A DNA stretch of 64,000 nucleotides from Candidatus Uhrbacteria bacterium RIFOXYB12_FULL_58_10 (GTDB lineage Bacteria > Patescibacteriota > Patescibacteriia > UBA9934 > GWF2-40-263): positions 7,665 through 71,664 of the forward strand of contig CALRHL010000002.1 of NCBI GenBank assembly GCA_943359455.1, given 5' to 3'. Below are positions 1 through 64,000 of this stretch, piece by piece (the stretch's first letter is position 1; the number at the start of each line of letters is the position of its first letter). The translations under genes were made by a program, and so were the position numbers. The notes under the pieces were generated by a model. That model had not been told where the DNA came from, did not search any database, and was given only the letters and a program-made list of their open reading frames with translations.

Positions 1-1394
1 AGTTTAGCGATTTCGAGAAGAAAATCATCGAAGACGGCAACCTTGCTGAGGCTAGCTGTCGCAAGCTCTTTCCCGAAGGAATGTTGATTGAATCGTCGGG
101 TCAACGGGCAATCACCGATACAAAAAAGGCCATCGAAGACGGTGTTCAGACTCTCTTTCAGGCTACGTTTCAAGATGACGTTTTCTTCATTCGTGCCGAC
201 ATTTTGCGGTATAGCCCTGAGCTTCAAGGCTGGGAGCTATTTGAGGTCAAAGCGACAAACGAGGTGAAGCGCAAAGTACCGCACCATCATGTAAATGACC
301 TTGCCTTCCAAAAGCTTGTGATCGAGCGTTGCGGATTACGAGTCGTTAGAGCGTCGGTGATTCATCTCAATCGTGAGTACATCAAACAAGGCAAAGTGAA
401 TTATCACGAGCTATTCGTTTACGCCGATCTCACGGAAGAGGTTGTTGAAGCCGAAATGCAGGTACGGGAAGAGATGCAGAACGAAAAAACCTATCTAAAC
501 TCCCTCGAAGAAGAAGGCTGTCTTTGTGTCTACGAAGGAAGATCAAATCATTGCCCTACCTTCGCACATTCAAATCCTCAAATTCCTGAATACTCGGTTC
601 ATGATTTGAATCGAATCGGCATGAGCAAAAAGAAGCTTACTGATTGGATCGATCGAGGGGAGCTGTCTTTGGTAGACATCCATAATCCAGAGGATTTAAA
701 CGAAACACAGCGCATTCAATACGATGCACATACGCTGAGCAAGGCGATTATTAACAAAGATGCGATCCATGAAGTGCTGAGTGGCCTTGTTTTTCCTCTG
801 CAGTTCTTTGATTACGAAGGATATTCAAGCGCAATCCCGCTCTTTGACGGCTTCGGGGCGTATGAGCAAGTGCCATTTCAATACTCCCTCCATATCCTGC
901 ACAAAGACGGGGAGATAGAGCATAAAGAATTTCTCATTACCGATCCGAGCGGTGATTTGACGCTTCCCCTTATCGAGCGCATGAAGGCGGACATAGATCC
1001 CAAAGGAACCGTTATTTCATGGTATAGCTCATACGAAAAACAGCGTAACAGTAAGCTCGCCGAGCTTCATCCCGAACATGCGCCGTTTCTTGAAGAGCTG
1101 AACGATAAGATGTTTGACCTGATGAAAGTTTTTTCGGATAACCACTACGTCGATCCTGCCTTCAAGGGGAGTGCGAGTATCAAGAAGGTTCTCCCTGTCA
1201 TCGTCCCTGCGCTATCCTATAGCCTCCTGAACATCTCTAAGGGCGATCAGGCGAGTGAGCGTTGGGAAAAGCTCATCTCTGCTGAAACTCCCCAGGCACA
1301 GAAAGACAAAATTGCTAAAGATTTGCTTGAATACTGCAAACTTGATACTTGGGCGATGGTTGAGATATATCGCTCACTTCTTCGGCTGGTCTAA
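1..1394 (+). CDS. DUF2779 domain protein (PD-(D/E)xK/Cas4-like nuclease N-terminus plus DUF2779 C-terminus); 5' end truncated by window
   Basis: Reading frame is open from nt 3 to the first listed Met at 81, so the gene starts upstream of the window. The C-terminal half (FDYEGYSSAIPLFDGFGAYEQVPFQYSLHIL...DTWAMVEIYRSL) matches the DUF2779 signature as I recall it; the N-terminus (ELFEVKAT...) resembles a RecB/Cas4-like nuclease. Confidence 0.7.
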   Translation, partial: FSDFEKKIIEDGNLAEASCRKLFPEGMLIESSGQRAITDTKKAIEDGVQTLFQATFQDDVFFIRADILRYSPELQGWELFEVKATNEVKRKVPHHHVNDLAFQKLVIERCGLRVVRASVIHLNREYIKQGKVNYHELFVYADLTEEVVEAEMQVREEMQNEKTYLNSLEEEGCLCVYEGRSNHCPTFAHSNPQIPEYSVHDLNRIGMSKKKLTDWIDRGELSLVDIHNPEDLNETQRIQYDAHTLSKAIINKDAIHEVLSGLVFPLQFFDYEGYSSAIPLFDGFGAYEQVPFQYSLHILHKDGEIEHKEFLITDPSGDLTLPLIERMKADIDPKGTVISWYSSYEKQRNSKLAELHPEHAPFLEELNDKMFDLMKVFSDNHYVDPAFKGSASIKKVLPVIVPALSYSLLNISKGDQASERWEKLISAETPQAQKDKIAKDLLEYCKLDTWAMVEIYRSLLRLV

Positions 1395-1396
1395 TT

Positions 1397-2188
1397 ATGA
1401 AAGATACGAGTAAGATTTATCGTCTTTATATTGATGAATCTGGAAATCATAGTTACGGGTGTACGGATTCCATCCAAGGCAGATACTTGGCACTATGTGG
1501 AATCATGTTCTCGCAGTTTCAGAATGAGAATTATATCGCCCCTAAATTTGAAGAGATGAGATCGATCTTTACCGAAGATGTCGATGATCGCCCCACCTTC
1601 CACTACACCGATCTGATCAATAAAAATGGTCATTTCGCTAAACTGAACGATGCGAGTGTAAAAGCGTCATTTAATGGTATCTACATTAACTTTTTAGAGA
1701 GTTCCGAATTTACTATTTGTTGCATTGTAATAGACAAGAAAGCCCACAAAGAGAGGTACGGGCAACCGATGCATCCTTATCATTATTGCCTGAATCTTCT
1801 TCTTGAACGCTATGTTCAATTTCTGAGACGTATCGACAGTAAGGGTGACGTTATGGCCGAAGGTAGAGGAGGAAAAGAAGATCAACTATTAAAATCTGAG
1901 TTTCAGAATTTCTTTAACAACGGAACTTCCTATCTTGATAGCGACAAAATCCAACTGAGGCTATCCTCAAAAGAGATGAAGATTAAAACAAAAGAGGCTC
2001 GTATTGCTGGCCTTGAATTAGCTGATCTGCTGGCTACTCCATTGAAATTTTTAACCTTATATCAAAATAAGGTTATAGATAAACTCGATGATAACTTTTC
2101 AAGGCAGGTACTCAAACTAGTTTGGCCGAAGATACGATCAGCCCCATCTGGGAAGAAAAACGGTTACGGGTTGAAGCTGATTAAATAG
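1397..2188 (+). CDS. DUF3800 domain protein
   Basis: N-terminal IYRLYIDESGN motif is typical of DUF3800. Start lies 3 nt after the upstream stop (taATTatg), so the pair is probably an operon. Confidence 0.7.
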   Translation: MKDTSKIYRLYIDESGNHSYGCTDSIQGRYLALCGIMFSQFQNENYIAPKFEEMRSIFTEDVDDRPTFHYTDLINKNGHFAKLNDASVKASFNGIYINFLESSEFTICCIVIDKKAHKERYGQPMHPYHYCLNLLLERYVQFLRRIDSKGDVMAEGRGGKEDQLLKSEFQNFFNNGTSYLDSDKIQLRLSSKEMKIKTKEARIAGLELADLLATPLKFLTLYQNKVIDKLDDNFSRQVLKLVWPKIRSAPSGKKNGYGLKLIK

Positions 2189-2214
2189 AAAAGCCAGCTT
2201 GCGCTGGTTTTCTA
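2189..2214 (+). terminator. Rho-independent terminator after the DUF3800 gene
   Basis: AGCCAGC-TTGC-GCTGGTT hairpin followed by TTTCT. Confidence 0.55.
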
Positions 2215-2336
2215 CGATGCTATTTCAGACATCCACCTCCGATAAACGGATTAAATACATAATACAGGGATATACATCTTCTGCGTAGGGATAACTCATT
2301 TTAAGCTTTATTAGCAGGGTAACAACAGTTTTTTTC

Positions 2337-2365
2337 TTGACCAAAATCTATTTCTCAGCTATAGT
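2337..2365 (+). promoter_or_regulatory. Sigma70-like promoter (TTGACC, 17-nt spacer, TATAGT)
   Basis: Near-consensus -35 and -10 with ideal spacing, about 200 nt upstream of the HD-domain gene. Confidence 0.55.
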
Positions 2366-2372
2366 GTAAGAG

Positions 2373-2566
2373 TAAAAGTGAAGAGGATAGTTCGTCCCAT
2401 AGACGAACCTCGTACCGCTCCCACTCGTGGGTAGGCAATCAGGGAAGTCTGCTGAGAGCCACATGCGTTACCGAGACTGATCACGAAAGTGGTTGGGAGA
2501 TTTCATCCAGTTTTTCTGGATCAATCTCTCGGCCACTTTTCGTTTATTCATCATTATTTACACTAT
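2373..2566 (+). ncRNA. Structured ~195-nt 5' leader; candidate riboswitch (weak THI-box/TPP-like motifs) with a terminator-like expression platform
   Basis: Hairpins GTTCGTC/GACGAAC and CCCACTCGTGGG. Ordered motifs GCTGAGAG (2451-2458), ACC, CTGATC, CAC-GAAA-GTG, GGGAG. A 19-bp imperfect stem at 2484-2542 (CGAAAGTGGTTGGGAGATT / AATCTCTCGGCCACTTTTCG) is followed by TTTATTC. Confidence 0.3.
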
Positions 2567-3136
2567 ATGACACTGGGAGAAGCATACGAACAATTCGAAA
2601 GATTGAACCCTATCGCTGAGGCGTTAGTAAAAGAGAGGATCAGAGGCACACGAAAAGGCTTACCAGACGAGCAGAACTACTCGCACTCCCTTCGAGTGCA
2701 GCGGCTCGTCATGGACTGTCATCATTGGGATGATCCCGATCATGACGTTTTTCTCGCCGCTCTCTTGCATGATGTGATTGAGGACGGGGGCGTAACGTTC
2801 GAGGAATTGCAGGCCATGGGCTTTACCAGCCGTACAATCGACCTCGTGAGGCTCTGTACGCACCCTCTTGCCGTCGAGAACTCTACGGAGCGTTGGACGC
2901 TCATGATGGCTAAACTCGTTGAGGCGAGGGACGACGACGCTTGGCGGATCAAACTCGCTGACCTTACGGATAACCTTAGGCAGTCGGTAGGATTAACGCC
3001 TGAAAATCGAAAGTTTATGGTTGAAGTAAAAGCACCACTGATGTTGCGTCTTACCGAGCGGTATATCTTCATCGAGGAAGCGTGGCGTGTGTTATGGAGG
3101 GAGATGGAGAAACAGCGCAAAGAGATGGCGATCTAA
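2567..3136 (+). CDS. HD-domain phosphohydrolase (RelA/SpoT-like HD fold)
   Basis: HSLRVQRLV...AALLHDVIEDGG matches the H..H...HD..ED metal-binding pattern of HD hydrolases. The listed ORF starts at 2489; the internal Met at 2567 is preferred because it lies downstream of the structured leader. Confidence 0.7.
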   Translation: MTLGEAYEQFERLNPIAEALVKERIRGTRKGLPDEQNYSHSLRVQRLVMDCHHWDDPDHDVFLAALLHDVIEDGGVTFEELQAMGFTSRTIDLVRLCTHPLAVENSTERWTLMMAKLVEARDDDAWRIKLADLTDNLRQSVGLTPENRKFMVEVKAPLMLRLTERYIFIEEAWRVLWREMEKQRKEMAI

Positions 3137-3236
3137 TCTCCCAGTAGCTATGCTGAGCAAAGCTCAGTCATTCCACTAAACTGGAACTCTTGCTCAAAGG
3201 CACGCCAGTTCACGGTTCGGAACGCGTCCAATAGAG

Positions 3237-3265
3237 GGAGCCATGCACCGTCTGGTGCATGGCGG
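3237..3265. repeat. Hairpin repeat A copy 1 (GGAGCCATGCACC-GTCT-GGTGCATGGCGG)
   Basis: Near-identical copy at 8468-8496. Confidence 0.8.
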
Positions 3266-3314
3266 AGCCATCGAGTGGTGGTTTCGCTGTGCTTAGACAT
3301 TAAGGTGAACTAGG

Positions 3315-3350
3315 AAAACCGTCTTGGTAAATCTAGACGGTTTTCTTTTT
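3315..3350. terminator. Bidirectional Rho-independent terminator
   Basis: AAAACCGTCT-loop-AGACGGTTTTCTTTTT. Confidence 0.6.
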
Positions 3351-3366
3351 GGTATAATTACGTCGT

Positions 3367-3627
3367 ATGTTTTACGTTTATATACTCTTATGTGCGGACA
3401 AAAAGTTTTATGTTGGGTTTACAGAAGATTTAAGGAATAGAATTGATCTTCATAAGAATGGACATGTAGCTTCCACGCGACCACGTCGACCAATTAATCT
3501 TATTTTTTATGAAGCATATCTGGATAAGTATGATGCATTACGAAGAGAAATCTATTTGAAAACGAGTAAAGGAAAAACGACATTGCGGTCTATGCTACGA
3601 GAATACTTATCAAAATATCTGGTGTGA
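3367..3627 (+). CDS. Small GIY-YIG nuclease superfamily protein (86 aa)
   Basis: FYVYILLC...FYVGFTEDLRNRIDLH...STRPRRP is the GIY-YIG core. TATAAT lies about 10 nt upstream of the ATG. Confidence 0.75.
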   Translation: MFYVYILLCADKKFYVGFTEDLRNRIDLHKNGHVASTRPRRPINLIFYEAYLDKYDALRREIYLKTSKGKTTLRSMLREYLSKYLV

Positions 3628-3677
3628 ATTGAGAAATATAAATCTTCACATCATCATAACCGGACCCCATAACCGTG

Positions 3678-3713
3678 CTGGATAATTCCGTTATCCGGAC
3701 CTGACCCCGACTG
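3678..3713 (-). repeat. Dispersed 35-nt hairpin repeat B, copy 1
   Basis: CTGGATAATTCCGTTATCCGGACCTGACCCCGACTG. Identical copy at 8570-8605, inverted variants at 13212-13267, diverged copy at 60510-60535. Internal stem GGATAA/TTATCC. Confidence 0.8.
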
Positions 3714-3962
3714 GACATTTTTCTTCATCGGAAAAAAAGATTTTCCGCAACGCCATGAATATAATTGAGGGAAAAATCTGACAAAGCGATTCTCCGCGAA
3801 AGCGGAGATATTATCAATGCATTATTTCTCATTGTATTTTCTGCAGGCATGGTTGCCTCGGCGGTATACGCCTTTAACAGAAAAGGTTAATCCACACATG
3901 CTTGACTTCTTTATTATTTTGCCATATACTGAGAATCTCTAATGATTTGATCATCTAACTTT

Positions 3963-4394
3963 ATGCCGAATACCAATATCGAACAACTTATTTCATTGAT
4001 TATTACCACCACTCGTCTTATTCGGGAACACACTAAACATCGAGAAAAAATTGATCCCCTTTCCTATCTTCAATTGGGAACGCTTCGTTATGTGGCTGAA
4101 AAAAACAACCCACCCATGAAAGATGTTGCCGACCACCTCTGCATTACCCCTCCTTCCGCAACTTCTCTCATCAACAATTTGACAAAAATGAAGCAGCTTG
4201 AACGCATCTATGATAAAGATGACCGCAGACTTATCAGGCTTGCTATTACTGCCAAAGGCAGGAAAACGCTTGAGGATGGGTTTAAGAAAATAACAATACG
4301 AATGCAAAGAGTGTTAAGCAAGCTCAGCGAAAAAGAAAGAAGCGATTTTATTAAAATCCTGGAAAAACTCTCCCGCGCGTATAGTAATAAATAA
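3963..4394 (+). CDS. MarR family transcriptional regulator
   Basis: 143 aa with a winged-HTH MarR-like pattern (LSYLQLGTLRYVAEK...DDRRLIRLAITAKG), immediately upstream of the efflux operon. Confidence 0.75.
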   Translation: MPNTNIEQLISLIITTTRLIREHTKHREKIDPLSYLQLGTLRYVAEKNNPPMKDVADHLCITPPSATSLINNLTKMKQLERIYDKDDRRLIRLAITAKGRKTLEDGFKKITIRMQRVLSKLSEKERSDFIKILEKLSRAYSNK

Positions 4395-4399
4395 TTTTA

Positions 4400-6151
4400 A
4401 TGAAGATTATGATCCAAGTTCCAAAAAGACCAATTATTATTGTGTTACTCGTCATTGTTCTTGGAGGAGTTATTGGTAGTTACATCTATTTCGGCGGGGA
4501 CAGCGCTCTGGCATATGATTTTATTGTCGCTGAAAAACGTGACCTCGTTCAGGACGTAAGTGTCACGGGACGCGTTAAGCCGGCAGAGAGCGTTGATCTT
4601 GCATTTGAGAAAAGCGGAAAAGTTGCACTGGTCACTGCGAATATCAGTGATAAGGTGAGGCCTGGCCAAATACTTGTCACTCTTGAAAATTCAGAACTCT
4701 TGGCGGAACTCTCCCAGGCAGAAGCCGGAGTGGAGAGTGCTGAAGCCCAACTTAAGCAATATCAAGCATCTGTTGAAACGGAGCAGGCAAGCCTTGCCGA
4801 ACTGGAGCAAGGTACAAGGCCTGAAGAAATACAAATTGCAGAAACAAAAGTTTCAAATGCGCAAAATTCAGTTGAAGATGCGGAACTGAACCTCAATAAT
4901 GTACAAAGTAAAGCTAGTAACGATTTAGTAAATGTCTATGGAGACACCATGGATATATTAAATGATGCATATACCAAAGCAGATAATGCCTTGCATGCTC
5001 AAATTGACGAGATGTTTAATAATGATGATGGTAGTAGTCCTAAATTGACCTTCATAGTAACTAATTCCCAAGCTGAGATTGATGTAGAATTGCAGCGGTT
5101 CATTGCAGGAAATGAACTGGAGGATTTTAAGGTGGAACTAGACACTTTTTCAACTTCTGACTTCCCATCACTTGACCAAGCACTTGTAAATGCAGAAGGT
5201 CATTTAGTTATTATTAGGGATTTTCTTAATCGTCTTGGTGACGCAATAAATAGTTCTGCTGGGATATCTTCAAGCACGGTCAGTATATACAAAAGCAACT
5301 TGAATGTAGCGCGTGTCAATGTCAATACAGTTATCTCCAATAGTAACAACCAAGAACAAATTATTGCTACACAAAAGGAAATCAACCAGAGTAGTGTCAC
5401 TACTGCTGAAGCTCAAGTTAACGATGCTCAATATGCTCTCTTGTCCGCAGAAACAGAATTGACTCTCAAAAAAGCTGGTTCAACTCTCGAGCAAATTACT
5501 GCCCAAAAAGCACAGGTTGAACAAGCCGAAGCCAATGTCACCTCTCAGGAAGCTCAAATAAAGCAAACGAAAGCAAATGTCCAAAACATCGAAGCGCGAC
5601 TTTCAAAAACAATCGTTTACTCACCAATCAATGGAATCATTACAACACAAGACGCTAAAGTTGGTGAGATAGTTTCTGCCAACACTATTATTGTTTCTCT
5701 AATTTCAGAAGCAAAATTTGAAATCGAAGCCAATGTGCCGGAAGCGGATATCGCAAAAGTAAGCGTGGGTAACACCTCGTTGGTTACGCTTGACGCCTAC
5801 GGCAGAGATGTTGTTTTTGAAGCGAAAGTGGTTGCTATTGATCCAGCGGAAACCATTGTGGACGGCGTTGCAACCTACAAAGTGACATTTCAATTTACCA
5901 AAGAGGATGAGCGCGTTAAGTCAGGAATGACCGCGAATATCGATATCGCAAGCGACCGCAGGGTAAATGTTATTGCTGTGCCACAGCGATCCATCATCAG
6001 GAAAAACGGAGATAAATTCGTAAGAATATTAAACAGTGAAGATTTTGAAGAGGTAAAAGTAGAAACAGGGCTCCGCGGTTCTGATGGAAATATTGAGATT
6101 ATAAAAGGAGTCAATGATGGTGACAAAGTAATAACTTTCAGCGAAGAATAG
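4400..6151 (+). CDS. HlyD/MacA-family efflux periplasmic adaptor subunit
   Basis: N-terminal TM segment, long coiled-coil (repeated AELSQAEAGVESAEAQL-type heptads), C-terminal beta-barrel region. Confidence 0.8.
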   Translation: MKIMIQVPKRPIIIVLLVIVLGGVIGSYIYFGGDSALAYDFIVAEKRDLVQDVSVTGRVKPAESVDLAFEKSGKVALVTANISDKVRPGQILVTLENSELLAELSQAEAGVESAEAQLKQYQASVETEQASLAELEQGTRPEEIQIAETKVSNAQNSVEDAELNLNNVQSKASNDLVNVYGDTMDILNDAYTKADNALHAQIDEMFNNDDGSSPKLTFIVTNSQAEIDVELQRFIAGNELEDFKVELDTFSTSDFPSLDQALVNAEGHLVIIRDFLNRLGDAINSSAGISSSTVSIYKSNLNVARVNVNTVISNSNNQEQIIATQKEINQSSVTTAEAQVNDAQYALLSAETELTLKKAGSTLEQITAQKAQVEQAEANVTSQEAQIKQTKANVQNIEARLSKTIVYSPINGIITTQDAKVGEIVSANTIIVSLISEAKFEIEANVPEADIAKVSVGNTSLVTLDAYGRDVVFEAKVVAIDPAETIVDGVATYKVTFQFTKEDERVKSGMTANIDIASDRRVNVIAVPQRSIIRKNGDKFVRILNSEDFEEVKVETGLRGSDGNIEIIKGVNDGDKVITFSEE

Positions 6152-6152
6152 T

Positions 6153-6872
6153 ATGCCGCTCATCGATGTCAAAAACATAGGAAAAACCTATTACAACGAT
6201 CGTGTGGAAACACATGCTCTTCGTGATGTGTCTTTTGAAATTAACGAGGGAGAATTCGTTGCTATCATGGGGCCTTCGGGATCAGGCAAATCAACCTTGC
6301 TTCATATCTTGGGTTTCTTGGACAGACACACCAATGGAAAGTACCGCTTTGACGGCAAAACCATTGACGACTATTCAAAAGAAGAAATTGCCCATGTACG
6401 AAATAAAAAAATGGGGTTTGTTTTTCAATCATTCAATCTGCTTGCAAGAACGACCGTTCTTGAGAATGTAAAACTGCCGCTTCTCTATTCTGACGTTAAA
6501 AAATCTATGCGCGACGAGATCGCGCTCAAAGCCATTGAGTCAGTGGGGCTTTCTCATCGCATCAGTCACGAATCCTCTCAGTTGTCAGGTGGCGAAAAAC
6601 AGCGCGTAGCAATCGCCAGAGCGCTAGTGAATAAACCCAATGTAATATTTGCAGACGAGCCAACGGGCAACCTTGATTCTAAATCAGGAAAAATGGTAAT
6701 GGAGTTTATTCAAAAACTGAATGAAGAAGAAGGGCATACTATTATTCTAATTACCCACGAAACCTATACTGCTGAACACGCCCAGCGAATTATTAGAGTC
6801 CTCGACGGCAATATAGAAAGTGATACAAAGGTAAATCACCGCCACAGGGCTCGCGATCATTTTGAGAAATAA
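6153..6872 (+). CDS. ABC transporter ATP-binding protein (MacB-type)
   Basis: Walker [13 protein letters not shown] signature [15 protein letters not shown], Walker B IFADEPT. Confidence 0.9.
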
Positions 6873-6895
6873 CTACTGGTGAATGTATTCAAACT

Positions 6896-8134
6896 ATGAT
6901 ATTTAGCGACAGTTTTACAACAGCCCTCGGTGGGCTTCAAACAAACAAATCTCGATCCGCACTTACCATACTCGGCATTGTTATTGGCATTACCGCCATT
7001 ATTTTAGTGATGTCCGTCGGCCAAGGAGCTGAAGACCTTATTTTAAATCAAGTACGGGGTTTGGGTTCTCAAACAATTATTATTGAACCCGGCAGAGAGC
7101 CGACGGGCCCTTCGAGTTTTGCCGAGCTTTTTACCGATTCTCTAAAACCAAAAGATGTGGATGCGTTGCGGAAACCTTCCAATGTGCAGGGGTTAAAAGA
7201 ATTAACTCCAATGGTCATGCAAGTGGCCGCTGTCACTTTCGAAAATGAAACAGTCAGGACAAATGTCATCGGCGCCTCTGAGCTTATCGCTAAGATTCTT
7301 GATATTTTTCCGAACAAGGGATCATTTTTTACCGATGAAGATATTAGGCAAAAAGCGAATGTTGCGGTTATAGGATCAGAAATCAAGAGCAAACTCTTTG
7401 GCCCTTCCGAGGCCCTTGGAGAGAAAATAAAATTAAAGGGGCGAACCTTTCGCATTGTCGGCATACTGCCCCCGAAAGGACAGGTTGCCCTCTTTAATGC
7501 TGACGATATGGTGGTGGTACCCTATACAACCGCCCAGCAGTACCTTTTTGGCATTAATCATTTTAATACCATTCTTGCTCAAGCTGAGACCGAAGACATG
7601 ATGCCCCGCGTAGTGCGGGACATTGAGCTCACTCTGCGTGAGACACACAACATTGACGACCCCGACAAAGATGATTTTCACGTAACCACGCAAGCCGACG
7701 CGGCCGAACGGGTTCAGACCATCACGGGAATACTAACTGTTTTGTTAGTTTCCGTTGCCGCGATTTCTCTTATTGTCGGCGGGATCGGCATTATGAACAT
7801 CATGTTGGTTTCGGTATCTGAACGAACGCGCGAAATAGGCCTGCGCAAAGCTCTGGGAGCGACAGAAAAAGACATCATGACGCAATTCCTTTTAGAAGCA
7901 GTGATGCTTACCGCGCTCGGCGGAGTTGTCGGAATAGCTCTCGGCGCCGCTTTTTCTTTTCTTGCCTCACTTATCCTTAGCAGAATTGTCGCTCTCGGTT
8001 GGGTATTTACCTTTCCTATCGCGGCCGCCCTTTTGGGGTTGGGAGTGGCGGCGTTCGTAGGGCTTGTGTTCGGCCTCTATCCCGCCCGCCAAGCCTCCCT
8101 TAAAAGCCCGATGGAAGCTCTGCGCTATGAGTAG
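6896..8134 (+). CDS. ABC transporter permease (MacB/FtsX-like) with periplasmic domain
   Basis: N-terminal TM, large periplasmic domain, C-terminal FtsX-like 3-TM bundle (RKALGAT motif). Confidence 0.85.
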   Translation: MIFSDSFTTALGGLQTNKSRSALTILGIVIGITAIILVMSVGQGAEDLILNQVRGLGSQTIIIEPGREPTGPSSFAELFTDSLKPKDVDALRKPSNVQGLKELTPMVMQVAAVTFENETVRTNVIGASELIAKILDIFPNKGSFFTDEDIRQKANVAVIGSEIKSKLFGPSEALGEKIKLKGRTFRIVGILPPKGQVALFNADDMVVVPYTTAQQYLFGINHFNTILAQAETEDMMPRVVRDIELTLRETHNIDDPDKDDFHVTTQADAAERVQTITGILTVLLVSVAAISLIVGGIGIMNIMLVSVSERTREIGLRKALGATEKDIMTQFLLEAVMLTALGGVVGIALGAAFSFLASLILSRIVALGWVFTFPIAAALLGLGVAAFVGLVFGLYPARQASLKSPMEALRYE

Positions 8135-8467
8135 GAATGTAAAATTATTCAAGGGAGTTTCTTAATGTCGTCCACGCACGGGTGCGGTGGGGAAAAAGCG
8201 ACTGTAAAAATAGATAGCCTCGCCCGAAAAAATTTGTGCCGTCCGTCCCCGCCTTCGCTAAAGCTACAGACGGGCAGGTGAGGGTGGGATACTACGAGCG
8301 AAGCGAGCAGTAATCTTCCAATTTATAGGAATTTTTAATAAGTAAGTTCGAGCTTGGCTGTATAGATACACCAACGAATCAATAAGCCGAATCCGTCGTC
8401 GTCAGGATTGGTATCACAAGATGCCTCTCAAAAACTGAAATCGCAGTTCTAACATCCTCCACGACGC

Positions 8468-8496
8468 GGAGCCATGCACCGTCTGGTGCATGACGG
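8468..8496. repeat. Hairpin repeat A copy 2
   Basis: GGAGCCATGCACCGTCTGGTGCATGACGG. Confidence 0.8.
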
Positions 8497-8569
8497 ATCC
8501 ACAACGCTCGCTTTGAAAAAAGTGAGCGTTGTTATAATATAGGGGTCATGTATGCAGAATCAGTATCAG

Positions 8570-8605
8570 ATTTGGGTACTGGATAATTCCGTTATCCGGA
8601 CCTGA
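8570..8605 (-). repeat. Dispersed 35-nt hairpin repeat B, copy 2
   Basis: Identical to the copy at 3678-3713. Confidence 0.8.
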
Positions 8606-8923
8606 CCCCGACTGCAATTTCGATAAACTGCCCAAGCCACCTGCATTTGAGCCGACTTATTGTGCAAAATGTGGCGAGAGAATCAATTTGCCTAACGGCG
8701 GGTATTCTACGTTATGCGGTGTCTACCACTGCGACCTCTGTCCGATCTCTGATAAAGAGCGGGCGAAAATTATTCGCGATTACAAAAAAGCCAGTCATCT
8801 CTGAGTGGAACTTTTTATGCAACTATAGACGGCAAATCTCTAGTTGAGATGGAACGGTAAAAGTTGTATTGCTCTATCTGCTATTTACTGATATAATCTG
8901 ATATATAGCTTATATCAGTAAAT

Positions 8924-9991
8924 ATGCAGGATAATAAGGCAAATTTTGATAAACGTCTCAGAACACCCGAACCTCACATCGTGGCTCTTTTGGCTCAAAT
9001 TGATGGGATTCGTGGAGAGTTCAAATCGGGGCTTCGGATGACCCCTCAGGCCATAACCAATCTCAAGCGATCCACACTTGTGACGTCAGCTGGTGCTTCT
9101 ACCCGTATTGAGGGTGCAAAGCTCACCGACAATGAGGTGCAGAAAATCATGCAGGGTCTGGCGGTTTCGAAATTTGCGGATCGAGATTCGCAGGAGGTGC
9201 AGGGCTATCTGGAGACATTGCAAAATGTTTTTGATAGCTTCGAGACGTTACCGCTTCGTGAGAGCACGATTCAATCACTTCACAAGGAACTTCTTAAATA
9301 TTCCACGAAGGATGAACGACAACGCGGAGCATACAAGAAAAAAGAAAATACTGTTGGCGTGCTCGGTCCTGATGGCCAGGTTGCGCGTATCATGTTCGAA
9401 ACGACTCCAGCCTACCTGACGCCAAAAGAAATGCAGGAGCTCGTGGAATGGACGGCTGATGCGTTCGACAACAATCGATTCCATCCGCTTCTCATCATCG
9501 CAAACTTCATCGTGGAGTTCCTAAAGATTCACCCGTTCGAGGATGGAAACGGTCGTCTTTCGCGAGTCCTGACCAACTTTCTGTTGCTTCGATCCGGATA
9601 CCAGTTTGTGCAGTACGCCTCTCATGAGCAACTTGTTGAGAAGCGTAAGGATGAATACTACGTTGCACTCCGTAAGTCGCAGGAAACTTTCCGGACCCAA
9701 GGCGATACGATCTCTCCTTGGCTGAACTTTTTTCTTGCAGTGGTAAAAGAGCAAGCGACAAGAGCGTTGGTTTATCTCGAAGAAGAAAAAGTCGAAGACA
9801 CGCTTTCGCCAAAACAATACGAGGTCTGGAAATTCATCTCCTCTGTTAGTGAAGCAAGCCCGAGCGAGGTTGTAAAAGGAACAGGCATACTCATGCCGAC
9901 GGTTCGTCAAGGACTGACTCGGTTGATTGAGCTTGGAAAAGTGAAACGAATCGGAAGAGGTCGAGGAACTCGGTATGTGAAGTTGTATTAA
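8924..9991 (+). CDS. Fic/DOC family protein with C-terminal winged-HTH
   Basis: Canonical Fic motif HPFEDGNGRLSR; C-terminal region (LTRLIELGKVKRIGRGRGTRY) looks like a wHTH. Confidence 0.85.
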   Translation: MQDNKANFDKRLRTPEPHIVALLAQIDGIRGEFKSGLRMTPQAITNLKRSTLVTSAGASTRIEGAKLTDNEVQKIMQGLAVSKFADRDSQEVQGYLETLQNVFDSFETLPLRESTIQSLHKELLKYSTKDERQRGAYKKKENTVGVLGPDGQVARIMFETTPAYLTPKEMQELVEWTADAFDNNRFHPLLIIANFIVEFLKIHPFEDGNGRLSRVLTNFLLLRSGYQFVQYASHEQLVEKRKDEYYVALRKSQETFRTQGDTISPWLNFFLAVVKEQATRALVYLEEEKVEDTLSPKQYEVWKFISSVSEASPSEVVKGTGILMPTVRQGLTRLIELGKVKRIGRGRGTRYVKLY

Positions 9992-10048
9992 AAGTTTGAG
10001 ACCAGGTAATTAAATGTTCAGAACTGCTAAGATAGCTTTAGCCAATTT

Positions 10049-10999
10049 ATGACAAACGAAGAAAACGGAAAAATTCTTATCACAGACAGTCTATTTATTT
10101 ACCCAGAGCATGAAAAAATGCTTATTAATGCTGGATATGAAATTGAACGTTTGGACAAACCTGACGCGAGCGAGGAAGAGCTCATTGTCGCAGTAAAAGG
10201 AAAGGTTGGTTATATTCTCGGCGGCGTGGAAAAAATTACCGATAAAGTTATCGAGGCCGCAGATCAGCTTAAGGCTATTGCTTTCACAGGATCTGATCAT
10301 CGCTCTTTTATTCCAGGAGCTGATTTAGCAACAAAGAAAGGGATTGCTATATCGAGTACACCTGGAGCAAACACATACGCTGTTTCGGAATATACACTCG
10401 CCATTATCCTTGCGATGACACGAAATCTTTTTGAATTAGGTCGCACTGGTAACAAGAAATTTCAAACCGTACACTCTCTCAATGATCTTACGGTCGGTAT
10501 TGTGGGTATGGGGCATATTGGTACCCGCATGGCAAACCTGCTTTGTTATATGGGTACGAAAAAGATCATTTACTTCACACGTACTCGTAAGCCAGGGGTG
10601 GAGAAAGAAACAGGAGTAGAATTTGCTGATCTCAACACACTTCTTCGCGAAAGTGACATCGTGACACTGCATGCGTCAAAAGAGATTGGTGATAATTTTA
10701 TCGGGAAAGACGAATTGGCAAAGATGAAGAATGGTGCCCTGCTCATGAACTGCGGTTTCACTGGAGCGTTAGATAAAGACGCCCTCTTTGAAGAGCTTCA
10801 GGCAGGGCGTCTGCGAGCCGCACAGGATGATCCTATGGGAGACAAGAGATTCGATACCCTTCCGCTTTCGAATTGGTTTAACTCAAATTCCCACACGGCT
10901 TACAACACATTTGAAGCAAATAAAACAGCGAGTGATATGGCGATTTCATCTCTTCTTAATCTACTTGCAACTGGAGTAGACCAATATAGGGTAAACTAA
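10049..10999 (+). CDS. D-isomer-specific 2-hydroxyacid dehydrogenase family protein
   Basis: NAD-binding GxGxxG (VGIVGMGHIGTRMA) and catalytic-domain layout of the PGDH/LDH-D family. Confidence 0.8.
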   Translation: MTNEENGKILITDSLFIYPEHEKMLINAGYEIERLDKPDASEEELIVAVKGKVGYILGGVEKITDKVIEAADQLKAIAFTGSDHRSFIPGADLATKKGIAISSTPGANTYAVSEYTLAIILAMTRNLFELGRTGNKKFQTVHSLNDLTVGIVGMGHIGTRMANLLCYMGTKKIIYFTRTRKPGVEKETGVEFADLNTLLRESDIVTLHASKEIGDNFIGKDELAKMKNGALLMNCGFTGALDKDALFEELQAGRLRAAQDDPMGDKRFDTLPLSNWFNSNSHTAYNTFEANKTASDMAISSLLNLLATGVDQYRVN

Positions 11000-11057
11000 A
11001 AATGACTCCGTCCCCAATTTGGTTCCGCGAGTCTAATATCGTTATCTTTCAATTCTT

Positions 11058-12131
11058 ATGAAATCATCGACAATATTGATTATCGTGGCGCTTGTGGCTG
11101 TTGCAACCCTGGGTGGCATCGTCGGATGGAATGTGTTGAACGGTCGAGAGGATGTGCCAAATGCTGCAATGCCAACGCAGACAGGATCGTCAGTCGCTTC
11201 GGAAGTTTCGGAACTATCAAAGCCCTCCGTTGCCACGGAGCCGGCCGTTACGGCGCTGCCCGATTTGTCCGACTATGTATGGAAGGCAATCGCCTCGGTG
11301 GTTGGCAAATCAGTTGGCAATGAGAAAGATGGAAATGTGCTCATGGCCGATGTTGTTCTGCTTCCGGACGGCACGTATCGTATGTATTATAACGCCGGCG
11401 GGAAAGGGACGGGCTCGATCAAATTCGCTAACTCCGTCAACGGAGACACGTGGACGGCGGGTGGGACCGCGCTTCAAGGCGGTTCCAGTCCGACGGACGA
11501 TGATTATATCATCGGTGGCTCGCGAGTACTGCAATTGAAGGACGGCTCCTACCGAATGTATTACCGTGCCACACCCGAACATGAAGGCAGTATTCCGTCT
11601 TATTCCGTCTATATGGCACAGTCCGACGACGGCAAAACATTCACCAAGTACGGAGTGGTCATTCCAAATACACGCGAGGATGCCGCAAGCACACTGGTGC
11701 TCGCTGGCCATGGGGCGTTTTACCAGATGGAGGACGAAACCTTCGCCGGATTTGTTTCTGGGAACGCTGTGGCATCGAACAGTGTTCCAAGTGATTTATT
11801 CTTTACCACCTCCGCAGACGGGGTTTCTTGGAAAACACCAACCGTCGCGTACGTTGGGTACCATGATCCGACAGTGGTAAAAACAAGCGATGGATATTTT
11901 CTATTGGCGATGTATTTGAAAAAATGGGTGGGGATCGGATTTTCCGCCGATGGAATCGATTGGTCGGTTGCGCTTGAACCGGTGGAATTGCTCGGGACAG
12001 ACGGAAAGACCGCGGATCTCCAGCCGATCGGGGACCTATCAACAGTTGTCGCGCCAGATGGTTCTCTGCTGCTCTTCAGCAATTACGGCAATCCAGGAGA
12101 CCGTTCGATCATGCGATACGTTCAACAATAG
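11058..12131 (+). CDS. Membrane-anchored BNR/Asp-box repeat beta-propeller protein (sialidase/glycoside hydrolase-like)
   Basis: N-terminal TM/signal anchor. Four Asp-box motifs: SVNGDTWT, SDDGKTFT, SADGVSWK, SADGIDWS. Confidence 0.6.
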   Translation: MKSSTILIIVALVAVATLGGIVGWNVLNGREDVPNAAMPTQTGSSVASEVSELSKPSVATEPAVTALPDLSDYVWKAIASVVGKSVGNEKDGNVLMADVVLLPDGTYRMYYNAGGKGTGSIKFANSVNGDTWTAGGTALQGGSSPTDDDYIIGGSRVLQLKDGSYRMYYRATPEHEGSIPSYSVYMAQSDDGKTFTKYGVVIPNTREDAASTLVLAGHGAFYQMEDETFAGFVSGNAVASNSVPSDLFFTTSADGVSWKTPTVAYVGYHDPTVVKTSDGYFLLAMYLKKWVGIGFSADGIDWSVALEPVELLGTDGKTADLQPIGDLSTVVAPDGSLLLFSNYGNPGDRSIMRYVQQ

Positions 12132-12132
12132 A

Positions 12133-12150
12133 GACTTTTGCAGAGGTCTC
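12133..12150. repeat. Solo terminal inverted repeat of the 161-bp MITE (GACTTTTGCAGAGGTCTC)
   Basis: Matches the right TIR at 43922-43946, 2 nt after the stop codon. Confidence 0.6.
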
Positions 12151-12427
12151 AATCACCAAGCGCCGCTCGCGCAAGAGGGGGTGATAAGAGCCGACAAAGA
12201 GGGTAGACACACAGTTTGAGATCTTGCCAAGTAATACCATCTCTCACTAACCATCCGGCACCATCCCATTCAAAATTGGGCTCCAACTTTGAGAAAAGTC
12301 TTCAACATATCTACGGATATGCTTCAGACTTTTCTCTTCGTTTCGCCTCAATTATGAACGGGCTATGCCGGAGCGTTAGCAAGAGATGGTATAAAAACGT
12401 CCCGACGATTTGTCGAGACGCAGTGAG

Positions 12428-12973
12428 TCAGCTGATCTTTTTTGTGTCGTAGGCGTAGAGCGCGTACCACCCGACGAGCCAGGTTGAGAGTGTGGCTGGA
12501 AGCTCGACGAGCAGATCGTTGGATGTCTCCGGAAGGACGCTGTGCTCGAAGTACGGGAGGGCGAGCGCAGCGCGATGCGCGGCGAATGGGCCAAAGTTGC
12601 TTGTGGCACGAAGGATGGATCGAGCCGTTTCGCGTGACGGAATGAGGAAGACGTGACAGGTCAAGTCTGAGCCGAACGTTCCGATGAGTCCGAGATTCTC
12701 GTCGCTTTGTGTCGGGGCGAGCGCAATCACGAGTCTGGGCTTCCACTGCGCAAAGTCTGGTCGGCTATTGGCATGACGGACATACTCCGTCAAATGAAGG
12801 ATGAGTCCTGGGTAGTCACCTCCAAGCGAGGAGATTTGTCCAAGCTCCTCCTCGGAAGGAATTTCGTTTCGTGCAAGCTCGAGCACCGCGACTCCGGGCG
12901 GATCAGGACTCAGATTTCCGTTTGCGTCGCGATACATTCCACCAACGAGCGGTGTGATTTTTCTGTAAATCAT
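12428..12973 (-). CDS. Hypothetical protein (181 aa)
   Basis: Longest coherent frame in a locally high-GC patch. Overlapping ORFs on the plus strand are R/S-rich and look like antisense artefacts. No family recognised. Confidence 0.45.
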
Positions 12974-13211
12974 GGATTTCTCCCTTGAGAATATCTATCA
13001 TGAATCATTAAAAATGACTATAGATGTGCTACATTCTAACAGAATCGCTTTTCATTTCGCTATGCCAAATCATCGGATTTACACAATCAGTTTCGCGCGT
13101 GTTTATCCGCTTTATGTTGCGAAGGCAGAGAAAAAAGGACGCACGAAAATGGAAGTTGATGAAATCATTCGTTGGCTGACAGGATACACTCAAATTAGGG
13201 TCAGCCTTTAG
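12972..13211 (+). pseudogene. DUF2200 family protein, C-terminally truncated at the repeat B copy
   Basis: [36 protein letters not shown] matches the DUF2200 N-terminal half as I recall it. The ORF ends after 79 aa immediately before the repeat at 13212. Confidence 0.5.
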
Positions 13212-13267
13212 GGGTCAGGTCTGGATAGTGGATTATCCTGTTAATTTGTTATCCAGATTTGACCCTA
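13212..13267 (+). repeat. Repeat B copy 3: inverted copy followed by a partial forward copy
   Basis: GGGGTCAGGTCTGGATAGTGGATTATCCTG...TTATCCAGATTTGACCCTACG. Covariation in the hairpin relative to copies 1 and 2 (GGATAgtGGATTATCC versus GGATAAttccgTTATCC). Confidence 0.7.
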
Positions 13268-13279
13268 CGATCCATCATA

Positions 13280-13576
13280 TTACCGTTTCAATTTTTCAAA
13301 AGGATTCTTTCCGGTCGCAATCATATAGAGACCGGACGGAATAAGGACGAGAGGAATCGCAATGAGGTAGGCAAAGATGCTTCCTGTTTGTTGGAAGCCG
13401 ATAAATTGGCCGATTGCTACGGCGCAACCGACGAGGAAGAGGATCACACCAGCGCTGCGATGGGTTTGAGTTGGGCTTGGCATAAAATGTTCAGGCAAAG
13501 AATCCAAAAGGGAGTACGAGTGCGGACGCGCCAAAGAGAAGTATTGCGGTACCGAACAACCCAACAAACCATCCAA
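13280..13576 (-). CDS. Membrane protein segment (C-terminal part of the same gene if frameshifted)
   Basis: Two TM helices; the reading frame stays open upstream into the overlap with the 13491..13976 ORF. Confidence 0.4.
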   Translation of the reverse strand: MDGLLGCSVPQYFSLARPHSYSLLDSLPEHFMPSPTQTHRSAGVILFLVGCAVAIGQFIGFQQTGSIFAYLIAIPLVLIPSGLYMIATGKNPFEKLKR

Positions 13577-13976
13577 ACGCTTTCGCTGTCACCCCTCGTA
13601 TGCACAGCGCGGTCCCTCTGCCGGAGAATTTGTATTCCCCCTTTATCGCCGTTGAGAATCCCGTGACGGCAATGATGACCCCGATAAGAACAATGAAAAG
13701 ACCGATCGGTCGCACGTAATCTCCCTCTGTCGCGGAGATCCATCCAAGGATCGGGATCAGGAGAAGGAGTGAGATGTTACGCATTCGGCGAAAAAATCGT
13801 AGGGTACGTTTTTTGTCGTCAGAGAGGATGAGGGGAGTTTTCGGATTCCATACGTCCAATCCACGATCACGCAAAAAGAAAAGAAGAAAAATCGGAAGGC
13901 TCACTCCGAGCACAATGAGAACGCTTATGAGAATTTTGACGGTCGCAGACATATTGCCATGGCAATGATATCCCAC
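13491..13976 (-). CDS. Multi-pass membrane protein, N-terminal part of a possibly frameshifted gene
   Basis: Five predicted TM helices. Its 3' end overlaps by about 85 nt the +1 frame of the next membrane ORF. Confidence 0.5.
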   Translation of the reverse strand: MGYHCHGNMSATVKILISVLIVLGVSLPIFLLFFLRDRGLDVWNPKTPLILSDDKKRTLRFFRRMRNISLLLLIPILGWISATEGDYVRPIGLFIVLIGVIIAVTGFSTAIKGEYKFSGRGTALCIRGVTAKAFGWFVGLFGTAILLFGASALVLPFGFFA

Positions 13977-14180
13977 CTGGCGCGGAACGTCTATTGCGTT
14001 TCACGACTTCCCAGACCCATCGAGAGAGGAGTTGCCTGCGGATCTCTATCTGTACGCCTTTGTTTCGTTTGTCATCCCTTAACTACTCACAGCATCCAGA
14101 CTCTATTTCCATTTGTGTGATGTATGTGTACCAGACCATCCTGTTCAGTTAATGGGGTGTTGTTATAATAGACCTGTTTT

Positions 14181-14999
14181 ATGAAAAAAATCCTGTTGAT
14201 CGTGGCTGGTACGACTATCATCAGTGCCCTGATAGTTATTTTTGTTTTGAAAAATGATACCTCTAAAAAAAGTACCCAAACCCTGCCGACCGAAGTTACC
14301 TGGGAGTTGCGGGAAAGCAATATATGGAAGCCAACGGGCACACCGCCAGCCTGCGCCGATCCGTTTACCCTTACTTCACCGGTTGATATATCAAAGGTGA
14401 CCGCTATTTTATATCCTGGTCAAGTTCGCGGAGATGCTTATAAACCACATGGCGCATTTCGTTTTAGCGAAGACTCGAATAATCAAGTGATAGTAACCGT
14501 GCCGTTTGACGCGCAAATTATTCGCGGTTCTCGTGCCTTTCGTAATGGTGAAAACCAGTATTCTTTTGAATTTATTGTTCCTTGCGGGATCTGGTATTCT
14601 TTTGGCCACTTGCTTGAACTGAGTCCAAAGTTTCTTGAGATTGCTAATAAATTACCACTGGTTGATGATGATGCCGAAGGATTTCACGTTCAGCAGTTCT
14701 ATGATGTACGTCCGCCTGTAGCGGTAAAAACAGGTGAAGTGATTGCTACAGCGGTTGGTTATGCGAAACAAAAAAACGTGTTCGTTGATTTTGGTGTACT
14801 CGATTTGCGTCACAAAAATGGTAATACTATTCGTTCAGAATGGGCAGCTAAATATAGCCCACAGTTTGATGAGTACGCGGTGTGCTGGATGGATTTATTA
14901 CCTGCTGTTGATCGCGAACATCTCCGTAGTTTGTTTGGGAGCGGAGACGTGGAAAGCGGCGTCAAAAGTGATTACTGCCACTATCCAGAGAATAAATAA
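14181..14999 (+). CDS. Hypothetical membrane-anchored/secreted protein
   Basis: N-terminal hydrophobic anchor (LLIVAGTTIISALIVIFVL); no recognisable domain; AT-richer than neighbours. Confidence 0.5.
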   Translation: MKKILLIVAGTTIISALIVIFVLKNDTSKKSTQTLPTEVTWELRESNIWKPTGTPPACADPFTLTSPVDISKVTAILYPGQVRGDAYKPHGAFRFSEDSNNQVIVTVPFDAQIIRGSRAFRNGENQYSFEFIVPCGIWYSFGHLLELSPKFLEIANKLPLVDDDAEGFHVQQFYDVRPPVAVKTGEVIATAVGYAKQKNVFVDFGVLDLRHKNGNTIRSEWAAKYSPQFDEYAVCWMDLLPAVDREHLRSLFGSGDVESGVKSDYCHYPENK

Positions 15000-15062
15000 T
15001 TTCAGATTTCGTTCGAACCAAACTTTATAGTGTTCTCACAATTTTGACTAACTTTATAAAGT

Positions 15063-16016
15063 TTGCTAAATTGGGCTGGTATGACGACTCGTCAAAAACT
15101 CGTGATTATCAAGAGTTCCTTGGGAGTGACCCAGACAAAGTTAGCCGAACGATTTGGTGTTTCATTTGCGGCGTTCAATAGTTGGTGGAATGGCAAGTCT
15201 GTACCGCGTCCGAGAATGCGTGCAGCTATTGAAGAACTTTTTTTGGAAGTGACTGGGCAGAAGGTTATTTCAGATGTTCAGCTTGAGGCAAAAAAGAAAA
15301 TGTTGAGACAGAAGTCGACCGAGCATAAAAATGTTGTTGCTGAAATCCTAAAGTATGCAGACATTCGCGATCAATTCATCCTCAAACTTACCTATCATAC
15401 GAATCGGATCGAGGGAAGTACACTGACCGAACCTGACACAGCAGCTATTCTTTTTGATAACGCCGCACTGCCAGATAAGAGTTTGACGGAGCATCTTGAA
15501 GCAAAAAATCATCAAACCGCTCTGAACTTCTTGTTTGAGCATGTATTAAAGAACGAAAAGCTCAATGAGGATTTTGTCCTCAAGCTTCATGGTATTCTCA
15601 TGAATGGTATACAACCGGATGCTGGGTTGTATCGTCGCCACGCGGTTCGCATCGTCGGTGCGAATGTTCCGACGGCCAACTACTTGCGTATACCCACGTT
15701 GATTCCGAGCGTTATACAAGAAGCGGCAATGGCGAAACGTACGAACGATATCGTCGGTCTTTCAGCGAATGTACATGCTCGGTTTGAACAGATTCATCCG
15801 TTTTCAGATGGCAACGGCCGCGTTGGACGTCTACTTTTGACTGCGATGCTCCTTGTCGCGAACTTCGCTCCTGCCGTTATTCGTCAGGAACAAAAGCGAT
15901 TGTATTATACCTATCTTCATAAAGCCCAGACGCAAGGCGATCTCAGTCAACTTGAGGATTATCTTTGCGATGCCGTGAGAGATGGTTTCGAGATTCTAGA
16001 ACGCGTGGATATGTAA
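15063..16016 (+). CDS. Fic family protein with N-terminal XRE-like HTH
   Basis: Fic motif HPFSDGNGRVGR; N-terminal TQTKLAERFGVS... HTH. Confidence 0.85.
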   Translation: MLNWAGMTTRQKLVIIKSSLGVTQTKLAERFGVSFAAFNSWWNGKSVPRPRMRAAIEELFLEVTGQKVISDVQLEAKKKMLRQKSTEHKNVVAEILKYADIRDQFILKLTYHTNRIEGSTLTEPDTAAILFDNAALPDKSLTEHLEAKNHQTALNFLFEHVLKNEKLNEDFVLKLHGILMNGIQPDAGLYRRHAVRIVGANVPTANYLRIPTLIPSVIQEAAMAKRTNDIVGLSANVHARFEQIHPFSDGNGRVGRLLLTAMLLVANFAPAVIRQEQKRLYYTYLHKAQTQGDLSQLEDYLCDAVRDGFEILERVDM

Positions 16017-16051
16017 AGAAAATAACAATTTTTATTCATTGAAAGATTTTT

Positions 16052-16195
16052 ATGAAATCATGCATCACATGCAGTATGCCACTTGTTGGAGCGCACGAGG
16101 CGGATGTTGGATTTGTCAGTCCAGAAGGAACAGTGTGTCGGTTTGAAGCGGTTGACGACGTGGTCAAAACCAGCACAGAGATTTTTGAGGTATGA
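16052..16195 (+). CDS. Small zinc-ribbon-like protein (47 aa), translationally coupled to msrA
   Basis: [11 protein letters not shown]...[11 protein letters not shown] has C-x2-C...C spacing. Its stop overlaps the msrA start (ATGA). Below the ORF-track length cutoff. Confidence 0.35.
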
Positions 16196-16686
16196 ACGCC
16201 GTGCTTGCAGGAGGTTGTTTTTGGGGGATGGAAGAGTTGATTCGTGCTCTGCCAGGCGTTACGGATACGACGGTTGGATATACAGGGGGAGAGAACACGG
16301 ATCCGACATACGACAACCATCCCGGTCATGCGGAAGCGGTTCAGATTACGTACGATCCGTCGCGTACGTCGTTTCGCGATCTGCTCGATTTCTTTTTTCA
16401 GGTACACGATCCAACCACGCTCAATCGTCAAGGAAACGATCAAGGAACGTCCTATCGATCCGCGATCTTCTACGGGAGTGAGGAAGAGAAACAGATAGCC
16501 GAGCAATTCATTCAGATCGTGAACGCATCCAAGCGCTGGCCAGGTCCCGTCGTCACGACGGTCGAACCGCTCCGTGTATTTTATCCCGCTGAAGATTACC
16601 ACCAAGCGTATCTTCAAAAACATCCGGACAGTTACACCTGTCATTTTATCCGTCCGGGTGGAAGTTATATAATAAATTCCGTATGA
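16192..16686 (+). CDS. msrA: Peptide-methionine (S)-S-oxide reductase MsrA
   Basis: GGCFWGMEE active-site motif and overall MsrA length and sequence. Confidence 0.9.
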
Positions 16687-16707
16687 TTCGTCCTTTAGCT
16701 ATTTTTG

Positions 16708-17130
16708 TTATTCTCTGACCGTTGTTTTTTTCTGGTTTCGTCCAAATATAAAAAAACCTACCGTTGCGCCGATCAGTCCGTTGAGAAAGTCGCCGATGGT
16801 GTCTGCGACGGAGAGTTGGGTTACGGCGTGGGCATAGTTTAGAACGATGGAACGGTCGATGATGAATTCGTGGAATTCCCAGACGATTGCAATGAGAGAA
16901 ACAAAACCGAGCGTGAACAGGAGGTCGTACCAGCGCGGTGTTCGTCCTATTTTGTGCTTGTGCTTGAAGTCATCATGAACCGCAATCGCAAGCATGGCAG
17001 CAGCAAATCCTCCAGCGAGATGGAGGGGGATGTCGATGTTTGGATGCGTTTCATACACTCCAAATCCAATATTGAGAAGATTCGTTCCAAATACAGTCGC
17101 AAGTGCAAGAAATGCTGTTTGATATCTCAT
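16708..17130 (-). CDS. Hypothetical membrane protein (140 aa)
   Basis: Four hydrophobic segments; no family recognised. Confidence 0.5.
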   Translation of the reverse strand: MRYQTAFLALATVFGTNLLNIGFGVYETHPNIDIPLHLAGGFAAAMLAIAVHDDFKHKHKIGRTPRWYDLLFTLGFVSLIAIVWEFHEFIIDRSIVLNYAHAVTQLSVADTIGDFLNGLIGATVGFFIFGRNQKKTTVRE

Positions 17131-17160
17131 AGAGGCGTCAGCATAGTTTACCTCAAACGA

Positions 17161-17180
17161 GAGACCCCTGCAAAAGTCTC
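17161..17180. repeat. Variant of the MITE TIR motif (GAGACCCCTGCAAAAGTCTC), itself palindromic
   Basis: Resembles GAGACCTCTGCAAAAGTCCAG at 43786. Confidence 0.35.
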
Positions 17181-17240
17181 AGTGACGTCGATCGTTGTTT
17201 CTGATACGATAGAATTGTTGTAAGAATTCTTATCCTCTTT

Positions 17241-18416
17241 ATGAAACCATTACGACTTTTCATCTCGTTCGCCTTCGTGCTTCTGGCAGGGATGCTTATT
17301 TTTTTCTTCCTTGCCCGGCATGCGAAAGTTAAACGCATGCAATTGATATCGGAGCCTGTGGGAATAGAGACGTCCACAAAGCCAGCTTTGACCGTGACGG
17401 TTCCAGAAGCAGCCGTTGTATCTGCAGGGAATATTGACACGCACATGCATTTGGGTGGAAAACTTTCCTCGGGAGAGATGAAGAGTTTGTATGCGAGGGC
17501 GGCGGAGTATCTTATTGAAAACATGGATGCTATTGGACTCGAAAAGGCTGTTCTTGTTACGGTTATCAGTCCATCAGCGACGATGGGTGGTGAGGCAATT
17601 GAACAGCTCACCGCTGCAACGATCGCTTTGTATCCTGATCGTTTGTTTCGCATGGCTGGCGGGGCACAACTTGGGACGATTATTGAATCAACAGATCCAG
17701 ATGCGGTCACATCGTCCATTCAACAATCATTTCGAACGCAAGCAACCGCCCTGTTAGATGCTGGTGCGATTGGTTTTGGAGAGATGATTACGTTACACCC
17801 ATGTCTCGGTTCTAAACACAACTATCAGTTTGCACCGCCAGACCATCCATTGTTTCTCCTGCTTGCAGATATTGCAGCGGAGCGTGGTGTCCCGATCGAT
17901 CTTCATGCAGAGGCGGTTGCAGAAACGCGCACGATGCCAGAAAATATTCAGCGCGTTTGTGATCAGAATCCCGAGACACTCGAAGCGACCATTCCCGCGA
18001 TCGAAACACTTCTTTCGCACAATCGTTCTGCAAATATTGTTTGGCAACATATTGGTTGGGATAATACAGGCGAAATGACCGTCGAGCTTCTCCGTCGACT
18101 TCTCGATACGCATCCGAATTTATTTATGGCGTTGAAAGTTGAAGAGCGCGGGTTTCAAGTAGGAACAAACAGTCAGGTCTCAATGCCAAATCGTATCGTG
18201 GATTCAAGCGGCCGCATTGAACAGGATTGGCTCGATCTATTTGAAGATTTTCCTGATCGATTTATGGTTGGTGCCGATGAGTTTGTAGATGCGACTGGCG
18301 AACAGCCAGTTGGTGCTGCATCCCTTGATGCCACCTGGAAAATGGTCGATCAACTTCCGGCAGATCTTGCGCAAAAATTTGGTTCAGAAAATGCCGCGCG
18401 CGTGTATGGTCTGTAA
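17241..18416 (+). CDS. Amidohydrolase-family TIM-barrel metal-dependent hydrolase, membrane-anchored
   Basis: N-terminal TM. DTHMHLGG and HxH/D metal-ligand motifs typical of the amidohydrolase_2/TatD-like superfamily. Confidence 0.6.
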   Translation: MKPLRLFISFAFVLLAGMLIFFFLARHAKVKRMQLISEPVGIETSTKPALTVTVPEAAVVSAGNIDTHMHLGGKLSSGEMKSLYARAAEYLIENMDAIGLEKAVLVTVISPSATMGGEAIEQLTAATIALYPDRLFRMAGGAQLGTIIESTDPDAVTSSIQQSFRTQATALLDAGAIGFGEMITLHPCLGSKHNYQFAPPDHPLFLLLADIAAERGVPIDLHAEAVAETRTMPENIQRVCDQNPETLEATIPAIETLLSHNRSANIVWQHIGWDNTGEMTVELLRRLLDTHPNLFMALKVEERGFQVGTNSQVSMPNRIVDSSGRIEQDWLDLFEDFPDRFMVGADEFVDATGEQPVGAASLDATWKMVDQLPADLAQKFGSENAARVYGL

Positions 18417-18792
18417 GAGCCTGTTGAAAAACTTCTACCTACCACAATTCCCTGAGCGAAGCGGAGCGTAGTCGAAGGGCATCCCCATTGTCCGAGAGCG
18501 ATTAGGGTCGGGATTTGGGAATTTTCAGTAATCCGAACCTGTCCCAAGTCTTTTCCAAATCAAATTCTTGTCCAACAGAAAAGAAAAAGCGCACCCGACG
18601 GCGGCTAGGAGAACTGAGATTGCGCTCGTTCTCTGCAGAACGGTAGGAGCTTCTGGCTGCTCCGCACTTGCCATCCGCTTCGTCTTCTCCGCTCTTCTCG
18701 AACTGCGAACGAAGAGATGGTATAAGCATCGCGGGCGGCGACCGATGCGACGATCGACGAGCTGGTCGGTTCTGTGAGAGAATGAGGTTCGT

Positions 18793-19485
18793 ATGAATAG
18801 ACCAGAAACAACCCTGTTTATGCTGATGTCCGTCGATGGAAAAATTTCCACTGGCGATACGGATGCCATGGATTTTGATCGTGACTTGAAAATGATTACT
18901 GGTGTTAAGGAAGGCTTGCATCAGTATTACGATCTGGAACAGCAAACCGACCTCGTGTCACTGAATACTGGTCGTGTGATGGCCAAAATTGGGATTAATG
19001 AACGGACGAATGAGCCAGAAAAAATTCCGGTGAGTTTTGTAATCATCGACAATGAGCCACATCTCACTGTGCAAGGTGTCGAGTATTTGTCGAAATGGGT
19101 TACGACCCTCTATCTCGTAACAACGAACAAGGCTCATCCAGCTCTGACCGCACCGAATGAAAACATCGTTGTGCTTACATACGAAGGCTCTATTGATCTC
19201 CCTGACCTATTTCGTCGTCTCCACACAGAGTTTAATATTGAACGTATCACTGTTCAGTCAGGAGGTACGCTGAACGCTTCGCTCATTCGTTCAGGACTCA
19301 TTGATCATCTCTCAATCGTCGTTGCTCCTATTGTTGTTGGAGGTATGTCCACTCCATCACTCATGGATGGCGAATCGCTGCATTCAGTAGAAGAGTCTCG
19401 TAAATTGCGAACGGTCACTTTGATTCATTCAACTGTTTTAAAGGATTCGTATTTGCATCTCCAATACGATGTGCAGAATGGATAA
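18793..19485 (+). CDS. RibD C-terminal domain / dihydrofolate reductase-like reductase
   Basis: LFMLMSVDGKI and ITVQSGGTLNASLIRSGLIDHLSIVVAPIVVGG match the RibD_C/DHFR-like fold signature. Confidence 0.7.
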   Translation: MNRPETTLFMLMSVDGKISTGDTDAMDFDRDLKMITGVKEGLHQYYDLEQQTDLVSLNTGRVMAKIGINERTNEPEKIPVSFVIIDNEPHLTVQGVEYLSKWVTTLYLVTTNKAHPALTAPNENIVVLTYEGSIDLPDLFRRLHTEFNIERITVQSGGTLNASLIRSGLIDHLSIVVAPIVVGGMSTPSLMDGESLHSVEESRKLRTVTLIHSTVLKDSYLHLQYDVQNG

Positions 19486-20704
19486 AATTATGGACAAACC
19501 AACTCACACATCGAAACAAGAGCTTATTGATCGGACGGGAGAGTTGTTTCGGGAACAGAAGGAACCTAGGTTTCCGACGGTTCGGGAGAAACTTTTGAGC
19601 GGAGTGGTGAAGCCGGATGCGCAGGTGTTTTTTTCGAGTTTTGATCATTTGAACCCGGCATATCCGAGTCGTATTGTGACGGGAAAGTTGCGTGCGGATG
19701 GAATTGTCTCAGCATTGCAGAATGAAAAAGTTGAAGGGGTAAGCGTTATGCTCGACTTGATTTCTCCCGAGAGTGATCGACAGAATGAAGGTGGTGGGTG
19801 GAGTCTCGGACTTGGAATCGTTCCAGATCAGCTGACGCGTATTTTGCGTGATCGGGAAACTTTTTATGCAAAAAATGAGTTGATTGCCCTTGATCAAGAA
19901 ACAATCCTCCGTGCGTTTTCATTGCAGATAGCAGACGCACTTCTTCCCACCCACCTTACAGGACCAGAACAAGAAACGTATGTGTCACAAATGCTCTGTC
20001 GTTTGTCCACAACGCTTGGGATATACAATTTTGCAGTTGGCGAAGCCCTTCGACGTGGACTTTCTGGCTCAGAGGCGATTGTAGAGTTACGCAATAGTGT
20101 CGAACAGGCGATTGGCCTCGATACTCGTTGGATTCAGGAAGTTCGTCAATCAACGATGCTCAAAAATATCGCGGATGCGCTGGAAGAAATGACACGGGTG
20201 GGATATCCATTTTGGAAAATGCCAGGACAGGAAGGAACTTCTTTCCTTCGTTTTATAACGGAGAAGGGGACAGAGGGAGGAAATGTCATTCACGACAGAG
20301 CCAGCTTTACTTTTTTTGATCGTCATAAAAAACCTGGCAGGACGATTCGTGAGAGTGCGATCTTTGACTTGATGCGCAAAGGAGAAGTGATTCCACGGAC
20401 AAATTTGTTGTTATTTGCCATTATGAGTGCACCAGAAATTCCACACTTTGGAAACACGTATGCACTTGAGCAAGCAAGTGTCGACTGGTTGAACGTTCAG
20501 GGAGATCGCTTAAAGATCGAACCGGATTTTCAAAATTCGATCCCGCTTGGACATGTGGCGATCGGAGGAAAAAAATCGCGATCACTTCTTCCTCTTAGCA
20601 TGCTTCATTTCCCACGTGAGCGATTGCGTGAGATTATCAAGCAAGTTTCAGAAACAGGGGTGATGCCAGACGAAGCTCCGTTTGGTCAAATGAATGCAAG
20701 TTGA
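19469..20704 (+). CDS. Hypothetical protein (~407 aa)
   Basis: Long ORF overlapping the previous stop; probable start at MDKIMDKP (19481). No domain recognised. Confidence 0.5.
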   Translation: MCRMDKIMDKPTHTSKQELIDRTGELFREQKEPRFPTVREKLLSGVVKPDAQVFFSSFDHLNPAYPSRIVTGKLRADGIVSALQNEKVEGVSVMLDLISPESDRQNEGGGWSLGLGIVPDQLTRILRDRETFYAKNELIALDQETILRAFSLQIADALLPTHLTGPEQETYVSQMLCRLSTTLGIYNFAVGEALRRGLSGSEAIVELRNSVEQAIGLDTRWIQEVRQSTMLKNIADALEEMTRVGYPFWKMPGQEGTSFLRFITEKGTEGGNVIHDRASFTFFDRHKKPGRTIRESAIFDLMRKGEVIPRTNLLLFAIMSAPEIPHFGNTYALEQASVDWLNVQGDRLKIEPDFQNSIPLGHVAIGGKKSRSLLPLSMLHFPRERLREIIKQVSETGVMPDEAPFGQMNAS

Positions 20705-21690
20705 GTATGTACGCTGACGCCCATTGTGATATTTCTGACAGCATTTTGTATGTTTATCCCGAAAAACGGGAACAATTCGAGTTATTTCGTCCGACAGAAG
20801 CTCGTTGGTCGCCACATCAAATTGATATCGATGGAATTCGGAAAGCAGGAACGAAACTCATGGTCTGGTCCATGTGTCCGATTGATGTGGACACGAAACC
20901 AATGCGCGTGTCGAGTCGATATGATGAGTTTCGTCGCCATCTCGATTTGTATCAAGAATTACTGTCGCGATTTGACGATCATTTCACTCTCATTTCGTCC
21001 GCGCATGATCTCAATGAAACATTTCTCGCGCATGATCGAGTTGGTGTTATTTTGCATATCGAAGGAATGGATTGCGTCGCGAATGCAAAGCATGTTGAAG
21101 AACTGTACCATCTTGGGGTTCGTTCTTTTGGTCTCGTTGGGATTAGTGGAAATCAAATCGCGACTAGCGCAACAACTCACACGGATGATCCGACACCGAT
21201 CTCAGAGCTCGGCAAGCAAATCATCGCGGTGCTTGAAACGCTTCCAGTCGCTCTCGACTGTGCGCATTTGAACACCGTCGCTTTCAACGATGTCGCCGAA
21301 CAGTCAAAAAAACCCTTGTACGTTTCCCACACAAACTGTCGTTCACTTTGTCCGGATCGAGGACAAAATCTCACGGACACACAGCTAAAACTCGTCGCCG
21401 ATCACAACGGCCTTGTGGGACTTTCTTTTTTCCCAAAGCTTTTGACCGGTTCGGAAGCAGGGACCGACGATCTCATCCACCACCTCGATCATGCTCTCAC
21501 GATTCTCGGACCCGATCATCTCTGTTTCGGTTCTGACTTCGACGGCATGTCGCATCCGGCGATGGTTGGTCTTGAGACGATCTCCCAGATTCCTCAACTG
21601 TTTGATGCGCTCCGTGATCACGTATCACCAGAGCATTTACACAAAATTGCGTTTGAAAATTTATTCCGCTATTTTCAAAAGGTGTTGTGA
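20701..21690 (+). CDS. Membrane dipeptidase (peptidase family M19)
   Basis: N-terminal HCD motif and C-terminal GSDFDG motif characteristic of renal-dipeptidase-family enzymes. Confidence 0.75.
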   Translation: MSMYADAHCDISDSILYVYPEKREQFELFRPTEARWSPHQIDIDGIRKAGTKLMVWSMCPIDVDTKPMRVSSRYDEFRRHLDLYQELLSRFDDHFTLISSAHDLNETFLAHDRVGVILHIEGMDCVANAKHVEELYHLGVRSFGLVGISGNQIATSATTHTDDPTPISELGKQIIAVLETLPVALDCAHLNTVAFNDVAEQSKKPLYVSHTNCRSLCPDRGQNLTDTQLKLVADHNGLVGLSFFPKLLTGSEAGTDDLIHHLDHALTILGPDHLCFGSDFDGMSHPAMVGLETISQIPQLFDALRDHVSPEHLHKIAFENLFRYFQKVL

Positions 21691-22601
21691 CTTCTGAATT
21701 TGAAATTATTATTTTCTACAAATACACTTTCATTGCTGATCCAGTGGGTTTTGTGCGTTGGCAAAAAAAGATCTGTGAGGAGATCGGAATTTTTGGACGG
21801 ATTTTGATTGCACAAGAAGGGATAAATGGAACGGTGGAGGGGACAGTGGAGCAGATTCAGGATTATGAACGGCGGATGCATGCACAGGATGGCTCGCGTG
21901 GAACGTTTGGGAATTTTTCGGATGTTTGGTTTAAATCCAGTCCTGGAACCGGGAAGGCGTTTAAGAAATTGAAGGTGAAAGCACGTTCGGAAATTGTGAG
22001 TACAGGACTGTTACAGCATGCAGATATTGATCCGAACAAAGTGACAGGATCTCACATTGACGCAGAGGAGTTAAAATCCTGGATCGATCAAGGAGTCGAG
22101 TTTGAAATTGTGGATATGCGCAATGACTACGAATTTGCGGTCGGACATTTTACGGGGTCACATTCAAGTGGGATGAGAAATTTTCGTGACCTTCAAAAAA
22201 TAACCTCGACTTTGGTCGCTTTCAAAAATAAAAAAGTTCTGACCGTTTGTACATACGGAGTTCGCTGCGAAAAAGCTTCCGGTTACTTACTTCAACAGGG
22301 ATTTAAGGATGTTTATCAACTGCATGGTGGCATTGGATCGTATATGAAAAAATATCCCGGACAGGATTTTCATGGGTCCCTTTATGTTTTTGATGAGCGA
22401 ATGACGGAACAATTTACACCGAACTATACAGTGGTTGGAGTTTGTGTACGTTGTCAGACAAAAAGTGAACGGTTCGGAAACTGTGCGTGGAGTGAGTGTC
22501 ACAAGCAACTCATTATTTGTGAAGCTTGCGGGGTTCAAAATATATTCTGCTCAACCCCTTGCTCTTTTTCAAAAAAGAGTGTACCTTCCATTGATTCCTA
22601 A
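21687..22601 (+). CDS. trhO: tRNA uridine(34) hydroxylase TrhO (UPF0176/YceA, rhodanese domain)
   Basis: ILIAQEGINGT motif, rhodanese catalytic Cys loop (CTYGVRC), C-terminal Cys-rich tail. Confidence 0.8.
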   Translation: MTSEFEIIIFYKYTFIADPVGFVRWQKKICEEIGIFGRILIAQEGINGTVEGTVEQIQDYERRMHAQDGSRGTFGNFSDVWFKSSPGTGKAFKKLKVKARSEIVSTGLLQHADIDPNKVTGSHIDAEELKSWIDQGVEFEIVDMRNDYEFAVGHFTGSHSSGMRNFRDLQKITSTLVAFKNKKVLTVCTYGVRCEKASGYLLQQGFKDVYQLHGGIGSYMKKYPGQDFHGSLYVFDERMTEQFTPNYTVVGVCVRCQTKSERFGNCAWSECHKQLIICEACGVQNIFCSTPCSFSKKSVPSIDS

Positions 22602-22618
22602 ATCGCGCAATTATTACT

Positions 22619-22957
22619 ATGGGATTTACACCTCGTGCAGGCGGGTCAAAGGGAGGAAAAAAGTTTGGTGGACCACCACCTTGGAAGAAGCGTGGAGGAG
22701 CAGATACAGAACGCTCCATGTTATTTCCCGCGACGTGCGCAACATGCGGCAAAGACTGTCAGGTGCCGTTTAAACCAAACGGTCGAAAACCTGTTTTGTG
22801 CAGCAACTGTTTTGAAACAGACGGTCCATCAGAGTCTCGACATTTTGATCACCGCAAGCCGGAGCGAGCTGAATCTTCTTTAGCAGACGCGCAGTTGAAA
22901 TCGATTCATGTAAAGCTTGATGCGATTCTCAAAATACTCAATGACGCGACATTGTAA
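22619..22957 (+). CDS. Small zinc-ribbon protein (CxxC...CxxC)
   Basis: Gly/Lys-rich N-terminus, then CATCGKDCQVPFKPNGRKPVLCSNCF. Confidence 0.5.
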   Translation: MGFTPRAGGSKGGKKFGGPPPWKKRGGADTERSMLFPATCATCGKDCQVPFKPNGRKPVLCSNCFETDGPSESRHFDHRKPERAESSLADAQLKSIHVKLDAILKILNDATL

Positions 22958-22960
22958 ATT

Positions 22961-22990
22961 AAAAACACTCCGAAATTTTCGGAGTGTTTT
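22961..22990. terminator. Rho-independent bidirectional terminator (AAAAACACTCCG-loop-CGGAGTGTTTT)
   Basis: Perfect 10-bp stem flanked by A and T tracts. The same stem sequence recurs at 57084-57112. Confidence 0.7.
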
Positions 22991-23162
22991 CTGTCAGACG
23001 AATCTGACTATGCGGCTGTCTCTTCTTCCGTTGGGGCTGGTGTCGCAACTTCTGCTTCTTCGGTTGCTGGGATCTGTGTGTCGTCCATAAAATTTACGGT
23101 TAACAGATTTAGACCAGAAGCATACGTGGGCAAGAACGTTTCGTCAATGGGCATAGAGACCT

Positions 23163-23606
23163 CTAGGTACGACGCATCGGTTTCAACTGTGCGATGATAA
23201 CGATGGCGAGGGATACGAGGACGAGGTTTTTTATGATGTATTGTCCTTCGAGTGTTGGGACGAGGAAGGATTGCCAAGTGATGCTTGGGAGAACAAAAAG
23301 TGGTAAAGCGGTTGTGAGCATGTGCAGGAAAAAAAAGGGAATAACGAGGCGGGAATATTTTGGGATAAGAAACAGGATGCCGATTGTCATTTCGAATAAG
23401 CCGAATAGCACAATGAATTGTGAGAAGGTGAGGAAGGGAAGTGCGGATTCCATGAGTGACTCGACGAGTGCGTTGGCAGGACTCATTCCGAATACTTTGA
23501 GAATTCCGAACCAAAAAAAGACGATGAAGAAAGCAATACGGGCTATGAGGATTCCATAGTGTTTGGAAAAGTCGATGATACATTGATCAAAAGTGGCGAG
23601 ATTCAT
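23163..23606 (-). CDS. DoxX-like small membrane protein
   Basis: Four TM helices with a DoxX/YphA-like pattern (low certainty). Confidence 0.5.
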   Translation of the reverse strand: MNLATFDQCIIDFSKHYGILIARIAFFIVFFWFGILKVFGMSPANALVESLMESALPFLTFSQFIVLFGLFEMTIGILFLIPKYSRLVIPFFFLHMLTTALPLFVLPSITWQSFLVPTLEGQYIIKNLVLVSLAIVIIAQLKPMRRT

Positions 23607-23611
23607 ATGTT

Positions 23612-24862
23612 CTAGTATACATTTTCTCCGGCTAAATGTCCGGTTGCCCAGGAGGCTTGGAGATTGAATCCGCCGGTGTAGCCGTCGATATCGAGGATTT
23701 CGCCGGCGAAGAAAAGTCCCGGGCAGAGGCGGGATTGCATGGTGAGGGGATCGACTTCATTAAGGTTCACGCCACCAGCGGTCACGAATTCATCTCCGGC
23801 ACCGCGCTGAACAACGGAGAGCGGGATTGCTTTCAGCCATTGCGCCGTTTTTAACATTTCTTTTTTTGCGATTTGATTTCCGCGTTTTGTTTCACTGATG
23901 TTGAGTTCGCGAACGATGAGTTCTGCCAACGATTTTGGGACGAGTGTATGAATAATGTTTGAGAATTGTTTATTTGGATTTTCAGTCGTGTACGTTTCGA
24001 TTTTTGCTCTCAGTGAGTCTACTGTCTGTGTTGGGAATAGGTCGATCGTGATCAGAAGCGGATCGGTCGCGTCGTATTTTTCGAATGCGACGAGCGATGA
24101 GAGAGCGAAAACTGCTGGACCGCTGACTCCTTTATGGGTGAACAGAAACGGGCCAGTAAATGATGGAGACTCAGTTCGTTTCGCCGTGATTTTCGCGGAT
24201 TCAAATGACAGTCCGGAAAGTTCTTTAGGCCACGTCTCGCGTGTGAAAAACGCATTGAGACTTGGAGCGAGAGGAGTGATTGAATGTCCGAGAGATTGTG
24301 CAAAGGCGTATCCGTCACCGGTTGAGCCTGTGTGACGGTATGCTTGTCCACCGGTCGTGAGGACGAGTGTGTCGACGATCATCGGATCAGGATTTCCTTT
24401 GACCGTGATCGCGAATCCGTCCTTGCGTTTCTTTACTCCTGTCACCGCTGATTTGAGCAGGATATGAAAATGTGGATCGACAAATAGTCGCTCAAAGGCA
24501 CCAACAATGTCATGTCCATCGTCCGAAACAGGAAACACACGTAAGTCATCTTGTGTTTTCAGTGGCACACCACGTGATTCAAACCACTCGATGACAGCGG
24601 AAGGGGGAAAGCGAAACATTGCAGATGATAAAAATTTTCCACCACGCGGATATTTCGTGAGGACTTCTTTGACATCCAAAATCCCTGTTGTCACATTACA
24701 TCGACCTCCTCCTGAGATGATCACTTTTTTTCCGAGTCCATCGTTTCGATCAAACAAAAAAATTTCGGCGTCTGGATGCGTTTCAAAAATAGTCGCCGCG
24801 CACATGAGTCCTGCGGCTCCTGCACCGATGATTCCAACTCTCATACGCTTACACGTAACCAT
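23612..24862 (-). CDS. NAD(P)/FAD-dependent oxidoreductase, HI0933/BaiN-like
   Basis: GxGxxG motif (VGIIGAGAAGLMCA) at the N-terminus and an HI0933-like flavoprotein fold pattern. Likely start is MRVGII at 24844. Confidence 0.8.
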   Translation of the reverse strand: MVTCKRMRVGIIGAGAAGLMCAATIFETHPDAEIFLFDRNDGLGKKVIISGGGRCNVTTGILDVKEVLTKYPRGGKFLSSAMFRFPPSAVIEWFESRGVPLKTQDDLRVFPVSDDGHDIVGAFERLFVDPHFHILLKSAVTGVKKRKDGFAITVKGNPDPMIVDTLVLTTGGQAYRHTGSTGDGYAFAQSLGHSITPLAPSLNAFFTRETWPKELSGLSFESAKITAKRTESPSFTGPFLFTHKGVSGPAVFALSSLVAFEKYDATDPLLITIDLFPTQTVDSLRAKIETYTTENPNKQFSNIIHTLVPKSLAELIVRELNISETKRGNQIAKKEMLKTAQWLKAIPLSVVQRGAGDEFVTAGGVNLNEVDPLTMQSRLCPGLFFAGEILDIDGYTGGFNLQASWATGHLAGENVY

Positions 24863-26619
24863 TCTTTTTCCACTTGTTCAAGCTCCTCGTCGATTTCTGC
24901 AAGGCGTTGCGCTTTTGCAGGAGCATAATCCGTTGGGTTTTCGAAGAAGTAAGCATGGATCGCACTTTTTTCCTTATCAAGTACTTGTATCCGATCTTCA
25001 CACTTCTGTTTGATGCGAAGTTGTGTGCGTCGCTCCTGGTGTCGGTTGGCAGAGGGTGTGAAGGTTCCGAGGTTCTTAGGTTCTGAGAGACAAGGCTCTT
25101 CGAACTTCAGACCCTTACCCTCCTTTTCCCCTTCTGTTTCTTCCATGAGATTCCCAACATATTCTTCATACGTCCCCGTGTAATGCCTGACCGTCCCGTC
25201 ACCGACTTCGTAGATCTGATCGACGAGTGCGTTCATAAACGTTCGTGCATGAGAAACAACAAGGACCGTGCCTTGATAAGCCTTGAGAGCTCGAGCGAGC
25301 ACTTCGACCGTCTCTGTGTCGAGGTGGTTTGTTGGTTCGTCGAGGATGAGGACGCTATGTTCATGCAACACAAGCATCGCAAGACGGACTCGCGCTCGTT
25401 CACCTCCTGAAAGAACGCGACACTTTTTTTCTAAATCGTCCTGTCGAAATAAAAATGCACCCGCTGCGGCGAGAATGCGTTCGCCAGAAGCGTCGGCGGG
25501 AGCAGCCTGTGTGAGAACATTCAACACCGTTGCATCAGGATGAAGTGTTTCTTCAGAAAGCTGTGAGAAGTATCCAATGTCTGCGCGATGCCACCATTTA
25601 AGTGATCCAGAAATAGGAGGGAGAAATCCCGCGAGTGTTTTGAGAAGCGTAGATTTTCCGCGTCCATTTTCTCCAACGATCGCCACCTTGGCCCCGCGTG
25701 AAATTTCAAGGGTAATATCGCGTGCAATAACCGTATCGCCATATCCAATCGCCAAATCTCGGCACACCACTGCTGGACCAGAAGCCACGTGTGGACAGGG
25801 AATGCGAAACGCGGCCGTTGGCAGATCGGTACCAATTTCTTTTAGCTGTTTACGCAATTTGGTGATATGTCGCAGCTTGCTTTGCGCACGTGTTGCCAAT
25901 GATGCCTTTGCCCGAAATCGATCTGCAAATGCTTGGGCAGACGCCATTTCTTTTCGGAGTCGTTTATTCGTTCGTTTTGCAAATTCGATCTGCTCATCTT
26001 TCCAGTCAAGATACGTTTCGAGGGTTCCTGGAAATTCTGATAACACTCCGCGTGAAATTTCCCATGTCGATGTACACACCGCCTGCATGGCTTCGCGATC
26101 GTGTGACGTCATCACAAACGATCCTGGATAATCGCGCAAAAATGATTCGAGCAGTAACAATGTTGGGAGGTCGAGATAGTTCATCGGTTCGTCGATGAGC
26201 AAGAGATTTGGATCATCGAGTAACATGCGAACAATTTTTACACGCATTTGATACCCACCGGAAAGGGAAGACGGTGGCTTTTGAAGATCGGTAGGTTTCA
26301 ATCCAAATCGTGACGCGCGTTTGGCGCATTCCCATTCTGGTTTTCCGCTCTGTTCCAGATAGGCAACCGTTGACTCATCATCGGGAAGTACTTCGTGTTG
26401 ACGTAAGACTCCAAGTTTTGTCCAAGGCATGAGTTTGTATTCGCCTTTGTCAGATCGCTCATCTCCCGACAATATTTTCAGCAATGTCGTTTTCCCAGAA
26501 CCATTTCTTCCAATCAAACCTATATGAGCTCCCTCAGAAATCACAAAAGATAGGTCGCCAAGCACGGTCTGTCGTCCATATGTTTTGGTAAGCCCAATGG
26601 CTTCAAGAAGCGGTTTCAT
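24841..26619 (-). CDS. ABC-F family ATP-binding cassette protein (tandem ABC domains, no TM)
   Basis: Two Walker A motifs (GRNGSGKTT, GENGRGKST), two ABC signatures (LSGGYQMR, LSGGERAR), inter-domain linker. Confidence 0.9.
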   Translation of the reverse strand: MKPLLEAIGLTKTYGRQTVLGDLSFVISEGAHIGLIGRNGSGKTTLLKILSGDERSDKGEYKLMPWTKLGVLRQHEVLPDDESTVAYLEQSGKPEWECAKRASRFGLKPTDLQKPPSSLSGGYQMRVKIVRMLLDDPNLLLIDEPMNYLDLPTLLLLESFLRDYPGSFVMTSHDREAMQAVCTSTWEISRGVLSEFPGTLETYLDWKDEQIEFAKRTNKRLRKEMASAQAFADRFRAKASLATRAQSKLRHITKLRKQLKEIGTDLPTAAFRIPCPHVASGPAVVCRDLAIGYGDTVIARDITLEISRGAKVAIVGENGRGKSTLLKTLAGFLPPISGSLKWWHRADIGYFSQLSEETLHPDATVLNVLTQAAPADASGERILAAAGAFLFRQDDLEKKCRVLSGGERARVRLAMLVLHEHSVLILDEPTNHLDTETVEVLARALKAYQGTVLVVSHARTFMNALVDQIYEVGDGTVRHYTGTYEEYVGNLMEETEGEKEGKGLKFEEPCLSEPKNLGTFTPSANRHQERRTQLRIKQKCEDRIQVLDKEKSAIHAYFFENPTDYAPAKAQRLAEIDEELEQVEKEWLRVSV

Positions 26620-26645
26620 GGATTAGATTCTATCACGCCCCTTGA

Positions 26646-26960
<315 letters not shown>

Positions 26961-27041
26961 TAACGCGACAGACTCCAAAATCCGCCCAGGAAACTGGACG
27001 GATTTTGATTTGTGCCAAGATGCGAGTATCATATCAATCGC

Positions 27042-28178
27042 ATGTTTTCCTCTCTTGAAAAGTTATCCCCTGATCCATTATTTCGACTGCTCGAGCAGTT
27101 TCAGGCCGATCAGAATCCAAACAAGCTGAACTTGGGAATCGGGGTGTACGCAACGGAGCAAGGGGAGCCGTATGTGTTGCCTGTGGTTCAGCAAGCTGCG
27201 CGAGAGGTGAGTGTAGCGAATTTTAATTATCTGCCGATCGGAGGAGACCCGTTATTTTTGAAACAGACCGCTCGGATTGTATTTGGAGACATGACTGATC
27301 AGAGTTCGTTTGTCAGTCAGGCAACGTGCGGTGGGACGCATGCCTGCGCGTTGTTTGCTGAACTTGCACGTCGAGGTGAGATAAAAAAAATGATCATCGC
27401 AGAGCCAACGTGGGTGAATCATCGTCATATTTTTTCTGGATTTGAACAGACGTCTATCAGCCATCTTGATCAGGAAGGGAATCCAAATATCGATGGGTAT
27501 CGCACGGCAATTGATCAGGTAACAGAACCGACCGTTTTGCTCCTGCATGGCGGTCCAACGCATAATCCTACTGGACGGAATCTGACGAAGGAGCAGATCA
27601 ATTTGCTCATTCAACTCATTCAATCCAAACCAATTTTCGTCTTCATCGATTTTGCGTATCTTGGTCTTGGGGATGGTTTTGAACAGGACGCGATTTCTGT
27701 CCGCGCGCTTTGGTCTCAACTCGAAAACGTCGCAGTCGGTGTTTCGTTTTCTAAGAACGCAACGCTCTATTGTCATCGAACAGGAGCGTTATTCGTGAAA
27801 ACAGCAGATGGTGCGACGGTGGAGTCCAATCTTCGTCGTATTATGCGGACAACGATTTCAAATCCACCTGCGTATGGTGAAAAAATTCTCGTGAACGTTT
27901 TTGAAAATCATTTCGATCAATGGAAAGGGGAAGTTGATGCCATGCGTCAGAGTGTCGAGCGAAGACGAAAGGAACTCGTTTCTCGAATTCCAACACTCGG
28001 ATATTTGAGCGACACGCGTGGATTGTTTGGTATGCTTCGCATCACACAAGAACAGATCGATACTCTCAAGGCAGACTATTCAATTTATATCCCTGAGGCT
28101 GGACGAATTAATTTGTCTGGAATCCGACTCGATCGAATGGATTATTTGGTGAAAGCTATAAACTCAATTATCACCTGA
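27042..28178 (+). CDS. Aspartate/aromatic aminotransferase (class I PLP-dependent)
   Basis: N-terminal PDPLFRLLEQFQADQNPNKLNLGIGVY typical of AspC/TyrB; PLP-lysine region SFSKN. Confidence 0.85.
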   Translation: MFSSLEKLSPDPLFRLLEQFQADQNPNKLNLGIGVYATEQGEPYVLPVVQQAAREVSVANFNYLPIGGDPLFLKQTARIVFGDMTDQSSFVSQATCGGTHACALFAELARRGEIKKMIIAEPTWVNHRHIFSGFEQTSISHLDQEGNPNIDGYRTAIDQVTEPTVLLLHGGPTHNPTGRNLTKEQINLLIQLIQSKPIFVFIDFAYLGLGDGFEQDAISVRALWSQLENVAVGVSFSKNATLYCHRTGALFVKTADGATVESNLRRIMRTTISNPPAYGEKILVNVFENHFDQWKGEVDAMRQSVERRRKELVSRIPTLGYLSDTRGLFGMLRITQEQIDTLKADYSIYIPEAGRINLSGIRLDRMDYLVKAINSIIT

Positions 28179-28182
28179 GTGA

Positions 28183-28255
28183 GCAAAGCGAGTCGAAGGC
28201 CGTTTCCTTCGGACAGCTAAGACGTCCTTCGACTTCGCTCTGCTTCGCTCAGGAA
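28183..28255. repeat. Large REP-like palindrome (TGAGCAAAGCGAGTCGAAGG...CCTTCGACTTCGCTCTGCTTCGCTCA)
   Basis: About 20-bp imperfect stem directly after the aminotransferase stop. Motif words recur at 18452-18480 and in the 102-bp tandem repeat at 57780. Confidence 0.6.
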
Positions 28256-28265
28256 GTATGCGTGT

Positions 28266-29315
28266 ATGAACACAAAACGTATTCAGGCTGAAGTTCTTAA
28301 AGATTTTGTTATTCGTGTTTTGAATTGTGTTGCTGTTCGTTCAAGCGATGCAGCAGCCGTGGCAGAGGTTCTCGTCGAAGCAGACATGCGAGGAATTTCT
28401 TCGCATGGGGTTTCTCGGCTTGGGAGATATGTGAGAGCGGTGAAAAAAGGTGAAATCGATGTTGGAGCAACGATGGTATTTTTGAGTGAACGTGGATCCA
28501 CGTCTGTGCTCGACGCGGCAAATGGATTTGGTCAGGTTGCAGGAGTCATGGCTATGGATAAGGCGATCGCGACCGCACAGGAGTATGGGATCGGAATGGT
28601 GTTCGTGCGAAACTCATCTCATTTTGGAATCGCAGGATATTATGCCGAACGAGCACTTCCAAATTCGATCGGGATCGCGATGTCAAATACATCTCCTCTC
28701 GTTGTCCCGACAAACGGAAAACAGGCCGTACTCGGAACAAATCCAATCGCCGTCGCGGCTCCCACCCGTGGCGATGCGTGGCTCATGGATTTTTCAACAA
28801 GCGCCGTATCACGTGGAAAAATTGAAGTGTGTCAGCGCGAGGGAAAACCACTTGACCCCACATGGGCTCTCGACGAGGACGGCCGACCTTGTACCGATGC
28901 TCAGCACGTTCTCGACCTGCTCAGTGCAAGAAAAGCAGGAGGAATCGCTCCGATGGCTGATTATAAAGGGTATGGATTGTCGTTTATGGTTGATTTGTTG
29001 AGTGGAGTTCTTTCGGGTTCTGCCTTCGGATTGGACGTTCATGAGCACGCGCACGCAAATGTCGGACATTGTTTTCTTGCGATCAATATTGAATTTCTTA
29101 TGTCACTCGATGTGTATCTTCTGCGCATGAATGGATTTTGTGAAATGATGCGTCGGTCGGCTGCGGATGGGAATTACGTGTTTCTTCATGGAGAAAAAGA
29201 ATCAATCGCTCGTCGTCAATCGATTTCAGATGGGGTTCTGATCAAACCAGAAACAGAGACGATCCTCCGCGCGCTCGCTGATGAGTTTGGTCTTGATCAA
29301 GCTCAGTTCGGCTAA
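28266..29315 (+). CDS. Ldh_2 family malate/L-lactate (sulfolactate/ureidoglycolate-type) dehydrogenase
   Basis: ISSHGVSRLGRY and HFGIAGYY motifs typical of the Ldh_2 family. Confidence 0.8.
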   Translation: MNTKRIQAEVLKDFVIRVLNCVAVRSSDAAAVAEVLVEADMRGISSHGVSRLGRYVRAVKKGEIDVGATMVFLSERGSTSVLDAANGFGQVAGVMAMDKAIATAQEYGIGMVFVRNSSHFGIAGYYAERALPNSIGIAMSNTSPLVVPTNGKQAVLGTNPIAVAAPTRGDAWLMDFSTSAVSRGKIEVCQREGKPLDPTWALDEDGRPCTDAQHVLDLLSARKAGGIAPMADYKGYGLSFMVDLLSGVLSGSAFGLDVHEHAHANVGHCFLAINIEFLMSLDVYLLRMNGFCEMMRRSAADGNYVFLHGEKESIARRQSISDGVLIKPETETILRALADEFGLDQAQFG

Positions 29316-29334
29316 AGTGGTATAATACAGCGGT

Positions 29335-30588
29335 ATGACGAAACTACGTCGAGACGCGCTTGCGGTATTGCACGCTGGGTTAAAAGCGATTCGAACCAAG
29401 GAAGCCGTTGCGAGTGTGGTTCATCTTAAGAAAGATGCTTTAACCGTCAAGAAACATCGGTTTGATCTGCGCGCGTTTGATCATGTTTACGTGATTGGAT
29501 TTGGAAAAGCATCGCTTGAGGCCGCACAGGCATTAGAAAAAATTTTAGGAAAGCGCATCACGGATGGAGTCGTGTTAGATGTGAAACGGGCGCCGCTTCA
29601 ATACATCAAAAGTTTTGCAGGGACACATCCATTTCCAAGTGAAAAAAATCGACGCGCGACCGGAAAAATTGTTGAAATTCTGAAAGGAGCAGATAGTCAT
29701 GATCTCATCATCACGATTGTGTCTGGTGGTGGTTCTGCCTTGCTGTGTCAACCGTATCAACTCACCTGTGCAAACATAACCATGATTACAAAAGAAATGA
29801 TGGCGCGGGGAGCAACGATTCAGGAATTGAACACGGTTCGGAAACATCTGTCAGAAATTTTGGGTGGACAATTTACGCGTATGGCGCATCCAGCGACCGT
29901 TCTTGGTTTGATTTTTTCAGACGTTCCAGGTGATGACCTTGATATGATTGCCTCTGGTCCAACGGTTATGGATACGACGACTGTTGCTGATGCAAAGAGA
30001 ATCATGAAACGGTACGATATTCTGAAAGCGTGTAAATTACCTGATTGCGCGTTGCGCGAAACACCAAAGGACCCGATTTATTTTCAACGCGTCACCAACG
30101 CGCTTATTGTCAGTAATAAAATCGCGCTTCATGCGATGCGAGATGAAGCAAAAAAACGTGGATACACGTCGCGGCTTTTCTCGCATGCGTTGACAGGAGA
30201 AGCGCGTGACATTGGTCGTGTGCTTGCCGGTCTTCCGAATCCTGGTGAGATGGTGTTTGCGGCTGGTGAGACAACGGTGACGATTATGGGAAAAGGGAAA
30301 GGTGGTCGTAATCAAGAAGTTGCTCTTGGGGCGCTCAGAACCATTTCTGATGATACACTCGTTTTATCTTGCGCTTCTGATGGAATTGATAACACCCCTG
30401 CGGCAGGAGCCATCGCGGATCGTGAAACAAAACGTCATGTGAAGCAGAAGAAATTGAATATCGGTCGCGCGCTCACGCAAAACGCATCGTATCGTTTTTT
30501 TCAGCAGTCAGGAGATCAGATTGTGACGGGAATTACAGGAGCAAACGTTTCAGATCTGATGATTGCAGCGAAGAGCGTTTCGCGGTAG
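29335..30588 (+). CDS. Glycerate kinase (MOFRL/GckA-type glycerate 2-kinase)
   Basis: GFGKASLEAAQAL N-terminal domain and IVSGGGSALL motif of MOFRL-family glycerate kinases. Confidence 0.75.
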   Translation: MTKLRRDALAVLHAGLKAIRTKEAVASVVHLKKDALTVKKHRFDLRAFDHVYVIGFGKASLEAAQALEKILGKRITDGVVLDVKRAPLQYIKSFAGTHPFPSEKNRRATGKIVEILKGADSHDLIITIVSGGGSALLCQPYQLTCANITMITKEMMARGATIQELNTVRKHLSEILGGQFTRMAHPATVLGLIFSDVPGDDLDMIASGPTVMDTTTVADAKRIMKRYDILKACKLPDCALRETPKDPIYFQRVTNALIVSNKIALHAMRDEAKKRGYTSRLFSHALTGEARDIGRVLAGLPNPGEMVFAAGETTVTIMGKGKGGRNQEVALGALRTISDDTLVLSCASDGIDNTPAAGAIADRETKRHVKQKKLNIGRALTQNASYRFFQQSGDQIVTGITGANVSDLMIAAKSVSR

Positions 30589-30601
30589 TGTTCCTTAACC
30601 T

Positions 30602-31609
30602 ATGTATGAAAAGATTTCCATCAATATCGTTGCTTGGAACAGCATGGAATTTATTCCGGAGTTGTTGAAGTCAATTTCAGAACAGACGTTTCGGGATTTT
30701 CATGTGCTGATTATTGATAATGGATCGTCGGATGGTGTGGAAGCATTTGTTCGTGCAAACTATCCGCAAGTGACGTTCCTTCGGAATGCGCGAAATCTTG
30801 GGTTCTCACCGGCGCACAATCAAGCAATCCGTTACGCGATCGATCGATGGGAAGGGGATGACCTCGCCGATCGTTTTCTGCTTGTCACGAATCCAGACGT
30901 TATTTTTTCTGCAACATTTTTAGAGGAACTGATGAAAGGGGTTGTTGCACATCCGACCGTCGGATCGTTTCAAGGGAAACTCATGCGTGCGATGATAGAG
31001 AATGGACAGGATGAAGCGCTCAAAGAAACAGTCAAATCGGACCTGATCGATTCAACAGGACTTGTCTTGAATCGTAACCGGACGTGCACCGATCGTGGGG
31101 CGGGGGAATTGGATACAGGACAATTTGATGCAAAAAACGATCTGTTTGGTGTCACAGGTGCGCTTGCGTTGTATCGAGCAAATGCATTGAAGGAGATTGG
31201 GAGAAAAGATGAATATTTTGATACAGATTTTTTTCTGTACAAGGAGGATGTCGATCTTGCGTGGCGTTTAGATAAGAAAGGATGGAAAGCACGATTTGTT
31301 CCAAGCGCCGTTGCGTACCATCATCGTGGGGCGTTTGGAAAAGAAAAAATGAATTGGATAGAACGTATTCGCAATCGCAGAAGGAAGTCGAGTATGCGAA
31401 ACTGGTATTCGACAAGAAATCATATCTTGCTTCTTGTAAAAAATCAGCCGTTCTGGAGCGGTGTCGTGGCCTCACCTTGGATTTTCTGGTTTGAAATTCG
31501 ACGGTTTGTATACACCTGTTTGTTTGAACCGAGAAATCTGTCTGCGTATTTGTCTGCGATTGGACTTGTTCCAAGGATGCTCAAGAAACGGTTTACGAAA
31601 TACCCGTAA
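30602..31609 (+). CDS. Glycosyltransferase family 2
   Basis: GT-A fold motifs: N-terminal nucleotide-binding region, DxD-like (DADL), YHHRGAFGKEK. Confidence 0.8.
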   Translation: MYEKISINIVAWNSMEFIPELLKSISEQTFRDFHVLIIDNGSSDGVEAFVRANYPQVTFLRNARNLGFSPAHNQAIRYAIDRWEGDDLADRFLLVTNPDVIFSATFLEELMKGVVAHPTVGSFQGKLMRAMIENGQDEALKETVKSDLIDSTGLVLNRNRTCTDRGAGELDTGQFDAKNDLFGVTGALALYRANALKEIGRKDEYFDTDFFLYKEDVDLAWRLDKKGWKARFVPSAVAYHHRGAFGKEKMNWIERIRNRRRKSSMRNWYSTRNHILLLVKNQPFWSGVVASPWIFWFEIRRFVYTCLFEPRNLSAYLSAIGLVPRMLKKRFTKYP

Positions 31610-31694
31610 CCACCCCCAACCCCTCCTTGAAAAGGAGGGGAGATTATCTCAAAATCTGTTCCCCTCCTTTTCAAGGAGGGGCTAAGGGGTGGTT
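31608..31694. repeat. Nested palindromic element: two 21-nt hairpins inside an outer 9-bp stem
   Basis: AACCACCCC...[CCCCTCCTTGAAAAGGAGGGG]...[CCCCTCCTTTTCAAGGAGGGG]...GGGGTGGTT between the two GT2 genes. Confidence 0.7.
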
Positions 31695-32498
31695 ACTGCC
31701 CAGTTCTGTATGGATCTCTCCGTTCTCATCATCGGTTATAAAAACCATCGCCTTGTGCGGCAGACACTCAAGGGGATTCTTCGTGTTGCACCGGTCTTGT
31801 CCTATGAAGTGATTGTCGTAGAAAACGATCCATCGGGGACAACGACGAAAATGTGCACGGAGTTTCCGACGGTAAAAGTAATTGATCATCGAAAAAATAT
31901 CGGGTTTGGAAACGGAATGAATTTGGGGATTAAGGAGTCACAAGGTCGATACATTTTAGTGTTCAATCCAGATGTCATTGTTTTGCCGGGGGCGTTTGAA
32001 GAGCTCGTTCGTTATCTTGATGAGCATAAAGATGTTGGAATGGTCGGTCCACAGCTGCACAATCCAGATGGGACGCTACAGTACAGTTGTTACAAGTTTA
32101 TGGAGCCTAAAACGGTTCTCTATCGACGCCTTCCTTTTATCCGTCGACTAAAAAGTGTTCGTCAACATCTCGATGCGTATGTGATGGCTGACTGGGATCA
32201 TGCACAAACAAGAGAGGTCGACTATCTCCTCGGTGCCGCAATGCTTATTCGTCGAGAAGTGCTCGACCAAGTTGGGGGATTCGATCCAGCGTATTTTATG
32301 TACTTCGAAGATCAAGATCTGTGTCGCCGTTTCTGGAATGCAGGATGGAAAGTCATCTACCATCCCACGTCAAAACTCATTCACTATCACCGCCGTGAAA
32401 CCGCAGACGGCGGATTTCTCCAACAACTCTTTCATCCCCTCACGCGCATTCAAATCAAAAGTGCGTTATACTATTTTAAGAAACATAAAAAAGTGTGA
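31689..32498 (+). CDS. Glycosyltransferase family 2
   Basis: GT2 motifs (VVENDPSG, DVIVLPG, YFEDQDLC). Probable start at MDLSVLIIGY (31710). Confidence 0.8.
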   Translation: MVTAQFCMDLSVLIIGYKNHRLVRQTLKGILRVAPVLSYEVIVVENDPSGTTTKMCTEFPTVKVIDHRKNIGFGNGMNLGIKESQGRYILVFNPDVIVLPGAFEELVRYLDEHKDVGMVGPQLHNPDGTLQYSCYKFMEPKTVLYRRLPFIRRLKSVRQHLDAYVMADWDHAQTREVDYLLGAAMLIRREVLDQVGGFDPAYFMYFEDQDLCRRFWNAGWKVIYHPTSKLIHYHRRETADGGFLQQLFHPLTRIQIKSALYYFKKHKKV

Positions 32499-34528
32499 GT
32501 CACTCCATCAATTTTCTTCATCAAATCGAACCAGAAAAGATACATCGCGCGCATCAAAAACGGCGGATGTTTCATTTTGCTTGGATGGGGGTTGTCGTTC
32601 TTTTCATTGCTTGGCTTCTCCTGCTTCTTTTTGCTTCTGGACAGGTGATCGCCGCATCGCTTGATGGACGAGATGCTCTTGTTCGGGCGCGGGAGTCAGC
32701 CATGAAACTTGATTTTGAAAGGGCTTCGACGGAATTAGCTGAAGCAGGTGATCAGTTTAGTTCCGCAGAGCGTGGATTCGTGTTGCTTTCGAGTGCAAAG
32801 GTTATCCCATGGGTTTCGAATCAGGTGAATGCGATTGAAACGCTCATTGTTTCTGGAACGCGTATTATCGACGCGTTGCAATCGATCGTGGATCTTGGTG
32901 CGGAACTTGTTCGATTGGCTGGGTTTACGATGCAGGAATTGAATGATATGTCAGAAGGGATTCTTCCTACGGCGACCTTTGATGATCTTTCAAGTGAAAC
33001 AAAACAGGCGGTTCTTGAGCGTCTCGCTGCTGCGGCTCCCGATCTGCAATTGCTTTCTGCTCAGATCGCGATTGCTCGTTCAGACGTTGAACAGATTCAC
33101 GCTTCAGATTTGATCGGACCTCTTGCAGACATTCTCATTCCACTTGATGAAAAGCTTGCACAAGCACAAGAAATGATTCGTACACTTTCTATCGTTTCCG
33201 AACTGCTTCCAGAACTTGCGGGACTTGGAGAGGAGCGCACACACCTTGTGTTGCTTTTGAACAATACAGAATTGCGACCAGGTGGAGGATTTATCGGAAC
33301 GTTTGGTGTATTGAAAATGCTGAACGGAGATATTACTGTTCTCGAAACAGGTGATTCTTATGCGATCGATGGACTTGCGGAAATAGCAGGGTCGTATCAG
33401 CAAGATCCACCCGCACCACTTGGACGATACAATGCAACGAGCAATTGGTTTTTTCGCGATGCCAACTGGTCTCCAGACTTTGCGGTGAGTGCACAGGAAG
33501 CACTTCGCCTGTATGGACTCGAACTCGCGTCTGTCACACCAGAAACACGAGCAGTCGCTGGTGTTTCATCGCAAACGTTTGATGGGGTTATTGGATTGAC
33601 GCCAAATATTATTCAAGCACTGCTTGGAGTAACAGGTCCAATTACAATAGGAAGCCAAACGTTTTCTGCGGACAATGTAACGGACAAGCTCGAGTATCAA
33701 GTAGAAGTTCAGTACATTGGAGATGGTGTCCCTGAACATCAGCGCAAGGAAATCATTGCGGATCTCATGAATGAATTAAAAACAAGACTGTTTTCGCTTT
33801 CTCTCACAGATGCATCTCGACTGATCTCTGTTTTCGAAACGCTCATTCAAGAAAAACAACTCGTCTTCATGAGTGGAAACCAGGATGTTGAGGACACGCT
33901 TACAAAAGTAGGATGGGGAGGTCGTATTGTGCCATCAACAGGTGACCTTCAACTTCTTGTGGATGCAAATCTTGCGAGTCTAAAATCAGATCCAAAAGTT
34001 TCACGAGCGATGCGGTACGAGATTTTTAAAAATACGAGTGGAGAATATGTTGGTCGGACAACCATTCGCTATACGCACACAGGGTCATTTGATTGGAAAA
34101 CAACTCGGTATCGAACGTACACGCGATTGTACGTTCCAGATGGATCAGAGCTTGTAAATGTGGAAGGTTCCATGCTCAATGACTCGCTTCATAATCCAAC
34201 AGGTGCCAAAGGACCAGTGGATGTTGCGAACGACCTTGGACTTACCTCGTTTGGAACGTTCATTTCTATCGAGCCAGGGGAAAGTCGTTTGCTGACATTT
34301 GAATATCTCCTCGCTCCAGAAGTTGTTACACAGATTCAGAACGGGATGTATGAACTCACTGTCCTTAAACAAATTGGCGCGCAAAATAATCAGTTGACGC
34401 TCGACCTTGATTTTGATAAGAATGTCATGCACGCAGAGATTCCAGAAGATCGAGGAGAATGGGGAGATGATGTGTATCGGTTGAATACAAAAGTTGATCA
34501 AGACCTGAGTTTCGAGATAGGCCTGTAG
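32495..34528 (+). CDS. DUF4012 domain membrane protein (cell-envelope associated, common in CPR next to glycosyltransferases)
   Basis: N-terminal TM, 677 aa, architecture consistent with DUF4012 from memory (moderate certainty). Confidence 0.55.
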   Translation: MSHSINFLHQIEPEKIHRAHQKRRMFHFAWMGVVVLFIAWLLLLLFASGQVIAASLDGRDALVRARESAMKLDFERASTELAEAGDQFSSAERGFVLLSSAKVIPWVSNQVNAIETLIVSGTRIIDALQSIVDLGAELVRLAGFTMQELNDMSEGILPTATFDDLSSETKQAVLERLAAAAPDLQLLSAQIAIARSDVEQIHASDLIGPLADILIPLDEKLAQAQEMIRTLSIVSELLPELAGLGEERTHLVLLLNNTELRPGGGFIGTFGVLKMLNGDITVLETGDSYAIDGLAEIAGSYQQDPPAPLGRYNATSNWFFRDANWSPDFAVSAQEALRLYGLELASVTPETRAVAGVSSQTFDGVIGLTPNIIQALLGVTGPITIGSQTFSADNVTDKLEYQVEVQYIGDGVPEHQRKEIIADLMNELKTRLFSLSLTDASRLISVFETLIQEKQLVFMSGNQDVEDTLTKVGWGGRIVPSTGDLQLLVDANLASLKSDPKVSRAMRYEIFKNTSGEYVGRTTIRYTHTGSFDWKTTRYRTYTRLYVPDGSELVNVEGSMLNDSLHNPTGAKGPVDVANDLGLTSFGTFISIEPGESRLLTFEYLLAPEVVTQIQNGMYELTVLKQIGAQNNQLTLDLDFDKNVMHAEIPEDRGEWGDDVYRLNTKVDQDLSFEIGL

Positions 34529-34596
34529 GCCCAGAGGAAAAACCCCTCCCGGTCTTCCGGCTCAAAGCCTCCTGGCCTCCTGTACCCGTTCTATCT

Positions 34597-35601
34597 ATGT
34601 TCCAAAAGAAAATCGCTATCGACCTTGGTACGACCTCTGTCCTCGTTTATGTCCCGAAACGAGGTATTATTATCAATGAACCATCTGTAGTTGCGGTGTC
34701 GTATGCGGACAAGAAAGTATTGGCAGTGGGGAAGGAAGCAAAAGACATGATTGGTCGCACACCAGACACGATTGTTGCTCGTCGACCACTGAAAGACGGC
34801 GTCATTGCCGATTACCGAACAACCGAAGCAATGCTTCGTTATTTTATTAATAAAGCATTAGGAGGAGTACGTTTGTTTCGTCCTGAAGTGATGGTTGCGG
34901 TCCCTGGTGGAATTACTTCAACAGAACGTCGTGCAGTTATCGACGCGACACTTTCCGCTGGAGCTAAAGCCGCGTACATCATCAAAGAACCAATCGTTGC
35001 CGCGATCGGCGCAAACATTCCAATCGGCTCTCCGTCTGGTCACATGATTATCGACATTGGTGGTGGAACATCCGAAATGGCCGTCATCTCACTCGGTGGA
35101 ATAGTGGCGTCTGAGTCTGTTCGCATCGGGGGCGTAAAACTCGATGCCGCGATTTCCGAATACGTTCGTCGCAAGTACGGTCTCGCGATTGGAGAACGAA
35201 CCGCCGAAGATATCAAAATTCAAATCGGTTCGGCGATGTACATGCCGGACAAACTTTTCATGCAAATTAAAGGACGAGACATGATTACAGGCCTACCAAA
35301 AATCGTCGAAGTCTCATCCGACGACGTCACGACCGCCATCCAACACGAACTCGACGGTATTATCGCCACCGTAAAAGAAGTGCTCAACAAAACCCCACCA
35401 GAACTGTCTGCAGACGTCATGGACAAAGGCATCATGCTCTCTGGTGGCTCGTCTCAACTCAGAAATCTTGATACACTTATCGCCGAAGCCACCGGCGTCC
35501 CAACATTCGTCGCCGAAGATCCACAAATGTGTGTGGCAAAAGGAACCGGCATCGCACTTGAGAATTTGGAAGCGTACAAGAGATCGATTTTTACGAGTTA
35601 G
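34597..35601 (+). CDS. mreB: Rod shape-determining protein MreB
   Basis: IAIDLGTTSVLVY phosphate-1 motif, actin-fold motifs throughout, 334 aa. Confidence 0.92.
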   Translation: MFQKKIAIDLGTTSVLVYVPKRGIIINEPSVVAVSYADKKVLAVGKEAKDMIGRTPDTIVARRPLKDGVIADYRTTEAMLRYFINKALGGVRLFRPEVMVAVPGGITSTERRAVIDATLSAGAKAAYIIKEPIVAAIGANIPIGSPSGHMIIDIGGGTSEMAVISLGGIVASESVRIGGVKLDAAISEYVRRKYGLAIGERTAEDIKIQIGSAMYMPDKLFMQIKGRDMITGLPKIVEVSSDDVTTAIQHELDGIIATVKEVLNKTPPELSADVMDKGIMLSGGSSQLRNLDTLIAEATGVPTFVAEDPQMCVAKGTGIALENLEAYKRSIFTS

Positions 35602-35613
35602 AGTTCCTTCTGT

Positions 35614-35886
35614 ATGGGGGATTTTTCACAACGAGATACAGGACACACGGTGTTCGATGCGAGAGCGCAAGCAACTCGTCCTCTTGATGTTTTTGGGATC
35701 CATGAAAATCCACCGAAGGCACGTACACCGCAGGAAGTCGCACGACTAAAAGAACGCATTGTTTTTATTGCTCGCGTGTTTGCGAGACAATATAAAATGG
35801 AGCTCTACCCATCGCCAAGTGGTGGATGGGCGTGTGGAGTGGATGAGAGCGTTTATCCAAAAATTGAAGCATATATTAAAGGATAG
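35614..35886 (+). CDS. 90-aa ORF in frame with the downstream vWA gene, separated only by a TAG at 35884-35886
   Basis: Same frame as 35965..37935. The 78 nt after the TAG are open and encode TDVLGLTTEDLQPRRLYYDIKDIEGK before the listed Met. Confidence 0.4.
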   Translation: MGDFSQRDTGHTVFDARAQATRPLDVFGIHENPPKARTPQEVARLKERIVFIARVFARQYKMELYPSPSGGWACGVDESVYPKIEAYIKG

Positions 35887-35964
35887 ACGGATGTATTAGG
35901 TTTAACGACAGAAGACCTTCAACCGCGACGACTGTATTACGATATCAAGGATATTGAAGGGAAG

Positions 35965-37935
35965 ATGTCGGAGGATGAAGCCATTGGTGTCATTCGGCAC
36001 GAAGTAGGACATGCGAATCACACCGATTATCGGTTGTTTTTTGAAGGTCAACGTTTCGCACAACAAGAAGGATCCATGCCAAGTGCATGGGCATTTGTGT
36101 GGAATTCGCTCGAAGACCCATGGGTGAATAATCGTGAAATTGCCGGATCTGATGCGGTGCGAGAAAGTTTGTCTGCGTTGTATCGAAAGTGGCTTCCGGA
36201 AACACGCGCGTTTATTCATACGCAAACGCCATTGCGTCAACTTGGTCTTTGCGTGATTCATTATTGGTTGACAGGTGAACCTATTGCTGAAATTCAAGAT
36301 AAAAAGGTGTTGGAAATTTTTGAAAAGATTCGTTCTGCGGCGGATGCGTATATCGCAGCGGAGACCGCAGAGAAATCGCACAAAGTGATGCAAGAACAGA
36401 TCTGGCCAGCAGTAAAGCCACTCGTTGACGAGGCGCAAAAACAGGAAGAGATGAAACAGAAGATGCGAGAGATGGGTGGTGAGGGACAGGGAGGAGCGCA
36501 AGGTGCCGTGCAAGGCGCGATTGATAAACTTCGCAACATGCTTGGGCTTGGTGGATCGAAACCTGCTCCATCGTCTGGACAAACACCCGGAGGTGAGTCA
36601 CTTCAACAAGCTGTTCGAGATGAACTGAATCGGCAAAAAAACTCGAACACGGAGGCACGGCAAAAACTTTCGCAGGAAGGTTCTGCGCAAGGACGCATGG
36701 ATGATGAGATTGACCTAAGCGCACTTCCTAAAGATTTGCGAGAACAACTTGAACAGGCTATTCGTCAGCTGTCGGAAGCGGATCGGAAAAAATTAGAAGA
36801 TGCGGCGAAGAAATCACTCGACAAAAAAATGGCAAAGGCGGCAAATGAAAGTTTACCGACTGGTTTGAAGTTTGAAGAAGATCCAAAAACAGGGGAGCAA
36901 ACGCTCACCATGAAGCAGGAAGACAAGAAGGGGGGGGAAGCGATCAAGAAGGCGGTCGATGAGCATGTGGATGCGCAAGTGCAAGAAGAGCAGAAAAAAG
37001 CAGTGGAGGACGCTCGTGCAGATGAGGAACGGCTTGCACAGATTCGTGAGGAAGAAAAAAAGAAACGCGAGCGTGCCGAGATACAAAAGGCCGGGTTTGA
37101 TCCAGACAACGAGGAAGATCGCGAGCTCTATCGCGAGTTTCGCGCATTGGAGCTTTTCATGGAATCCGCGGTGCAACGATTTATGAAGGTTATGGAAGCC
37201 TATCTGCCAAAGCGCGGAGAGATGGTGCATGAAGGGGAATATTACACGGGGAGCAAGATAAATAAGCGGGCATTGTTAAAGCGGGCGCCGCTTGAGGATT
37301 ATCGGATATTTCGTCGTCGCGAACTGCGGGAATCAAACGATCCGAAACTGTTTGTGACACTGCTTATCGATAACAGCGGCTCCATGCAAGGACAAAAAAT
37401 GCAGGAGTCTCGCAAAACCGCGATCTTTTTCGCGCGCGTGCTTGCGAGGTTTGATATTCCGTTTGCCATCAAGGCATTCGGCGATCAGGTGGAAGAAGTG
37501 GTATCATTTGACGAAGGATGGGACGATCCAACCGTAAAAGCCAAACCACGTCTCATGCGAAAGACAAACGCGTCGGGCGGTTCCACCGACATGGCGTCCG
37601 GGCTATTGGAAACCATGAAAGAAATGAATTCTGCCAAACGCGAATATCCCGGATGTCACGGAGCGGTGATCGTGATCTCGGATAGCGGCGCAAATGCAGG
37701 CCCCATGGTCGGGCCCGCACTTGGCGAGTATGTATCGCGCATGCAAAAATCGCACACCATTTTGAATTTGTTGTTGAGCGGTTCCGCTTCCGACAAACAG
37801 GCCTCCGCCGTCATTTTCGGCGAACGACATGTCGCGGTTGCCGAAGATTTTCAAACGCTCCCAACCGAAGCGTTTCGACTCCTGCGCATCGTCTTACAAC
37901 GCATCCTTAAAACAAACATCCTCGAAACGTTTTAA
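35965..37935 (+). CDS. vWA (MIDAS) domain protein with N-terminal HExxHxxH zincin-like motif and a long charged low-complexity linker
   Basis: HEVGHANH at aa 12-19. E/K/Q-rich coiled/low-complexity middle. C-terminal vWA with intact MIDAS (LIDNSGSM ... SGGSTDM ... VISDSGANAG). Confidence 0.75.
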   Translation: MSEDEAIGVIRHEVGHANHTDYRLFFEGQRFAQQEGSMPSAWAFVWNSLEDPWVNNREIAGSDAVRESLSALYRKWLPETRAFIHTQTPLRQLGLCVIHYWLTGEPIAEIQDKKVLEIFEKIRSAADAYIAAETAEKSHKVMQEQIWPAVKPLVDEAQKQEEMKQKMREMGGEGQGGAQGAVQGAIDKLRNMLGLGGSKPAPSSGQTPGGESLQQAVRDELNRQKNSNTEARQKLSQEGSAQGRMDDEIDLSALPKDLREQLEQAIRQLSEADRKKLEDAAKKSLDKKMAKAANESLPTGLKFEEDPKTGEQTLTMKQEDKKGGEAIKKAVDEHVDAQVQEEQKKAVEDARADEERLAQIREEEKKKRERAEIQKAGFDPDNEEDRELYREFRALELFMESAVQRFMKVMEAYLPKRGEMVHEGEYYTGSKINKRALLKRAPLEDYRIFRRRELRESNDPKLFVTLLIDNSGSMQGQKMQESRKTAIFFARVLARFDIPFAIKAFGDQVEEVVSFDEGWDDPTVKAKPRLMRKTNASGGSTDMASGLLETMKEMNSAKREYPGCHGAVIVISDSGANAGPMVGPALGEYVSRMQKSHTILNLLLSGSASDKQASAVIFGERHVAVAEDFQTLPTEAFRLLRIVLQRILKTNILETF

Positions 37936-37942
37936 TATTCGT

Positions 37943-40900
37943 ATGCCAGACCCAGCCCGTGGACAAACACCTCCCCAGGACCAGGAACCGGTTCGCGACC
38001 GGGATGCGGTTGAAGTTAAAATCACCGTCCAACCACCAGAGGTGTTTGAAGGAAACGAAAAGGCAATCACCTACGATATCGCCGTCACCGATAAATTCGT
38101 TCTCGCCTATCAGTTGCGTGATCAGTTTTTTCAGTACGTGCTTTATGACGCAACTGGGAAGCCAGTCAAAGACGAGTTTCCCTCGGGTTTTTTTGAAAAG
38201 TTTTATACATCGAAAGTGCTGGAAATAGCTCAAGGTTCAATGAGAGGACTGGGGTCCATCTATCCATCACATCAGAATCTAAATGAAGTGAGTTACAAAT
38301 CAATCAATATTTTTATTAAAAAAATATTTCCTAGTTTTTCGGATGAACAGATACGTTTTTTGATAAAAAGATTTGATTCACGATTTCCTAATGGTTACCA
38401 ATGCAACACAGACGTTGCGTCTGATCGTAATTTCATCCTATTTTATCCTCAAGTTTCAATTTCTTCGGATTCAACTCGAAAAGTATTTGTCCTGTCTGAT
38501 GGTACAAATGCCGTAAGCTATCCAACAGAAGAAAAAGGGGTTGCGATAAATCCAAAAAAAATGGATGAGGGATGTTATCCCTTTAAGCTCGATGCAAGCC
38601 CGATTGGGGAGGCTGCGGCGGTAAAGGAATTTTTAACAACCACGCGCGGGACGCCAGTTCCTGGAACGGATGTTGCCGCGAGTTGCGAGCGTGGAGTGTT
38701 TAATATTGTGAATGTGAAAACGGGGGATCGGTTGTTTTCTGATTCTGCGGTTGGTTTTGTGTTTGATCGGGTGACGGATGGAGTCTTGTATTATCTTGAT
38801 CAAGGAACGAATCAAGTTTGCAAAATGGATGCAAAAAAACTGACGCTTGGAATGGCGCCGGATGTGGAGAGGACTGTTTTACCGTTTCAGGGGATCGTGA
38901 AAGATTTTACTTTTGATCAGAACGGGAATTTTTTTCTTGTGCTCGTTGAGGTGGCGGGGAAATCAACGCTCAAGGTTTTGGAAAAAGATACCATGCGCGT
39001 GGCGTATGAACTTGAGGGGGTGAAATCCACGATGGATTTGGATAGCGTTGGGAATCTGTATTTTATTGATGAGAAGGATCGTCTCCGTTTGGCAAATACG
39101 AATTTTGCGGAATACCCGAAAGGCGGACTTGAAGGAGCGCGTGCGAAACGGACGGAAAAGTTACGGTTATTACGAGAGCGATTGGAAAAGGGGATTAATA
39201 TTAAAAAGACAACCCCGGCCGCGGATGAGGAAACCGCGCTGATCGATGAGCTGAAACAAAAACTGGATGGGATTTTTGGGACGGCGATTCAAGACGCGAC
39301 GACAACCGACGAACTGAATGCGATCGGGGCGCAGATGGAATCAATGGCAAAAGAGGATGAATGGAAGGCGTATCCTTCGGTATTTGACAGGGTAAAAGAT
39401 CGGTTGGTTGCTCGCGACACGCAGATGAAAACAGATCGACTGGACACATTGGCCGTCGAAGCAGAGACCCTGCTTGATTCTGTGTCAGGACCAGACCAAT
39501 TGATGGATCTTGATCGGATCGTATCGGAATTACGGGCGACTCGTCGGACGACTCCACTGCGCGACGCGAAGGCTCGCAAGGCGGTTGACGAACGATTGAA
39601 ACAGATCGAAATGCGTCAGGCAGAAGTGATTGCGCGCGAGCGAAAAACGATTCAAGATTTGCTCCCGTCGTTGTTTGATGAATGGAGCGCCGCTGTTCGT
39701 GAATCGGCGACACGCGAAGAGCTGACCGAAATGCAAGGCTCGCAGGAAGCGCTCCGACTGGAAGGAGCATTCAGTTTGCTTGGTCGCGAGACTGCTTCCG
39801 AATGGAAAGGGAAGAGACAAGAAGTGATCGCGCGAAGAGAAACGGAATTGCGCTCAGCGGAAATGCGCGAGGAAGAACAGCGTCGGGTGGAGCAAGCCGA
39901 GCGGGTGGAGCAGGCTCGAGAACTTCTGCGCGAGATTGAATCTGCGTTTGACACGCAGGTGACTGATCCGCGCGTGATCGATCGCTGGCTTTCTGGAAAC
40001 CCGCTTGTCAAGCGGTTTCGTGCGGTTGTGGTCGGACTTCCTGATGATTTGCGGCGCGATGAAGATCAACGGTTTGAAACATGGCTGAAGGAGAAGCGAC
40101 GTGATTTTATTCATCGCGACACTCTGCACATTCCCAAACATGGGGAAGAAGTCGATTTTGGGGAGGCAAAATTTCCGGTGTTTCATGCTCCCAAAACCGT
40201 GTGGCGACCAAAGATCGAATCCATTGCCGAAGGAAGCGCGTTCGGTCGGCTCGTGTTCGAAGATTCGTTTGGTCGTCGGTTCGAACCAGCGGTTGGCGCG
40301 GTGCCGATCGATGAGTTTAACGAAGACACGCAGGCAACGATTCGCGCCTTCGAACAAAACGCTCGGACATTTTTCGACGCGCTCAAACGAGAAGTTCCGC
40401 GGTTTGACGAACGGTGGGTGCTCACTCCGCATTTTCGATCAGAACTTTCCGGCATCGCGCGGTTGTTCAAAACTCAAATGGAAAATCAGGAAAAAATTTT
40501 GATTTTGGAAGGGGAAGCAGGCGTGGGAAAAAATGTGCTCATTGATATGTTTGCGCATTTTACCAATCGCGAAGTGTTCACCTTCTCTTGCAATTTTCAG
40601 ACGGAAAAGGAAGATCTCACATACGCGTTCAAATTTGAACCATCGCGTGGAACGTACACAGTGGACTCGCGACTGATCACCGCGCTTCAAACTCCTGGTT
40701 GTGTGATCATGCTTGATGAAATCAACACCCTTCCGCCTGGCGTCACCAAAATGCTCAATCCATTATTCGATTATCGACGCTGTCTGAATTTACCAGACGG
40801 TCGCGTGATTAAAACGCATCCAAGCGTTTTGCTTGTCGGGGCCATGAACCCACAAAATTATCTCGGGGTTAAGCCGCTTGCACAGGAAGTAAAGTCGCGC

Positions 40901-41344
40901 GCGCGGTTTAAGCCAGTGGATTATCCACCAGAGCGTCGCAATAATGCCTTTGCCCATGATGAAGCGGCGGTGCTCGCGAAATACATCCCCGGACTTTCCG
41001 ATCTTTCCGCGGAGGCATTTGCCGCGCTTTGGGATCTCACGATCAATAACAATCGCACGGCTGGCGGTGATCGTCATGCAACCGCTCCACGGGTGGAAGC
41101 ATGCAAAAAATTGCGCGAAATTATAAAAACCGCTTCTCGTGTTCGTGATGCCTATCGAGCATTTCGCACGGGTGCATCCAATGACCCGATCGAGTTTGTA
41201 TTTTCCATGCGCGAAACAACCGACATTGCGCTTGAAATTGCGCATCAGCCTAACTTGAAAAAAGCGATTCAGAATGTTGTTCTTCCAAAAATTGGCGATC
41301 CGGAGGAACGAGAACGCGTGAAGGTGATAATTGATAATGCGTAA
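37943..41344 (+). CDS. Giant MoxR-like AAA_5 ATPase (1133 aa): N-terminal beta-propeller-like region, ~400-aa coiled coil, C-terminal AAA_5 module
   Basis: AAA_5 core at about aa 855-1010: Walker A GEAGVGKN (non-canonical N after K), Walker B VIMLDEIN, sensor-1 LLVGAMNP. The listed ORF starts at 37829 and overlaps the upstream gene; the Met at 37943 lies 8 nt after the vWA stop. Confidence 0.75.
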   Translation: MPDPARGQTPPQDQEPVRDRDAVEVKITVQPPEVFEGNEKAITYDIAVTDKFVLAYQLRDQFFQYVLYDATGKPVKDEFPSGFFEKFYTSKVLEIAQGSMRGLGSIYPSHQNLNEVSYKSINIFIKKIFPSFSDEQIRFLIKRFDSRFPNGYQCNTDVASDRNFILFYPQVSISSDSTRKVFVLSDGTNAVSYPTEEKGVAINPKKMDEGCYPFKLDASPIGEAAAVKEFLTTTRGTPVPGTDVAASCERGVFNIVNVKTGDRLFSDSAVGFVFDRVTDGVLYYLDQGTNQVCKMDAKKLTLGMAPDVERTVLPFQGIVKDFTFDQNGNFFLVLVEVAGKSTLKVLEKDTMRVAYELEGVKSTMDLDSVGNLYFIDEKDRLRLANTNFAEYPKGGLEGARAKRTEKLRLLRERLEKGINIKKTTPAADEETALIDELKQKLDGIFGTAIQDATTTDELNAIGAQMESMAKEDEWKAYPSVFDRVKDRLVARDTQMKTDRLDTLAVEAETLLDSVSGPDQLMDLDRIVSELRATRRTTPLRDAKARKAVDERLKQIEMRQAEVIARERKTIQDLLPSLFDEWSAAVRESATREELTEMQGSQEALRLEGAFSLLGRETASEWKGKRQEVIARRETELRSAEMREEEQRRVEQAERVEQARELLREIESAFDTQVTDPRVIDRWLSGNPLVKRFRAVVVGLPDDLRRDEDQRFETWLKEKRRDFIHRDTLHIPKHGEEVDFGEAKFPVFHAPKTVWRPKIESIAEGSAFGRLVFEDSFGRRFEPAVGAVPIDEFNEDTQATIRAFEQNARTFFDALKREVPRFDERWVLTPHFRSELSGIARLFKTQMENQEKILILEGEAGVGKNVLIDMFAHFTNREVFTFSCNFQTEKEDLTYAFKFEPSRGTYTVDSRLITALQTPGCVIMLDEINTLPPGVTKMLNPLFDYRRCLNLPDGRVIKTHPSVLLVGAMNPQNYLGVKPLAQEVKSRARFKPVDYPPERRNNAFAHDEAAVLAKYIPGLSDLSAEAFAALWDLTINNNRTAGGDRHATAPRVEACKKLREIIKTASRVRDAYRAFRTGASNDPIEFVFSMRETTDIALEIAHQPNLKKAIQNVVLPKIGDPEERERVKVIIDNA

Positions 41345-41347
41345 TGT

Positions 41348-42418
41348 ATGTCTACGATTGCGATTGATGAGAGTTCGACGAAAAAGGTAAATCGTTCTGG
41401 GGTTGAATGGTATGCGTACCATCTCATTGAGGCGATTAAGAAACAGTCGCTTGCAGATGGCGAGAAGGTTGTTTTTTATTCTTCGGAGAATTTGAAATGG
41501 TGGTTGCCGTTTGGATGGATGAAGGGGAGAGTGAGTTGGGAAATGTGGCGACGGAAGCCAGATGTTCTTTTCGTGCCTGCGCAAGGACTCCCATTGTGTG
41601 GGAAGCGAGTGGGGGTTGTCCATGACGTGGGATTTCGGCGTGTTGCGTCGGTGTATGAATCAGGTGATAGACGACGACAGGAAAGAGAGATGAAACGCAT
41701 GGTGAAACGTGCGGCGAAGATTTTTTGTGTTTCGGAGTTTACGAAGAGAGAGATGATTGAGCTGTTTAAGGTGAGTCAGGATCGGATCGTCGTTGCTCCG
41801 AATGCGGTGGATACCAATGTGTACCGTCCGATGGACGAATCTGCGATTGCTCCGGTGTTACAGAAATATCGTCTTGGACGGCATTTTTTCTTGTATGTTG
41901 GACGCATGGATGCAAAGAAAAATGTGAAGACCATTATCCGCGCGTTTGAGCTGTTCAAAGCAAGTCGCGGGCTTGGAGATCCGTTTGAACTCGTCCTTGT
42001 TGGCTCACCCGGATTTAAATTTTCTGAAATCAAAACGTATGTTGAACGGTCAAATGCGAAACAAGCGATCAAGTATCTTGGCTATCTTCCTGAAACAGAA
42101 AATGCTGCTCTTATGAATGCAGCGACCGCGTTTCTTTTTCCATCTTGGTACGAAGGGTTTGGTGTTCCTCCCCTTGAAGCCGCCGCATGCGGCGCGCCAC
42201 TCATTATTTCTGACATCGGTGCGCATCGAGAGGTTTTGCAAGACGCGGCGATTTTTGTGAAACCAACTGAACCAGAAGCTTGGGGAAAAATCCTTATGCA
42301 GTTCGCGGCAGATCCTTCAATCGGACAAGCCTTGCGACCGAAAGGATTTGAGCGTGCCGCAGCATATTCCTGGGATGCGACTGCAAAGATTGTTTTGGAA
42401 ACGTTGCGGCGGGTGTAG
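41348..42418 (+). CDS. Glycosyltransferase family 1/4 (GT-B)
   Basis: C-terminal EGFGVPPLEAAACGAPLI motif of GT4 enzymes. Confidence 0.8.
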   Translation: MSTIAIDESSTKKVNRSGVEWYAYHLIEAIKKQSLADGEKVVFYSSENLKWWLPFGWMKGRVSWEMWRRKPDVLFVPAQGLPLCGKRVGVVHDVGFRRVASVYESGDRRRQEREMKRMVKRAAKIFCVSEFTKREMIELFKVSQDRIVVAPNAVDTNVYRPMDESAIAPVLQKYRLGRHFFLYVGRMDAKKNVKTIIRAFELFKASRGLGDPFELVLVGSPGFKFSEIKTYVERSNAKQAIKYLGYLPETENAALMNAATAFLFPSWYEGFGVPPLEAAACGAPLIISDIGAHREVLQDAAIFVKPTEPEAWGKILMQFAADPSIGQALRPKGFERAAAYSWDATAKIVLETLRRV

Positions 42419-42424
42419 ACATGG

Positions 42425-43002
42425 CAGGGGTCCTGGGATGTACAGATCGGATACAGTGGTACAGATATACAGATGTACAGATGTGAAGAGTTGTTTATTG
42501 ACCTGTTCGGATCAGCACATCTGTATATCTGTACTTTTTCTGTACATCCCGTAACAACGAATCCGTATGGAGTTTGTTTATCAAGACCTGAGTTATAAAA
42601 TAAACGGAGTTCTATTTGAAGTTTATAATGAATTGGGTCCTGGATTAAAGGAAAACACTTATCAACGAGCGATTGCAGTTGCCTTATCACACACTGGCCT
42701 CAAGTTTAAGGAACAGGTATACTTTCCATTGAGGTTTAAAAATGAAGTTGTAGGATCACTCTATTTTGATTTCTTGATTGATGAAAAGATCGTTCTCGAA
42801 TTGAAAGTTGGTGAGTATTTTTCACGAAGGAATATAGAGCAAGTTCATCAGTATTTACTCTATTCAGGTTTACATCTCGGACTACTTGCAAACTTCACTC
42901 TTCACGGAGTGAAAATTAAACGCGTCGTCAATTTACAAAATAAATAATCAAATCTGTACATCTGTATATCTTGTACAGATCTGTACATCCCAGGACCCCT
43001 GC
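42425..43002. mobile_element. MITE-like 578-bp element with 24-bp perfect terminal inverted repeats carrying a GxxExxY gene
   Basis: Left TIR GCAGGGGTCCTGGGATGTACAGAT (42425-42448). Right TIR is its reverse complement (42979-43002). Internal GTACAGAT micro-repeats. Confidence 0.7.
42567..42947 (+). CDS. GxxExxY family protein (PD-(D/E)xK-like)
   Basis: GVLFEVYNELGPG matches the GxxExxY signature; 126 aa. Confidence 0.7.
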   Translation: MEFVYQDLSYKINGVLFEVYNELGPGLKENTYQRAIAVALSHTGLKFKEQVYFPLRFKNEVVGSLYFDFLIDEKIVLELKVGEYFSRRNIEQVHQYLLYSGLHLGLLANFTLHGVKIKRVVNLQNK

Positions 43003-43011
43003 TTTATCTGT

Positions 43012-43785
43012 ATGTCGAATCTCATTCAAGAACTCGGACAATTTGGTCTTTCAGAAAAAGAAGCGTCGGTGTATCTTGCCTCGCTTGAACTTGGACCTTC
43101 TCCTGTGCAGGATATTTGTCATAAAGGAAAGGTGAATCGGGCAACCACCTATGTGATGATCGAATCACTCATGAACCGTGGGCTCATGAGTTCGTTTGTG
43201 CGCGGCAAGAAACGATTTTATGTTTCGGAGTCGCCGGAACGGTTGCGCGCTGTGTTGCGAGTTCAGCGAAGAGATCTTGAAAGCAAAGAAGAGCAGTTTG
43301 AAAAAACATTCCCGATGCTCGCGGCACTGTATAACGCCGAAGGAGCAAAGCCGCAGATTCGGTATATGGAAGGGATGGAGGGAGTGAATACGGTGCGAGA
43401 ATTATTTCGAAAGCTCGACGGGGAGATTATTCAGTTTTCTCCGTTTCAACCAGCAACACCTGCTGACGAACTTGCGGAAGGATTAAACGAACATTTAAAA
43501 GAAATGGCAGCCCAAGCAATTCCTTATCGAATCCTGATTTCAATGGATTCACTGCATGTCGATCGCGTTCCAAAATTACCAAACATGGAGATGCGTATTT
43601 TGCCACCAAATCTTTTTCCTACCGAAGCGGAAATTACTGTCCGTGGGACGACAATCTGTATGTATTCTCTCAAGTCAGCCATTTTGGCGATTGTCATTAC
43701 AAGTAAGGAAATGGCTGATGGATTTCGTTCGCTTTTTGAACTCGCGTGGAAAGGGGCAGAAGAATATCCTGTTCGAAAGTCTTAG
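43012..43785 (+). CDS. TrmB family transcriptional regulator
   Basis: N-terminal FGLSEKEASVYLASLELGPSPVQDI wHTH typical of TrmB, plus a C-terminal sensor domain. Confidence 0.7.
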   Translation: MSNLIQELGQFGLSEKEASVYLASLELGPSPVQDICHKGKVNRATTYVMIESLMNRGLMSSFVRGKKRFYVSESPERLRAVLRVQRRDLESKEEQFEKTFPMLAALYNAEGAKPQIRYMEGMEGVNTVRELFRKLDGEIIQFSPFQPATPADELAEGLNEHLKEMAAQAIPYRILISMDSLHVDRVPKLPNMEMRILPPNLFPTEAEITVRGTTICMYSLKSAILAIVITSKEMADGFRSLFELAWKGAEEYPVRKS

Positions 43786-43946
43786 GAGACCTCTGCAAAA
43801 GTCCAGCACGGCTCCAAATCGGCCATCTTCGCACTGGACACATTCACGATTCCTCAATGATATCTGCATATCACCTCGAAATCGTTCATGTGCCCAGTAC
43901 GAATCTGACTCGATTTGGCCTCGTACTGGACTTTTGCAGAGGTCTC
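43786..43946. mobile_element. 161-bp MITE-like element with 25-bp TIRs (1 mismatch)
   Basis: GAGACCTCTGCAAAAGTCCAGCACG ... CGTACTGGACTTTTGCAGAGGTCTC. Nested inner IR CCAAATCGGCC/GGCCAAATCG-like. Solo TIR at 12133-12150. Confidence 0.65.
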
Positions 43947-44048
43947 TTAGAAATAAAAAACGGCTCATGCGTTTTCTTTTCGCTGAGAGCCGTCGAGGAG
44001 AGAGAGGTACGTGCAGAGGCGTACCTTTTTTGGGGAGGAGGATTCGAC

Positions 44049-44483
44049 CTAGAATTGTACGGGAATGAACGTACGCGGATCTCGATGTCGGAGTAGTTCG
44101 AGCAAACCGCTCACGGGTGCGCACCCGGGACCGAGGAAGCCGAGATGCATTCCGATTTCTTGAGACTGATTCTCGCCATGGACATACAGCGCGGTTCCTT
44201 CTTCGTCCCCTGGCTCGGCTACTTCGCGAGCAGGGATTCGAATTTTGGTCCAGTCGAGCGAGCTGTCGGCATCCTTCGATCCAGTCTCGGATCGATTGGT
44301 CGCTTCGCCGTCGTCCATCTCGGACGAGCACATCGACCAGATTGGACTGCCAGCCGTGTCGTCGGCGTCGGCGTCGGCGTCGTCAAGGTCGCGGGAACTG
44401 TCCGTGTCGACCGATCGGGGTGGGGATCCGTCAAGTTGACGGGAACGATTTTCCGGAACAAGTCCGGCCTGTAGAAGAAACAT
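44049..44483 (-). CDS. Hypothetical acidic protein (144 aa), high-GC island
   Basis: GGAG 6 nt upstream of ATG. D/S/E-rich disordered N-half. Confidence 0.45.
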   Translation of the reverse strand: MFLLQAGLVPENRSRQLDGSPPRSVDTDSSRDLDDADADADDTAGSPIWSMCSSEMDDGEATNRSETGSKDADSSLDWTKIRIPAREVAEPGDEEGTALYVHGENQSQEIGMHLGFLGPGCAPVSGLLELLRHRDPRTFIPVQF

Positions 44484-44865
44484 GTTGTACTCCGAGTAAT
44501 CGGAGAACGACCTGCTTCTGTTTGAGGCATCTGCATGCCGTCCTCCTTGTCACTCTCTACAATGTCCTCCCCCAAGATCGACGAAGTTCACCGTAGCGAG
44601 GACGCACTGTATCAAAAAGCCTAGGATTTGTCAAGGTCATTGGAGGTCTAATCCAGCTAGCTCTGACAGATAATTTCTCCAATTTCCCTTTTAATTCCAT
44701 TGATTTATCTAATTCTGTCCCAGATAATCTGGCTCTACTTGACAAATCTTTCCATTTCCATTACTCTTGTCAGTTCCCAAAACCCTCTGGGTATATGACT
44801 GGAGGGTCTTGGGGGCACAAATGAACTATTCAGACAGGGGAGAGACCCAAAGAGAGCTCTGCAAA

Positions 44866-44895
44866 GCAAAAATCCGCCTTATGGCGGATTTTTGT
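44866..44895. terminator. Rho-independent bidirectional terminator (AAAAATCCGCC-TTAT-GGCGGATTTTT)
   Basis: Perfect 9-bp GC-rich stem with flanking A/T tracts; similar to 58297-58322. Confidence 0.7.
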
Positions 44896-45312
44896 TGAGG
44901 GGAGAGACTCAGTGGGTGTAACCACGAGGTTTATCCCACATGTTCGGAGGCAAGGGATGCAGTGACTTCTCTTGCGAGGAGTGTGCACCATGGTTGTCGG
45001 GCGTATGGGGGGAGTCAGACCTAGGTCCGAGTCCACACATTTGGCAACCCCCGATTCAGTGTTTTAAAGCACCGAACCGGTTTGCTCTCTCCTCCGAGCA
45101 TGTGAGAACCTCCTCACTACGAATTTTTTCTGAGATTTTTTCTGCGAATAACGAATCGGCTACACATCTTACAAATAGCTACGTATTACTACGAATGGTT
45201 CGTTGAAATTTGTTGCTATTTGTATGATATGTGGGAGATTTGTAGTTCGCAGGAAAAATTCGTAGTGAGGGGGTGGGGAAGAGCTCGTGTTACGAGATTC
45301 CCCAGAGTCGGT

Positions 45313-45621
45313 TTACGCCGCGTACTGTCGCGATGCACGAGTCGTGTCTTTCCACGACTTGGTTTGCTGGGGCGACGGCAAGAACCAGTTCGAAACGGTC
45401 ATGCTTTCGGTAACCGTGTTGCCACCTGCGATGACCCCGCTGTCGTAGTGCTCGACGTACGACCGACGCTGCGGCTCAGGCACGAGCTTCACTTCGATTT
45501 CACCGGGACGTGAGTCGCTCTGACAGATCATCGTTCTCGAACGTGCGACGATCGAGCCGTCACCGATCTTCAGAGGACGGCACGAGCCGTCGAAACCGCG
45601 CCAAGAGCTGATTCGGGACAT
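45313..45621 (-). CDS. Hypothetical protein (102 aa), high-GC island
   Basis: AGGAG 4 nt upstream of ATG at 45621. The longer listed ORF 45313..45966 probably extends spuriously upstream. Confidence 0.45.
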   Translation of the reverse strand: MSRISSWRGFDGSCRPLKIGDGSIVARSRTMICQSDSRPGEIEVKLVPEPQRRSYVEHYDSGVIAGGNTVTESMTVSNWFLPSPQQTKSWKDTTRASRQYAA

Positions 45622-46049
45622 GAATCTCCTTTCGCCTATCGAGAGGCGAGTTGTTGGGTGAGGGTGGAAGAAATGATCGTGATGGGAACGTAGAACAACG
45701 CTCCGATCATGAGAGAGAACACGACCGCGATTCCCGCGAACGTGAGGATGGGCTATTTCAGCGATGCCTTTGCGTCCCGGAAATATGGGGAGCGGTGTGG
45801 TGTGGCAGTCGCCTTGCTCTGCACAGCGTGATTGCTTTGCAGTACTGACTAATGGAGTTCGCTTTCTGTCGCGACCTCCTCGAAGGGTTGGATAATTGAT
45901 CCAGCGCTTTGAGGAAGTCTGGGTTACTAGCGGAGTTCCGCGTTCACCCAGCAGTCCATTTGTCATTGACCTCCATGACGAGGAGCATTCTCTTGAACCA
46001 CGTGCGAGACGTGATCACGGGGCTTATGCACAAACCCGTTCGAGAAGAA

Positions 46050-47207
46050 TTACTTCTTCTTGCCTTTGGCCTTGTCCGCTTGACGATCACGCTTCGATTT
46101 GGAACCGCCGGATTTCTCCGACTGCACCATTCCGGGCGTGACTTCACGCGCCTTCTTGAAGGCTGCGTCCAGTCCACCGAAACCTTCGAGCTTTCGCCCG
46201 TCGTCTCGCGGCTTGGCCGGAGCCTGCACTTGCGGTGCGGCCTTCGGCGGATCCTGACGCTTGGGAGCGTTCGAGTCCGTCCTCCCGGCGATCTTGGCTT
46301 CGCGGAAGAGTCCGCCGATCTTTCCGCCACCTTCGATGATCTTGTTGATGTTTGCTTCGGACTCAGCTTTCGCCTTGGCCGCCATCGCCTTGATCGCCTC
46401 GAGCAGGGGGAACCACCTGTAGCTTGTGTCTCGACTCGCGAGTTGGCAACCCGCGACGGAGATGAGTTCCTCACGGGTCGGATCGCGGTCACCGATCCCG
46501 AGCTTCTGCTGGACCGGGAAGATCGGTGGAACGAACGCATCCACCAACCGGATCTGGTGTGTCTGGCATCCTTTCGCCGTACACGTCACCATCTCCTCCG
46601 GCGGTTGCTCCTTCTTTGGGGGAGCCGAAGGAGGCTTTCCACCACCACCGTTCTGGGTTCGCGACGCAAGCGCCGCGATCGCCAGACTCCGGACGGCATC
46701 TTGGATGCTCGGCCGGCTCGGGGTCGGAGCGGGTTGCTCGATCGAGGCCACGGTGACCACTTCTGCGACCACCACCGATTCCTCCGGCATTTCGATCGGG
46801 GCCGAAGCTTCCGCCTCGTCCTCGATGAAACGTGCCGGGGCCTGTTCGGATTCGAGGAGCTGGACGCCAGTTTCCTCGGCTGCGGCCTCGATCACGATCT
46901 CGGCCACGGGGGCCTCGATCCTGGCCGCCGCCGCCATTTGCTCGAGCCGATCGGATGCCGCCTTGCGGTCGGCGCGATACACTTCGAGCATGGATTGAAT
47001 TTCCTCGATCGGAATCTCGAGAAGCTTCGTCCTTCCGCGGATCTCCTCGTACTTGACGAGCAGACCGGCTTTCTTGAACTCACTCCGAAGCGCGGCTCGA
47101 TCCTGCCGTACGTTGCCGTGTGCACTGAGTGCAACGACTCCGCTACGGATTTCTTCGCGACGCTCTTCGACACTGCTCGCAGAGCGAGCTTCAGATTCGT
47201 GCAACAT
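46050..47207 (-). CDS. Hypothetical protein (385 aa) with lysine-rich C-terminal tail, high-GC island
   Basis: AGGAG 6 nt upstream of ATG at 47207. Plus-strand ORFs over the same DNA are R/L-rich antisense artefacts. Ends ...KSKRDRQADKAKGKKK. Confidence 0.6.
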   Translation of the reverse strand: MLHESEARSASSVEERREEIRSGVVALSAHGNVRQDRAALRSEFKKAGLLVKYEEIRGRTKLLEIPIEEIQSMLEVYRADRKAASDRLEQMAAAARIEAPVAEIVIEAAAEETGVQLLESEQAPARFIEDEAEASAPIEMPEESVVVAEVVTVASIEQPAPTPSRPSIQDAVRSLAIAALASRTQNGGGGKPPSAPPKKEQPPEEMVTCTAKGCQTHQIRLVDAFVPPIFPVQQKLGIGDRDPTREELISVAGCQLASRDTSYRWFPLLEAIKAMAAKAKAESEANINKIIEGGGKIGGLFREAKIAGRTDSNAPKRQDPPKAAPQVQAPAKPRDDGRKLEGFGGLDAAFKKAREVTPGMVQSEKSGGSKSKRDRQADKAKGKKK

Positions 47208-47685
47208 GGTGGACTCCTACGGGGGGCACTCGTTTGGACAGTTGTTCCCGAGCTTGGGATTCAGCTCGCACTCGCGAGCTTACAGAACTGTGGCGCTTCG
47301 TCCTTGACAGCGCTTCTTTGAAACACGAGCGTTCAGCTCCTGCATCAGAGAAGCGCGGGGACTCCTTCACCCTCTTCCGCCGTCAATACTCCCACACGAC
47401 TCTTGCGAGCCAGGAGGATTTTCGACGGAGGAAGAGGATGCTGATCAGAGTTGGGATCAGCTCCAAGGGTTTATCGTTCTTGCGAACATTCGGTACCCCT
47501 TACCGTTTGATGGCTTCAGTTTCGCGTGCCATCGGTGAGCTTGGAGACAGTCTCTTACGAGACGGAATCATGCTCGACGCAGCGTGTCCGGGTTACAACC
47601 CTACGATCACGACTTTGCCAGCGGAAGGAGCTCGTCTCCCTCTACGCTGGCCTGACTCGGTTCCGAGAGAACGGTTACGAAGGTT

Positions 47686-48111
47686 CTACCCCTCCGTCCC
47701 CGTCGACTCGACCACCTGCTCGGCGGGGGCGCTCGTCGCCACATTCGCCGCCTTGGCCGCGTCCTGTTCCGCCTTCCACTTCTGGTCGGCGGCGCGGGCT
47801 TCCTCGAGGCGTCCGCGGAACTTTGCGAGGTCTTCCTGCGCGGTACGGAGCTGTTCGCAGACCTGGTACTTCGTGACACGAATGCCACGGTTTTGGCAGT
47901 CCGAGAAGTTCTCGCGCGCGATCCGTTCCTCGTTGCCACAACGGCTTTCGAGGGCCGAGTCGAGGATGCTCGTGAAGAGGATCACAGACTCGGGGGAGCC
48001 CACGATTTCCTTCCGCGAAAGGTTCACCAGGACGCCACCGAAGTGACGAATGGCGGCCTCGACAACATTGCGCTCGTTCTTGCCAATCCAGACAATTTGG
48101 GTCGTTTCCAT
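47686..48111 (-). CDS. Hypothetical protein (141 aa), high-GC island
   Basis: AGGAG 8 nt upstream of ATG at 48111 (METTQIVWIGKNERN...). Confidence 0.5.
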   Translation of the reverse strand: METTQIVWIGKNERNVVEAAIRHFGGVLVNLSRKEIVGSPESVILFTSILDSALESRCGNEERIARENFSDCQNRGIRVTKYQVCEQLRTAQEDLAKFRGRLEEARAADQKWKAEQDAAKAANVATSAPAEQVVESTGTEG

Positions 48112-48738
48112 GGTGAAAGCTCCTGTAGTGGCGTAATCGACGGAGTGTCGAATAGTGGCCAGAGCGGGATGGATGCCTTTTACAGACATACATTCCGCTC
48201 TGGCCTACTTATCCTCACCAACCTAGAGGCGTGGTGAGACTCGGTTTCTAGACGTGCAAGCACGGTTCGAATCGAGTCTCTTGGATCCAGTTGGTATGCA
48301 CTGAGTTAGCCGAGGCCAAGGCAGTGCATTTAGGACCCACATCTTCCGCGGCCCGAGGGCGTAGGAAGAATGTTTATCTCTCTCCTCCAGGTTGCTAGGG
48401 ATAAGAAGTAGTTGGGGGGGGTGGAACAAAAAACCGGTTTCTGTACGTATCTAAAGAGAGACGTGTACAAAAACCGGTCTTTCTGCCGTTGGGCGCGGGC
48501 AGGCGCGTTCTCTCTCCCCATCAATTGTGAGAGCCACATGATCGCTTCGTACGATCAGGTAACCCACTGCAATCTATCGGAGAGTAATAGTATCATAATT
48601 TGGTGGAATTGTCAAGAGTGGAGTGTGGATTCTGTGCTAGGTTGACAGAAATATAAGTGTCAGGATGAGCTGGAATAGATAAGGTTTGAAGGGTCGGATG
48701 GTCGGAGGTTTAATGAGACGTGTTATAATCCTTCCGAT

Positions 48739-49602
48739 ATGTTCTCCTCCATCATTGGTCATCAAAACGTCTGTTCTGTCCTGTCCCGCCAGATTGAAAC
48801 TGGACAGATGGCGCATGCCTACCTGTTTGTTGGTCCAGAAGGCGTGGGGAAGAGTGCGGTAACGAGCGAGTTCATAGGGACTTTAGTCCCGTCGGGTACG
48901 GACGCCACTAAAGTGGCTAGGAATTTTGACGAAAAAACAGAAAAATTGAAAAGTTCGATTTCTGTCGAGCAGATTCGAGAACTGCGTGAAAGGCTTTCCC
49001 TCACTTCGTTTGATGGATCAAAAAAAATGGTTTTTATTGAAGAGGCGGATTATTTATCCGATAGTGCCGCGAATGCACTTCTGAAGACTCTCGAAGAACC
49101 ACGAGGAGATACTTGCATTATTTTGCGCGCAGAAACCGTTGAGTCTGTTGCTGAAACAATCGCGTCTCGATGTCAGATTCTGCGATTTCATCTTGTGCCA
49201 GAAAAAATAATCCGTGATGCACTTCGCACACGAGGCCTTGAACAAGAAGAAGCGATGAAAATAGCAACGATGTCTCGTGGTCGTCCTGGTGTTGCCCTTC
49301 GACTGATTCGAGATGGTGCCTATCGAGCACAACGAGAAACAGCGCACGCGACCTTTCAAACAATCATGTCTTCTTCACTTCCAAAACGTTTAGGACTTGT
49401 TGCAAGCCTTCTTCCAAAAACCGAAACAGACAAATCTTCCGCTCTCGAAAAAATCCTCGATACCTGGGAAGAGGTCGCTCGTGATAGAATGCTGGACGGA
49501 GATTCTCGGTTCACACCAATCCTTGACAGGATACGCGAATCAAGAGAAGCAATGGAGTTTAATATAAATCCTCAGCTCGCCCTCGAGCACGTCGTTATTT
49601 AA
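48739..49602 (+). CDS. holB: DNA polymerase III subunit delta' (HolB)
   Basis: AHAYLFVGPEGVGKS Walker-A-like, ...LLKTLEEP... clamp-loader motifs. Confidence 0.85.
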   Translation: MFSSIIGHQNVCSVLSRQIETGQMAHAYLFVGPEGVGKSAVTSEFIGTLVPSGTDATKVARNFDEKTEKLKSSISVEQIRELRERLSLTSFDGSKKMVFIEEADYLSDSAANALLKTLEEPRGDTCIILRAETVESVAETIASRCQILRFHLVPEKIIRDALRTRGLEQEEAMKIATMSRGRPGVALRLIRDGAYRAQRETAHATFQTIMSSSLPKRLGLVASLLPKTETDKSSALEKILDTWEEVARDRMLDGDSRFTPILDRIRESREAMEFNINPQLALEHVVI

Positions 49603-49605
49603 CAT

Positions 49606-50664
49606 ATGCGCATTTCAAAAATCATTATTCTCTTTTCAAGCTTCGCGCTTATCGGCGCTGGATGCTTTGGTGGTGGAACAAAATCTACAGGAGCGGATGG
49701 TGGAGTTTTTAAAACGTTGGATGCAGGAGCGACATGGTCACAGAAAGCAGCGATTGTTTCTTCTTCTGGGGTTGGTTCTATCGCTTCGACGAATATCCTC
49801 AATTTGGAAATCGATCCGCAAGATTCTCGAACGTTGTATGCGGGGAGCTTTGAGCATGGAATGTTTTATACGATCGATGGAGCAACAACATGGCAACAGC
49901 CTCGAGAAGCTGGACTGAAGGAAGGAACGATTTCTGCTATAGAAGTTGATCCGAAAGATGTGTGCACGGTTTACGTTGCAAAAGGTCAGCGACTGTTTAA
50001 GTCATTCGATTGTTTGCGATCGTTCACTTCAGAGGCATACATTGAAACTCGCACGAATGTGAGTGTGCGTCGCATTGCCGTTGATTGGTATAATCCACTC
50101 ATTGTGTGGATGGGACTTTCAAATGGAGATGTCCTCAAAAGTGAGGATGGTGGGGTGCGTTGGCAGTCGTCGCTCGCTGGAAAAAGTGCGGTTACAGGGA
50201 TCTTGGTGAACAATGCTGATAGTCGTGTTGTGCTTGTGGCAACCGAGGGTGGTGGGTTTTACAAAACGATCGATTCGGGTGTGACATGGACGCATGTGAG
50301 CGATGAGTTGAAAGATTTCAAAAAAGGAGCTAGTGTATCAACGATCGTGCAAAATAAAGATGGAAGTGTTCTTATTGCCGCGACAGGTTACGGACTTCTG
50401 CGATCAAAAGATTTTGGCTCAACCTGGGAAGGGATCACATTACTTTCCGCGCCAGGACAGGTAGAAATTTTCTCGATCGCGATGGATACCGCAAATACAG
50501 CCACGATCATGTATGCATCTGGAACGACATTCTATCGATCAATCGACAGTGGCGTCACCTGGACAACAGCAAAAATTTCCTCCGCGCGCACTCCTATGGC
50601 TATGTTGTTGGATCCATCCGATGCAAATAGTATCTATCTTGGCGTGATGAGCACGGAAAAATAA
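49606..50664 (+). CDS. BNR/Asp-box repeat beta-propeller lipoprotein (Ycf48-like)
   Basis: Lipobox LIGAGC. Six or more Asp-box motifs (LDAGATWS, IDGATTWQ, EDGGVRWQ, IDSGVTWT, KDFGSTWE, IDSGVTWT). Confidence 0.75.
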   Translation: MRISKIIILFSSFALIGAGCFGGGTKSTGADGGVFKTLDAGATWSQKAAIVSSSGVGSIASTNILNLEIDPQDSRTLYAGSFEHGMFYTIDGATTWQQPREAGLKEGTISAIEVDPKDVCTVYVAKGQRLFKSFDCLRSFTSEAYIETRTNVSVRRIAVDWYNPLIVWMGLSNGDVLKSEDGGVRWQSSLAGKSAVTGILVNNADSRVVLVATEGGGFYKTIDSGVTWTHVSDELKDFKKGASVSTIVQNKDGSVLIAATGYGLLRSKDFGSTWEGITLLSAPGQVEIFSIAMDTANTATIMYASGTTFYRSIDSGVTWTTAKISSARTPMAMLLDPSDANSIYLGVMSTEK

Positions 50665-50720
50665 TAAACAATAATCAGGTTCGTAGGTCCGTAGCGGTTC
50701 GTAGGTCCGTATCAAATTCT

Positions 50721-51275
50721 ATGCATCCATTTGTTCAGTCAAAGAAAGCAGATTATCAAGCATCACTCGATCATTTGCACAATGAGCTTGCTTCGTTGCG
50801 CACTGGAAGAGCCTCTCCTCAACTTGTTGAGAATATTCGCGTGGAAGCGTACGGATCAAACATGGAATTAAAATCAACCGCATCGATTACGGTGCAGGAT
50901 GCAAAAACGATCATCATCGAACCGTGGGACAAGTCGCTTCTGCAAACGATCGAAAAAGCGATTCGCGATGCCGACATCGGAGTTAATCCGGCGGTTGATG
51001 GTCAGATCATACGCATCAACCTTCCTCAGATGACAGAAGAAACGCGAAAAAAATTGGTCAAGATTTTGAAGGAAAAATGCGAAGAGACAAAAATTGCTTT
51101 GCGTGGAGTACGGGAATCTTGTCGGGACGCCGTCATGAAGCAGGAGAAGGAAAATGAAATTGCGGAGGATGTGAAGTTTAAGATGCTTGAGGAGTTGGAT
51201 AAGCTTACGAAAGAGTTTGTGGAAATGGTTGAATCGATTGCGGATAAAAAAGAGGCGGAGATTATGACGGTGTAA
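50721..51275 (+). CDS. frr: Ribosome recycling factor
   Basis: 184 aa with a typical RRF sequence (…VENIRVEAYGSNMELKS…DGQIIRINLP…). Confidence 0.9.
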   Translation: MHPFVQSKKADYQASLDHLHNELASLRTGRASPQLVENIRVEAYGSNMELKSTASITVQDAKTIIIEPWDKSLLQTIEKAIRDADIGVNPAVDGQIIRINLPQMTEETRKKLVKILKEKCEETKIALRGVRESCRDAVMKQEKENEIAEDVKFKMLEELDKLTKEFVEMVESIADKKEAEIMTV

Positions 51276-51434
51276 CGAGGGGCAACGGGGCCGACGTATA
51301 TGGGGCCCCGCTACGGAACACCCCGCTATCCTCACTTCGTCCAGTTACGGTGAGACTTCGCTCCGGTGAGCGGGGACCCCGTTCCTCCGCCCCCATATAC
51401 TCCACGAGTTTCTGTAATAGATTATTGAACGATT

Positions 51435-52838
51435 ATGTCTGAACAGGTCACAATGGAAAAAATTGTTGCGCTTTGTAAGCAACGGGGGTTTGTTTTTCCG
51501 GGGTCGGAAATTTATGGGGGGCTTGCGAATTCTTGGGATTATGGTCCTTTGGGAGTTGAATTGAAAAATAATTTGAAACAAGCTTGGTGGAAGATGTTTG
51601 TGCATGAGCGTTTGGATATGGTTGGGCTTGATGCGGCGATATTGATGAACCCGCGTGTGTGGGAGGCGTCGGGGCATGTCGGTTCGTTTACCGACCCGCT
51701 TGTGGATTGTAAGGCATGTCATCAGCGGTTTCGTGGAGATAAGTTATTGGAAGATAAATTAGGTGTTGATTTGGTTGCGGGAATTAAACTTGAAGATGTG
51801 CAACCACGCATGATGTTAGAAAAAATTGGTTGTCCGGCCTGTAAGAAAATTGACTGGACTGAGGCCAAGCGATTCAATCTCATGTTCAAGACAAAGCAAG
51901 GAGTGATCGACGGTGAGGGTGCAGATATTTATCTGCGACCGGAAACCGCACAAGGTATTTTTGTAAATTTCAAAAATGTCGTACAAAGTCAGCTTATGCG
52001 TTTGCCATTTGGAATCGCGCAAATTGGAAAATCGTTTCGTAATGAAATTACTCCAGGAAATTTTACCTTCCGCACGCGGGAGTTTGAGCAGATGGAAATT
52101 GAATATTTTTTCGATCCAGAAGCGACTCCCTGGGAGCCGTTATTTGAAGATTGGAAAAAACAAACATGGGCGTTTATGTCCGAGGTGGTCGGATTAAAAG
52201 CAGATGAATTGCGATTCCGAGATCATGCCGCGGACGAGTTATCTCACTACTCAAAAGGAACAACAGATATCGAATTCGCCTTCCCGTGGGGTTGGGGAGA
52301 GTTGTGCGCGGCCGCGGCGTATCGCACCGATTACGACTTAACTCAGCATGCAGAGTTTAGCGGGGAGAATTTGCAGTATACCGATCCCGACGATAACAAG
52401 CGCAAGTTAACTCCCCACGTGATCGAGCCATCGTTTGGTCTCGATCGAACGTTGCTCGCACTTCTTTTGTCCGCGTACACCGAAGAAAAAGCACCAACCG
52501 CGGATGGGGGTGAAGATGTACGTGTGGTCATGAAATTTCCGTATCGCTTGGCTCCCGTGAAGATCGCTGTTCTTCCATTGTCAAAGAAGGATGAGTTGAC
52601 GTCGATTTCTCTTCCCCTTGCGGGACGTTTATCGAAACGATGGAGAGTTGATCATCATTCGTCACAATCTATCGGCAAACGGTATCGCCGACAGGATGAG
52701 GTTGGCACTCCCTACTGCATCACCGTCGACTTTGACACGATCACAGATCAGGCTGTCACCGTTCGCGATCGGGATACAATGAAGCAGGAGCGTATAAAAA
52801 TTGATGAACTTGAAAATTACTTCTCTCAAAAACTATGA
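51435..52838 (+). CDS. glyQS: Glycine--tRNA ligase (single-chain class II, GlyQS)
   Basis: N-terminal CKQRGFVFPGSEIYGGLANSWDYGPLG is conserved in alpha2-type GlyRS; class II motifs follow. Confidence 0.9.
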   Translation: MSEQVTMEKIVALCKQRGFVFPGSEIYGGLANSWDYGPLGVELKNNLKQAWWKMFVHERLDMVGLDAAILMNPRVWEASGHVGSFTDPLVDCKACHQRFRGDKLLEDKLGVDLVAGIKLEDVQPRMMLEKIGCPACKKIDWTEAKRFNLMFKTKQGVIDGEGADIYLRPETAQGIFVNFKNVVQSQLMRLPFGIAQIGKSFRNEITPGNFTFRTREFEQMEIEYFFDPEATPWEPLFEDWKKQTWAFMSEVVGLKADELRFRDHAADELSHYSKGTTDIEFAFPWGWGELCAAAAYRTDYDLTQHAEFSGENLQYTDPDDNKRKLTPHVIEPSFGLDRTLLALLLSAYTEEKAPTADGGEDVRVVMKFPYRLAPVKIAVLPLSKKDELTSISLPLAGRLSKRWRVDHHSSQSIGKRYRRQDEVGTPYCITVDFDTITDQAVTVRDRDTMKQERIKIDELENYFSQKL

Positions 52839-54106
52839 AAAAACCAATCGTTCTTTCCAATGGAATGCGAGTGCATATGCTGCCATTTTCTGGAACAGAG
52901 GCGGCGACCGTTCTTGTGTTAGTCAAAGTCGGTTCGCGTTATGAGTATCCTGCGATCAATGGCGCGTCGCATTACATCGAACATCTCATGTTCAAAGGAA
53001 CAAAGCGTCGACCGACCACGCTCGATATTTCTCGTGGACTTGATGCGGTTGGAGCTGAGTATAATGCGTTTACCGGAAAAGATTATACAGGATACTACAT
53101 CACGATCGAAGCAGGGAAGTTGCCGCTCGCAGTCGACATGCTCCACGACATGATGTTTCATTCGAAATACGATCCGGTTGAAATGGATCGTGAACGTAGC
53201 GTGATTATTGAGGAGATCAACATGTATCACGATAATCCGATGATGCATGTCGAAGAATTGCTCGAGCAAATTATGTTTGATGGTTCGACGCTTGGCTGGG
53301 ATATTGCAGGGTCACCGCAGACGATGCGCACCATGACGCGCGAACAGGTGATTGAGTTTCGCGATGCGTATTATGCTCCGTCCCGGATCGTGATTGGGGT
53401 TGCAGGGAAGGTGAATAAACAAACACTTGCTCTGATTAAAAAAACGTTCGGATCTGTTAAAGCAAAGTCAGAACCAGCATCGTTTGTGCCCCACACACAT
53501 CGTGCTTCTCATGCAGACGTCCCGTGCATGGTTCAGAATAAACCCGTTGATCAGTTGCAGGTCGCGCTTGGTTTTCCGTCGTTTGGCGCGGATGATACAC
53601 GTAATGCCGCTGTTGCAATTCTCTCAACAATTCTTGGGGGCACGATGTCGTCACGTCTATTTATTTCGGTTCGTGAGCGAAAAGGTCTCTGTTATTTCGT
53701 CCGTGCAGAAAATTCTTCGTACGACGATGTTGGTGTTTTTCAAATTCGATCCGGTCTTGATAAATCGCGTTTGAAAGAAGCAGTGAAAACGATTCTTGCA
53801 GAGGTTGAAAAAGTCAAAAAATCTGGCGTAACGACGCGTGAACTTAAAGAAGCAAAGGATAATTTTCGTGGTCGTATTTTACTCAAGCTTGAAGAGTCGA
53901 GCAATCGTGCGGATTGGTATGCACGACAAGAATTGATTCTAGACAGAGCAAAAACTCCAGAAGAGCGTATGGCAGAGATTGACGCAGTGACGGCGAGCGA
54001 GGTAAAAAAAGTAGCGAAAGAGATTTTAGATTTGAAACGCATGTCCGTAGCAGCGATCGGTCCATTCAAAAATGGAAAAGCATTTCTGAAGGCAGCAGGA
54101 CTATGA
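52835..54106 (+). CDS. M16 family zinc peptidase (pitrilysin-like)
   Basis: Inverted zinc motif HYIEH(LMFKGT) and downstream Glu. Confidence 0.85.
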   Translation: MKKPIVLSNGMRVHMLPFSGTEAATVLVLVKVGSRYEYPAINGASHYIEHLMFKGTKRRPTTLDISRGLDAVGAEYNAFTGKDYTGYYITIEAGKLPLAVDMLHDMMFHSKYDPVEMDRERSVIIEEINMYHDNPMMHVEELLEQIMFDGSTLGWDIAGSPQTMRTMTREQVIEFRDAYYAPSRIVIGVAGKVNKQTLALIKKTFGSVKAKSEPASFVPHTHRASHADVPCMVQNKPVDQLQVALGFPSFGADDTRNAAVAILSTILGGTMSSRLFISVRERKGLCYFVRAENSSYDDVGVFQIRSGLDKSRLKEAVKTILAEVEKVKKSGVTTRELKEAKDNFRGRILLKLEESSNRADWYARQELILDRAKTPEERMAEIDAVTASEVKKVAKEILDLKRMSVAAIGPFKNGKAFLKAAGL

Positions 54107-54885
54107 AAACAATCATCGGAAACTGGAAAATGAACGTTGGAACACGCGAATCTGTTGCGCTTGTTCGTGGGGTGTTGTTGGCGTTGCGGGGAAAAAAAAT
54201 GTTGCCGGAGGTGGTTGTGTGTCCGTCGTTTATGGCACTTGGAGAGGTGAGAAAAATTATTGCACATAGTCATGTTTTTCTTGGGGCACAGAATGTGCAT
54301 TTTGAAGATCACGGAGCGTTTACCGGAGAGATTTCTTCGCGCATGTTGTCTGAAGTAGGGGTGACACATGTGTTGCTCGGACATTCGGAACGACGAAATT
54401 TGTTTGGAGAAACCGATGAGATGGTGAATAAGAAATTGATTCATGCGTTGGCGGTTGGGTTGGTTCCGATTTTGTGTGTAGGGGAAGGTCAGGAGGCCCG
54501 AAGGCCAGGAGGCACAGAGGAAGCACAGAAAGTTGTTGCTGGTCAGTTACGAGGTGCGTTTAAGGGGTTGCATTTGCGTCATAAAGAGCGAATTCTGATT
54601 GCGTACGAACCTGTCTGGGCGATTGGGACTGGGGTTGCCGCTAAACCAGCGGATGCGGTTTCGATGCATGTGTTTATTCGCTCGCTTGTGCCAGATTTAT
54701 TGCCGGGAATTAAATCATCACAGTTCTCGATTCTCTATGGGGGAAGTGTTGATGGAGCGAATGCGTATGATTTTTTGCGTGAAGATGAAGTCGATGGCTT
54801 GCTCGTTGGTGGTGCATCCGTAAAACTGTCAGAATTTACCAAAGTCCTGCAATCCGCGATGGATGTCATCGAAGCGCGAGCATAA
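54103..54885 (+). CDS. tpiA: Triose-phosphate isomerase
   Basis: IIGNWKMN start and GHSERR catalytic motif. Confidence 0.92.
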   Translation: MKTIIGNWKMNVGTRESVALVRGVLLALRGKKMLPEVVVCPSFMALGEVRKIIAHSHVFLGAQNVHFEDHGAFTGEISSRMLSEVGVTHVLLGHSERRNLFGETDEMVNKKLIHALAVGLVPILCVGEGQEARRPGGTEEAQKVVAGQLRGAFKGLHLRHKERILIAYEPVWAIGTGVAAKPADAVSMHVFIRSLVPDLLPGIKSSQFSILYGGSVDGANAYDFLREDEVDGLLVGGASVKLSEFTKVLQSAMDVIEARA

Positions 54886-54888
54886 CGT

Positions 54889-55707
54889 ATGTGGTTATTT
54901 TTTTCTCTCCTCATTTTGATCGGTTCTCTTCTCACGATGACTCTGGTTATCGTTCTTAAAATTTCACAGCTTCGCATGATTGATGCCGCATCGATTCCAA
55001 CCGAACGTGTGAAGAGGATTAAGGAGCAAATAATTTTGCAGAAGTTCGAACGCATTGGGGCGCAAAAGATCGGTGTTGCGGCAAAAGTTGCCCGTCAGGC
55101 CGTGACAAGTGTTTCTAAAACAGGACGTCGCGCCGTGCAAAAGCTGTACGCGATGGAGCAGTATTATCAAAAACTAAAACACACCGCACCAGATGGCGCG
55201 CACGCGATTAATCCTGAAACCGTGAAGCGACTGCTGGATGAAGCGGATGATCTTGTTCGGCAAGAAGAATATATTCCTGCAGAGAAGCGTTATATTGAAA
55301 TTATCAGTCACAATCCAAAACATGTAAAGGCGTATGAGGGCCTTGGGAACTTGTATTTGCTTAACAAGCAATACAGTCAAGCGCGTGAGACATTATTGTT
55401 TACATTGCGATTGTCACCGGAAGATCCAAGTGTGTACATGAGTTTGTCTGAGGTCGAACAAGACGATGGAAACGAACATAAAGCCACAGAGTATTTGCGC
55501 AAAGTGGTCGCATTGCGCCCAACCAGCCCAAAATTTTTAGATCGCTATATCGAATCCGCCCTCGCGTCGCAATCAAGCGAAGATGCACAGAAAGGCCTCG
55601 CACTTCTCAAAGAAGCCAACCCAGAAAACCAAAAAATCCCCGAGTTCGAAGAACGCATAAAAGAACTCACAGGCGAGTCTTCCCAACAAGAAGCGCCTTT
55701 GATATAG
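54889..55707 (+). CDS. Membrane-anchored tetratricopeptide repeat protein
   Basis: N-terminal TM then TPR-like repeats (AYEGLGNLYLLNKQYSQARE...). Confidence 0.65.
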   Translation: MWLFFSLLILIGSLLTMTLVIVLKISQLRMIDAASIPTERVKRIKEQIILQKFERIGAQKIGVAAKVARQAVTSVSKTGRRAVQKLYAMEQYYQKLKHTAPDGAHAINPETVKRLLDEADDLVRQEEYIPAEKRYIEIISHNPKHVKAYEGLGNLYLLNKQYSQARETLLFTLRLSPEDPSVYMSLSEVEQDDGNEHKATEYLRKVVALRPTSPKFLDRYIESALASQSSEDAQKGLALLKEANPENQKIPEFEERIKELTGESSQQEAPLI

Positions 55708-55731
55708 TTCCGGGACATTATTATTCTGTTA

Positions 55732-55854
55732 CACAAACACTGTAAAATTGTGAGGTGTTGGTGCGCAGCGAGCAGCGCAGTAAGGCGTACAAAGATGTAC
55801 GTCGTCGAGCAGCACAGCTGCAAACCAACAGATCGCAATTTTACAGTGTTTGTG
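55732..55854. repeat. Perfect 19-bp inverted repeat (CACAAACACTGTAAAATTG / CAATTTTACAGTGTTTGTG) enclosing ~85 nt, abutting the tRNA-Thr 5' end
   Basis: 19/19 complementarity. Inner GCGCAGCGAGCAGCGCAG-type repeats. Confidence 0.75.
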
Positions 55855-55929
55855 CCGTCATAGCTCAGTTGGTAGAGCGCATCCATGGTAAGGATGAGGT
55901 CATCGGTTCAATCCCGATTGACGGCTCCA
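55854..55929 (+). tRNA. tRNA-Thr (anticodon GGU), CCA encoded
   Basis: Manual fold: acceptor GCCGTCA/TGACGGC, D-arm GCTC...GAGC, anticodon stem CATCC/GGATG with loop ATGGTAA, T-arm ATCGG-TTCAATC-CCGAT. Confidence 0.85.
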
Positions 55930-55975
55930 AAAAGAACTCTCGCGAGAGGGTTCTTTTTATTTGTAAAGGTGATGC

Positions 55976-56479
55976 TCATATCTGTTCCTTCCACGATTCG
56001 TACGTTCCATTTTTTTTGAGGTTGTAGAAAACAAAACTTGCAACTGTGTTACCCCAACCTTCGCTTCCCTCGTTGTAGACCACCCCGTCATATCCTTGCT
56101 GCATCATAAAATCTGAGAACATGTATGCCCATGTCGGGGATGTAATGTTCGGACTCTTGAGTTTTACGCTACCCATCGTTCCGAGAAGAACACGTAAATC
56201 GATTGCAGATTCTTTCAGCGCTCTCTCGAGAAACGATACATAATCAATTTCTTGTGCATCAAATATTGCAGCGATATTGCCTTCACGTGGTTTTTTCTCA
56301 CGAAAATATTTCATGAAGGCAGTACGCCACGCCTCGGCAAGTTCATGCGGAAGGGGCGCATTAAACCCTTTTGCGTCTTTCCATCGGAGGTCTACTTCCG
56401 TGGAACAGCACATCGGGAGACCGTTCAAATTCCTCTCGCGACAATGTGCGAGGATCGCGCTCGCCGAGCATTCGTTCAC
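55976..56479 (-). CDS. Hypothetical protein
   Basis: The C-terminal ~110 aa look protein-like. Start uncertain (listed GTG start). An upstream ATG at 56534 is in another frame. Confidence 0.4.
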   Translation of the reverse strand: MNECSASAILAHCRERNLNGLPMCCSTEVDLRWKDAKGFNAPLPHELAEAWRTAFMKYFREKKPREGNIAAIFDAQEIDYVSFLERALKESAIDLRVLLGTMGSVKLKSPNITSPTWAYMFSDFMMQQGYDGVVYNEGSEGWGNTVASFVFYNLKKNGTYESWKEQI

Positions 56480-57083
56480 CGACAGCTTCGCGTGCCTCCA
56501 GTGGGATTACCTCATCCGTTTCGATTGATTTCATAGGTTTTTCTTGTGTTACATGTTTTCTCTGGCAATAAACCGTTTTATGTTGTTTTCAACAAGGCAA
56601 GAAATTAATCCATCGTTAATTTAACGAAGAAACTTTTCGTATGGATATTTATAAGAAAAGTTTAGCATCTAACTTAAAATATATAAAACCATTCTCAAAT
56701 TTCGGTGCTGTTAGTTATTGTGATGAAGAAGAAACAATGGTTTGATGTATCGTGCAGTATAGAAGAAAGGATTTTACAACTTTTCTATGCTCAACTTAGC
56801 CAATATTTAAGATAGTTTCTAAATTGATTGTGAGAAATCAGGTTATTTCATGAATCGAGACACATCGCAATCGGTAATCAGTTTTGTACTCTAACTTCAA
56901 TATATCAGCGCATTAGTACGACTTATTAAAAGTTATCGGCCAAACTTTGAATAAGCGAATCCATCAGAAAAGTTTTCTCACATTCTTCCCAAGCACACAG
57001 CGGCGTCGATGGAGAAAAACCCTCTGATATCAGATGATTTAGCTCATCGGGTGCGCTCTTGCTTTTGTAATGGACAAATCCCC

Positions 57084-57112
57084 TCTAAAAAAACACTCCG
57101 TATGGAGTGTTT
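57084..57112. terminator. Rho-independent terminator overlapping the stop of the minus-strand gene (AAACACTCC-GTAT-GGAGTGTTT)
   Basis: Same stem sequence as the terminator at 22961-22990. Confidence 0.65.
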
Positions 57113-57647
57113 AGATGCCGAGCTGTTCGAAGCCTTCTTCTTCGAGCTGCATGATTTCATCTGAGGTGAATGGACGCATGGAGCTTGGGGGTTGCCAGTT
57201 TCGCTCCGTGGCAACGGTTACAAGCATGTAGGCCGCGAGTGCATCAAATGCGGTCATGCGCGATTCGTTTTCGAATCGACGACAGGTGTGGTACAGTGCC
57301 GTCTTGATGACCAAGTAACGCTTGATCAACGCGTCAGGATTTTTCGACTTCAAGAGGAAATCCTGGAGTGGAGTGGCGACTGCCATGAATCCGTCGATCG
57401 CAATGAGCCAGCCCGCGACGAGCAATGCGACGTCTTCGTAGTTTTTTACGTTTGCTGATCCAATCGAACCGATTGAGATAGCAATGACCTGCGTGCGTTC
57501 TTCGGGCGGCAAAGACATCGTTTCCATGATCGATTCAGGAGTCATGGGACATGCAGGATTGAGCGTTGAGTACATCTTTTCTCCATGAGTCGTGTCACGA
57601 AATGTGACAAAGAAGCATAGCAGATAAAAGAGTATCTGTCTAGACAT
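57111..57647 (-). CDS. Hypothetical protein
   Basis: 178-aa ORF; probable start at MYSTLNP (57575). Hydrophobic segments present; no family recognised. Confidence 0.5.
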   Translation of the reverse strand: MSRQILFYLLCFFVTFRDTTHGEKMYSTLNPACPMTPESIMETMSLPPEERTQVIAISIGSIGSANVKNYEDVALLVAGWLIAIDGFMAVATPLQDFLLKSKNPDALIKRYLVIKTALYHTCRRFENESRMTAFDALAAYMLVTVATERNWQPPSSMRPFTSDEIMQLEEEGFEQLGI

Positions 57648-57685
57648 TCAAATGTAGATCATTTATAATCGCGTTTGCAAGCCAT

Positions 57686-57771
57686 GGGCAGATACTCAAG
57701 CGGTCAACGAGGAGAGACTGTAAATCTCTTGGCTCACGCCTTCGAAGGTTCGAATCCTTCTCTGCCCACCA
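57686..57771 (+). tRNA. tRNA-Tyr (anticodon GUA), class II long variable arm, CCA encoded
   Basis: Acceptor GGGCAGA/TCTGCCC, anticodon stem AGAGA/TCTCT with loop CTGTAAA, variable stem-loop GGC-TCAC-GCC, T-arm GAAGG-TTCGAAT-CCTTC. TTTATAAT -10 just upstream. Confidence 0.85.
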
Positions 57772-57779
57772 TCCCACTT

Positions 57780-58005
57780 CGCTCTTCGAGCTACGTTAGG
57801 GATGTATCCCACAGAACAGGCGAAGTGGGATGCCCCTAACGAAGCTTGAGCAAAGCGAAGTGGGGCTCTGTTTCTATCCTTCGCTCTTCGAGCTACGTTA
57901 GGGATGTATCCCACAGAACAGGCGAAGTGGGATGCCCCTAACGAAGCTTGAGCAAAGCGAAGTGGGGCTCTGTTCCTATCCTTCGCTCCTCAATCACCAG
58001 AAAAA
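57780..58005. repeat. 102-bp tandem repeat, about 2.2 copies, between tRNA-Tyr and tRNA-Thr
   Basis: Unit CGCTCTTCGAGCTACGTTAGGGATGTATCCCACAGAACAGGCGAAGTGGGATGCCCCTAACGAAGCTTGAGCAAAGCGAAGTGGGGCTCTGTTTCTATCCTT. Copies at 57780-57881 and 57882-57983 differ by 1 nt. Internal hairpins ATCCCAC/GTGGGAT and CGTTAGGG/CCCTAACG. Confidence 0.85.
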
Positions 58006-58008
58006 CCC

Positions 58009-58083
58009 GCCGCTTTAGCTCAGTGGTAGAGCAACACTTTTGTAAAGTGAAGGTCCCCGGTTCGAGCCCGGGAAGCGGCTCCA
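58009..58083 (+). tRNA. tRNA-Thr (anticodon UGU), CCA encoded
   Basis: Acceptor GCCGCTT/AAGCGGC, D-arm GCTC-AGTGGTA-GAGC, anticodon loop TTTGTAA, T-arm CCCGG-TTCGAGC-CCGGG. One A.A mismatch at 27:43. Confidence 0.8.
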
Positions 58084-58142
58084 TTCGACTCCTTGACCAA
58101 TCTAGGCTGATTTGATACTGTTCTGGCATTGAAAAAACTATT

Positions 58143-58298
58143 ATGTCTCAAGATAACATCATTAAACTCGAATGCTCAACCTGTAAGAATGTTGGGTATA
58201 TGAGTCACAAGAATAAAAAGATGCTGAAGGAGCGTCTGGAGCTTAAGAAGTTTTGCAAGTGGTGTAAAACGCATATTCCTCACAAGGAAACGAAGTAA
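58143..58298 (+). CDS. rpmG: 50S ribosomal protein L33
   Basis: 51 aa MSQDNIIKLECSTCKNVGYMSHKNKKMLKERLELKKFCKWCKTHIPHKETK with the L33 zinc-ribbon pattern. Below the ORF-track size cutoff. Confidence 0.85.
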   Translation: MSQDNIIKLECSTCKNVGYMSHKNKKMLKERLELKKFCKWCKTHIPHKETK

Positions 58299-58322
58299 AA
58301 CCGCCTTTTGGCGGATTTTGCT
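58297..58322. terminator. Rho-independent bidirectional terminator (AAAACCGCC-TTTT-GGCGGATTTTG)
   Basis: Perfect 9-bp stem and T-tract. Serves rpmG and the convergent minus-strand gene. Confidence 0.7.
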
Positions 58323-58369
58323 TAAAAAAAGACCACGTGGCAACGCGACGTGGCAAGGAAGGGCGTGCG

Positions 58370-58921
58370 CTACCTCGAGTGGTACGCGATGGCGGTCTTG
58401 AGGTCTTCGAGATTGTGGGAGGGACCGCGGTTCGGTTTCGTCAGGCTATCGATCGACTTCCAGACGATCTTTCCGTTGACGATGAGGAGCAGACCGTTGC
58501 GGATGCGGTTTTGTTCTTCCTTCGGGATGTGAACATCGAGAAGGATTGCGAACTCGTGGCTCGGGATGAGTACCTGTTTTGCTCCACTGATACATTTGGC
58601 GTAGTGGATGTAGCTTCGGTACGCGTTGCCGTAGGTCGTTGGTTCGCCTGCGAGTATGTGAACCGTAACTGTTTCATTCGCGAATCTTTCCATGAGCGCC
58701 TGCATGGCGACACGGAAGTCGACGAGATCCTTGAACGTGGCGATGACCACGATTCCGTCACCCGAAGCGAGCTCGCTCGCATGTTTTCCATTCTCGACCG
58801 TTCCGGCGTGCCGGAATGTTGCCTCGGAAGGGAAGTTGATGAGCTCGTTGCTCGGGCCAGAAGTATCGATGCGGAGAGAATCCTCACCTTGATCGGCGAG
58901 GGGAGGGAGAGCGGTAGACAC
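58370..58921 (-). CDS. Hypothetical protein (183 aa), weak thioredoxin/peroxiredoxin-fold resemblance, locally high GC
   Basis: Coherent minus-strand frame. The overlapping 250-aa plus-strand ORF is R/D/V-rich antisense. Pattern GKHASELASGDGIVVIATFKD...FAILLDVH...LLLIVNGKIVW loosely resembles redoxin topology but has no CxxC. Confidence 0.45.
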   Translation of the reverse strand: MSTALPPLADQGEDSLRIDTSGPSNELINFPSEATFRHAGTVENGKHASELASGDGIVVIATFKDLVDFRVAMQALMERFANETVTVHILAGEPTTYGNAYRSYIHYAKCISGAKQVLIPSHEFAILLDVHIPKEEQNRIRNGLLLIVNGKIVWKSIDSLTKPNRGPSHNLEDLKTAIAYHSR

Positions 58922-59073
58922 GTGCGTGACCTCATGACCGTTGTTTCAGAACGTGCTTCGAGCGGATCCCGAAAACACGAGGCGGAGTGTACCCTGCTTC
59001 TTGCGATGGGTCAAGATCGGTTTAAGCTGGCATGTTGGAACTACATAGGTTATGTGGTATACTTTGGTTTGAT

Positions 59074-59748
59074 ATGGCACATCTCTTAAAAAAGAAAACA
59101 GATGCGATCTTATTGAGAAAGAAAGGAGCGTCAGTTCCTGCGATCGCTCAATCGTTAGGAATTGCGAAAAGTACGACGTGGTTATGGGTAAAACATGTAG
59201 TTCTTTCAGAGAGACAAGTGGCGGATCTTGTAAAAAATTCTGTTGATGGTCGCAATACTGGAAAGCAGGTGCTTGCGGCAGTTCGTTTAGCACACCAAGT
59301 TGTAAGACAAAAAAATGCAAAAACGATAGTTTCAGATCTATTAACAGTGCAACCAGATTCGTTTTGGAAAGTTTTCGCAGCAATCTTATTCTGGTGTGAA
59401 GGAGGTAAGCGACATTTAACATCAGTAAGATTTACGAATTCAGATCCGGAACTCCTCCGTGTATTTTTATATGCTTTTCGTAAAGGTTTCGACCTTGATG
59501 AAAGGAAATTTCGTGCGGTTGTACACATTCATGGATACCATGATGATTTAAAACAAAAGAAATTTTGGTCAGAAGTAACAGGGGTTTCAATGAAACAGTT
59601 TTCAAAATCATACGTAAAACCGAATACAGGGAAACGGGTACGTCAAAACTATCAAGGGTGTCTATCGCTTCGATATAATGATGCAGCCCTTGCTCGGATG
59701 CTAGACGCCTTGTATCATGCATTCGCAGCACAGATAGGGGCTTGGTGA
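59074..59748 (+). CDS. HTH-domain protein with possible LAGLIDADG-like segment
   Basis: N-terminal LRKKGASVPAIAQSLGIAKSTTWLWVK HTH. AAILFWCEGGKRH...VRFTNSDPELLRVFLYAF loosely resembles a LAGLIDADG motif and following helix. The 3' end overlaps the tRNA-Trp 5' end by 13 nt. The listed ORF starts at 59032. Confidence 0.45.
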   Translation: MAHLLKKKTDAILLRKKGASVPAIAQSLGIAKSTTWLWVKHVVLSERQVADLVKNSVDGRNTGKQVLAAVRLAHQVVRQKNAKTIVSDLLTVQPDSFWKVFAAILFWCEGGKRHLTSVRFTNSDPELLRVFLYAFRKGFDLDERKFRAVVHIHGYHDDLKQKKFWSEVTGVSMKQFSKSYVKPNTGKRVRQNYQGCLSLRYNDAALARMLDALYHAFAAQIGAW

Positions 59749-59809
59749 AATGGTATCACGACTCTCTCCAAAAGAGTTGTCGCAGGTTCGATCCCTGCAG
59801 CCCCTGCCA
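59736..59809 (+). tRNA. tRNA-Trp (anticodon CCA), CCA encoded
   Basis: Acceptor AGGGGCT/AGCCCCT, D-arm GTGA-AATGGTA-TCAC, anticodon stem ACTCT/AGAGT with loop CTCCAAA, T-arm GCAGG-TTCGATC-CCTGC, discriminator G. Confidence 0.85.
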
Positions 59810-59909
59810 CGTCGCTCGCGAGCGACGTGGCCTGCCACTCGGATTGAGAAGCGGGTCACGTCACTCACGGACGATGTCGATACAAATACGTCGCTCGCGA
59901 GCGACGTGG
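59807..59909. repeat. Two copies of a perfect GC-rich palindrome (CCACGTCGCTCGCGAGCGACGTGG); the first includes the tRNA-Trp CCA end
   Basis: 24-nt perfect palindrome at 59807-59830. 20-22-nt copy at 59888-59909. Flanking GGCCTGCC / GGCAGGCC are mutual reverse complements. Confidence 0.8.
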
Positions 59910-60007
59910 CAGGCCACTCGCTTTGGGTGACAGGCCAGTAGGTCGTGTCAACATGACTCAAAAGAACGCTGAAAGGCGCTCTTTTGTTGTGGTAGAATGA
60001 TTTTGGT

Positions 60008-60271
60008 ATGTGGTACTTCTATATCCTCCAAAGCCAGAAGGACAAAGAATATTTCTACAAGGGATCAACGGGAGATTTGAAGAAAAGATTTACTCAGCAC
60101 AATAAAGGTGAAGTGGATTCGACGAGGCCCCGTGGTCCATGGCAGCTCGTTTACTACGAGGCGTATGTTTCAGAGAAAGCCGCACGACTTCGGGAATCAG
60201 CAGTGAAACAAAGCGGTTCGATTTCCGTACCATTACTTCGAAGGATAAAATCTAGTCTTAATAATCTATGA
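60008..60271 (+). CDS. Small GIY-YIG nuclease superfamily protein (87 aa), paralog of 3367..3627
   Basis: WYFYILQS...FYKGSTGDLKKRFTQH...STRPRGP is the GIY-YIG core. Confidence 0.75.
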   Translation: MWYFYILQSQKDKEYFYKGSTGDLKKRFTQHNKGEVDSTRPRGPWQLVYYEAYVSEKAARLRESAVKQSGSISVPLLRRIKSSLNNL

Positions 60272-60509
60272 ATCTTGGCAATCTGAAACTGGAATAAAAC
60301 CACCAGAACTCTCTCCTGAGAATCTGTGGGAGGCCGCATTGTCATTCGGTGTGATTTTATCCACGAAAGACGATGAGATGACCAACAGGAAAGAGCGAAA
60401 TTTTAAAAAACCAACAGTTCATTAGCTTGCAGTGTCGCAGTCTGTACATGTCACTGCGAGGCCCTAAGCTGCCTGCTGGCAGGGGCCAGGCAGCATTCTC
60501 TCGAAATCC

Positions 60510-60557
60510 CAATAATCCAGTATCCAGACCTGACACGTCGTTCACGAACGACGTGTC
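60510..60557 (-). repeat. Repeat B copy 4 (diverged) fused to a perfect 12-bp-stem palindrome
   Basis: CAATAATCCAGTATCCAGACCTGACA then GACACGTCGTTC-AC-GAACGACGTGTC. Confidence 0.55.
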
Positions 60558-60853
60558 CTGGTCCCAAATGCCGGCGGAGATTTTTTGTTGGGGCAACGAA
60601 GATTCGAACTTCCATAAATGAAAAACGCTTCGGACAAGTGTCTCGAAGCGGACGTAGAGAGGATTATGATTTGAAGTGTGACTCGCTGCCACCGGGCGCG
60701 GCTCCTTCAGGAAGCCGATCGCGCCGTACGAGGGTCGGTCGCACGTGGATGACCTTTGGAGCGTTCGGATCGTCTCCATGGCCAGACGCTCGGCGCCAGT
60801 GTCCCCTGCGATAGTGTGCACGAACCTGGCCAGATGGGTATTACACAGGACCG

Positions 60854-61789
60854 TTGATCGACACACATTTGCATATCGCAAATATTCCAGACGCGGATCT
60901 CGACGCAACCGAGGAGGAATTGGCTGAAGAGGCAGGTGGTCGTCCGTCGCTTGGGGTGAATGTGACGATTCCGGAGATTGCCTGCGTGCTACAGCAGGAA
61001 GGAACCACCTCCGCCCTTTCATTTTTTCCCGTTTATCCTGACGTAGAAAATCTTGCAAAACACATGGTTGACGTTGCCACACGTACCATGGAACTATACC
61101 CCGATCTTTTTATTCCGTTCATTATGCCACCGGATGACGATGGCAGTCCCGATGGGTTTCCAACGGTTGACGCAACGACATTGGAAGAGATGCTTGCGTT
61201 TGATCCAGATGTATTCGTTGGATATGGAGAAATAGGGTTGTACGAACGTGATGGTGGAGCAGCTGAATTATTGCCGGATGCCGACCGACTGATGGAGATT
61301 TACCCGATTCTCGACGAGCAACAGATCGCGGTTTACTTCCATCCAGGTGATGAAATGGGTGACAACATGGAGACGGTCCTTGAAGCCTATCCAAACACGA
61401 TTTTTATTGTGCACGGGGATCAGATCGCGCCTTATATTATCGACCTCATGGACAACTACGAGAATATTTATTTCACCATGAATGATTTGTATGGTGATGA
61501 ATGGTTATTGCGTGATGAAGTAGGGAAGGATGGGTTTTTGGAGTACTTTGACGAAAATGGATTCGATGATATGATACAGGAAGACCTTGCCCTCTACGAG
61601 GACATGATCAACGCGCATCCAGATCGTTTTATGTGGGGAACAGATCGCGGCGGAGAATCGCCTTGGACATACGACATTGAGGTCGGACAGATGCTCGCGG
61701 ATTATGGTCGCGCCTTTATCGGGAGTCTTGATGAGGATGTCCAAGAAAACTTTGCCTATAAAAATGCTCAACGTATTTTTGCATTTTGA
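60854..61789 (+). CDS. TatD/amidohydrolase-like TIM-barrel metal-dependent hydrolase (very acidic)
   Basis: N-terminal IDTHLHI metal-binding motif, internal HxD/E pattern (FIVHGD), acidic composition. Confidence 0.6.
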   Translation: MIDTHLHIANIPDADLDATEEELAEEAGGRPSLGVNVTIPEIACVLQQEGTTSALSFFPVYPDVENLAKHMVDVATRTMELYPDLFIPFIMPPDDDGSPDGFPTVDATTLEEMLAFDPDVFVGYGEIGLYERDGGAAELLPDADRLMEIYPILDEQQIAVYFHPGDEMGDNMETVLEAYPNTIFIVHGDQIAPYIIDLMDNYENIYFTMNDLYGDEWLLRDEVGKDGFLEYFDENGFDDMIQEDLALYEDMINAHPDRFMWGTDRGGESPWTYDIEVGQMLADYGRAFIGSLDEDVQENFAYKNAQRIFAF

Positions 61790-62163
61790 TCATTCGAATG
61801 ATTAGATCTGGAGCTTATACAGCAACAGGTCTATTAGCAGAATCGGTAAACAGGATGAATATGCACAACACAGATTCACTTTTGGTAATTGAAAGACAGC
61901 TAGATATTGCAGGGATTTCCGGGGCCGCGAAGGAAGCGGTCATGAGTCAATTTGTTGCCATTCCAGAAACAGATCCGCGCTTCCAGGCTTTCTTACAGTT
62001 CCTACAAGAGTTTATCCGGCTGCAAAAAATAGACAGTATCGAAATTGAGGAACAGATAAAAATAGAAAAAATTGCTTGGACAGAAGCTAAAGACGATATT
62101 TGGAAACGGGCGCAAGGACGTCTTGATTCGGTGATGAAAAAATATGACAAAGAAACATCCTAG
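61786..62163 (+). CDS. Hypothetical protein (125 aa)
   Basis: ORF with 4-nt overlap to the upstream gene; no family recognised. Confidence 0.4.
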   Translation: MIIRMIRSGAYTATGLLAESVNRMNMHNTDSLLVIERQLDIAGISGAAKEAVMSQFVAIPETDPRFQAFLQFLQEFIRLQKIDSIEIEEQIKIEKIAWTEAKDDIWKRAQGRLDSVMKKYDKETS

Positions 62164-62356
62164 TTCTGCGCCTCAAACAGAAGAGGAGAAATGGAAAGAA
62201 AAAATGTTGACCAAAGTCATGCATGAATTTGAGGCAAAAATGCGCATGTTAAAAAAGAAGAAAGCGTTATTGAAAAAAACGATCGTCCACAAACAGACAA
62301 TGGAAAAAATTTCACGTGTCAGAGCACACATTGCTAAAAAGTTTGTAGATTCTTGA
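62144..62356 (+). CDS. Hypothetical lysine-rich small protein (70 aa)
   Basis: Overlaps the previous gene's end; K/E-rich, likely helical. Confidence 0.35.
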   Translation: MTKKHPSSAPQTEEEKWKEKMLTKVMHEFEAKMRMLKKKKALLKKTIVHKQTMEKISRVRAHIAKKFVDS

Positions 62357-62357
62357 T

Positions 62358-63416
62358 ATGAATGAATCTTCTTTTCGGTCACCGAACAGGGAACAATTAA
62401 AGGTACAAAGAGAAGTTTTGGTTCCTCGTGAACAGTCTTCCACCGTCGAGATCTCTTTACGTTCCTCAAATGAACAGGTTGGAGAGTTTACGCAAGATCT
62501 GATTCGTTCATTATGCAACGATTCTGAAGGCGGTTCTGTTTCTCTTGACGAGAGAAAACTGACAGTGACCATCGTTGCTGATGCCTTTTTTTCTCAAGAC
62601 GATCTGCTTAACCAAATGACCGAGATTGAGACGAGTGCCCATACATCCGTTCAGACTGAACGTGCTCGAAAAGAAGGCGAGAATCGAAACAGAGATGAAA
62701 CGACATCAAGCGTTCTTTCTTCTGTCGTGGACGAGTTGAACCTGCGTGCAAGGGGATACTTTTTAGGGGAACACGTGCAAGATGAACGGGGAACTCTTAC
62801 GAAAAAGGAAGCAGATGCGAATGCAATTGCTGTTGTCATTGAGGAGGTAGCGATTGTCACAAAGTTATTTACGGGCGTTTCTTTTTATACGGATCTTTTT
62901 GTGCGTGGTGCTCAAGAAATCTTCATTAAGCCTCAAGAGCGTAGAGCTATTTTGGAAACACTTAAAAAAGAATCAGAAACTTCATCGAGTTTTCAAAAAC
63001 AATGTGCAGAACAATATAAAGCATTGGTTACACGCCTTTTATCTTCAGAGCATCTTACTCCAGAAGAAATGACCTCTGCTTTAGATGAGTTGCGTCAGGT
63101 CATGTTCGAGACGTATCGGGAACAACAGACCGTTGATGTACTCGTACTGAATCGCGTCGAGGAGATTTTGGAAAGACACATTCAACCTCGCATTACTGTA
63201 AAAGATCTTGCGGTATCTGCGGCAAAAACAGCACTCGTCACTTCCACTCTTCCGATTAGCGGTGCTCTTTATTTGAAGTCTCTCTACAAACTTATTAAGT
63301 TAGGTATTAAGGTCCACGGAACGGTAAAGAAGATGGATGCACGTGTCGGGAAAATTCGCGATATCTATGCGAGACATGAGACACACCCAACATCAGAACT
63401 TGCCGCGGCGGCATAG
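62358..63416 (+). CDS. Hypothetical protein (352 aa)
   Basis: Starts 2 nt after the previous stop; no family recognised. Confidence 0.5.
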   Translation: MNESSFRSPNREQLKVQREVLVPREQSSTVEISLRSSNEQVGEFTQDLIRSLCNDSEGGSVSLDERKLTVTIVADAFFSQDDLLNQMTEIETSAHTSVQTERARKEGENRNRDETTSSVLSSVVDELNLRARGYFLGEHVQDERGTLTKKEADANAIAVVIEEVAIVTKLFTGVSFYTDLFVRGAQEIFIKPQERRAILETLKKESETSSSFQKQCAEQYKALVTRLLSSEHLTPEEMTSALDELRQVMFETYREQQTVDVLVLNRVEEILERHIQPRITVKDLAVSAAKTALVTSTLPISGALYLKSLYKLIKLGIKVHGTVKKMDARVGKIRDIYARHETHPTSELAAAA

Positions 63417-63646
63417 AGTCATGGGAATAAAAAAATGAGCCATGAGGCTCAAAGATGGTATCGGTCTTCGTCTAGTTGACTACACTGGTGTGGACAGAAT
63501 CTGTGTTCTGGCAAGACTTTTCTAGCAAGACAATTAAAGGCCAGTAGGCTTTAGGCATGAGGCCAGTAGGGAAGACTCGAAGTTTTCCTTCGGGCTTAAA
63601 GTCTCCTGGTCGATCACAACAGAATTTCTGTGGATAAGAAAACATG

Positions 63647-63672
63647 TTGACATGTTTTTTTTCTGCTATAAT
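63647..63672 (+). promoter_or_regulatory. Promoter with extended -10 (TTGACA ... TGcTATAAT)
   Basis: TTGACA at 63647-63652, a short 14-nt spacer, TGC-TATAAT at 63664-63672. Confidence 0.45.
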
Positions 63673-63708
63673 CAAACTAATTTAATGCTTATTTAATTTC
63701 GTCGATGT

Positions 63709-64000
63709 ATGTCTACCACGTTTTTATCGTGGCCGTCTCTTTTGAAGAGAGGGTTATTTTCGTTTTTAATTTTCGCAATTGCGCTTGGAGCGCAGGCAAG
63801 TTTATTTGCTGGGCTTGCACAAGCGGTTGTTAACTCGGACCAGCCACAGTTTTCCGTGACGACCTGGAAGAATGGTCAAACAAAGTTAGTTCTTACATTT
63901 GACATGCCAGTTACGGGAGTTGGCGGAACTGATTTGACGATAGAAGATTTTACCGTCGAAGGAGCAAACGCGATTAATATCTCGGCAATCGACCACGTTG
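63709..64000 (+). CDS. Secreted protein, 3' end truncated by the window
   Basis: MSTTFLSWPSLLKRGLFSFLIFAIALGAQA signal peptide (AQA-S cleavage-like). Frame open to the window end. Confidence 0.5.
   Translation, partial: MSTTFLSWPSLLKRGLFSFLIFAIALGAQASLFAGLAQAVVNSDQPQFSVTTWKNGQTKLVLTFDMPVTGVGGTDLTIEDFTVEGANAINISAIDHV

What the first reader, a model, noticed from the sequence alone, without database searches (positions are those of the whole stretch)
42425..43002. 578-bp MITE-like element with perfect 24-bp TIRs carrying a GxxExxY (PD-(D/E)xK-like) gene
The left TIR GCAGGGGTCCTGGGATGTACAGAT and its exact reverse complement at 42979-43002 flank a single 126-aa GxxExxY ORF and GTACAGAT micro-repeats. 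It sits precisely in the intergenic gap between a GT4 glycosyltransferase and a TrmB regulator. A TIR-bounded cassette encoding only a small nuclease-fold protein is an unusual mobile unit; there is no transposase.
Basis: seen in the sequence. Interest (0 to 1): 0.6.

Follow-up and report, generated by a model that had tools for sequence, protein, structure and literature searches.

The report
Nuclease gene inside heptamer-repeat hairpin
A 579-bp insert between two bacterial genes carries a small nuclease gene bracketed by mirror-image runs of a 7-base repeat; the same layout surrounds most relatives sampled across distant microbes and resembles the unexplained "intervening sequences" of ribosomal RNA genes.

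Summary
TACAGAT heptamers are confined to this insert.

It is not a one-off. Of 83 homologous genes from CPR bacteria, Bacteroidota and DPANN archaea, 59 have forward heptamer arrays (TAC-N-R-A-W, typically four units) just upstream. 56 have the inverted array just downstream; the opposite orientation occurs 4 and 0 times.

- The heptamers are conserved; the spacers between them are not.
- Gene-less array hairpins lie in neighbouring spacers, including one in this window (45108-45274).
- Relatives of this genome have only 9-10 nt between the same two genes. There is no target-site duplication.
- At shared sites the gene diverges in step with its neighbours.
- Four-helix-bundle "23S IVS protein" genes have the same layout.
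- The Coxiella 23S IVS has a 28-bp stem plus GACAGAT heptamers.

Best reading: an IVS-type, REPIN/RAYT-like "gene-in-hairpin" cassette. The heptamers are probably recognition sites for its own dimeric nuclease. The mechanism is inferred, not shown.

The parts
42424..43002 (+). Whole cassette (579 bp) inserted between the GT4 stop codon and the TrmB start codon
   Evidence: Bounded by the perfect 24-nt inverted repeat. Removing it leaves a 14-nt spacer, against 9-10 nt in relatives L086-L088. GC is 37.5% against 47.1% for the window.
42424..42447 (+). Left terminal inverted repeat, GCAGGGGTCCTGGGATG plus the first TACAGAT unit
   Evidence: exact match, none expected by chance.
42441..42482 (+). 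Forward heptamer array. TACAGAT units start at 42441, 42460, 42468 and 42476; a degenerate unit TACAGTG starts at 42452. Spacing is 11, 8, 8, 8.
42516..42550 (+). Internal reverse array (ATCTGTA x2, TTCTGTA, then CATCCC). It pairs with the forward array to form a local hairpin upstream of the ORF.
   Evidence: (I2, I4, I7), and the RNA fold. L027 has the same forward-reverse-gene-reverse layout.
42567..42947 (+). GxxExxY protein gene, 126 aa: a minimal RecB/Cas4-like PD-(D/E)XK nuclease
   Evidence: TIGR04256 E 3.3e-30 and PF13366 E 5.8e-30. Invariant residues are G14, E29, Y32, D68, E78, K80, Q92, Y96 and R119. AF2 model has pLDDT 95. Best Foldseek hits are Cas4 SSO0001, lambda exonuclease and Hjc.
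42952..42989 (+). Downstream reverse heptamer array. ATCTGTA units start at 42952, 42960 and 42979. It includes a local TACAGATCTGTA palindrome.
42979..43002 (-). Right terminal inverted repeat
42419..42423 (.). Left junction (ACATG) after the GT4 stop codon. It is not repeated on the other side.
   Evidence: The right junction is TTTATCTGT (43003-43011), so there is no target-site duplication.
43003..43011 (.). Right junction (TTTATCTGT) before the TrmB ATG
45108..45274 (.). Related gene-less hairpin built of TACGAAT / TACAAAT-type units
   Evidence: I1, I11. RNA MFE is -82.7 kcal/mol, z = -10.8.

Best explanation
**What it is.** The element is a 'gene-in-hairpin' cassette of the kind so far described only as ORF-bearing intervening sequences (IVS) of 23S rRNA. 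Here it lies in an mRNA spacer and carries a nuclease gene.

**Shown.**
- It fills the short spacer between two co-oriented genes, in the sense orientation.
- No sigma-70-type promoter or intrinsic-terminator pattern was found in it.
- Its ends are inverted arrays of TACAGAT heptamers capped by a perfect 24-nt inverted repeat.
- Its ORF is an intact minimal RecB/Cas4-like PD-(D/E)XK nuclease.
- The same layout surrounds most homologues. Gene-less array hairpins sit in nearby spacers.

**Inferred mechanism.**
- The cassette is transcribed by read-through from the host operon.
- The two arms can pair in the transcript or in single-stranded DNA, enclosing the ORF in the loop of a long stem. In rRNA IVSs such a stem is cut by RNase III.
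- The heptamers, not the stem as such, are the selected units. They are most simply the recognition sites of the cassette's own, probably dimeric, nuclease.
- The nuclease maintains or propagates the arrays, much as a RAYT transposase does for REPINs. Gene-less hairpins would be the non-autonomous partners or the target sites.
- Such cassettes persist vertically for long periods. They occasionally colonise a new spacer, as apparently happened here.
For: **Anatomy.**
- Perfect 24-nt inverted repeat, none expected by chance.
- Heptamers are confined to the element.
- Intact catalytic D68 / E78-x-K80 and a Q92-xxx-Y96 motif.
- AF2 pLDDT 95. Best fold matches are Cas4, lambda exonuclease and Hjc.

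**Insertion.** Relatives whose TrmB is 70-75% identical have a 9-10-nt GT4-TrmB gap.

**Trait shared by most homologues sampled.**
- Of 83 homologous genes, 59 have at least 3 forward units upstream and 56 have at least 3 reverse units downstream. 47 have both; the wrong orientation occurs 4 and 0 times.
- Arrays end a median of 30 nt before the ATG and begin a median of 5 nt after the stop codon.
- Inverted-repeat scores lie far above a cross-locus control.
- Members only 35-39% identical also have inverted arrays, with other units (CGCAGAC, CACAGAGG).
- The nearest relatives (68% and 61% identical) use TACAGAT, like the window.

**Units, not a continuous stem, are conserved.**
- Spacers are complementary at 26%, the random level. 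Variable heptamer positions agree at 0.83-0.91 within an element against 0.64 between elements.

**Orientation.** 58 of 70 cassettes are sense to both neighbours; 2 of 70 are antisense to both. No promoter or terminator pattern was found.

**Gene-less hairpins.**
- They show the same 4+4 layout and usually the same unit type within 0.5-3 kb of a cassette.
- One lies between rpsL and rpsG. One lies in the window.

**Vertical persistence.**
- At shared sites GxxExxY identity tracks flank identity.
- The family is rare on plasmids and phages and absent from viral contigs.

**Dimer.** Natural two-domain fusions exist.

**Link to IVS.**
- Four-helix-bundle IVS-protein genes have the same inverted tandem 7-8-nt arrays. 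This was seen in 2 loci by chance and then in 54 metagenome loci against a control.
- The Coxiella IVS has a 28-bp terminal stem cut by RNase III and 3-4 GACAGAT heptamers before its ORF (PMC4990558).
Against: - No second copy of this element or of its 24-mer was found in the 64-kb window or in JGI metagenomes. Recent mobility is therefore not shown.
- There is no target-site duplication.
- The direction of the difference from relatives (gain here or loss there) rests on parsimony alone.
- The low GC of the ORF is not evidence of recent transfer. All 60 homologues tested are about 11 points below their flanks.
- Binding of the protein to the heptamers is untested. An unrelated protein family (four-helix bundle) sits in similar arrays, and the Coxiella unit resembles the one here. 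A common host factor could therefore read the arrays instead.
- The G-U versus A-C mismatch test for RNA pairing had too few events to decide.
- About a quarter of homologues lack strict arrays on one or both sides.
- Array detection used a pattern derived from the data.
- Taxon labels come from MAG record titles.
Confidence: 0.5

Rival explanations
1. Host RNA-processing or stability module. The heptamer hairpins are useful operon-spacer structures that are cut or bound at the RNA level, by RNase III or by the GxxExxY protein acting as an RNase. The gene embedded in one of them is a domesticated, autoregulated host gene and not a mobile element.
For: - Vertical co-divergence with neighbours, with conservation equal to or above that of the flanks.
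- Strict sense orientation within operons.
- Gene-less hairpins inside core operons such as rpsL-rpsG.
- Rarity on plasmids and phages.
- Fold similarity also to tRNA-splicing endonucleases and Rai1/Dxo1.
- IVS stems are RNase III substrates.
- Xanthomonas heptamer arrays are transcribed and positionally stable.
Against: - The window's cassette is absent from the closest relatives, and a different hairpin occupies the same spacer in L084/L085. Its presence is therefore dispensable and variable.
- The D...ExK...QxxxY motif set is typical of metal-dependent DNases of the RecB/Cas4 group (established knowledge).
- Spacers between units are not complementary.
- The family occurs in CPR bacteria, Bacteroidota and DPANN archaea with the arrays attached. 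That pattern suggests transfer as a unit.
Confidence: 0.2
2. Free-standing homing endonuclease gene. The nuclease cuts gene-less alleles (empty spacers or gene-less hairpins), and the gene is copied in by recombinational repair. The arrays are the homing target or homology arms, not binding sites used for transposition.
For: - Presence/absence polymorphism at a conserved gene junction, without target-site duplication.
- Tight intergenic placement between conserved genes, in the sense orientation.
- PD-(D/E)XK homing endonucleases exist. I-Bth0305I appears among the weak fold hits.
- Gene-less hairpins with matching units lie nearby and could serve as targets.
Against: - Long vertical co-divergence argues against frequent homing.
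- The empty sites in relatives contain no heptamer hairpin to serve as a target.
- Four-helix-bundle proteins are not nucleases, yet they sit in the same kind of cassette.
Confidence: 0.12
3. Conventional TIR transposon or MITE moved in trans by an unidentified transposase, with the GxxExxY gene as passenger cargo.
For: Perfect 24-nt terminal inverted repeats. Sub-terminal repeated units resemble the multiple transposase-binding sites at the ends of Tn7 or Mu (own knowledge).
Against: - No target-site duplication.
- No other copy found.
- Arrays and gene travel together across phyla, with unit type following the protein lineage.
- No transposase lies nearby in the loci examined, apart from one unrelated RAYT-like gene in L044.
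Confidence: 0.05
4. Ordinary small gene with coincidental hairpins or terminators. The repeats would be slippage-generated simple sequence with no link to the gene.
For: Heptamer tandem repeats are over-represented in bacteria generally. This has been ascribed to polymerase slippage (PMC4692102).
Against: - Fixed orientation: 59 and 56 cases against 4 and 0.
- Mirror symmetry well above the control.
- Conserved unit sequence across phyla.
- No T-tract terminators.
Confidence: 0.03

Closest known systems
ORF-bearing intervening sequences (IVS) of 23S rRNA (Coxiella burnetii, Leptospira; PMC4990558)
   Same: Similar size (428-444 nt against 579 bp). Terminal inverted repeats form a 24-28-bp stem that encloses one small ORF. 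Tandem heptamers lie directly upstream of the ORF: GACAGAT in Coxiella, TACAGAT here, 6 of 7 identical. No transposase. Long suspected to be a selfish or mobile element.
   Different: This element lies between protein-coding genes, not in an rRNA helix. Its ORF is a PD-(D/E)XK nuclease, not the four-helix-bundle S23p. RNase III cleavage is not tested here. The heptamers are also mirrored downstream of the ORF.
REPIN / RAYT systems (REP-associated tyrosine transposases; PMC5581495, PMC8266576)
   Same: A gene flanked by inverted copies of a short repeat. The same repeat also occurs as gene-less hairpin doublets in other intergenic regions. Vertical inheritance, rarity on plasmids, and intergenic location.
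   Different: The protein is a PD-(D/E)XK nuclease, not an HUH/Y1 transposase. The repeats are arrays of 7-nt units, not a single REP palindrome. Several cassettes can occur per genome: L024 has three within 2.3 kb.
Heptamer tandem-repeat arrays of Xanthomonas (GGGAATC) and Nostoc (GGGGAYT) (Rehm et al. 2015, PMC4692102)
   Same: Intergenic arrays of mostly four 7-nt units. They often occur as convergent (inverted) pairs, are positionally conserved between species, are transcribed, and have unknown function. The reverse complement GATTCCC is close to the GATTCCA units flanking a four-helix-bundle gene (L164).
   Different: That study does not mention nuclease or IVS-protein genes (word search). 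The unit sequence differs from TACAGAT. I could not examine those genomes.
MITEs / Correia elements
   Same: Small, bounded by terminal inverted repeats, intergenic, forming hairpins in transcripts.
   Different: This element is coding, has no target-site duplication, and shows no evidence of many identical copies.
Cas4 / RecB / lambda-exonuclease nuclease domain
   Same: PD-(D/E)XK core with D, ExK and QxxxY motifs. These are the best structural matches.
   Different: Only 126 aa, with no Fe-S cluster or accessory domains. Sequence identity is 11-15%. No CRISPR or recombination genes lie nearby.

Membership tests
GxxExxY protein family (TIGR04256 / PF13366 PDDEXK_3) | Profile match above the curated cut-off | tested here: met
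   104.8 bits against a cut-off of 35; PF13366 104.5 bits against 22.
GxxExxY protein family (TIGR04256 / PF13366 PDDEXK_3) | GxxExxY motif and PD-(D/E)XK catalytic residues present | tested here: met
   G26-x-x-E29-x-x-Y32, D68 and E78-L-K80. All except G26 (nearly invariant) are invariant in the 27-sequence alignment. The fold was confirmed by AF2 with pLDDT 95.
23S rRNA intervening sequence (IVS) | Located in a 23S (or 16S) rRNA helix, replacing a loop | tested here: not met
   It lies between the GT4 and TrmB genes. The window has no rRNA.
23S rRNA intervening sequence (IVS) | Complementary termini forming a long stem that encloses the element | tested here: met
   24-nt perfect inverted repeat, extending to 58 nt at 79%. 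In the predicted RNA fold the ends pair; z = -7.4.
23S rRNA intervening sequence (IVS) | Excision by RNase III without re-ligation | not testable with these tools
   Needs transcript end mapping.
23S rRNA intervening sequence (IVS) | ORF, when present, belongs to the S23p / four-helix-bundle family | tested here: not met
   The ORF is GxxExxY. Four-helix-bundle genes do sit in analogous cassettes in other loci.
REPIN/RAYT system | Encoded protein is an HUH/Y1 (IS200-like) transposase | tested here: not met
   Pfam and NCBIfam return only PDDEXK_3 / GxxExxY.
REPIN/RAYT system | Gene flanked by inverted copies of a repeat that also forms dispersed gene-less hairpin doublets | tested here: inconclusive
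   Flanking inverted arrays: yes. Gene-less doublets of the same unit type lie near cassettes in L013, L054, L069, L029 and L060. However, the window's own gene-less hairpin uses TACGAAT/TACAAAT units, not TACAGAT. No whole-genome census was possible.
MITE / TIR transposon | Target-site duplication flanking the TIRs | tested here: not met
   The flanks are ACATG on one side and TTTATCTGT on the other.
MITE / TIR transposon | Multiple near-identical copies | tested here: not met
   No other copy of the 24-mer was found in the window, allowing up to 3 mismatches, or in JGI metagenome contigs. The rest of the source genome was not available.
MITE / TIR transposon | Non-coding (for a MITE) or encoding a transposase (for an autonomous element) | tested here: not met
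   It encodes one nuclease-fold protein and no transposase.
Free-standing homing endonuclease gene | Presence/absence polymorphism at a conserved site, without target-site duplication | tested here: met
   Empty GT4-TrmB junctions in L086-L088. These relatives are distant (70-75% amino-acid identity).
Free-standing homing endonuclease gene | Site-specific cleavage of the gene-less allele | not testable with these tools
   Needs biochemistry.
Known anti-phage defence systems (PADLOC) | Match to a defence-protein model | tested here: not met
   No PADLOC family at E <= 0.1.

The most novel reading that the evidence does not exclude
GxxExxY nucleases and the four-helix-bundle 'IVS proteins' may be the long-missing protein partners of bacterial and archaeal heptamer-repeat hairpins. 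Those hairpins include the cyanobacterial and Xanthomonas heptamer arrays and the rRNA intervening sequences. Together they would form a previously unrecognised, very widespread class of persistent genetic elements, analogous to REPIN/RAYT but built on a PD-(D/E)XK nuclease. Each protein would recognise its own 7-nt unit and maintain or spread arrays of it. The rRNA IVSs would be the special case in which such an element lodged in an rRNA helix.
Probability: 0.3. Interest if true: 0.85.

Novelty: new variant of a known kind. Interest (0 to 1): 0.68.

Why it matters
Three puzzles have stayed separate and unexplained for decades:
- the origin of ORF-bearing intervening sequences in rRNA genes;
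- the abundant intergenic heptamer tandem repeats, often in inverted pairs, of Xanthomonas and cyanobacteria;
- the function of two very large families of small 'hypothetical' proteins, GxxExxY and the four-helix-bundle IVS protein.

The data here place all three in one architecture: a small gene nested between inverted arrays of 7-8-nt units, in the sense orientation inside operons, with gene-less hairpin derivatives.

If the encoded nuclease reads its own heptamers, this would be a new kind of persistent element, or a domesticated nuclease-repeat system. It would be present in CPR bacteria, Bacteroidota and DPANN archaea. It would also be directly testable with one small protein and short oligonucleotides.

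Tried and rejected
- **Other copies of the 24-mer.** None in the window at up to 3 mismatches and none in JGI metagenome contigs. Multi-copy mobility could not be shown.
- **Target-site duplication.** None.
- **Low GC as evidence of recent transfer.** Rejected. All 60 homologues tested are AT-richer than their flanks.
- **Known RNA families.** Rfam at gathering thresholds gives only tRNAs. The permissive search gives only sub-threshold microRNA-hairpin look-alikes.
- **Defence system.** No PADLOC hit.
- **Phage or plasmid carriage.** Only weak hits in one haloarchaeal virus (deposited as two records) and five plasmid records, and none in viral contigs.
- **Own promoter or terminator.** No consensus sites. 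The scan is weak evidence for a CPR organism.
- **RNA strand test (G-U versus A-C mismatches).** Only three informative events, so uninformative.
- **Literature.** Searches for GxxExxY, PDDEXK_3, TIGR04256 and the repeat strings found no description of the flanking arrays.
- **First locus search.** The search with the 27-sequence alignment failed for lack of a conserved block. It was repeated with 10 closer sequences.

Full report
**1. The observation**

The 24-mer GCAGGGGTCCTGGGATGTACAGAT occurs exactly twice in the window, at 42424-42447 (+) and 42979-43002 (-). No shuffle gave any match. With mismatches the inverted repeat runs to 58 nt at 79%.

GTACAGAT occurs 8 times against 1.0 expected, and 7 of those lie inside the unit. 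Read directly, the unit has this order:
- the unique end GCAGGGGTCCTGGGATG;
- five forward TACAGAT-type units (42441-42482; spacing 11, 8, 8, 8);
- a 33-nt loop;
- three reverse units ending CATCCC (42516-42550);
- 16 nt;
- the ORF (42567-42947);
- 4 nt;
- reverse units (42952-42989);
- the unique end, inverted.

The ORF is a GxxExxY / PDDEXK_3 protein. The neighbours are a GT4 glycosyltransferase and a TrmB-type regulator, both on the same strand.

**2. The protein**

A 27-sequence alignment shows invariant G14, E29, Y32, D68, E78, K80, Q92, Y96, F110 and R119. These form a D...ExK core followed by QxxxY. From established knowledge, that motif set belongs to RecB/Cas4/lambda-exonuclease-type nucleases.

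AlphaFold gives a confident model (pLDDT 95, pTM 0.88). Foldseek's best PDB matches are all weak (E about 1e-4 to 1e-2):
- Cas4 SSO0001;
- lambda exonuclease;
- the Hjc-type resolvase ST1444 (rmsd 3.0-3.3 A);
- MGME1;
- tRNA-splicing endonucleases.

No solved structure is detectable by sequence. The family is very large: 25,787 clusters at 50% identity with E <= 1e-3. Many members are natural two-domain fusions of about 265 aa, and some have one degenerate active site. That points to a dimer. There is no PADLOC hit. The only papers found call the family 'unknown'.

**3. It is an insert**

The same sequence is seen in three independent assemblies. The closest available relatives have TrmB 70-75% identical. 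They keep GT4 and TrmB adjacent with only 9-10 nt between the stop and start codons (L086, L087, L088). Deleting 42424-43002 from the window leaves 14 nt.

The flanks (ACATG and TTTATCTGT) share no duplication. A fourth relative (L084/L085) carries a different, gene-less 126-nt repeat hairpin in the same spacer. This spacer therefore exists in three states: empty, hairpin only, and hairpin with gene.

The element is AT-rich (37.5% against 47.1% GC; ORF GC3 31% against 42-47% for the neighbours). I do not count this as evidence of recent transfer. All 60 homologues tested are AT-richer than their flanks, by 11 points on average.

**4. The flanking repeats are a shared trait of the sampled homologues**

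I fetched 80 loci encoding relatives (48-58% identity). Their record titles name CPR/Patescibacteria, Bacteroidota, some MAGs labelled Proteobacteria, and DPANN archaea. The best inverted repeat across each gene scored far above a cross-locus control. The arms are arrays of 7-nt units, TAC-N-R-A-W: TACGAAT, TACGAAA, TACAAAT, TACTAAT, TACAGAT.

Counts over 83 gene instances:

| Feature | Count |
|---|---|
| At least 3 forward units within 300 nt upstream | 59 |
| At least 3 reverse units within 250 nt downstream | 56 |
| Both | 47 |
| Opposite orientation upstream | 4 |
| Opposite orientation downstream | 0 |

The forward array ends a median of 30 nt before the start codon. The reverse array begins a median of 5 nt after the stop codon. 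The common form is four units spaced 8, 11, 8.

The nearest relatives of the window protein also use TACAGAT (L089 at 68%, L091 at 61%, and L027). Members only 35-39% identical, from GC-richer genomes, have the same layout with other units (CGCAGAC, CACAGAGG).

**5. What is conserved**

In 14 canonical 4+4 elements the spacers between units are complementary at 26%, the random level. At the variable heptamer positions:

| Comparison | Identity |
|---|---|
| Mirror-partner units | 0.91 |
| Other cross-arm pairs | 0.85 |
| Within one arm | 0.83 |
| Between elements | 0.64 |

The 7-nt units are under selection. Continuous base pairing is not. Within the sampled subfamily the unit keeps one consensus across phyla. 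I read this as sequence-specific recognition of each unit. This is an inference, and the sample is small. The pattern used to find the units also fixes four of the seven positions.

**6. Setting and persistence**

Of 70 cassettes with both neighbours callable, 58 are sense to both and 2 are antisense to both. No sigma-70-type promoter or intrinsic terminator pattern lies in 42300-43100 (weak evidence for this kind of organism). Expression by read-through is therefore likely.

Sets of loci share the same neighbours, for example seven Bacteroidia MAGs and three CPR lineages at a site after an upstream gene I took by eye to be lemA-like. In these sets GxxExxY identity tracks, and often exceeds, the identity of the flanking genes: 67-96% against 62-94%. 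The cassettes persist vertically under purifying selection. The family is almost absent from phage and plasmid records and from viral contigs.

**7. Gene-less partners**

Back-to-back forward+reverse arrays without a gene lie in nearby spacers of the same loci. They have the same 4+4 layout and usually the same unit type (L013, L029, L054, L060, L069). One sits between rpsL and rpsG (L083).

The window has one at 45108-45274 (RNA MFE -82.7 kcal/mol, z -10.8). It uses TACGAAT/TACAAAT units, not TACAGAT.

**8. Link to rRNA intervening sequences and heptamer repeats**

An unbiased search of the fetched loci for other small ORFs enclosed by inverted repeats found two four-helix-bundle genes (TIGR02436, the '23S IVS protein' family). 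Both are bracketed by inverted arrays of other 7-8-nt units.

A dedicated set of 54 metagenome loci for that family showed the same. Scores were well above the control, with units such as AGTTTCA, AGTTCCG, ATTCAAG, AAGATTT and GATTCCA.

The experimentally studied Coxiella 23S IVS is 428-444 nt. It has a 28-bp terminal stem cut by RNase III and 3-4 tandem GACAGAT heptamers just upstream of its four-helix-bundle ORF (PMC4990558). That unit matches the window's TACAGAT at 6 of 7 positions.

Rehm et al. (PMC4692102) described GGGAATC arrays in Xanthomonas:
- mostly four units;
- 70-75 convergent pairs per genome;
- positionally conserved between species;
- transcribed;
- function unknown.

My word search of that paper found no mention of a nuclease, S23 or intervening-sequence gene. 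I found no paper that connects such arrays to GxxExxY genes.

**9. Interpretation**

*Firmly supported.* The window element is one member of a very widespread gene-in-hairpin cassette type. It shares its architecture with ORF-bearing rRNA IVSs and with heptamer-array hairpins.

*Inferred.*
- Read-through transcription.
- Folding of the arms around the ORF. In IVSs this fold is an RNase III substrate.
- Recognition of the heptamers by the cassette's own dimeric nuclease.
- A REPIN/RAYT-like relationship between gene-bearing and gene-less hairpins, with rare colonisation of new spacers.

*Against over-reading.* No second copy was found. There is no target-site duplication and no biochemical data. 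An unrelated protein family sits in similar arrays, so a shared host factor remains possible.

*Rivals, in order of weight.* A domesticated RNA-processing module; a free-standing homing endonuclease gene; a conventional TIR transposon with cargo; coincidence.

**10. Verdict**

- The 'MITE-like mobile unit' reading is partly supported.
- The element fails the defining tests for MITE, RAYT and rRNA IVS membership. It works most like an IVS or REPIN-type element.
- I file it as a new variant of a known kind.
- There is a credible (about 0.3) reading that it exposes an unrecognised class linking IVSs, heptamer repeats and two large orphan protein families.

Noticed in passing
window 45108-45274: A gene-less palindrome of about 165 nt built from TACGAAT/TACAAAT-type heptamers (RNA MFE -82.7 kcal/mol, z -10.8). 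It is the same kind of array hairpin that flanks GxxExxY genes elsewhere, but its unit type differs from the TACAGAT cassette 2 kb upstream.
   Followed up: partly
window 43783-43949: A 39-nt-arm hairpin (87% complementary) starts at the TrmB stop codon. The contig from another sample (L001) is 99.95% identical to the window up to 43947 and then diverges completely. L002 and L003 end within or close to it. It may be a repeat or a recombination or assembly breakpoint.
   Followed up: partly
window 43790-45300: About 1.5 kb between two hairpins has no ORF with a Pfam match and no Rfam match. GC rises to 62% around 44200-44400. Its content is unexplained.
   Followed up: partly
window 12234-12392; 31613-31688; 55732-55854; 59803-59913: Several other long intergenic hairpins of unrelated sequence. 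One abuts tRNA-Thr (55854). One, with perfect 26-nt arms, starts within the 3' end of tRNA-Trp. This genome seems rich in long spacer hairpins.
   Followed up: no
L084:3375-3500 and L085:1961-2086: In a relative, the GT4-TrmB spacer holds a gene-less 126-nt hairpin of two forward and two inverted copies of a unit of about 17 nt (GGCCAYATGAGCCAGAGG). The same spacer is thus empty, hairpin-only or gene-bearing in different lineages.
   Followed up: partly
L004-L083 (60 loci with enough flank): Every GxxExxY ORF is AT-richer than its flanks (mean -11 GC points). This holds even at sites inherited vertically for a long time, so amelioration to host GC does not happen. The reason is unknown.
   Followed up: partly
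P0182, P0184, P0186: Natural tandem two-domain GxxExxY proteins (about 265 aa) are common among the top family representatives. In some, one half has lost the ExK lysine. This suggests an obligate, or pseudo-, dimer.
   Followed up: partly
L024:2460-4735; L012 and L083 (same contig, 4.6 kb apart): Several GxxExxY cassettes can occupy consecutive spacers of one gene cluster. L024 has three within 2.3 kb, and the first two have distinct heptamer variants.
   Followed up: no
L044:212-973 (-): A RAYT-like (REP-associated tyrosine transposase) gene lies 1.4 kb from a GxxExxY cassette in an unclassified MAG.
   Followed up: no
L089:425-470 and L091:1460-1503: Gene callers start some GxxExxY ORFs inside the upstream heptamer array. 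The unit TACAGATG supplies an ATG, giving spurious N-terminal extensions such as MYRLNTDIQIAM.
   Followed up: no

Follow-up and report, generated by a model that had tools for sequence, protein, structure and literature searches.

The G+C-rich island of the window (the whole stretch of 64,000 nucleotides that was analysed) holds RNA-1 and RNA-2, which are previously undescribed, strongly folded RNAs around four fast-evolving orphan proteins. We give an even chance to the interpretation of the island as a clade-conserved cassette rich in RNA, belonging to a Peribacteria-type CPR lineage, located between holB and the gene for a TrmB-like regulator and organized into two minus-strand units. The first unit would run from a conserved promoter through the approximately 430-nt RNA-1, ORF D, a structured spacer, ORF C, ORF B and RNA-2 to a terminator, and the second would comprise ORF A with a conserved promoter of its own and a terminator. 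The term "clade-conserved" refers to one full syntenic locus (L085) and fragments, with relatives of the cassette known from four genomes or contigs (L002, L004, L085 and L086), two of which are short fragments.

Base composition and conservation of the island

As originally predicted, the G+C content of the island is raised above that of its flanks. In consecutive 1-kb windows across 44–49 kb it is 0.526, 0.529, 0.625, 0.594 and 0.500, compared with 0.40–0.53 in the other windows, and it amounts to 0.59–0.63 at 46–48 kb and 0.593 over positions 45313–48205, compared with 0.464 for the window outside the island. The increase is patchy, with values of about 0.60 at 44100–44550, 0.44–0.50 at 44550–45300 and 0.54–0.68 at 45300–48150. 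The GC3 of the cassette genes is 0.70–0.80 as against about 0.40 in the host, a difference that a vertically inherited block could hardly hold unless selection were strong or gene conversion biased, and that suits an imported element better. The rapid divergence of the cassette proteins is like that of selfish elements. When 2-kb windows are ranked by raw tetranucleotide usage, the five that deviate most within the 64 kb are all from the island (z up to 9.1), which thus deviates from the host in GC, GC3 and raw tetranucleotides, as genomic islands do. However, once the tetranucleotide signature is normalized for base composition the island is not deviant (z −0.4 to −1.5), and this host-like signature indicates that the anomaly is mainly one of G+C.

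The cassette is 4.6 kb long. Only 50% of positions 43950–48585 is protein-coding and the remaining half is structured RNA. The original prediction overlooked this non-coding half; the segment 48150–48600, which it took for a MITE and promoter region, is a conserved structured RNA gene.

One relative, L085, is a distant Peribacteria-type contig in which the cassette occupies the same junction between holB and the TrmB-like gene, with the order holB, promoter and RNA-1, small ORFs, C, B, RNA-2, terminator, promoter, A and TrmB. Its flanking host proteins are 59–70% identical to those of the window, whereas the cassette proteins are only 28–30% identical. A closer, approximately 90%-identical relative carries ORF C at 71% identity, with a dS of 0.71 to the window (host dS 0.37–0.84), on a contig with a GC content of 0.62, compared with 0.46 for its host contigs. 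The cassette or pieces of it were present in every related genome recovered, a very small sample (L002, L004, L085 and L086), among which the patchy presence typical of genomic islands was not seen. Since the cassette is syntenic in L085 and the dS of ORF C falls in the host range, a recent transfer is unlikely. The G+C contrast behind the earlier description of a foreign island is real, but a recent foreign insert, or a cassette acquired horizontally as a recent event, is contradicted by the L085 locus and the dS of ORF C. An ancient acquisition or exchange among the Peribacteria is conceivable, and would help to account for the anomalies in GC and in Shine-Dalgarno (SD) usage.

Structured RNAs, promoters and terminators

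The main transcript has a predicted sigma-70-like promoter at 48587–48615 on the minus strand, divergent from holB (TTGACA, 17 nt and TACTAT, with TG). L004 and L085 share its −35 box without change, and their −10 boxes are TATTAT and TATCCT, respectively. Directly downstream is RNA-1 (48157–48580, minus strand), which is some 430 nt long and represents a structured RNA or 5′ leader. It is composed of a 5′ domain with a covarying hairpin and an ACGAA loop (about 48514–48584), a long hairpin (about 48427–48485), a 207-nt core with a four-way, "cloverleaf-like" architecture (48204–48410) and a terminal hairpin (48157–48205), all on the minus strand. The minus-strand fold has an energy of −194 kcal/mol (z = −10.9; plus strand z = −5.6), and RNA-1 of L085, folded independently, adopts the same architecture. 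Compensatory changes were found at 30 of 141 pairs across the whole RNA. For the core, a comparison of three sequences showed 95.8% of the cells to be paired and double changes at 17 of 71 pairs; such covariation was reached by none of 500 shuffles, and slid controls were 35–46% paired. The core is 77% identical between the window and L085, compared with 60–67% for the flanking genes. The structured RNAs are under purifying selection on their fold.

No Rfam match at gathering score was obtained for the cassette RNAs of the window and of L085, and a threshold of E ≤ 5 gave only chance hairpins. RNase P, tmRNA, SRP and 6S RNAs, riboswitches, group I and II introns, and OLE, ROOL and GOLLD were considered and rejected, their Rfam covariance models being unmatched. 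Likewise, ARAGORN identified no tRNA or tmRNA in the island.

The spacer between ORFs D and C (47208–47685, minus strand) is also structured (fold z = −6.75), with the better fold again on the minus strand. Its conserved block at 47208–47362 contains hairpins and the invariant motif GUCCCCGCGC immediately 5′ of ORF C, and is 95.5% identical to L002, the value for synonymous sites in ORF C being about 55%. The sequence GTCCCCGCGC is unchanged across the window, L002, L085 and L086, and the spacers of L085 and L086 differ by 23 compensatory pairs. The spacer between ORFs C and B (45622–46049, minus strand) is non-coding, with a fold z of −3.4 to −3.8 and a segment (45960–46052) that is 92% identical to L002. 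A peptide ORF had been proposed here at 45636–45710; a frame of 24 aa does exist, but it has neither an SD box nor a counterpart in L085, and we consider it unsupported.

Searches with the covariance model of the RNA-1 core identified RNA-2, a conserved structured 3′ UTR element at 44925–45114 on the minus strand. RNA-2 has in common with the RNA-1 core a closing helix GGAGG:CCUCC, the junction GGAGGAGAGAG and three hairpins, and is probably a diverged paralogue of it. The model scored 42.8 bits for RNA-2 and 38.2 bits for the syntenic segment of L085 (6422–6600), compared with 7 bits for the reverse strand of the L085 copy and up to 29.7 bits for unrelated plain hairpins. The margin of 42.8 and 38.2 bits over 29.7 bits is moderate. 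The two copies of RNA-2 are 62% identical, with 9 compensatory pairs.

Within about 30 nt after RNA-2, in both the window and L085, lies a perfect intrinsic terminator. In the window, this bidirectional terminator of the main transcript can be read as AAAAAUCCGCC-AUAA-GGCGGAUUUUU at 44868–44893, and it is kept in L085 (6616–6660) with compensatory changes. Beyond it follows a predicted sigma-70-like promoter for ORF A at 44606–44634 on the minus strand (TTGACA, 17 nt, TACAGT), the L085 counterpart of which, at about 6826–6860, reads TTGACA, 17 nt and TATTCT. A terminator-like hairpin with a U-run is located 3′ of ORF A (43951–43994, minus strand).

Two long hairpins adorn this arrangement in the window. 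H1, a hairpin of 167 nt at 43783–43949 (fold z = −14), abuts the TrmB stop codon and is more stable on the minus than on the plus strand (−117 versus −87 kcal/mol); one further copy of its terminal 18-mer lies at 12133–12150. H2, a near-perfect, AT-rich hairpin of 167 nt at 45108–45274 (fold z about −10), is probably a later insertion. Both are missing from L085, which is consistent with insertion, and like MITEs they are small and non-coding, with near-perfect terminal inverted repeats. Neither is related to the other, and each occurs only once in the 64 kb. The MITE originally placed at 43786 is thus a near-perfect hairpin of 167 nt, but it has no dispersed copies in the 64-kb window.

Shine-Dalgarno boxes and cassette proteins

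The four minus-strand ORFs of the original prediction are all present: ORF A at 44049–44483 (144 aa), ORF B at 45313–45621 (102 aa), ORF C at 46050–47207 (385 aa) and ORF D at 47686–48111 (141 aa). An AGGAG box, thought to precede all four, was found 4, 6 and 8 nt upstream of the ATG of ORFs B, C and D, but ORF A has only cGGAG, 6 nt upstream. In the host, AGGAG or GGAGG precedes just 1 of 40 long ORFs and any SD 4-mer 5 of the 40, in agreement with the claim that host genes mostly lack strong SD sequences, and the sole "strong" host box sits within a hairpin at 31616–31686. AGGAG or related GGAG-type boxes precede cassette ORFs in the window, L002, L085 and L086. Candidatus Peribacter riflensis has been listed as SD-scarce, with CCUCC absent (PMC10783764). 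With the AGGAG boxes, ribosomes would be able to start at the internal cistrons of a strongly folded mRNA in a host where initiation is otherwise SD-independent.

As had been noted from the sequence, the cassette proteins match nothing recognizable, and no hits were obtained in Pfam, PHROG, NCBIfam or PADLOC. The PADLOC defence models gave only a chance match (E = 0.017), and an anti-phage defence system was rejected since known defence models were unmatched in the cassette ORFs. In ORF C, an N-terminal domain is followed by a linker rich in Ala, Glu and Pro, a Cys/His domain (C209, C214, H217, C254) and a tail rich in Lys and Arg. When 1.84 billion representatives were searched exhaustively with HMMER, three relatives in all were recovered (P0002, P0016 and P0017), and the Cys/His positions are invariant and the C-termini basic in this four-member family. 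ORF C itself had no match in Pfam, PDB or PHROG. ORF C is under purifying selection, with a dN/dS of 0.24 to L002 and 57/48/137 substitutions by codon position. A 470-aa frame on the plus strand has a dN/dS of 1.29, and the view that the plus-strand ORFs are artefacts is thus upheld where it is testable.

The acidic ORF A has a syntenic homolog of 134 aa in L085; both proteins have MFLL.A.L.P at the N-terminus and LL[ED]LLRHRDP.T[FY].PV as a C-terminal motif. The homolog of ORF B in L085, also syntenic, has 125 aa and 30–33% identity (E = 3e-6), with the common pattern MSR..W..C.P..IGD.S...WK..TRA.RQY; it starts at the equivalent of 45621 rather than at the N-terminal extension called by Prodigal within the C–B spacer (217-aa product), which has a GC3 of 0.45, unlike the cassette genes (0.72 for ORF B). 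ORF D is an orphan in a variable slot: a database search returned only itself, and unrelated ORFs of 133 and 220 aa take its position in L085. Its GC1/2/3 of 0.64/0.44/0.80 is coding-like. An alternative start at 48189 (167 aa) falls within the terminal hairpin of RNA-1, the loop of which has an insertion bearing stop codons in L004. Structure predictions were run for ORFs C and D and the AF2 models were of low confidence (pLDDT 43 and 58, respectively).

Origin, function and comparison with known systems

The best reading of these data is a clade-specific RNA–protein operon, possibly of old mobile-element origin. We hypothesize that the related RNA domains located at either end of the long transcript would act in cis as binding or stability platforms. 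ORF C would be the prime candidate for a nucleic-acid-binding protein of the cassette that recognizes these platforms, and together they would form a self-regulating RNA–protein module. As the structure predictions are poor, the interaction between ORF C and the RNA is purely inferred. The raised G+C content would stem from selection on RNA folds, from proteins rich in Ala, Glu, Arg, Pro and Gly, and possibly from descent, long ago, from a GC-rich relative or mobile element.

We also considered the possibility that the cassette is an old, integrated mobile or virus-like element, semi-autonomous and specific to the Peribacteria, in which RNA-1 served as target or end and RNA-2 as a second terminal copy, so that the two would be att- or LTR-like direct repeats around the element genes D-C-B. 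This is a possible but doubtful origin. The G+C content, GC3, SD use, strand and evolutionary rate of the cassette do differ from those of the host, the genes beside RNA-1 vary (ORF D versus ORFs of 133 and 220 aa in L085), the edges of the cassette coincide with breaks in assemblies of the close relative, and two related, diverged RNA domains of about 200 nt bracket D-C-B in direct orientation. However, none of the copies was found to contain an integrase, replicase, capsid, terminase or transposase. The absence of an integrase that the original prediction had noted was borne out by the searches of Pfam, PHROG, NCBIfam and PADLOC, in which the cassette ORFs of the window, L085 and L086 showed no integrase or mobility genes; the only trace was a match in L086 to a recombination directionality factor, with an E-value (0.02) well short of significance. 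Neither short direct repeats at the island borders nor a tRNA or tmRNA accompany the RNA domains, no DNA similarity was detected among 50,697 phage and 72,556 plasmid records, and no relatives of the cassette were found in the viral contigs of IMG/VR. Furthermore, the junction is constant despite the 59–70% identity of the flanking proteins, the dS of ORF C lies in the host range and RNA-2 has a fold maintained by selection, as a displaced att fragment would not. The originally suggested remnant of a phage or plasmid is thus without support from DNA, protein families, IMG/VR, integrases, repeats or tRNAs, and the evidence favors the other suggestion, a novel system. A recent transfer from an unrelated high-GC organism, phage or plasmid, the leading idea at the outset and now largely refuted, is highly unlikely: it would explain the jump in G+C and GC3 and the SD-led genes in an SD-poor host, but the sole homologs sit in the same locus of related Peribacteria-type contigs, the normalized tetranucleotides are host-like, the synonymous divergence of ORF C is that of host genes, and no other source was found in 5.8 billion proteins, GTDB representatives, JGI metagenomes, IMG/VR, phages and plasmids. 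An assembly chimera or other non-biological artefact can hardly be entertained; assemblies of relatives do break near the cassette, in hairpins, but the join is identical in several assemblies, including the Logan assembly L001, and the unrelated sample L085 has the same architecture with both flanks.

Another explanation, which we regard as improbable, is that a single riboswitch-like, cis-regulatory leader responding to one signal is present twice, as RNA-1 and RNA-2, such that RNA-1 would govern D-C-B and RNA-2 would govern read-through of the terminator into ORF A. A structured domain with covariation does lie 5′ of the ORFs on the same strand, the multi-helix junction with its invariant nucleotides is conserved in two copies, a terminator follows RNA-2 at a short distance in both genomes, and the closing helix GGAGG:CCUCC resembles SD-sequestering platforms. 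Against this, ORF A is 385 nt beyond the terminator and has its own conserved promoter in between, RNA-1 is followed by a hairpin that lacks a U-tract and is not kept in L085, the controlled genes are orphans without a metabolic or transport signature, and RNA-1 is far larger than its core. It is also very improbable that the main transcript is an RNA-level selfish or packaged unit bounded by its cloverleaf-like domains, with ORF C as a "nucleocapsid-like" protein that binds the ends. The ends would then be comparable to the tRNA-like or LTR-type termini of RNA replicons and retroelements, the AGGAG boxes and the GGAGG:CCUCC helices would represent a private code for initiation and regulation in a host with ribosomes that largely ignore SD sequences, and the element, of a kind new among bacterial RNA–protein elements, would have become vertically trapped in the Peribacteria.

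The locus adds at least one new large RNA fold with unusually clean covariation, probably with a paralogue, and four orphan protein families, one of which has a conserved Cys/His motif. CPR bacteria have tiny, gene-dense genomes, and a 4.6-kb locus that is half RNA and has been kept across 59–70% protein identity is thus likely to be important for the host. The cassette also provides a test case for translation in lineages that have largely abandoned SD sequences, and for a long-lasting offset in the base composition of a block. If it encodes an RNA–protein particle or an RNA-level mobile element, it would represent a new class of bacterial system; otherwise it still supplies Rfam-type catalogues with a new, well-defined non-coding RNA motif.

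The cassette resembles several known systems in part. Like genomic islands beside tRNA and tmRNA genes, it has a distinct composition, begins at the 3′ end of a structured RNA, and has a second copy of the RNA at the far side and variable genes by the RNA. In contrast to these islands, it lacks an integrase, a recombination directionality factor and short exact att repeats, its RNA is neither tRNA nor tmRNA, the second copy is full-length with a selected fold, and the block is syntenic rather than patchy. With riboswitch and leader operons that have multiple aptamers it shares a junction fold in two copies on the same strand, one with a terminator, and an SD-like closing helix; here, however, there is no metabolic theme, one copy is at the 3′ end of the operon with a promoter before the next gene, and none of the known riboswitch classes matches.

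The autoregulation of rpsU in Flavobacteriia is an SD-dependent exception within SD-poor bacteria, and the cassette is similar in having a few strong SD-like boxes where SD sequences are nearly absent, although the SD-led genes here are orphans grouped in one cassette. Large non-coding RNAs such as OLE, with OapA/B/C, and ROOL, GOLLD and raiA have dedicated partner proteins or an association with phages. The RNAs of the cassette are, like these, long and multi-domain, with strong covariation, a lineage-limited distribution and a location near genes of unknown function. They differ in having no match in sequence or structure to these Rfam families, and RNA-1 seems to form the 5′ portion of an mRNA, with a paralogue in the 3′ UTR and with unrelated orphans as partner proteins.

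Structured RNAs on the minus strand

The structured RNAs are the main new finding of this analysis. Protein-coding sequence accounts for 2,328 of the 4,636 nt of segment 43950-48585. The region at 48150-48585 was interpreted in the original prediction as a MITE and a promoter region, but it folds instead as a conserved structured RNA, here called RNA-1 (48157-48580, minus strand). The predicted fold of the minus strand reached -194 kcal/mol against a shuffle mean of -129 (z = -10.9), and that of the plus strand z = -5.6; the RNA is assigned to the minus strand because at least 10 of its pairs are G-U. A sigma-70-like promoter with a -35 box identical in three genomes is located 5' of RNA-1, and the copy on L085, a distant Peribacteria-type contig with the full syntenic cassette, showed the same architecture when folded independently. 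Pairing was retained through two-sided changes in 30 of 141 predicted pairs, as counted from just three sequences. The core of 207 nt (48204-48410) consists of a long closing helix and three hairpins. Within this core, 95.8% of the cells were paired, with double changes in 17 of 71 pairs, a level of pairing equalled by 0 of 500 shuffles, and structures slid by 1-3 columns were 35-46% paired. Furthermore, the identity of the core between the window and L085 (77%) exceeded that of the flanking housekeeping genes (60-67%). The structured RNAs of the cassette are selected for their fold, and we regard RNA-1 with high confidence as a true conserved structured RNA.

RNA-1 had no match in Rfam 15, in the window or in L085, even at E <= 5, and ARAGORN identified neither a tRNA nor a tmRNA. 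RNase P, tmRNA, SRP and 6S RNA were rejected as identities, given the lack of Rfam matches at E <= 5 and the unlike architecture. A tRNA fragment at ~48260-48290, suspected from the string GGTTCGAATC, was also rejected because this string sits where an RNA-1 hairpin of the other strand has an internal loop, and ARAGORN and Rfam were negative. The complementarity of positions 48499-48516 in RNA-1 to 45711-45728, 5' of ORF B, is attributed to chance, since L085 does not retain it.

A covariance model of the RNA-1 core detected a diverged copy on the same strand, RNA-2 (44925-45114, 42.8 bits), and a syntenic copy in L085 (6422-6600, 38.2 bits), in scans that covered 82 kb with filters off and ~255 kb with default filters. 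Between the window and L085, RNA-2 is 62% identical and shows 9 compensatory pairs, and both copies have a conserved bidirectional terminator downstream. The closing helix of RNA-1, GGAGG:CCUCC, and its junction motif, GGAGGAGAGAG, recur in RNA-2. RNA-2 is probably a paralog of the RNA-1 core; this is favored because the reverse strand of the L085 copy scored only 7 bits with the RNA-1 model, and it is put as probable because unrelated long hairpins reached 29.7 bits with filters off. Two long GC-rich hairpins with GGAGG/CCTCC-type arms (31612-31688 and 59803-59913) reached 25-30 bits with this model owing solely to the closing helix and are probably terminators.

The 478-nt spacer between ORFs D and C (47208-47685) is also structured (fold z = -6.75). 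Over its final 155 nt, identity to L002, a contig from a ~90% identical relative, is 95.5%, as compared with ~55% at synonymous sites in ORF C, and the spacer contains the motif GUCCCCGCGC, unchanged across all four genomes. Toward the 3' end of ORF C (46120-46240), identity to L002 reaches 96% with synonymous sites counted, as against 73-81% in the rest of the gene, which suggests an embedded RNA element or a recent gene conversion.

Reading frames and predicted proteins

All four minus-strand ORFs listed in the original prediction were recovered: A (44049-44483), B (45313-45621), C (46050-47207) and D (47686-48111). AGGAG was indeed located upstream of B, C and D (4, 6 and 8 nt before the ORF), whereas A is preceded by cGGAG. 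The scarcity of strong Shine-Dalgarno (SD) sequences in the host was likewise borne out, with AGGAG or GGAGG before 1 of 40 long host ORFs, the box of which lies inside a hairpin at 31616-31686; three of the four cassette ORFs have such a site (p ~0.001, Fisher's exact test calculated by hand). Cassette ORFs in the four genomes examined are preceded by AGGAG or related GGAG-type boxes. The host pattern fits PMC10783764, in which Ca. Peribacter riflensis is given as SD-scarce and without CCUCC. Many host genes, such as holB (48719-48741), have a TATAAT-like box 6-12 nt 5' of the ATG, a pattern that suggests that leaderless mRNAs are widespread in the host.

In comparison with P0002, the ORF C homolog on L002, the ORF C frame showed a dN/dS of 0.24, with 57, 48 and 137 substitutions at the three codon positions, whereas the overlapping 470-aa plus-strand frame gave 1.29. 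Because of this difference we agree that the long plus-strand ORFs are artifacts, at least where a homolog permits the comparison; they had no match in Pfam, PHROGs, PADLOC or NCBIfam. ORF C is under purifying selection, yet it diverges faster than the host genes. ORFs A and B are weakly conserved (30-34% identity) at syntenic positions, with L085 homologs that have common start positions and conserved motifs. ORF D had no homolog in any database searched, and its G+C by codon position (0.64/0.44/0.80) is strongly coding-like. A 167-aa version of ORF D and a 217-aa version of ORF B were rejected as unsupported, and no support was obtained for a predicted 24-aa transmembrane peptide.

The cassette proteins were thought to have no recognizable functions, and the searches agree: those of the window, of L085 and of L086, a further contig with relatives, had no match in Pfam, PHROGs, PADLOC or NCBIfam, nor did the ORF C family profile in the PDB. 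The AF2 models (pLDDT 43 for ORF C from a 2-sequence alignment, 58 for ORF D alone) were unfit for fold searches. The four relatives in the ORF C family have in common an N-terminal domain (pattern ...LR.EF..AGL...), a low-complexity linker of Ala, Glu and Pro, a domain in which C209, H217 and C254 are invariant and a second Cys also occurs (C-x2-C or C-x4-C), and basic C-termini, a composition which suggests a zinc-binding, nucleic-acid-binding protein. The gene directly upstream of the C homolog in L085 and L086 codes for a coiled-coil protein with a C-x4/5-C...C-x2-H finger; this slot is variable, being occupied in the window by the unrelated ORF D.

Base composition, relatives and local insertions

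The claimed rise in G+C was evident in 1-kb windows (0.625 at 46-47 kb and 0.594 at 47-48 kb, versus 0.464 outside the island). At 300-nt resolution it is uneven, with ~0.60 at 44100-44550, a trough of 0.44-0.50 at 44550-45300 and 0.54-0.68 at 45300-48150. A foreign k-mer composition was upheld in part: the 2-kb windows that rank as the five most deviant of the 64 kb in raw tetranucleotide frequencies are all inside the island (z up to 9.1), but correction for base composition leaves a host-like signature (z -0.4 to -1.5). GC3 is 0.70-0.80 in the cassette versus ~0.40 in the host, across a divergence of dS ~0.7, and in the relative the ORF C contig has a GC of 0.62 and the host contigs 0.46. 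The whole L085 contig has a GC of 0.66, so that the cassette there is just slightly GC-richer than its host (GC3 0.90-0.97 versus 0.81-0.90).

The GlyRS of the window is nearest to those of metagenome-assembled Peregrinibacteria/Peribacteria (best identity 67%), and the host is therefore placed as a CPR bacterium of this group; local gene order is not shared with the nearest GTDB Peregrinibacteria (GlyRS at most 67% identical), which made these genomes unsuitable for scoring the presence or absence of the cassette. An exhaustive HMMER search with the ORF C profile against 1.84 billion representative proteins matched only P0002, P0016 and P0017, and no relatives were identified in GTDB representative genomes, JGI metagenomes or IMG/VR. 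ORF A had no match in IMG/VR, nor had an invariant 20-mer of RNA-1 in JGI and IMG/VR. All protein clusters looked up from the L085, L086 and L002 cassettes were singletons among 15 billion proteins, a count that leaves out one L085 ORF absent from that collection. The known distribution of the cassette is tiny. P0002, 71% identical to ORF C, is encoded on L002 (1.35 kb), and the sample of this contig likewise contains a ~90% identical copy of the host holB region; P0016 is encoded on the 14.3-kb contig L085.

The same cassette is located between HolB and TrmB in L085, in the same order and orientation, where the flanking proteins are 59% (HolB), 70% (TrmB-like) and 68% (GT4 glycosyltransferase) identical to those of the window. 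From the HolB side, it consists of a promoter and structured RNA, two small ORFs (133 and 220 aa), the homologs of ORF C (28% identity) and ORF B (30% identity, E = 3e-6), ~1.6 kb of non-coding sequence, the second structured RNA followed by a terminator and promoter, and an ORF A homolog with MFLL... and ...LLxLLRHRDPxT[FY]xPV in common. A ~42-nt hairpin motif, CCCCTC.AAGCG..TTC.CC...GAGCCCT.CGA.GGG, is present three times in the L085 cassette (4389-4430, 5119-5160 and 5939-5983), and the GAGGAGG box of the ORF B homolog is sequestered by the first of these hairpins; the motif has no counterpart in the window.

The 167-nt hairpins H1 (43783-43949) and H2 (45108-45274) are single-copy in the window, mutually unrelated and missing from L085, and look like later insertions. 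The terminal 18-mer of H1, GAGACCTCTGCAAAAGTC, recurs once at 12133-12150, directly after the stop codon of the ORF at 11058-12131, and could be a solo end or target-like site. A GxxExxY / PD-(D/E)XK_3 gene (42567-42947) between inverted repeats rich in GTACAGAT (42417-42550 and 42938-43009) is missing from L085, in which TrmB comes immediately after the GT4 gene; segment 42417-43009 looks like a small inserted module. A near-perfect 123-nt hairpin (55732-55854), unrelated in sequence to H1 and H2, adjoins the 5' end of tRNA-Thr (55854), and a 102-nt tandem duplication (57777-57980, 99% identical) directly follows tRNA-Tyr. Between tRNA-Thr (58009-58083) and tRNA-Trp (59736-59809), two overlapping ORFs (58337-59089 and 59032-59748) occupy the expected position of tuf, which may reflect a frameshift or a gene other than tuf.

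Proposed explanation and comparison with known systems

The conserved promoter- and terminator-like sites on the minus strand of the cassette are consistent with two transcription units. We hypothesize that the long transcript carries cis-acting platforms at its 5' and 3' ends, formed by the related RNA domains there, which could function in binding, stability or regulation and may serve cassette-encoded proteins, with ORF C as the best candidate. The AGGAG boxes could enable internal initiation on the heavily folded mRNA, and the high G+C content might reflect selection for RNA stability, a GC-rich amino-acid composition and, possibly, ancient descent from a GC-rich relative or element. We give the overall picture of a conserved RNA-protein cassette about an even chance, whereas the specific RNA-protein mechanism is possible but doubtful.

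Several other explanations were considered. A recent import, a form of the horizontal acquisition entertained in the original prediction, would suit the jump in G+C and GC3 and the presence of SD-led genes in an SD-poor host, but it is opposed by the synteny with L085 and by the dS of ORF C (0.71), which falls within the range of host genes (0.37-0.84) in the comparison with the ~90% identical relative. Judging from these comparisons the cassette is old and maintained at one site; we think it quite probable that it is not a recent import, and a recent foreign acquisition is very improbable. An assembly artifact is scarcely credible for a cassette found in the same order on L085. An old mobile element that remains semi-autonomous and is bounded by RNA-1 and RNA-2 would account for two related RNAs in one cassette and is unlikely, though a serious candidate. 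The cassette resembles tRNA- and tmRNA-linked islands in layout, but it has no recognizable integrase and is not patchy among the few related genomes recovered; its borders have no short direct repeats, although the two diverged RNA domains bracket ORFs D, C and B in direct orientation. TnpB/omega-RNA, IS110 bridge RNA, retrons and group II introns were dropped, as no protein or RNA model matched. A riboswitch-like pair of leaders is quite improbable; the cassette is similar to leader-controlled operons, but it is without a recognizable regulon.

Loci that combine a large non-coding RNA with partner proteins (OLE, ROOL and GOLLD) are also similar to the cassette, yet none of these is a match. 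Judged by its sequence, structure and gene content, the cassette falls outside every described family. This judgment of novelty, rather than being based on a demonstrated mechanism, is drawn from the lack of matches taken together with the strong evidence of constraint.
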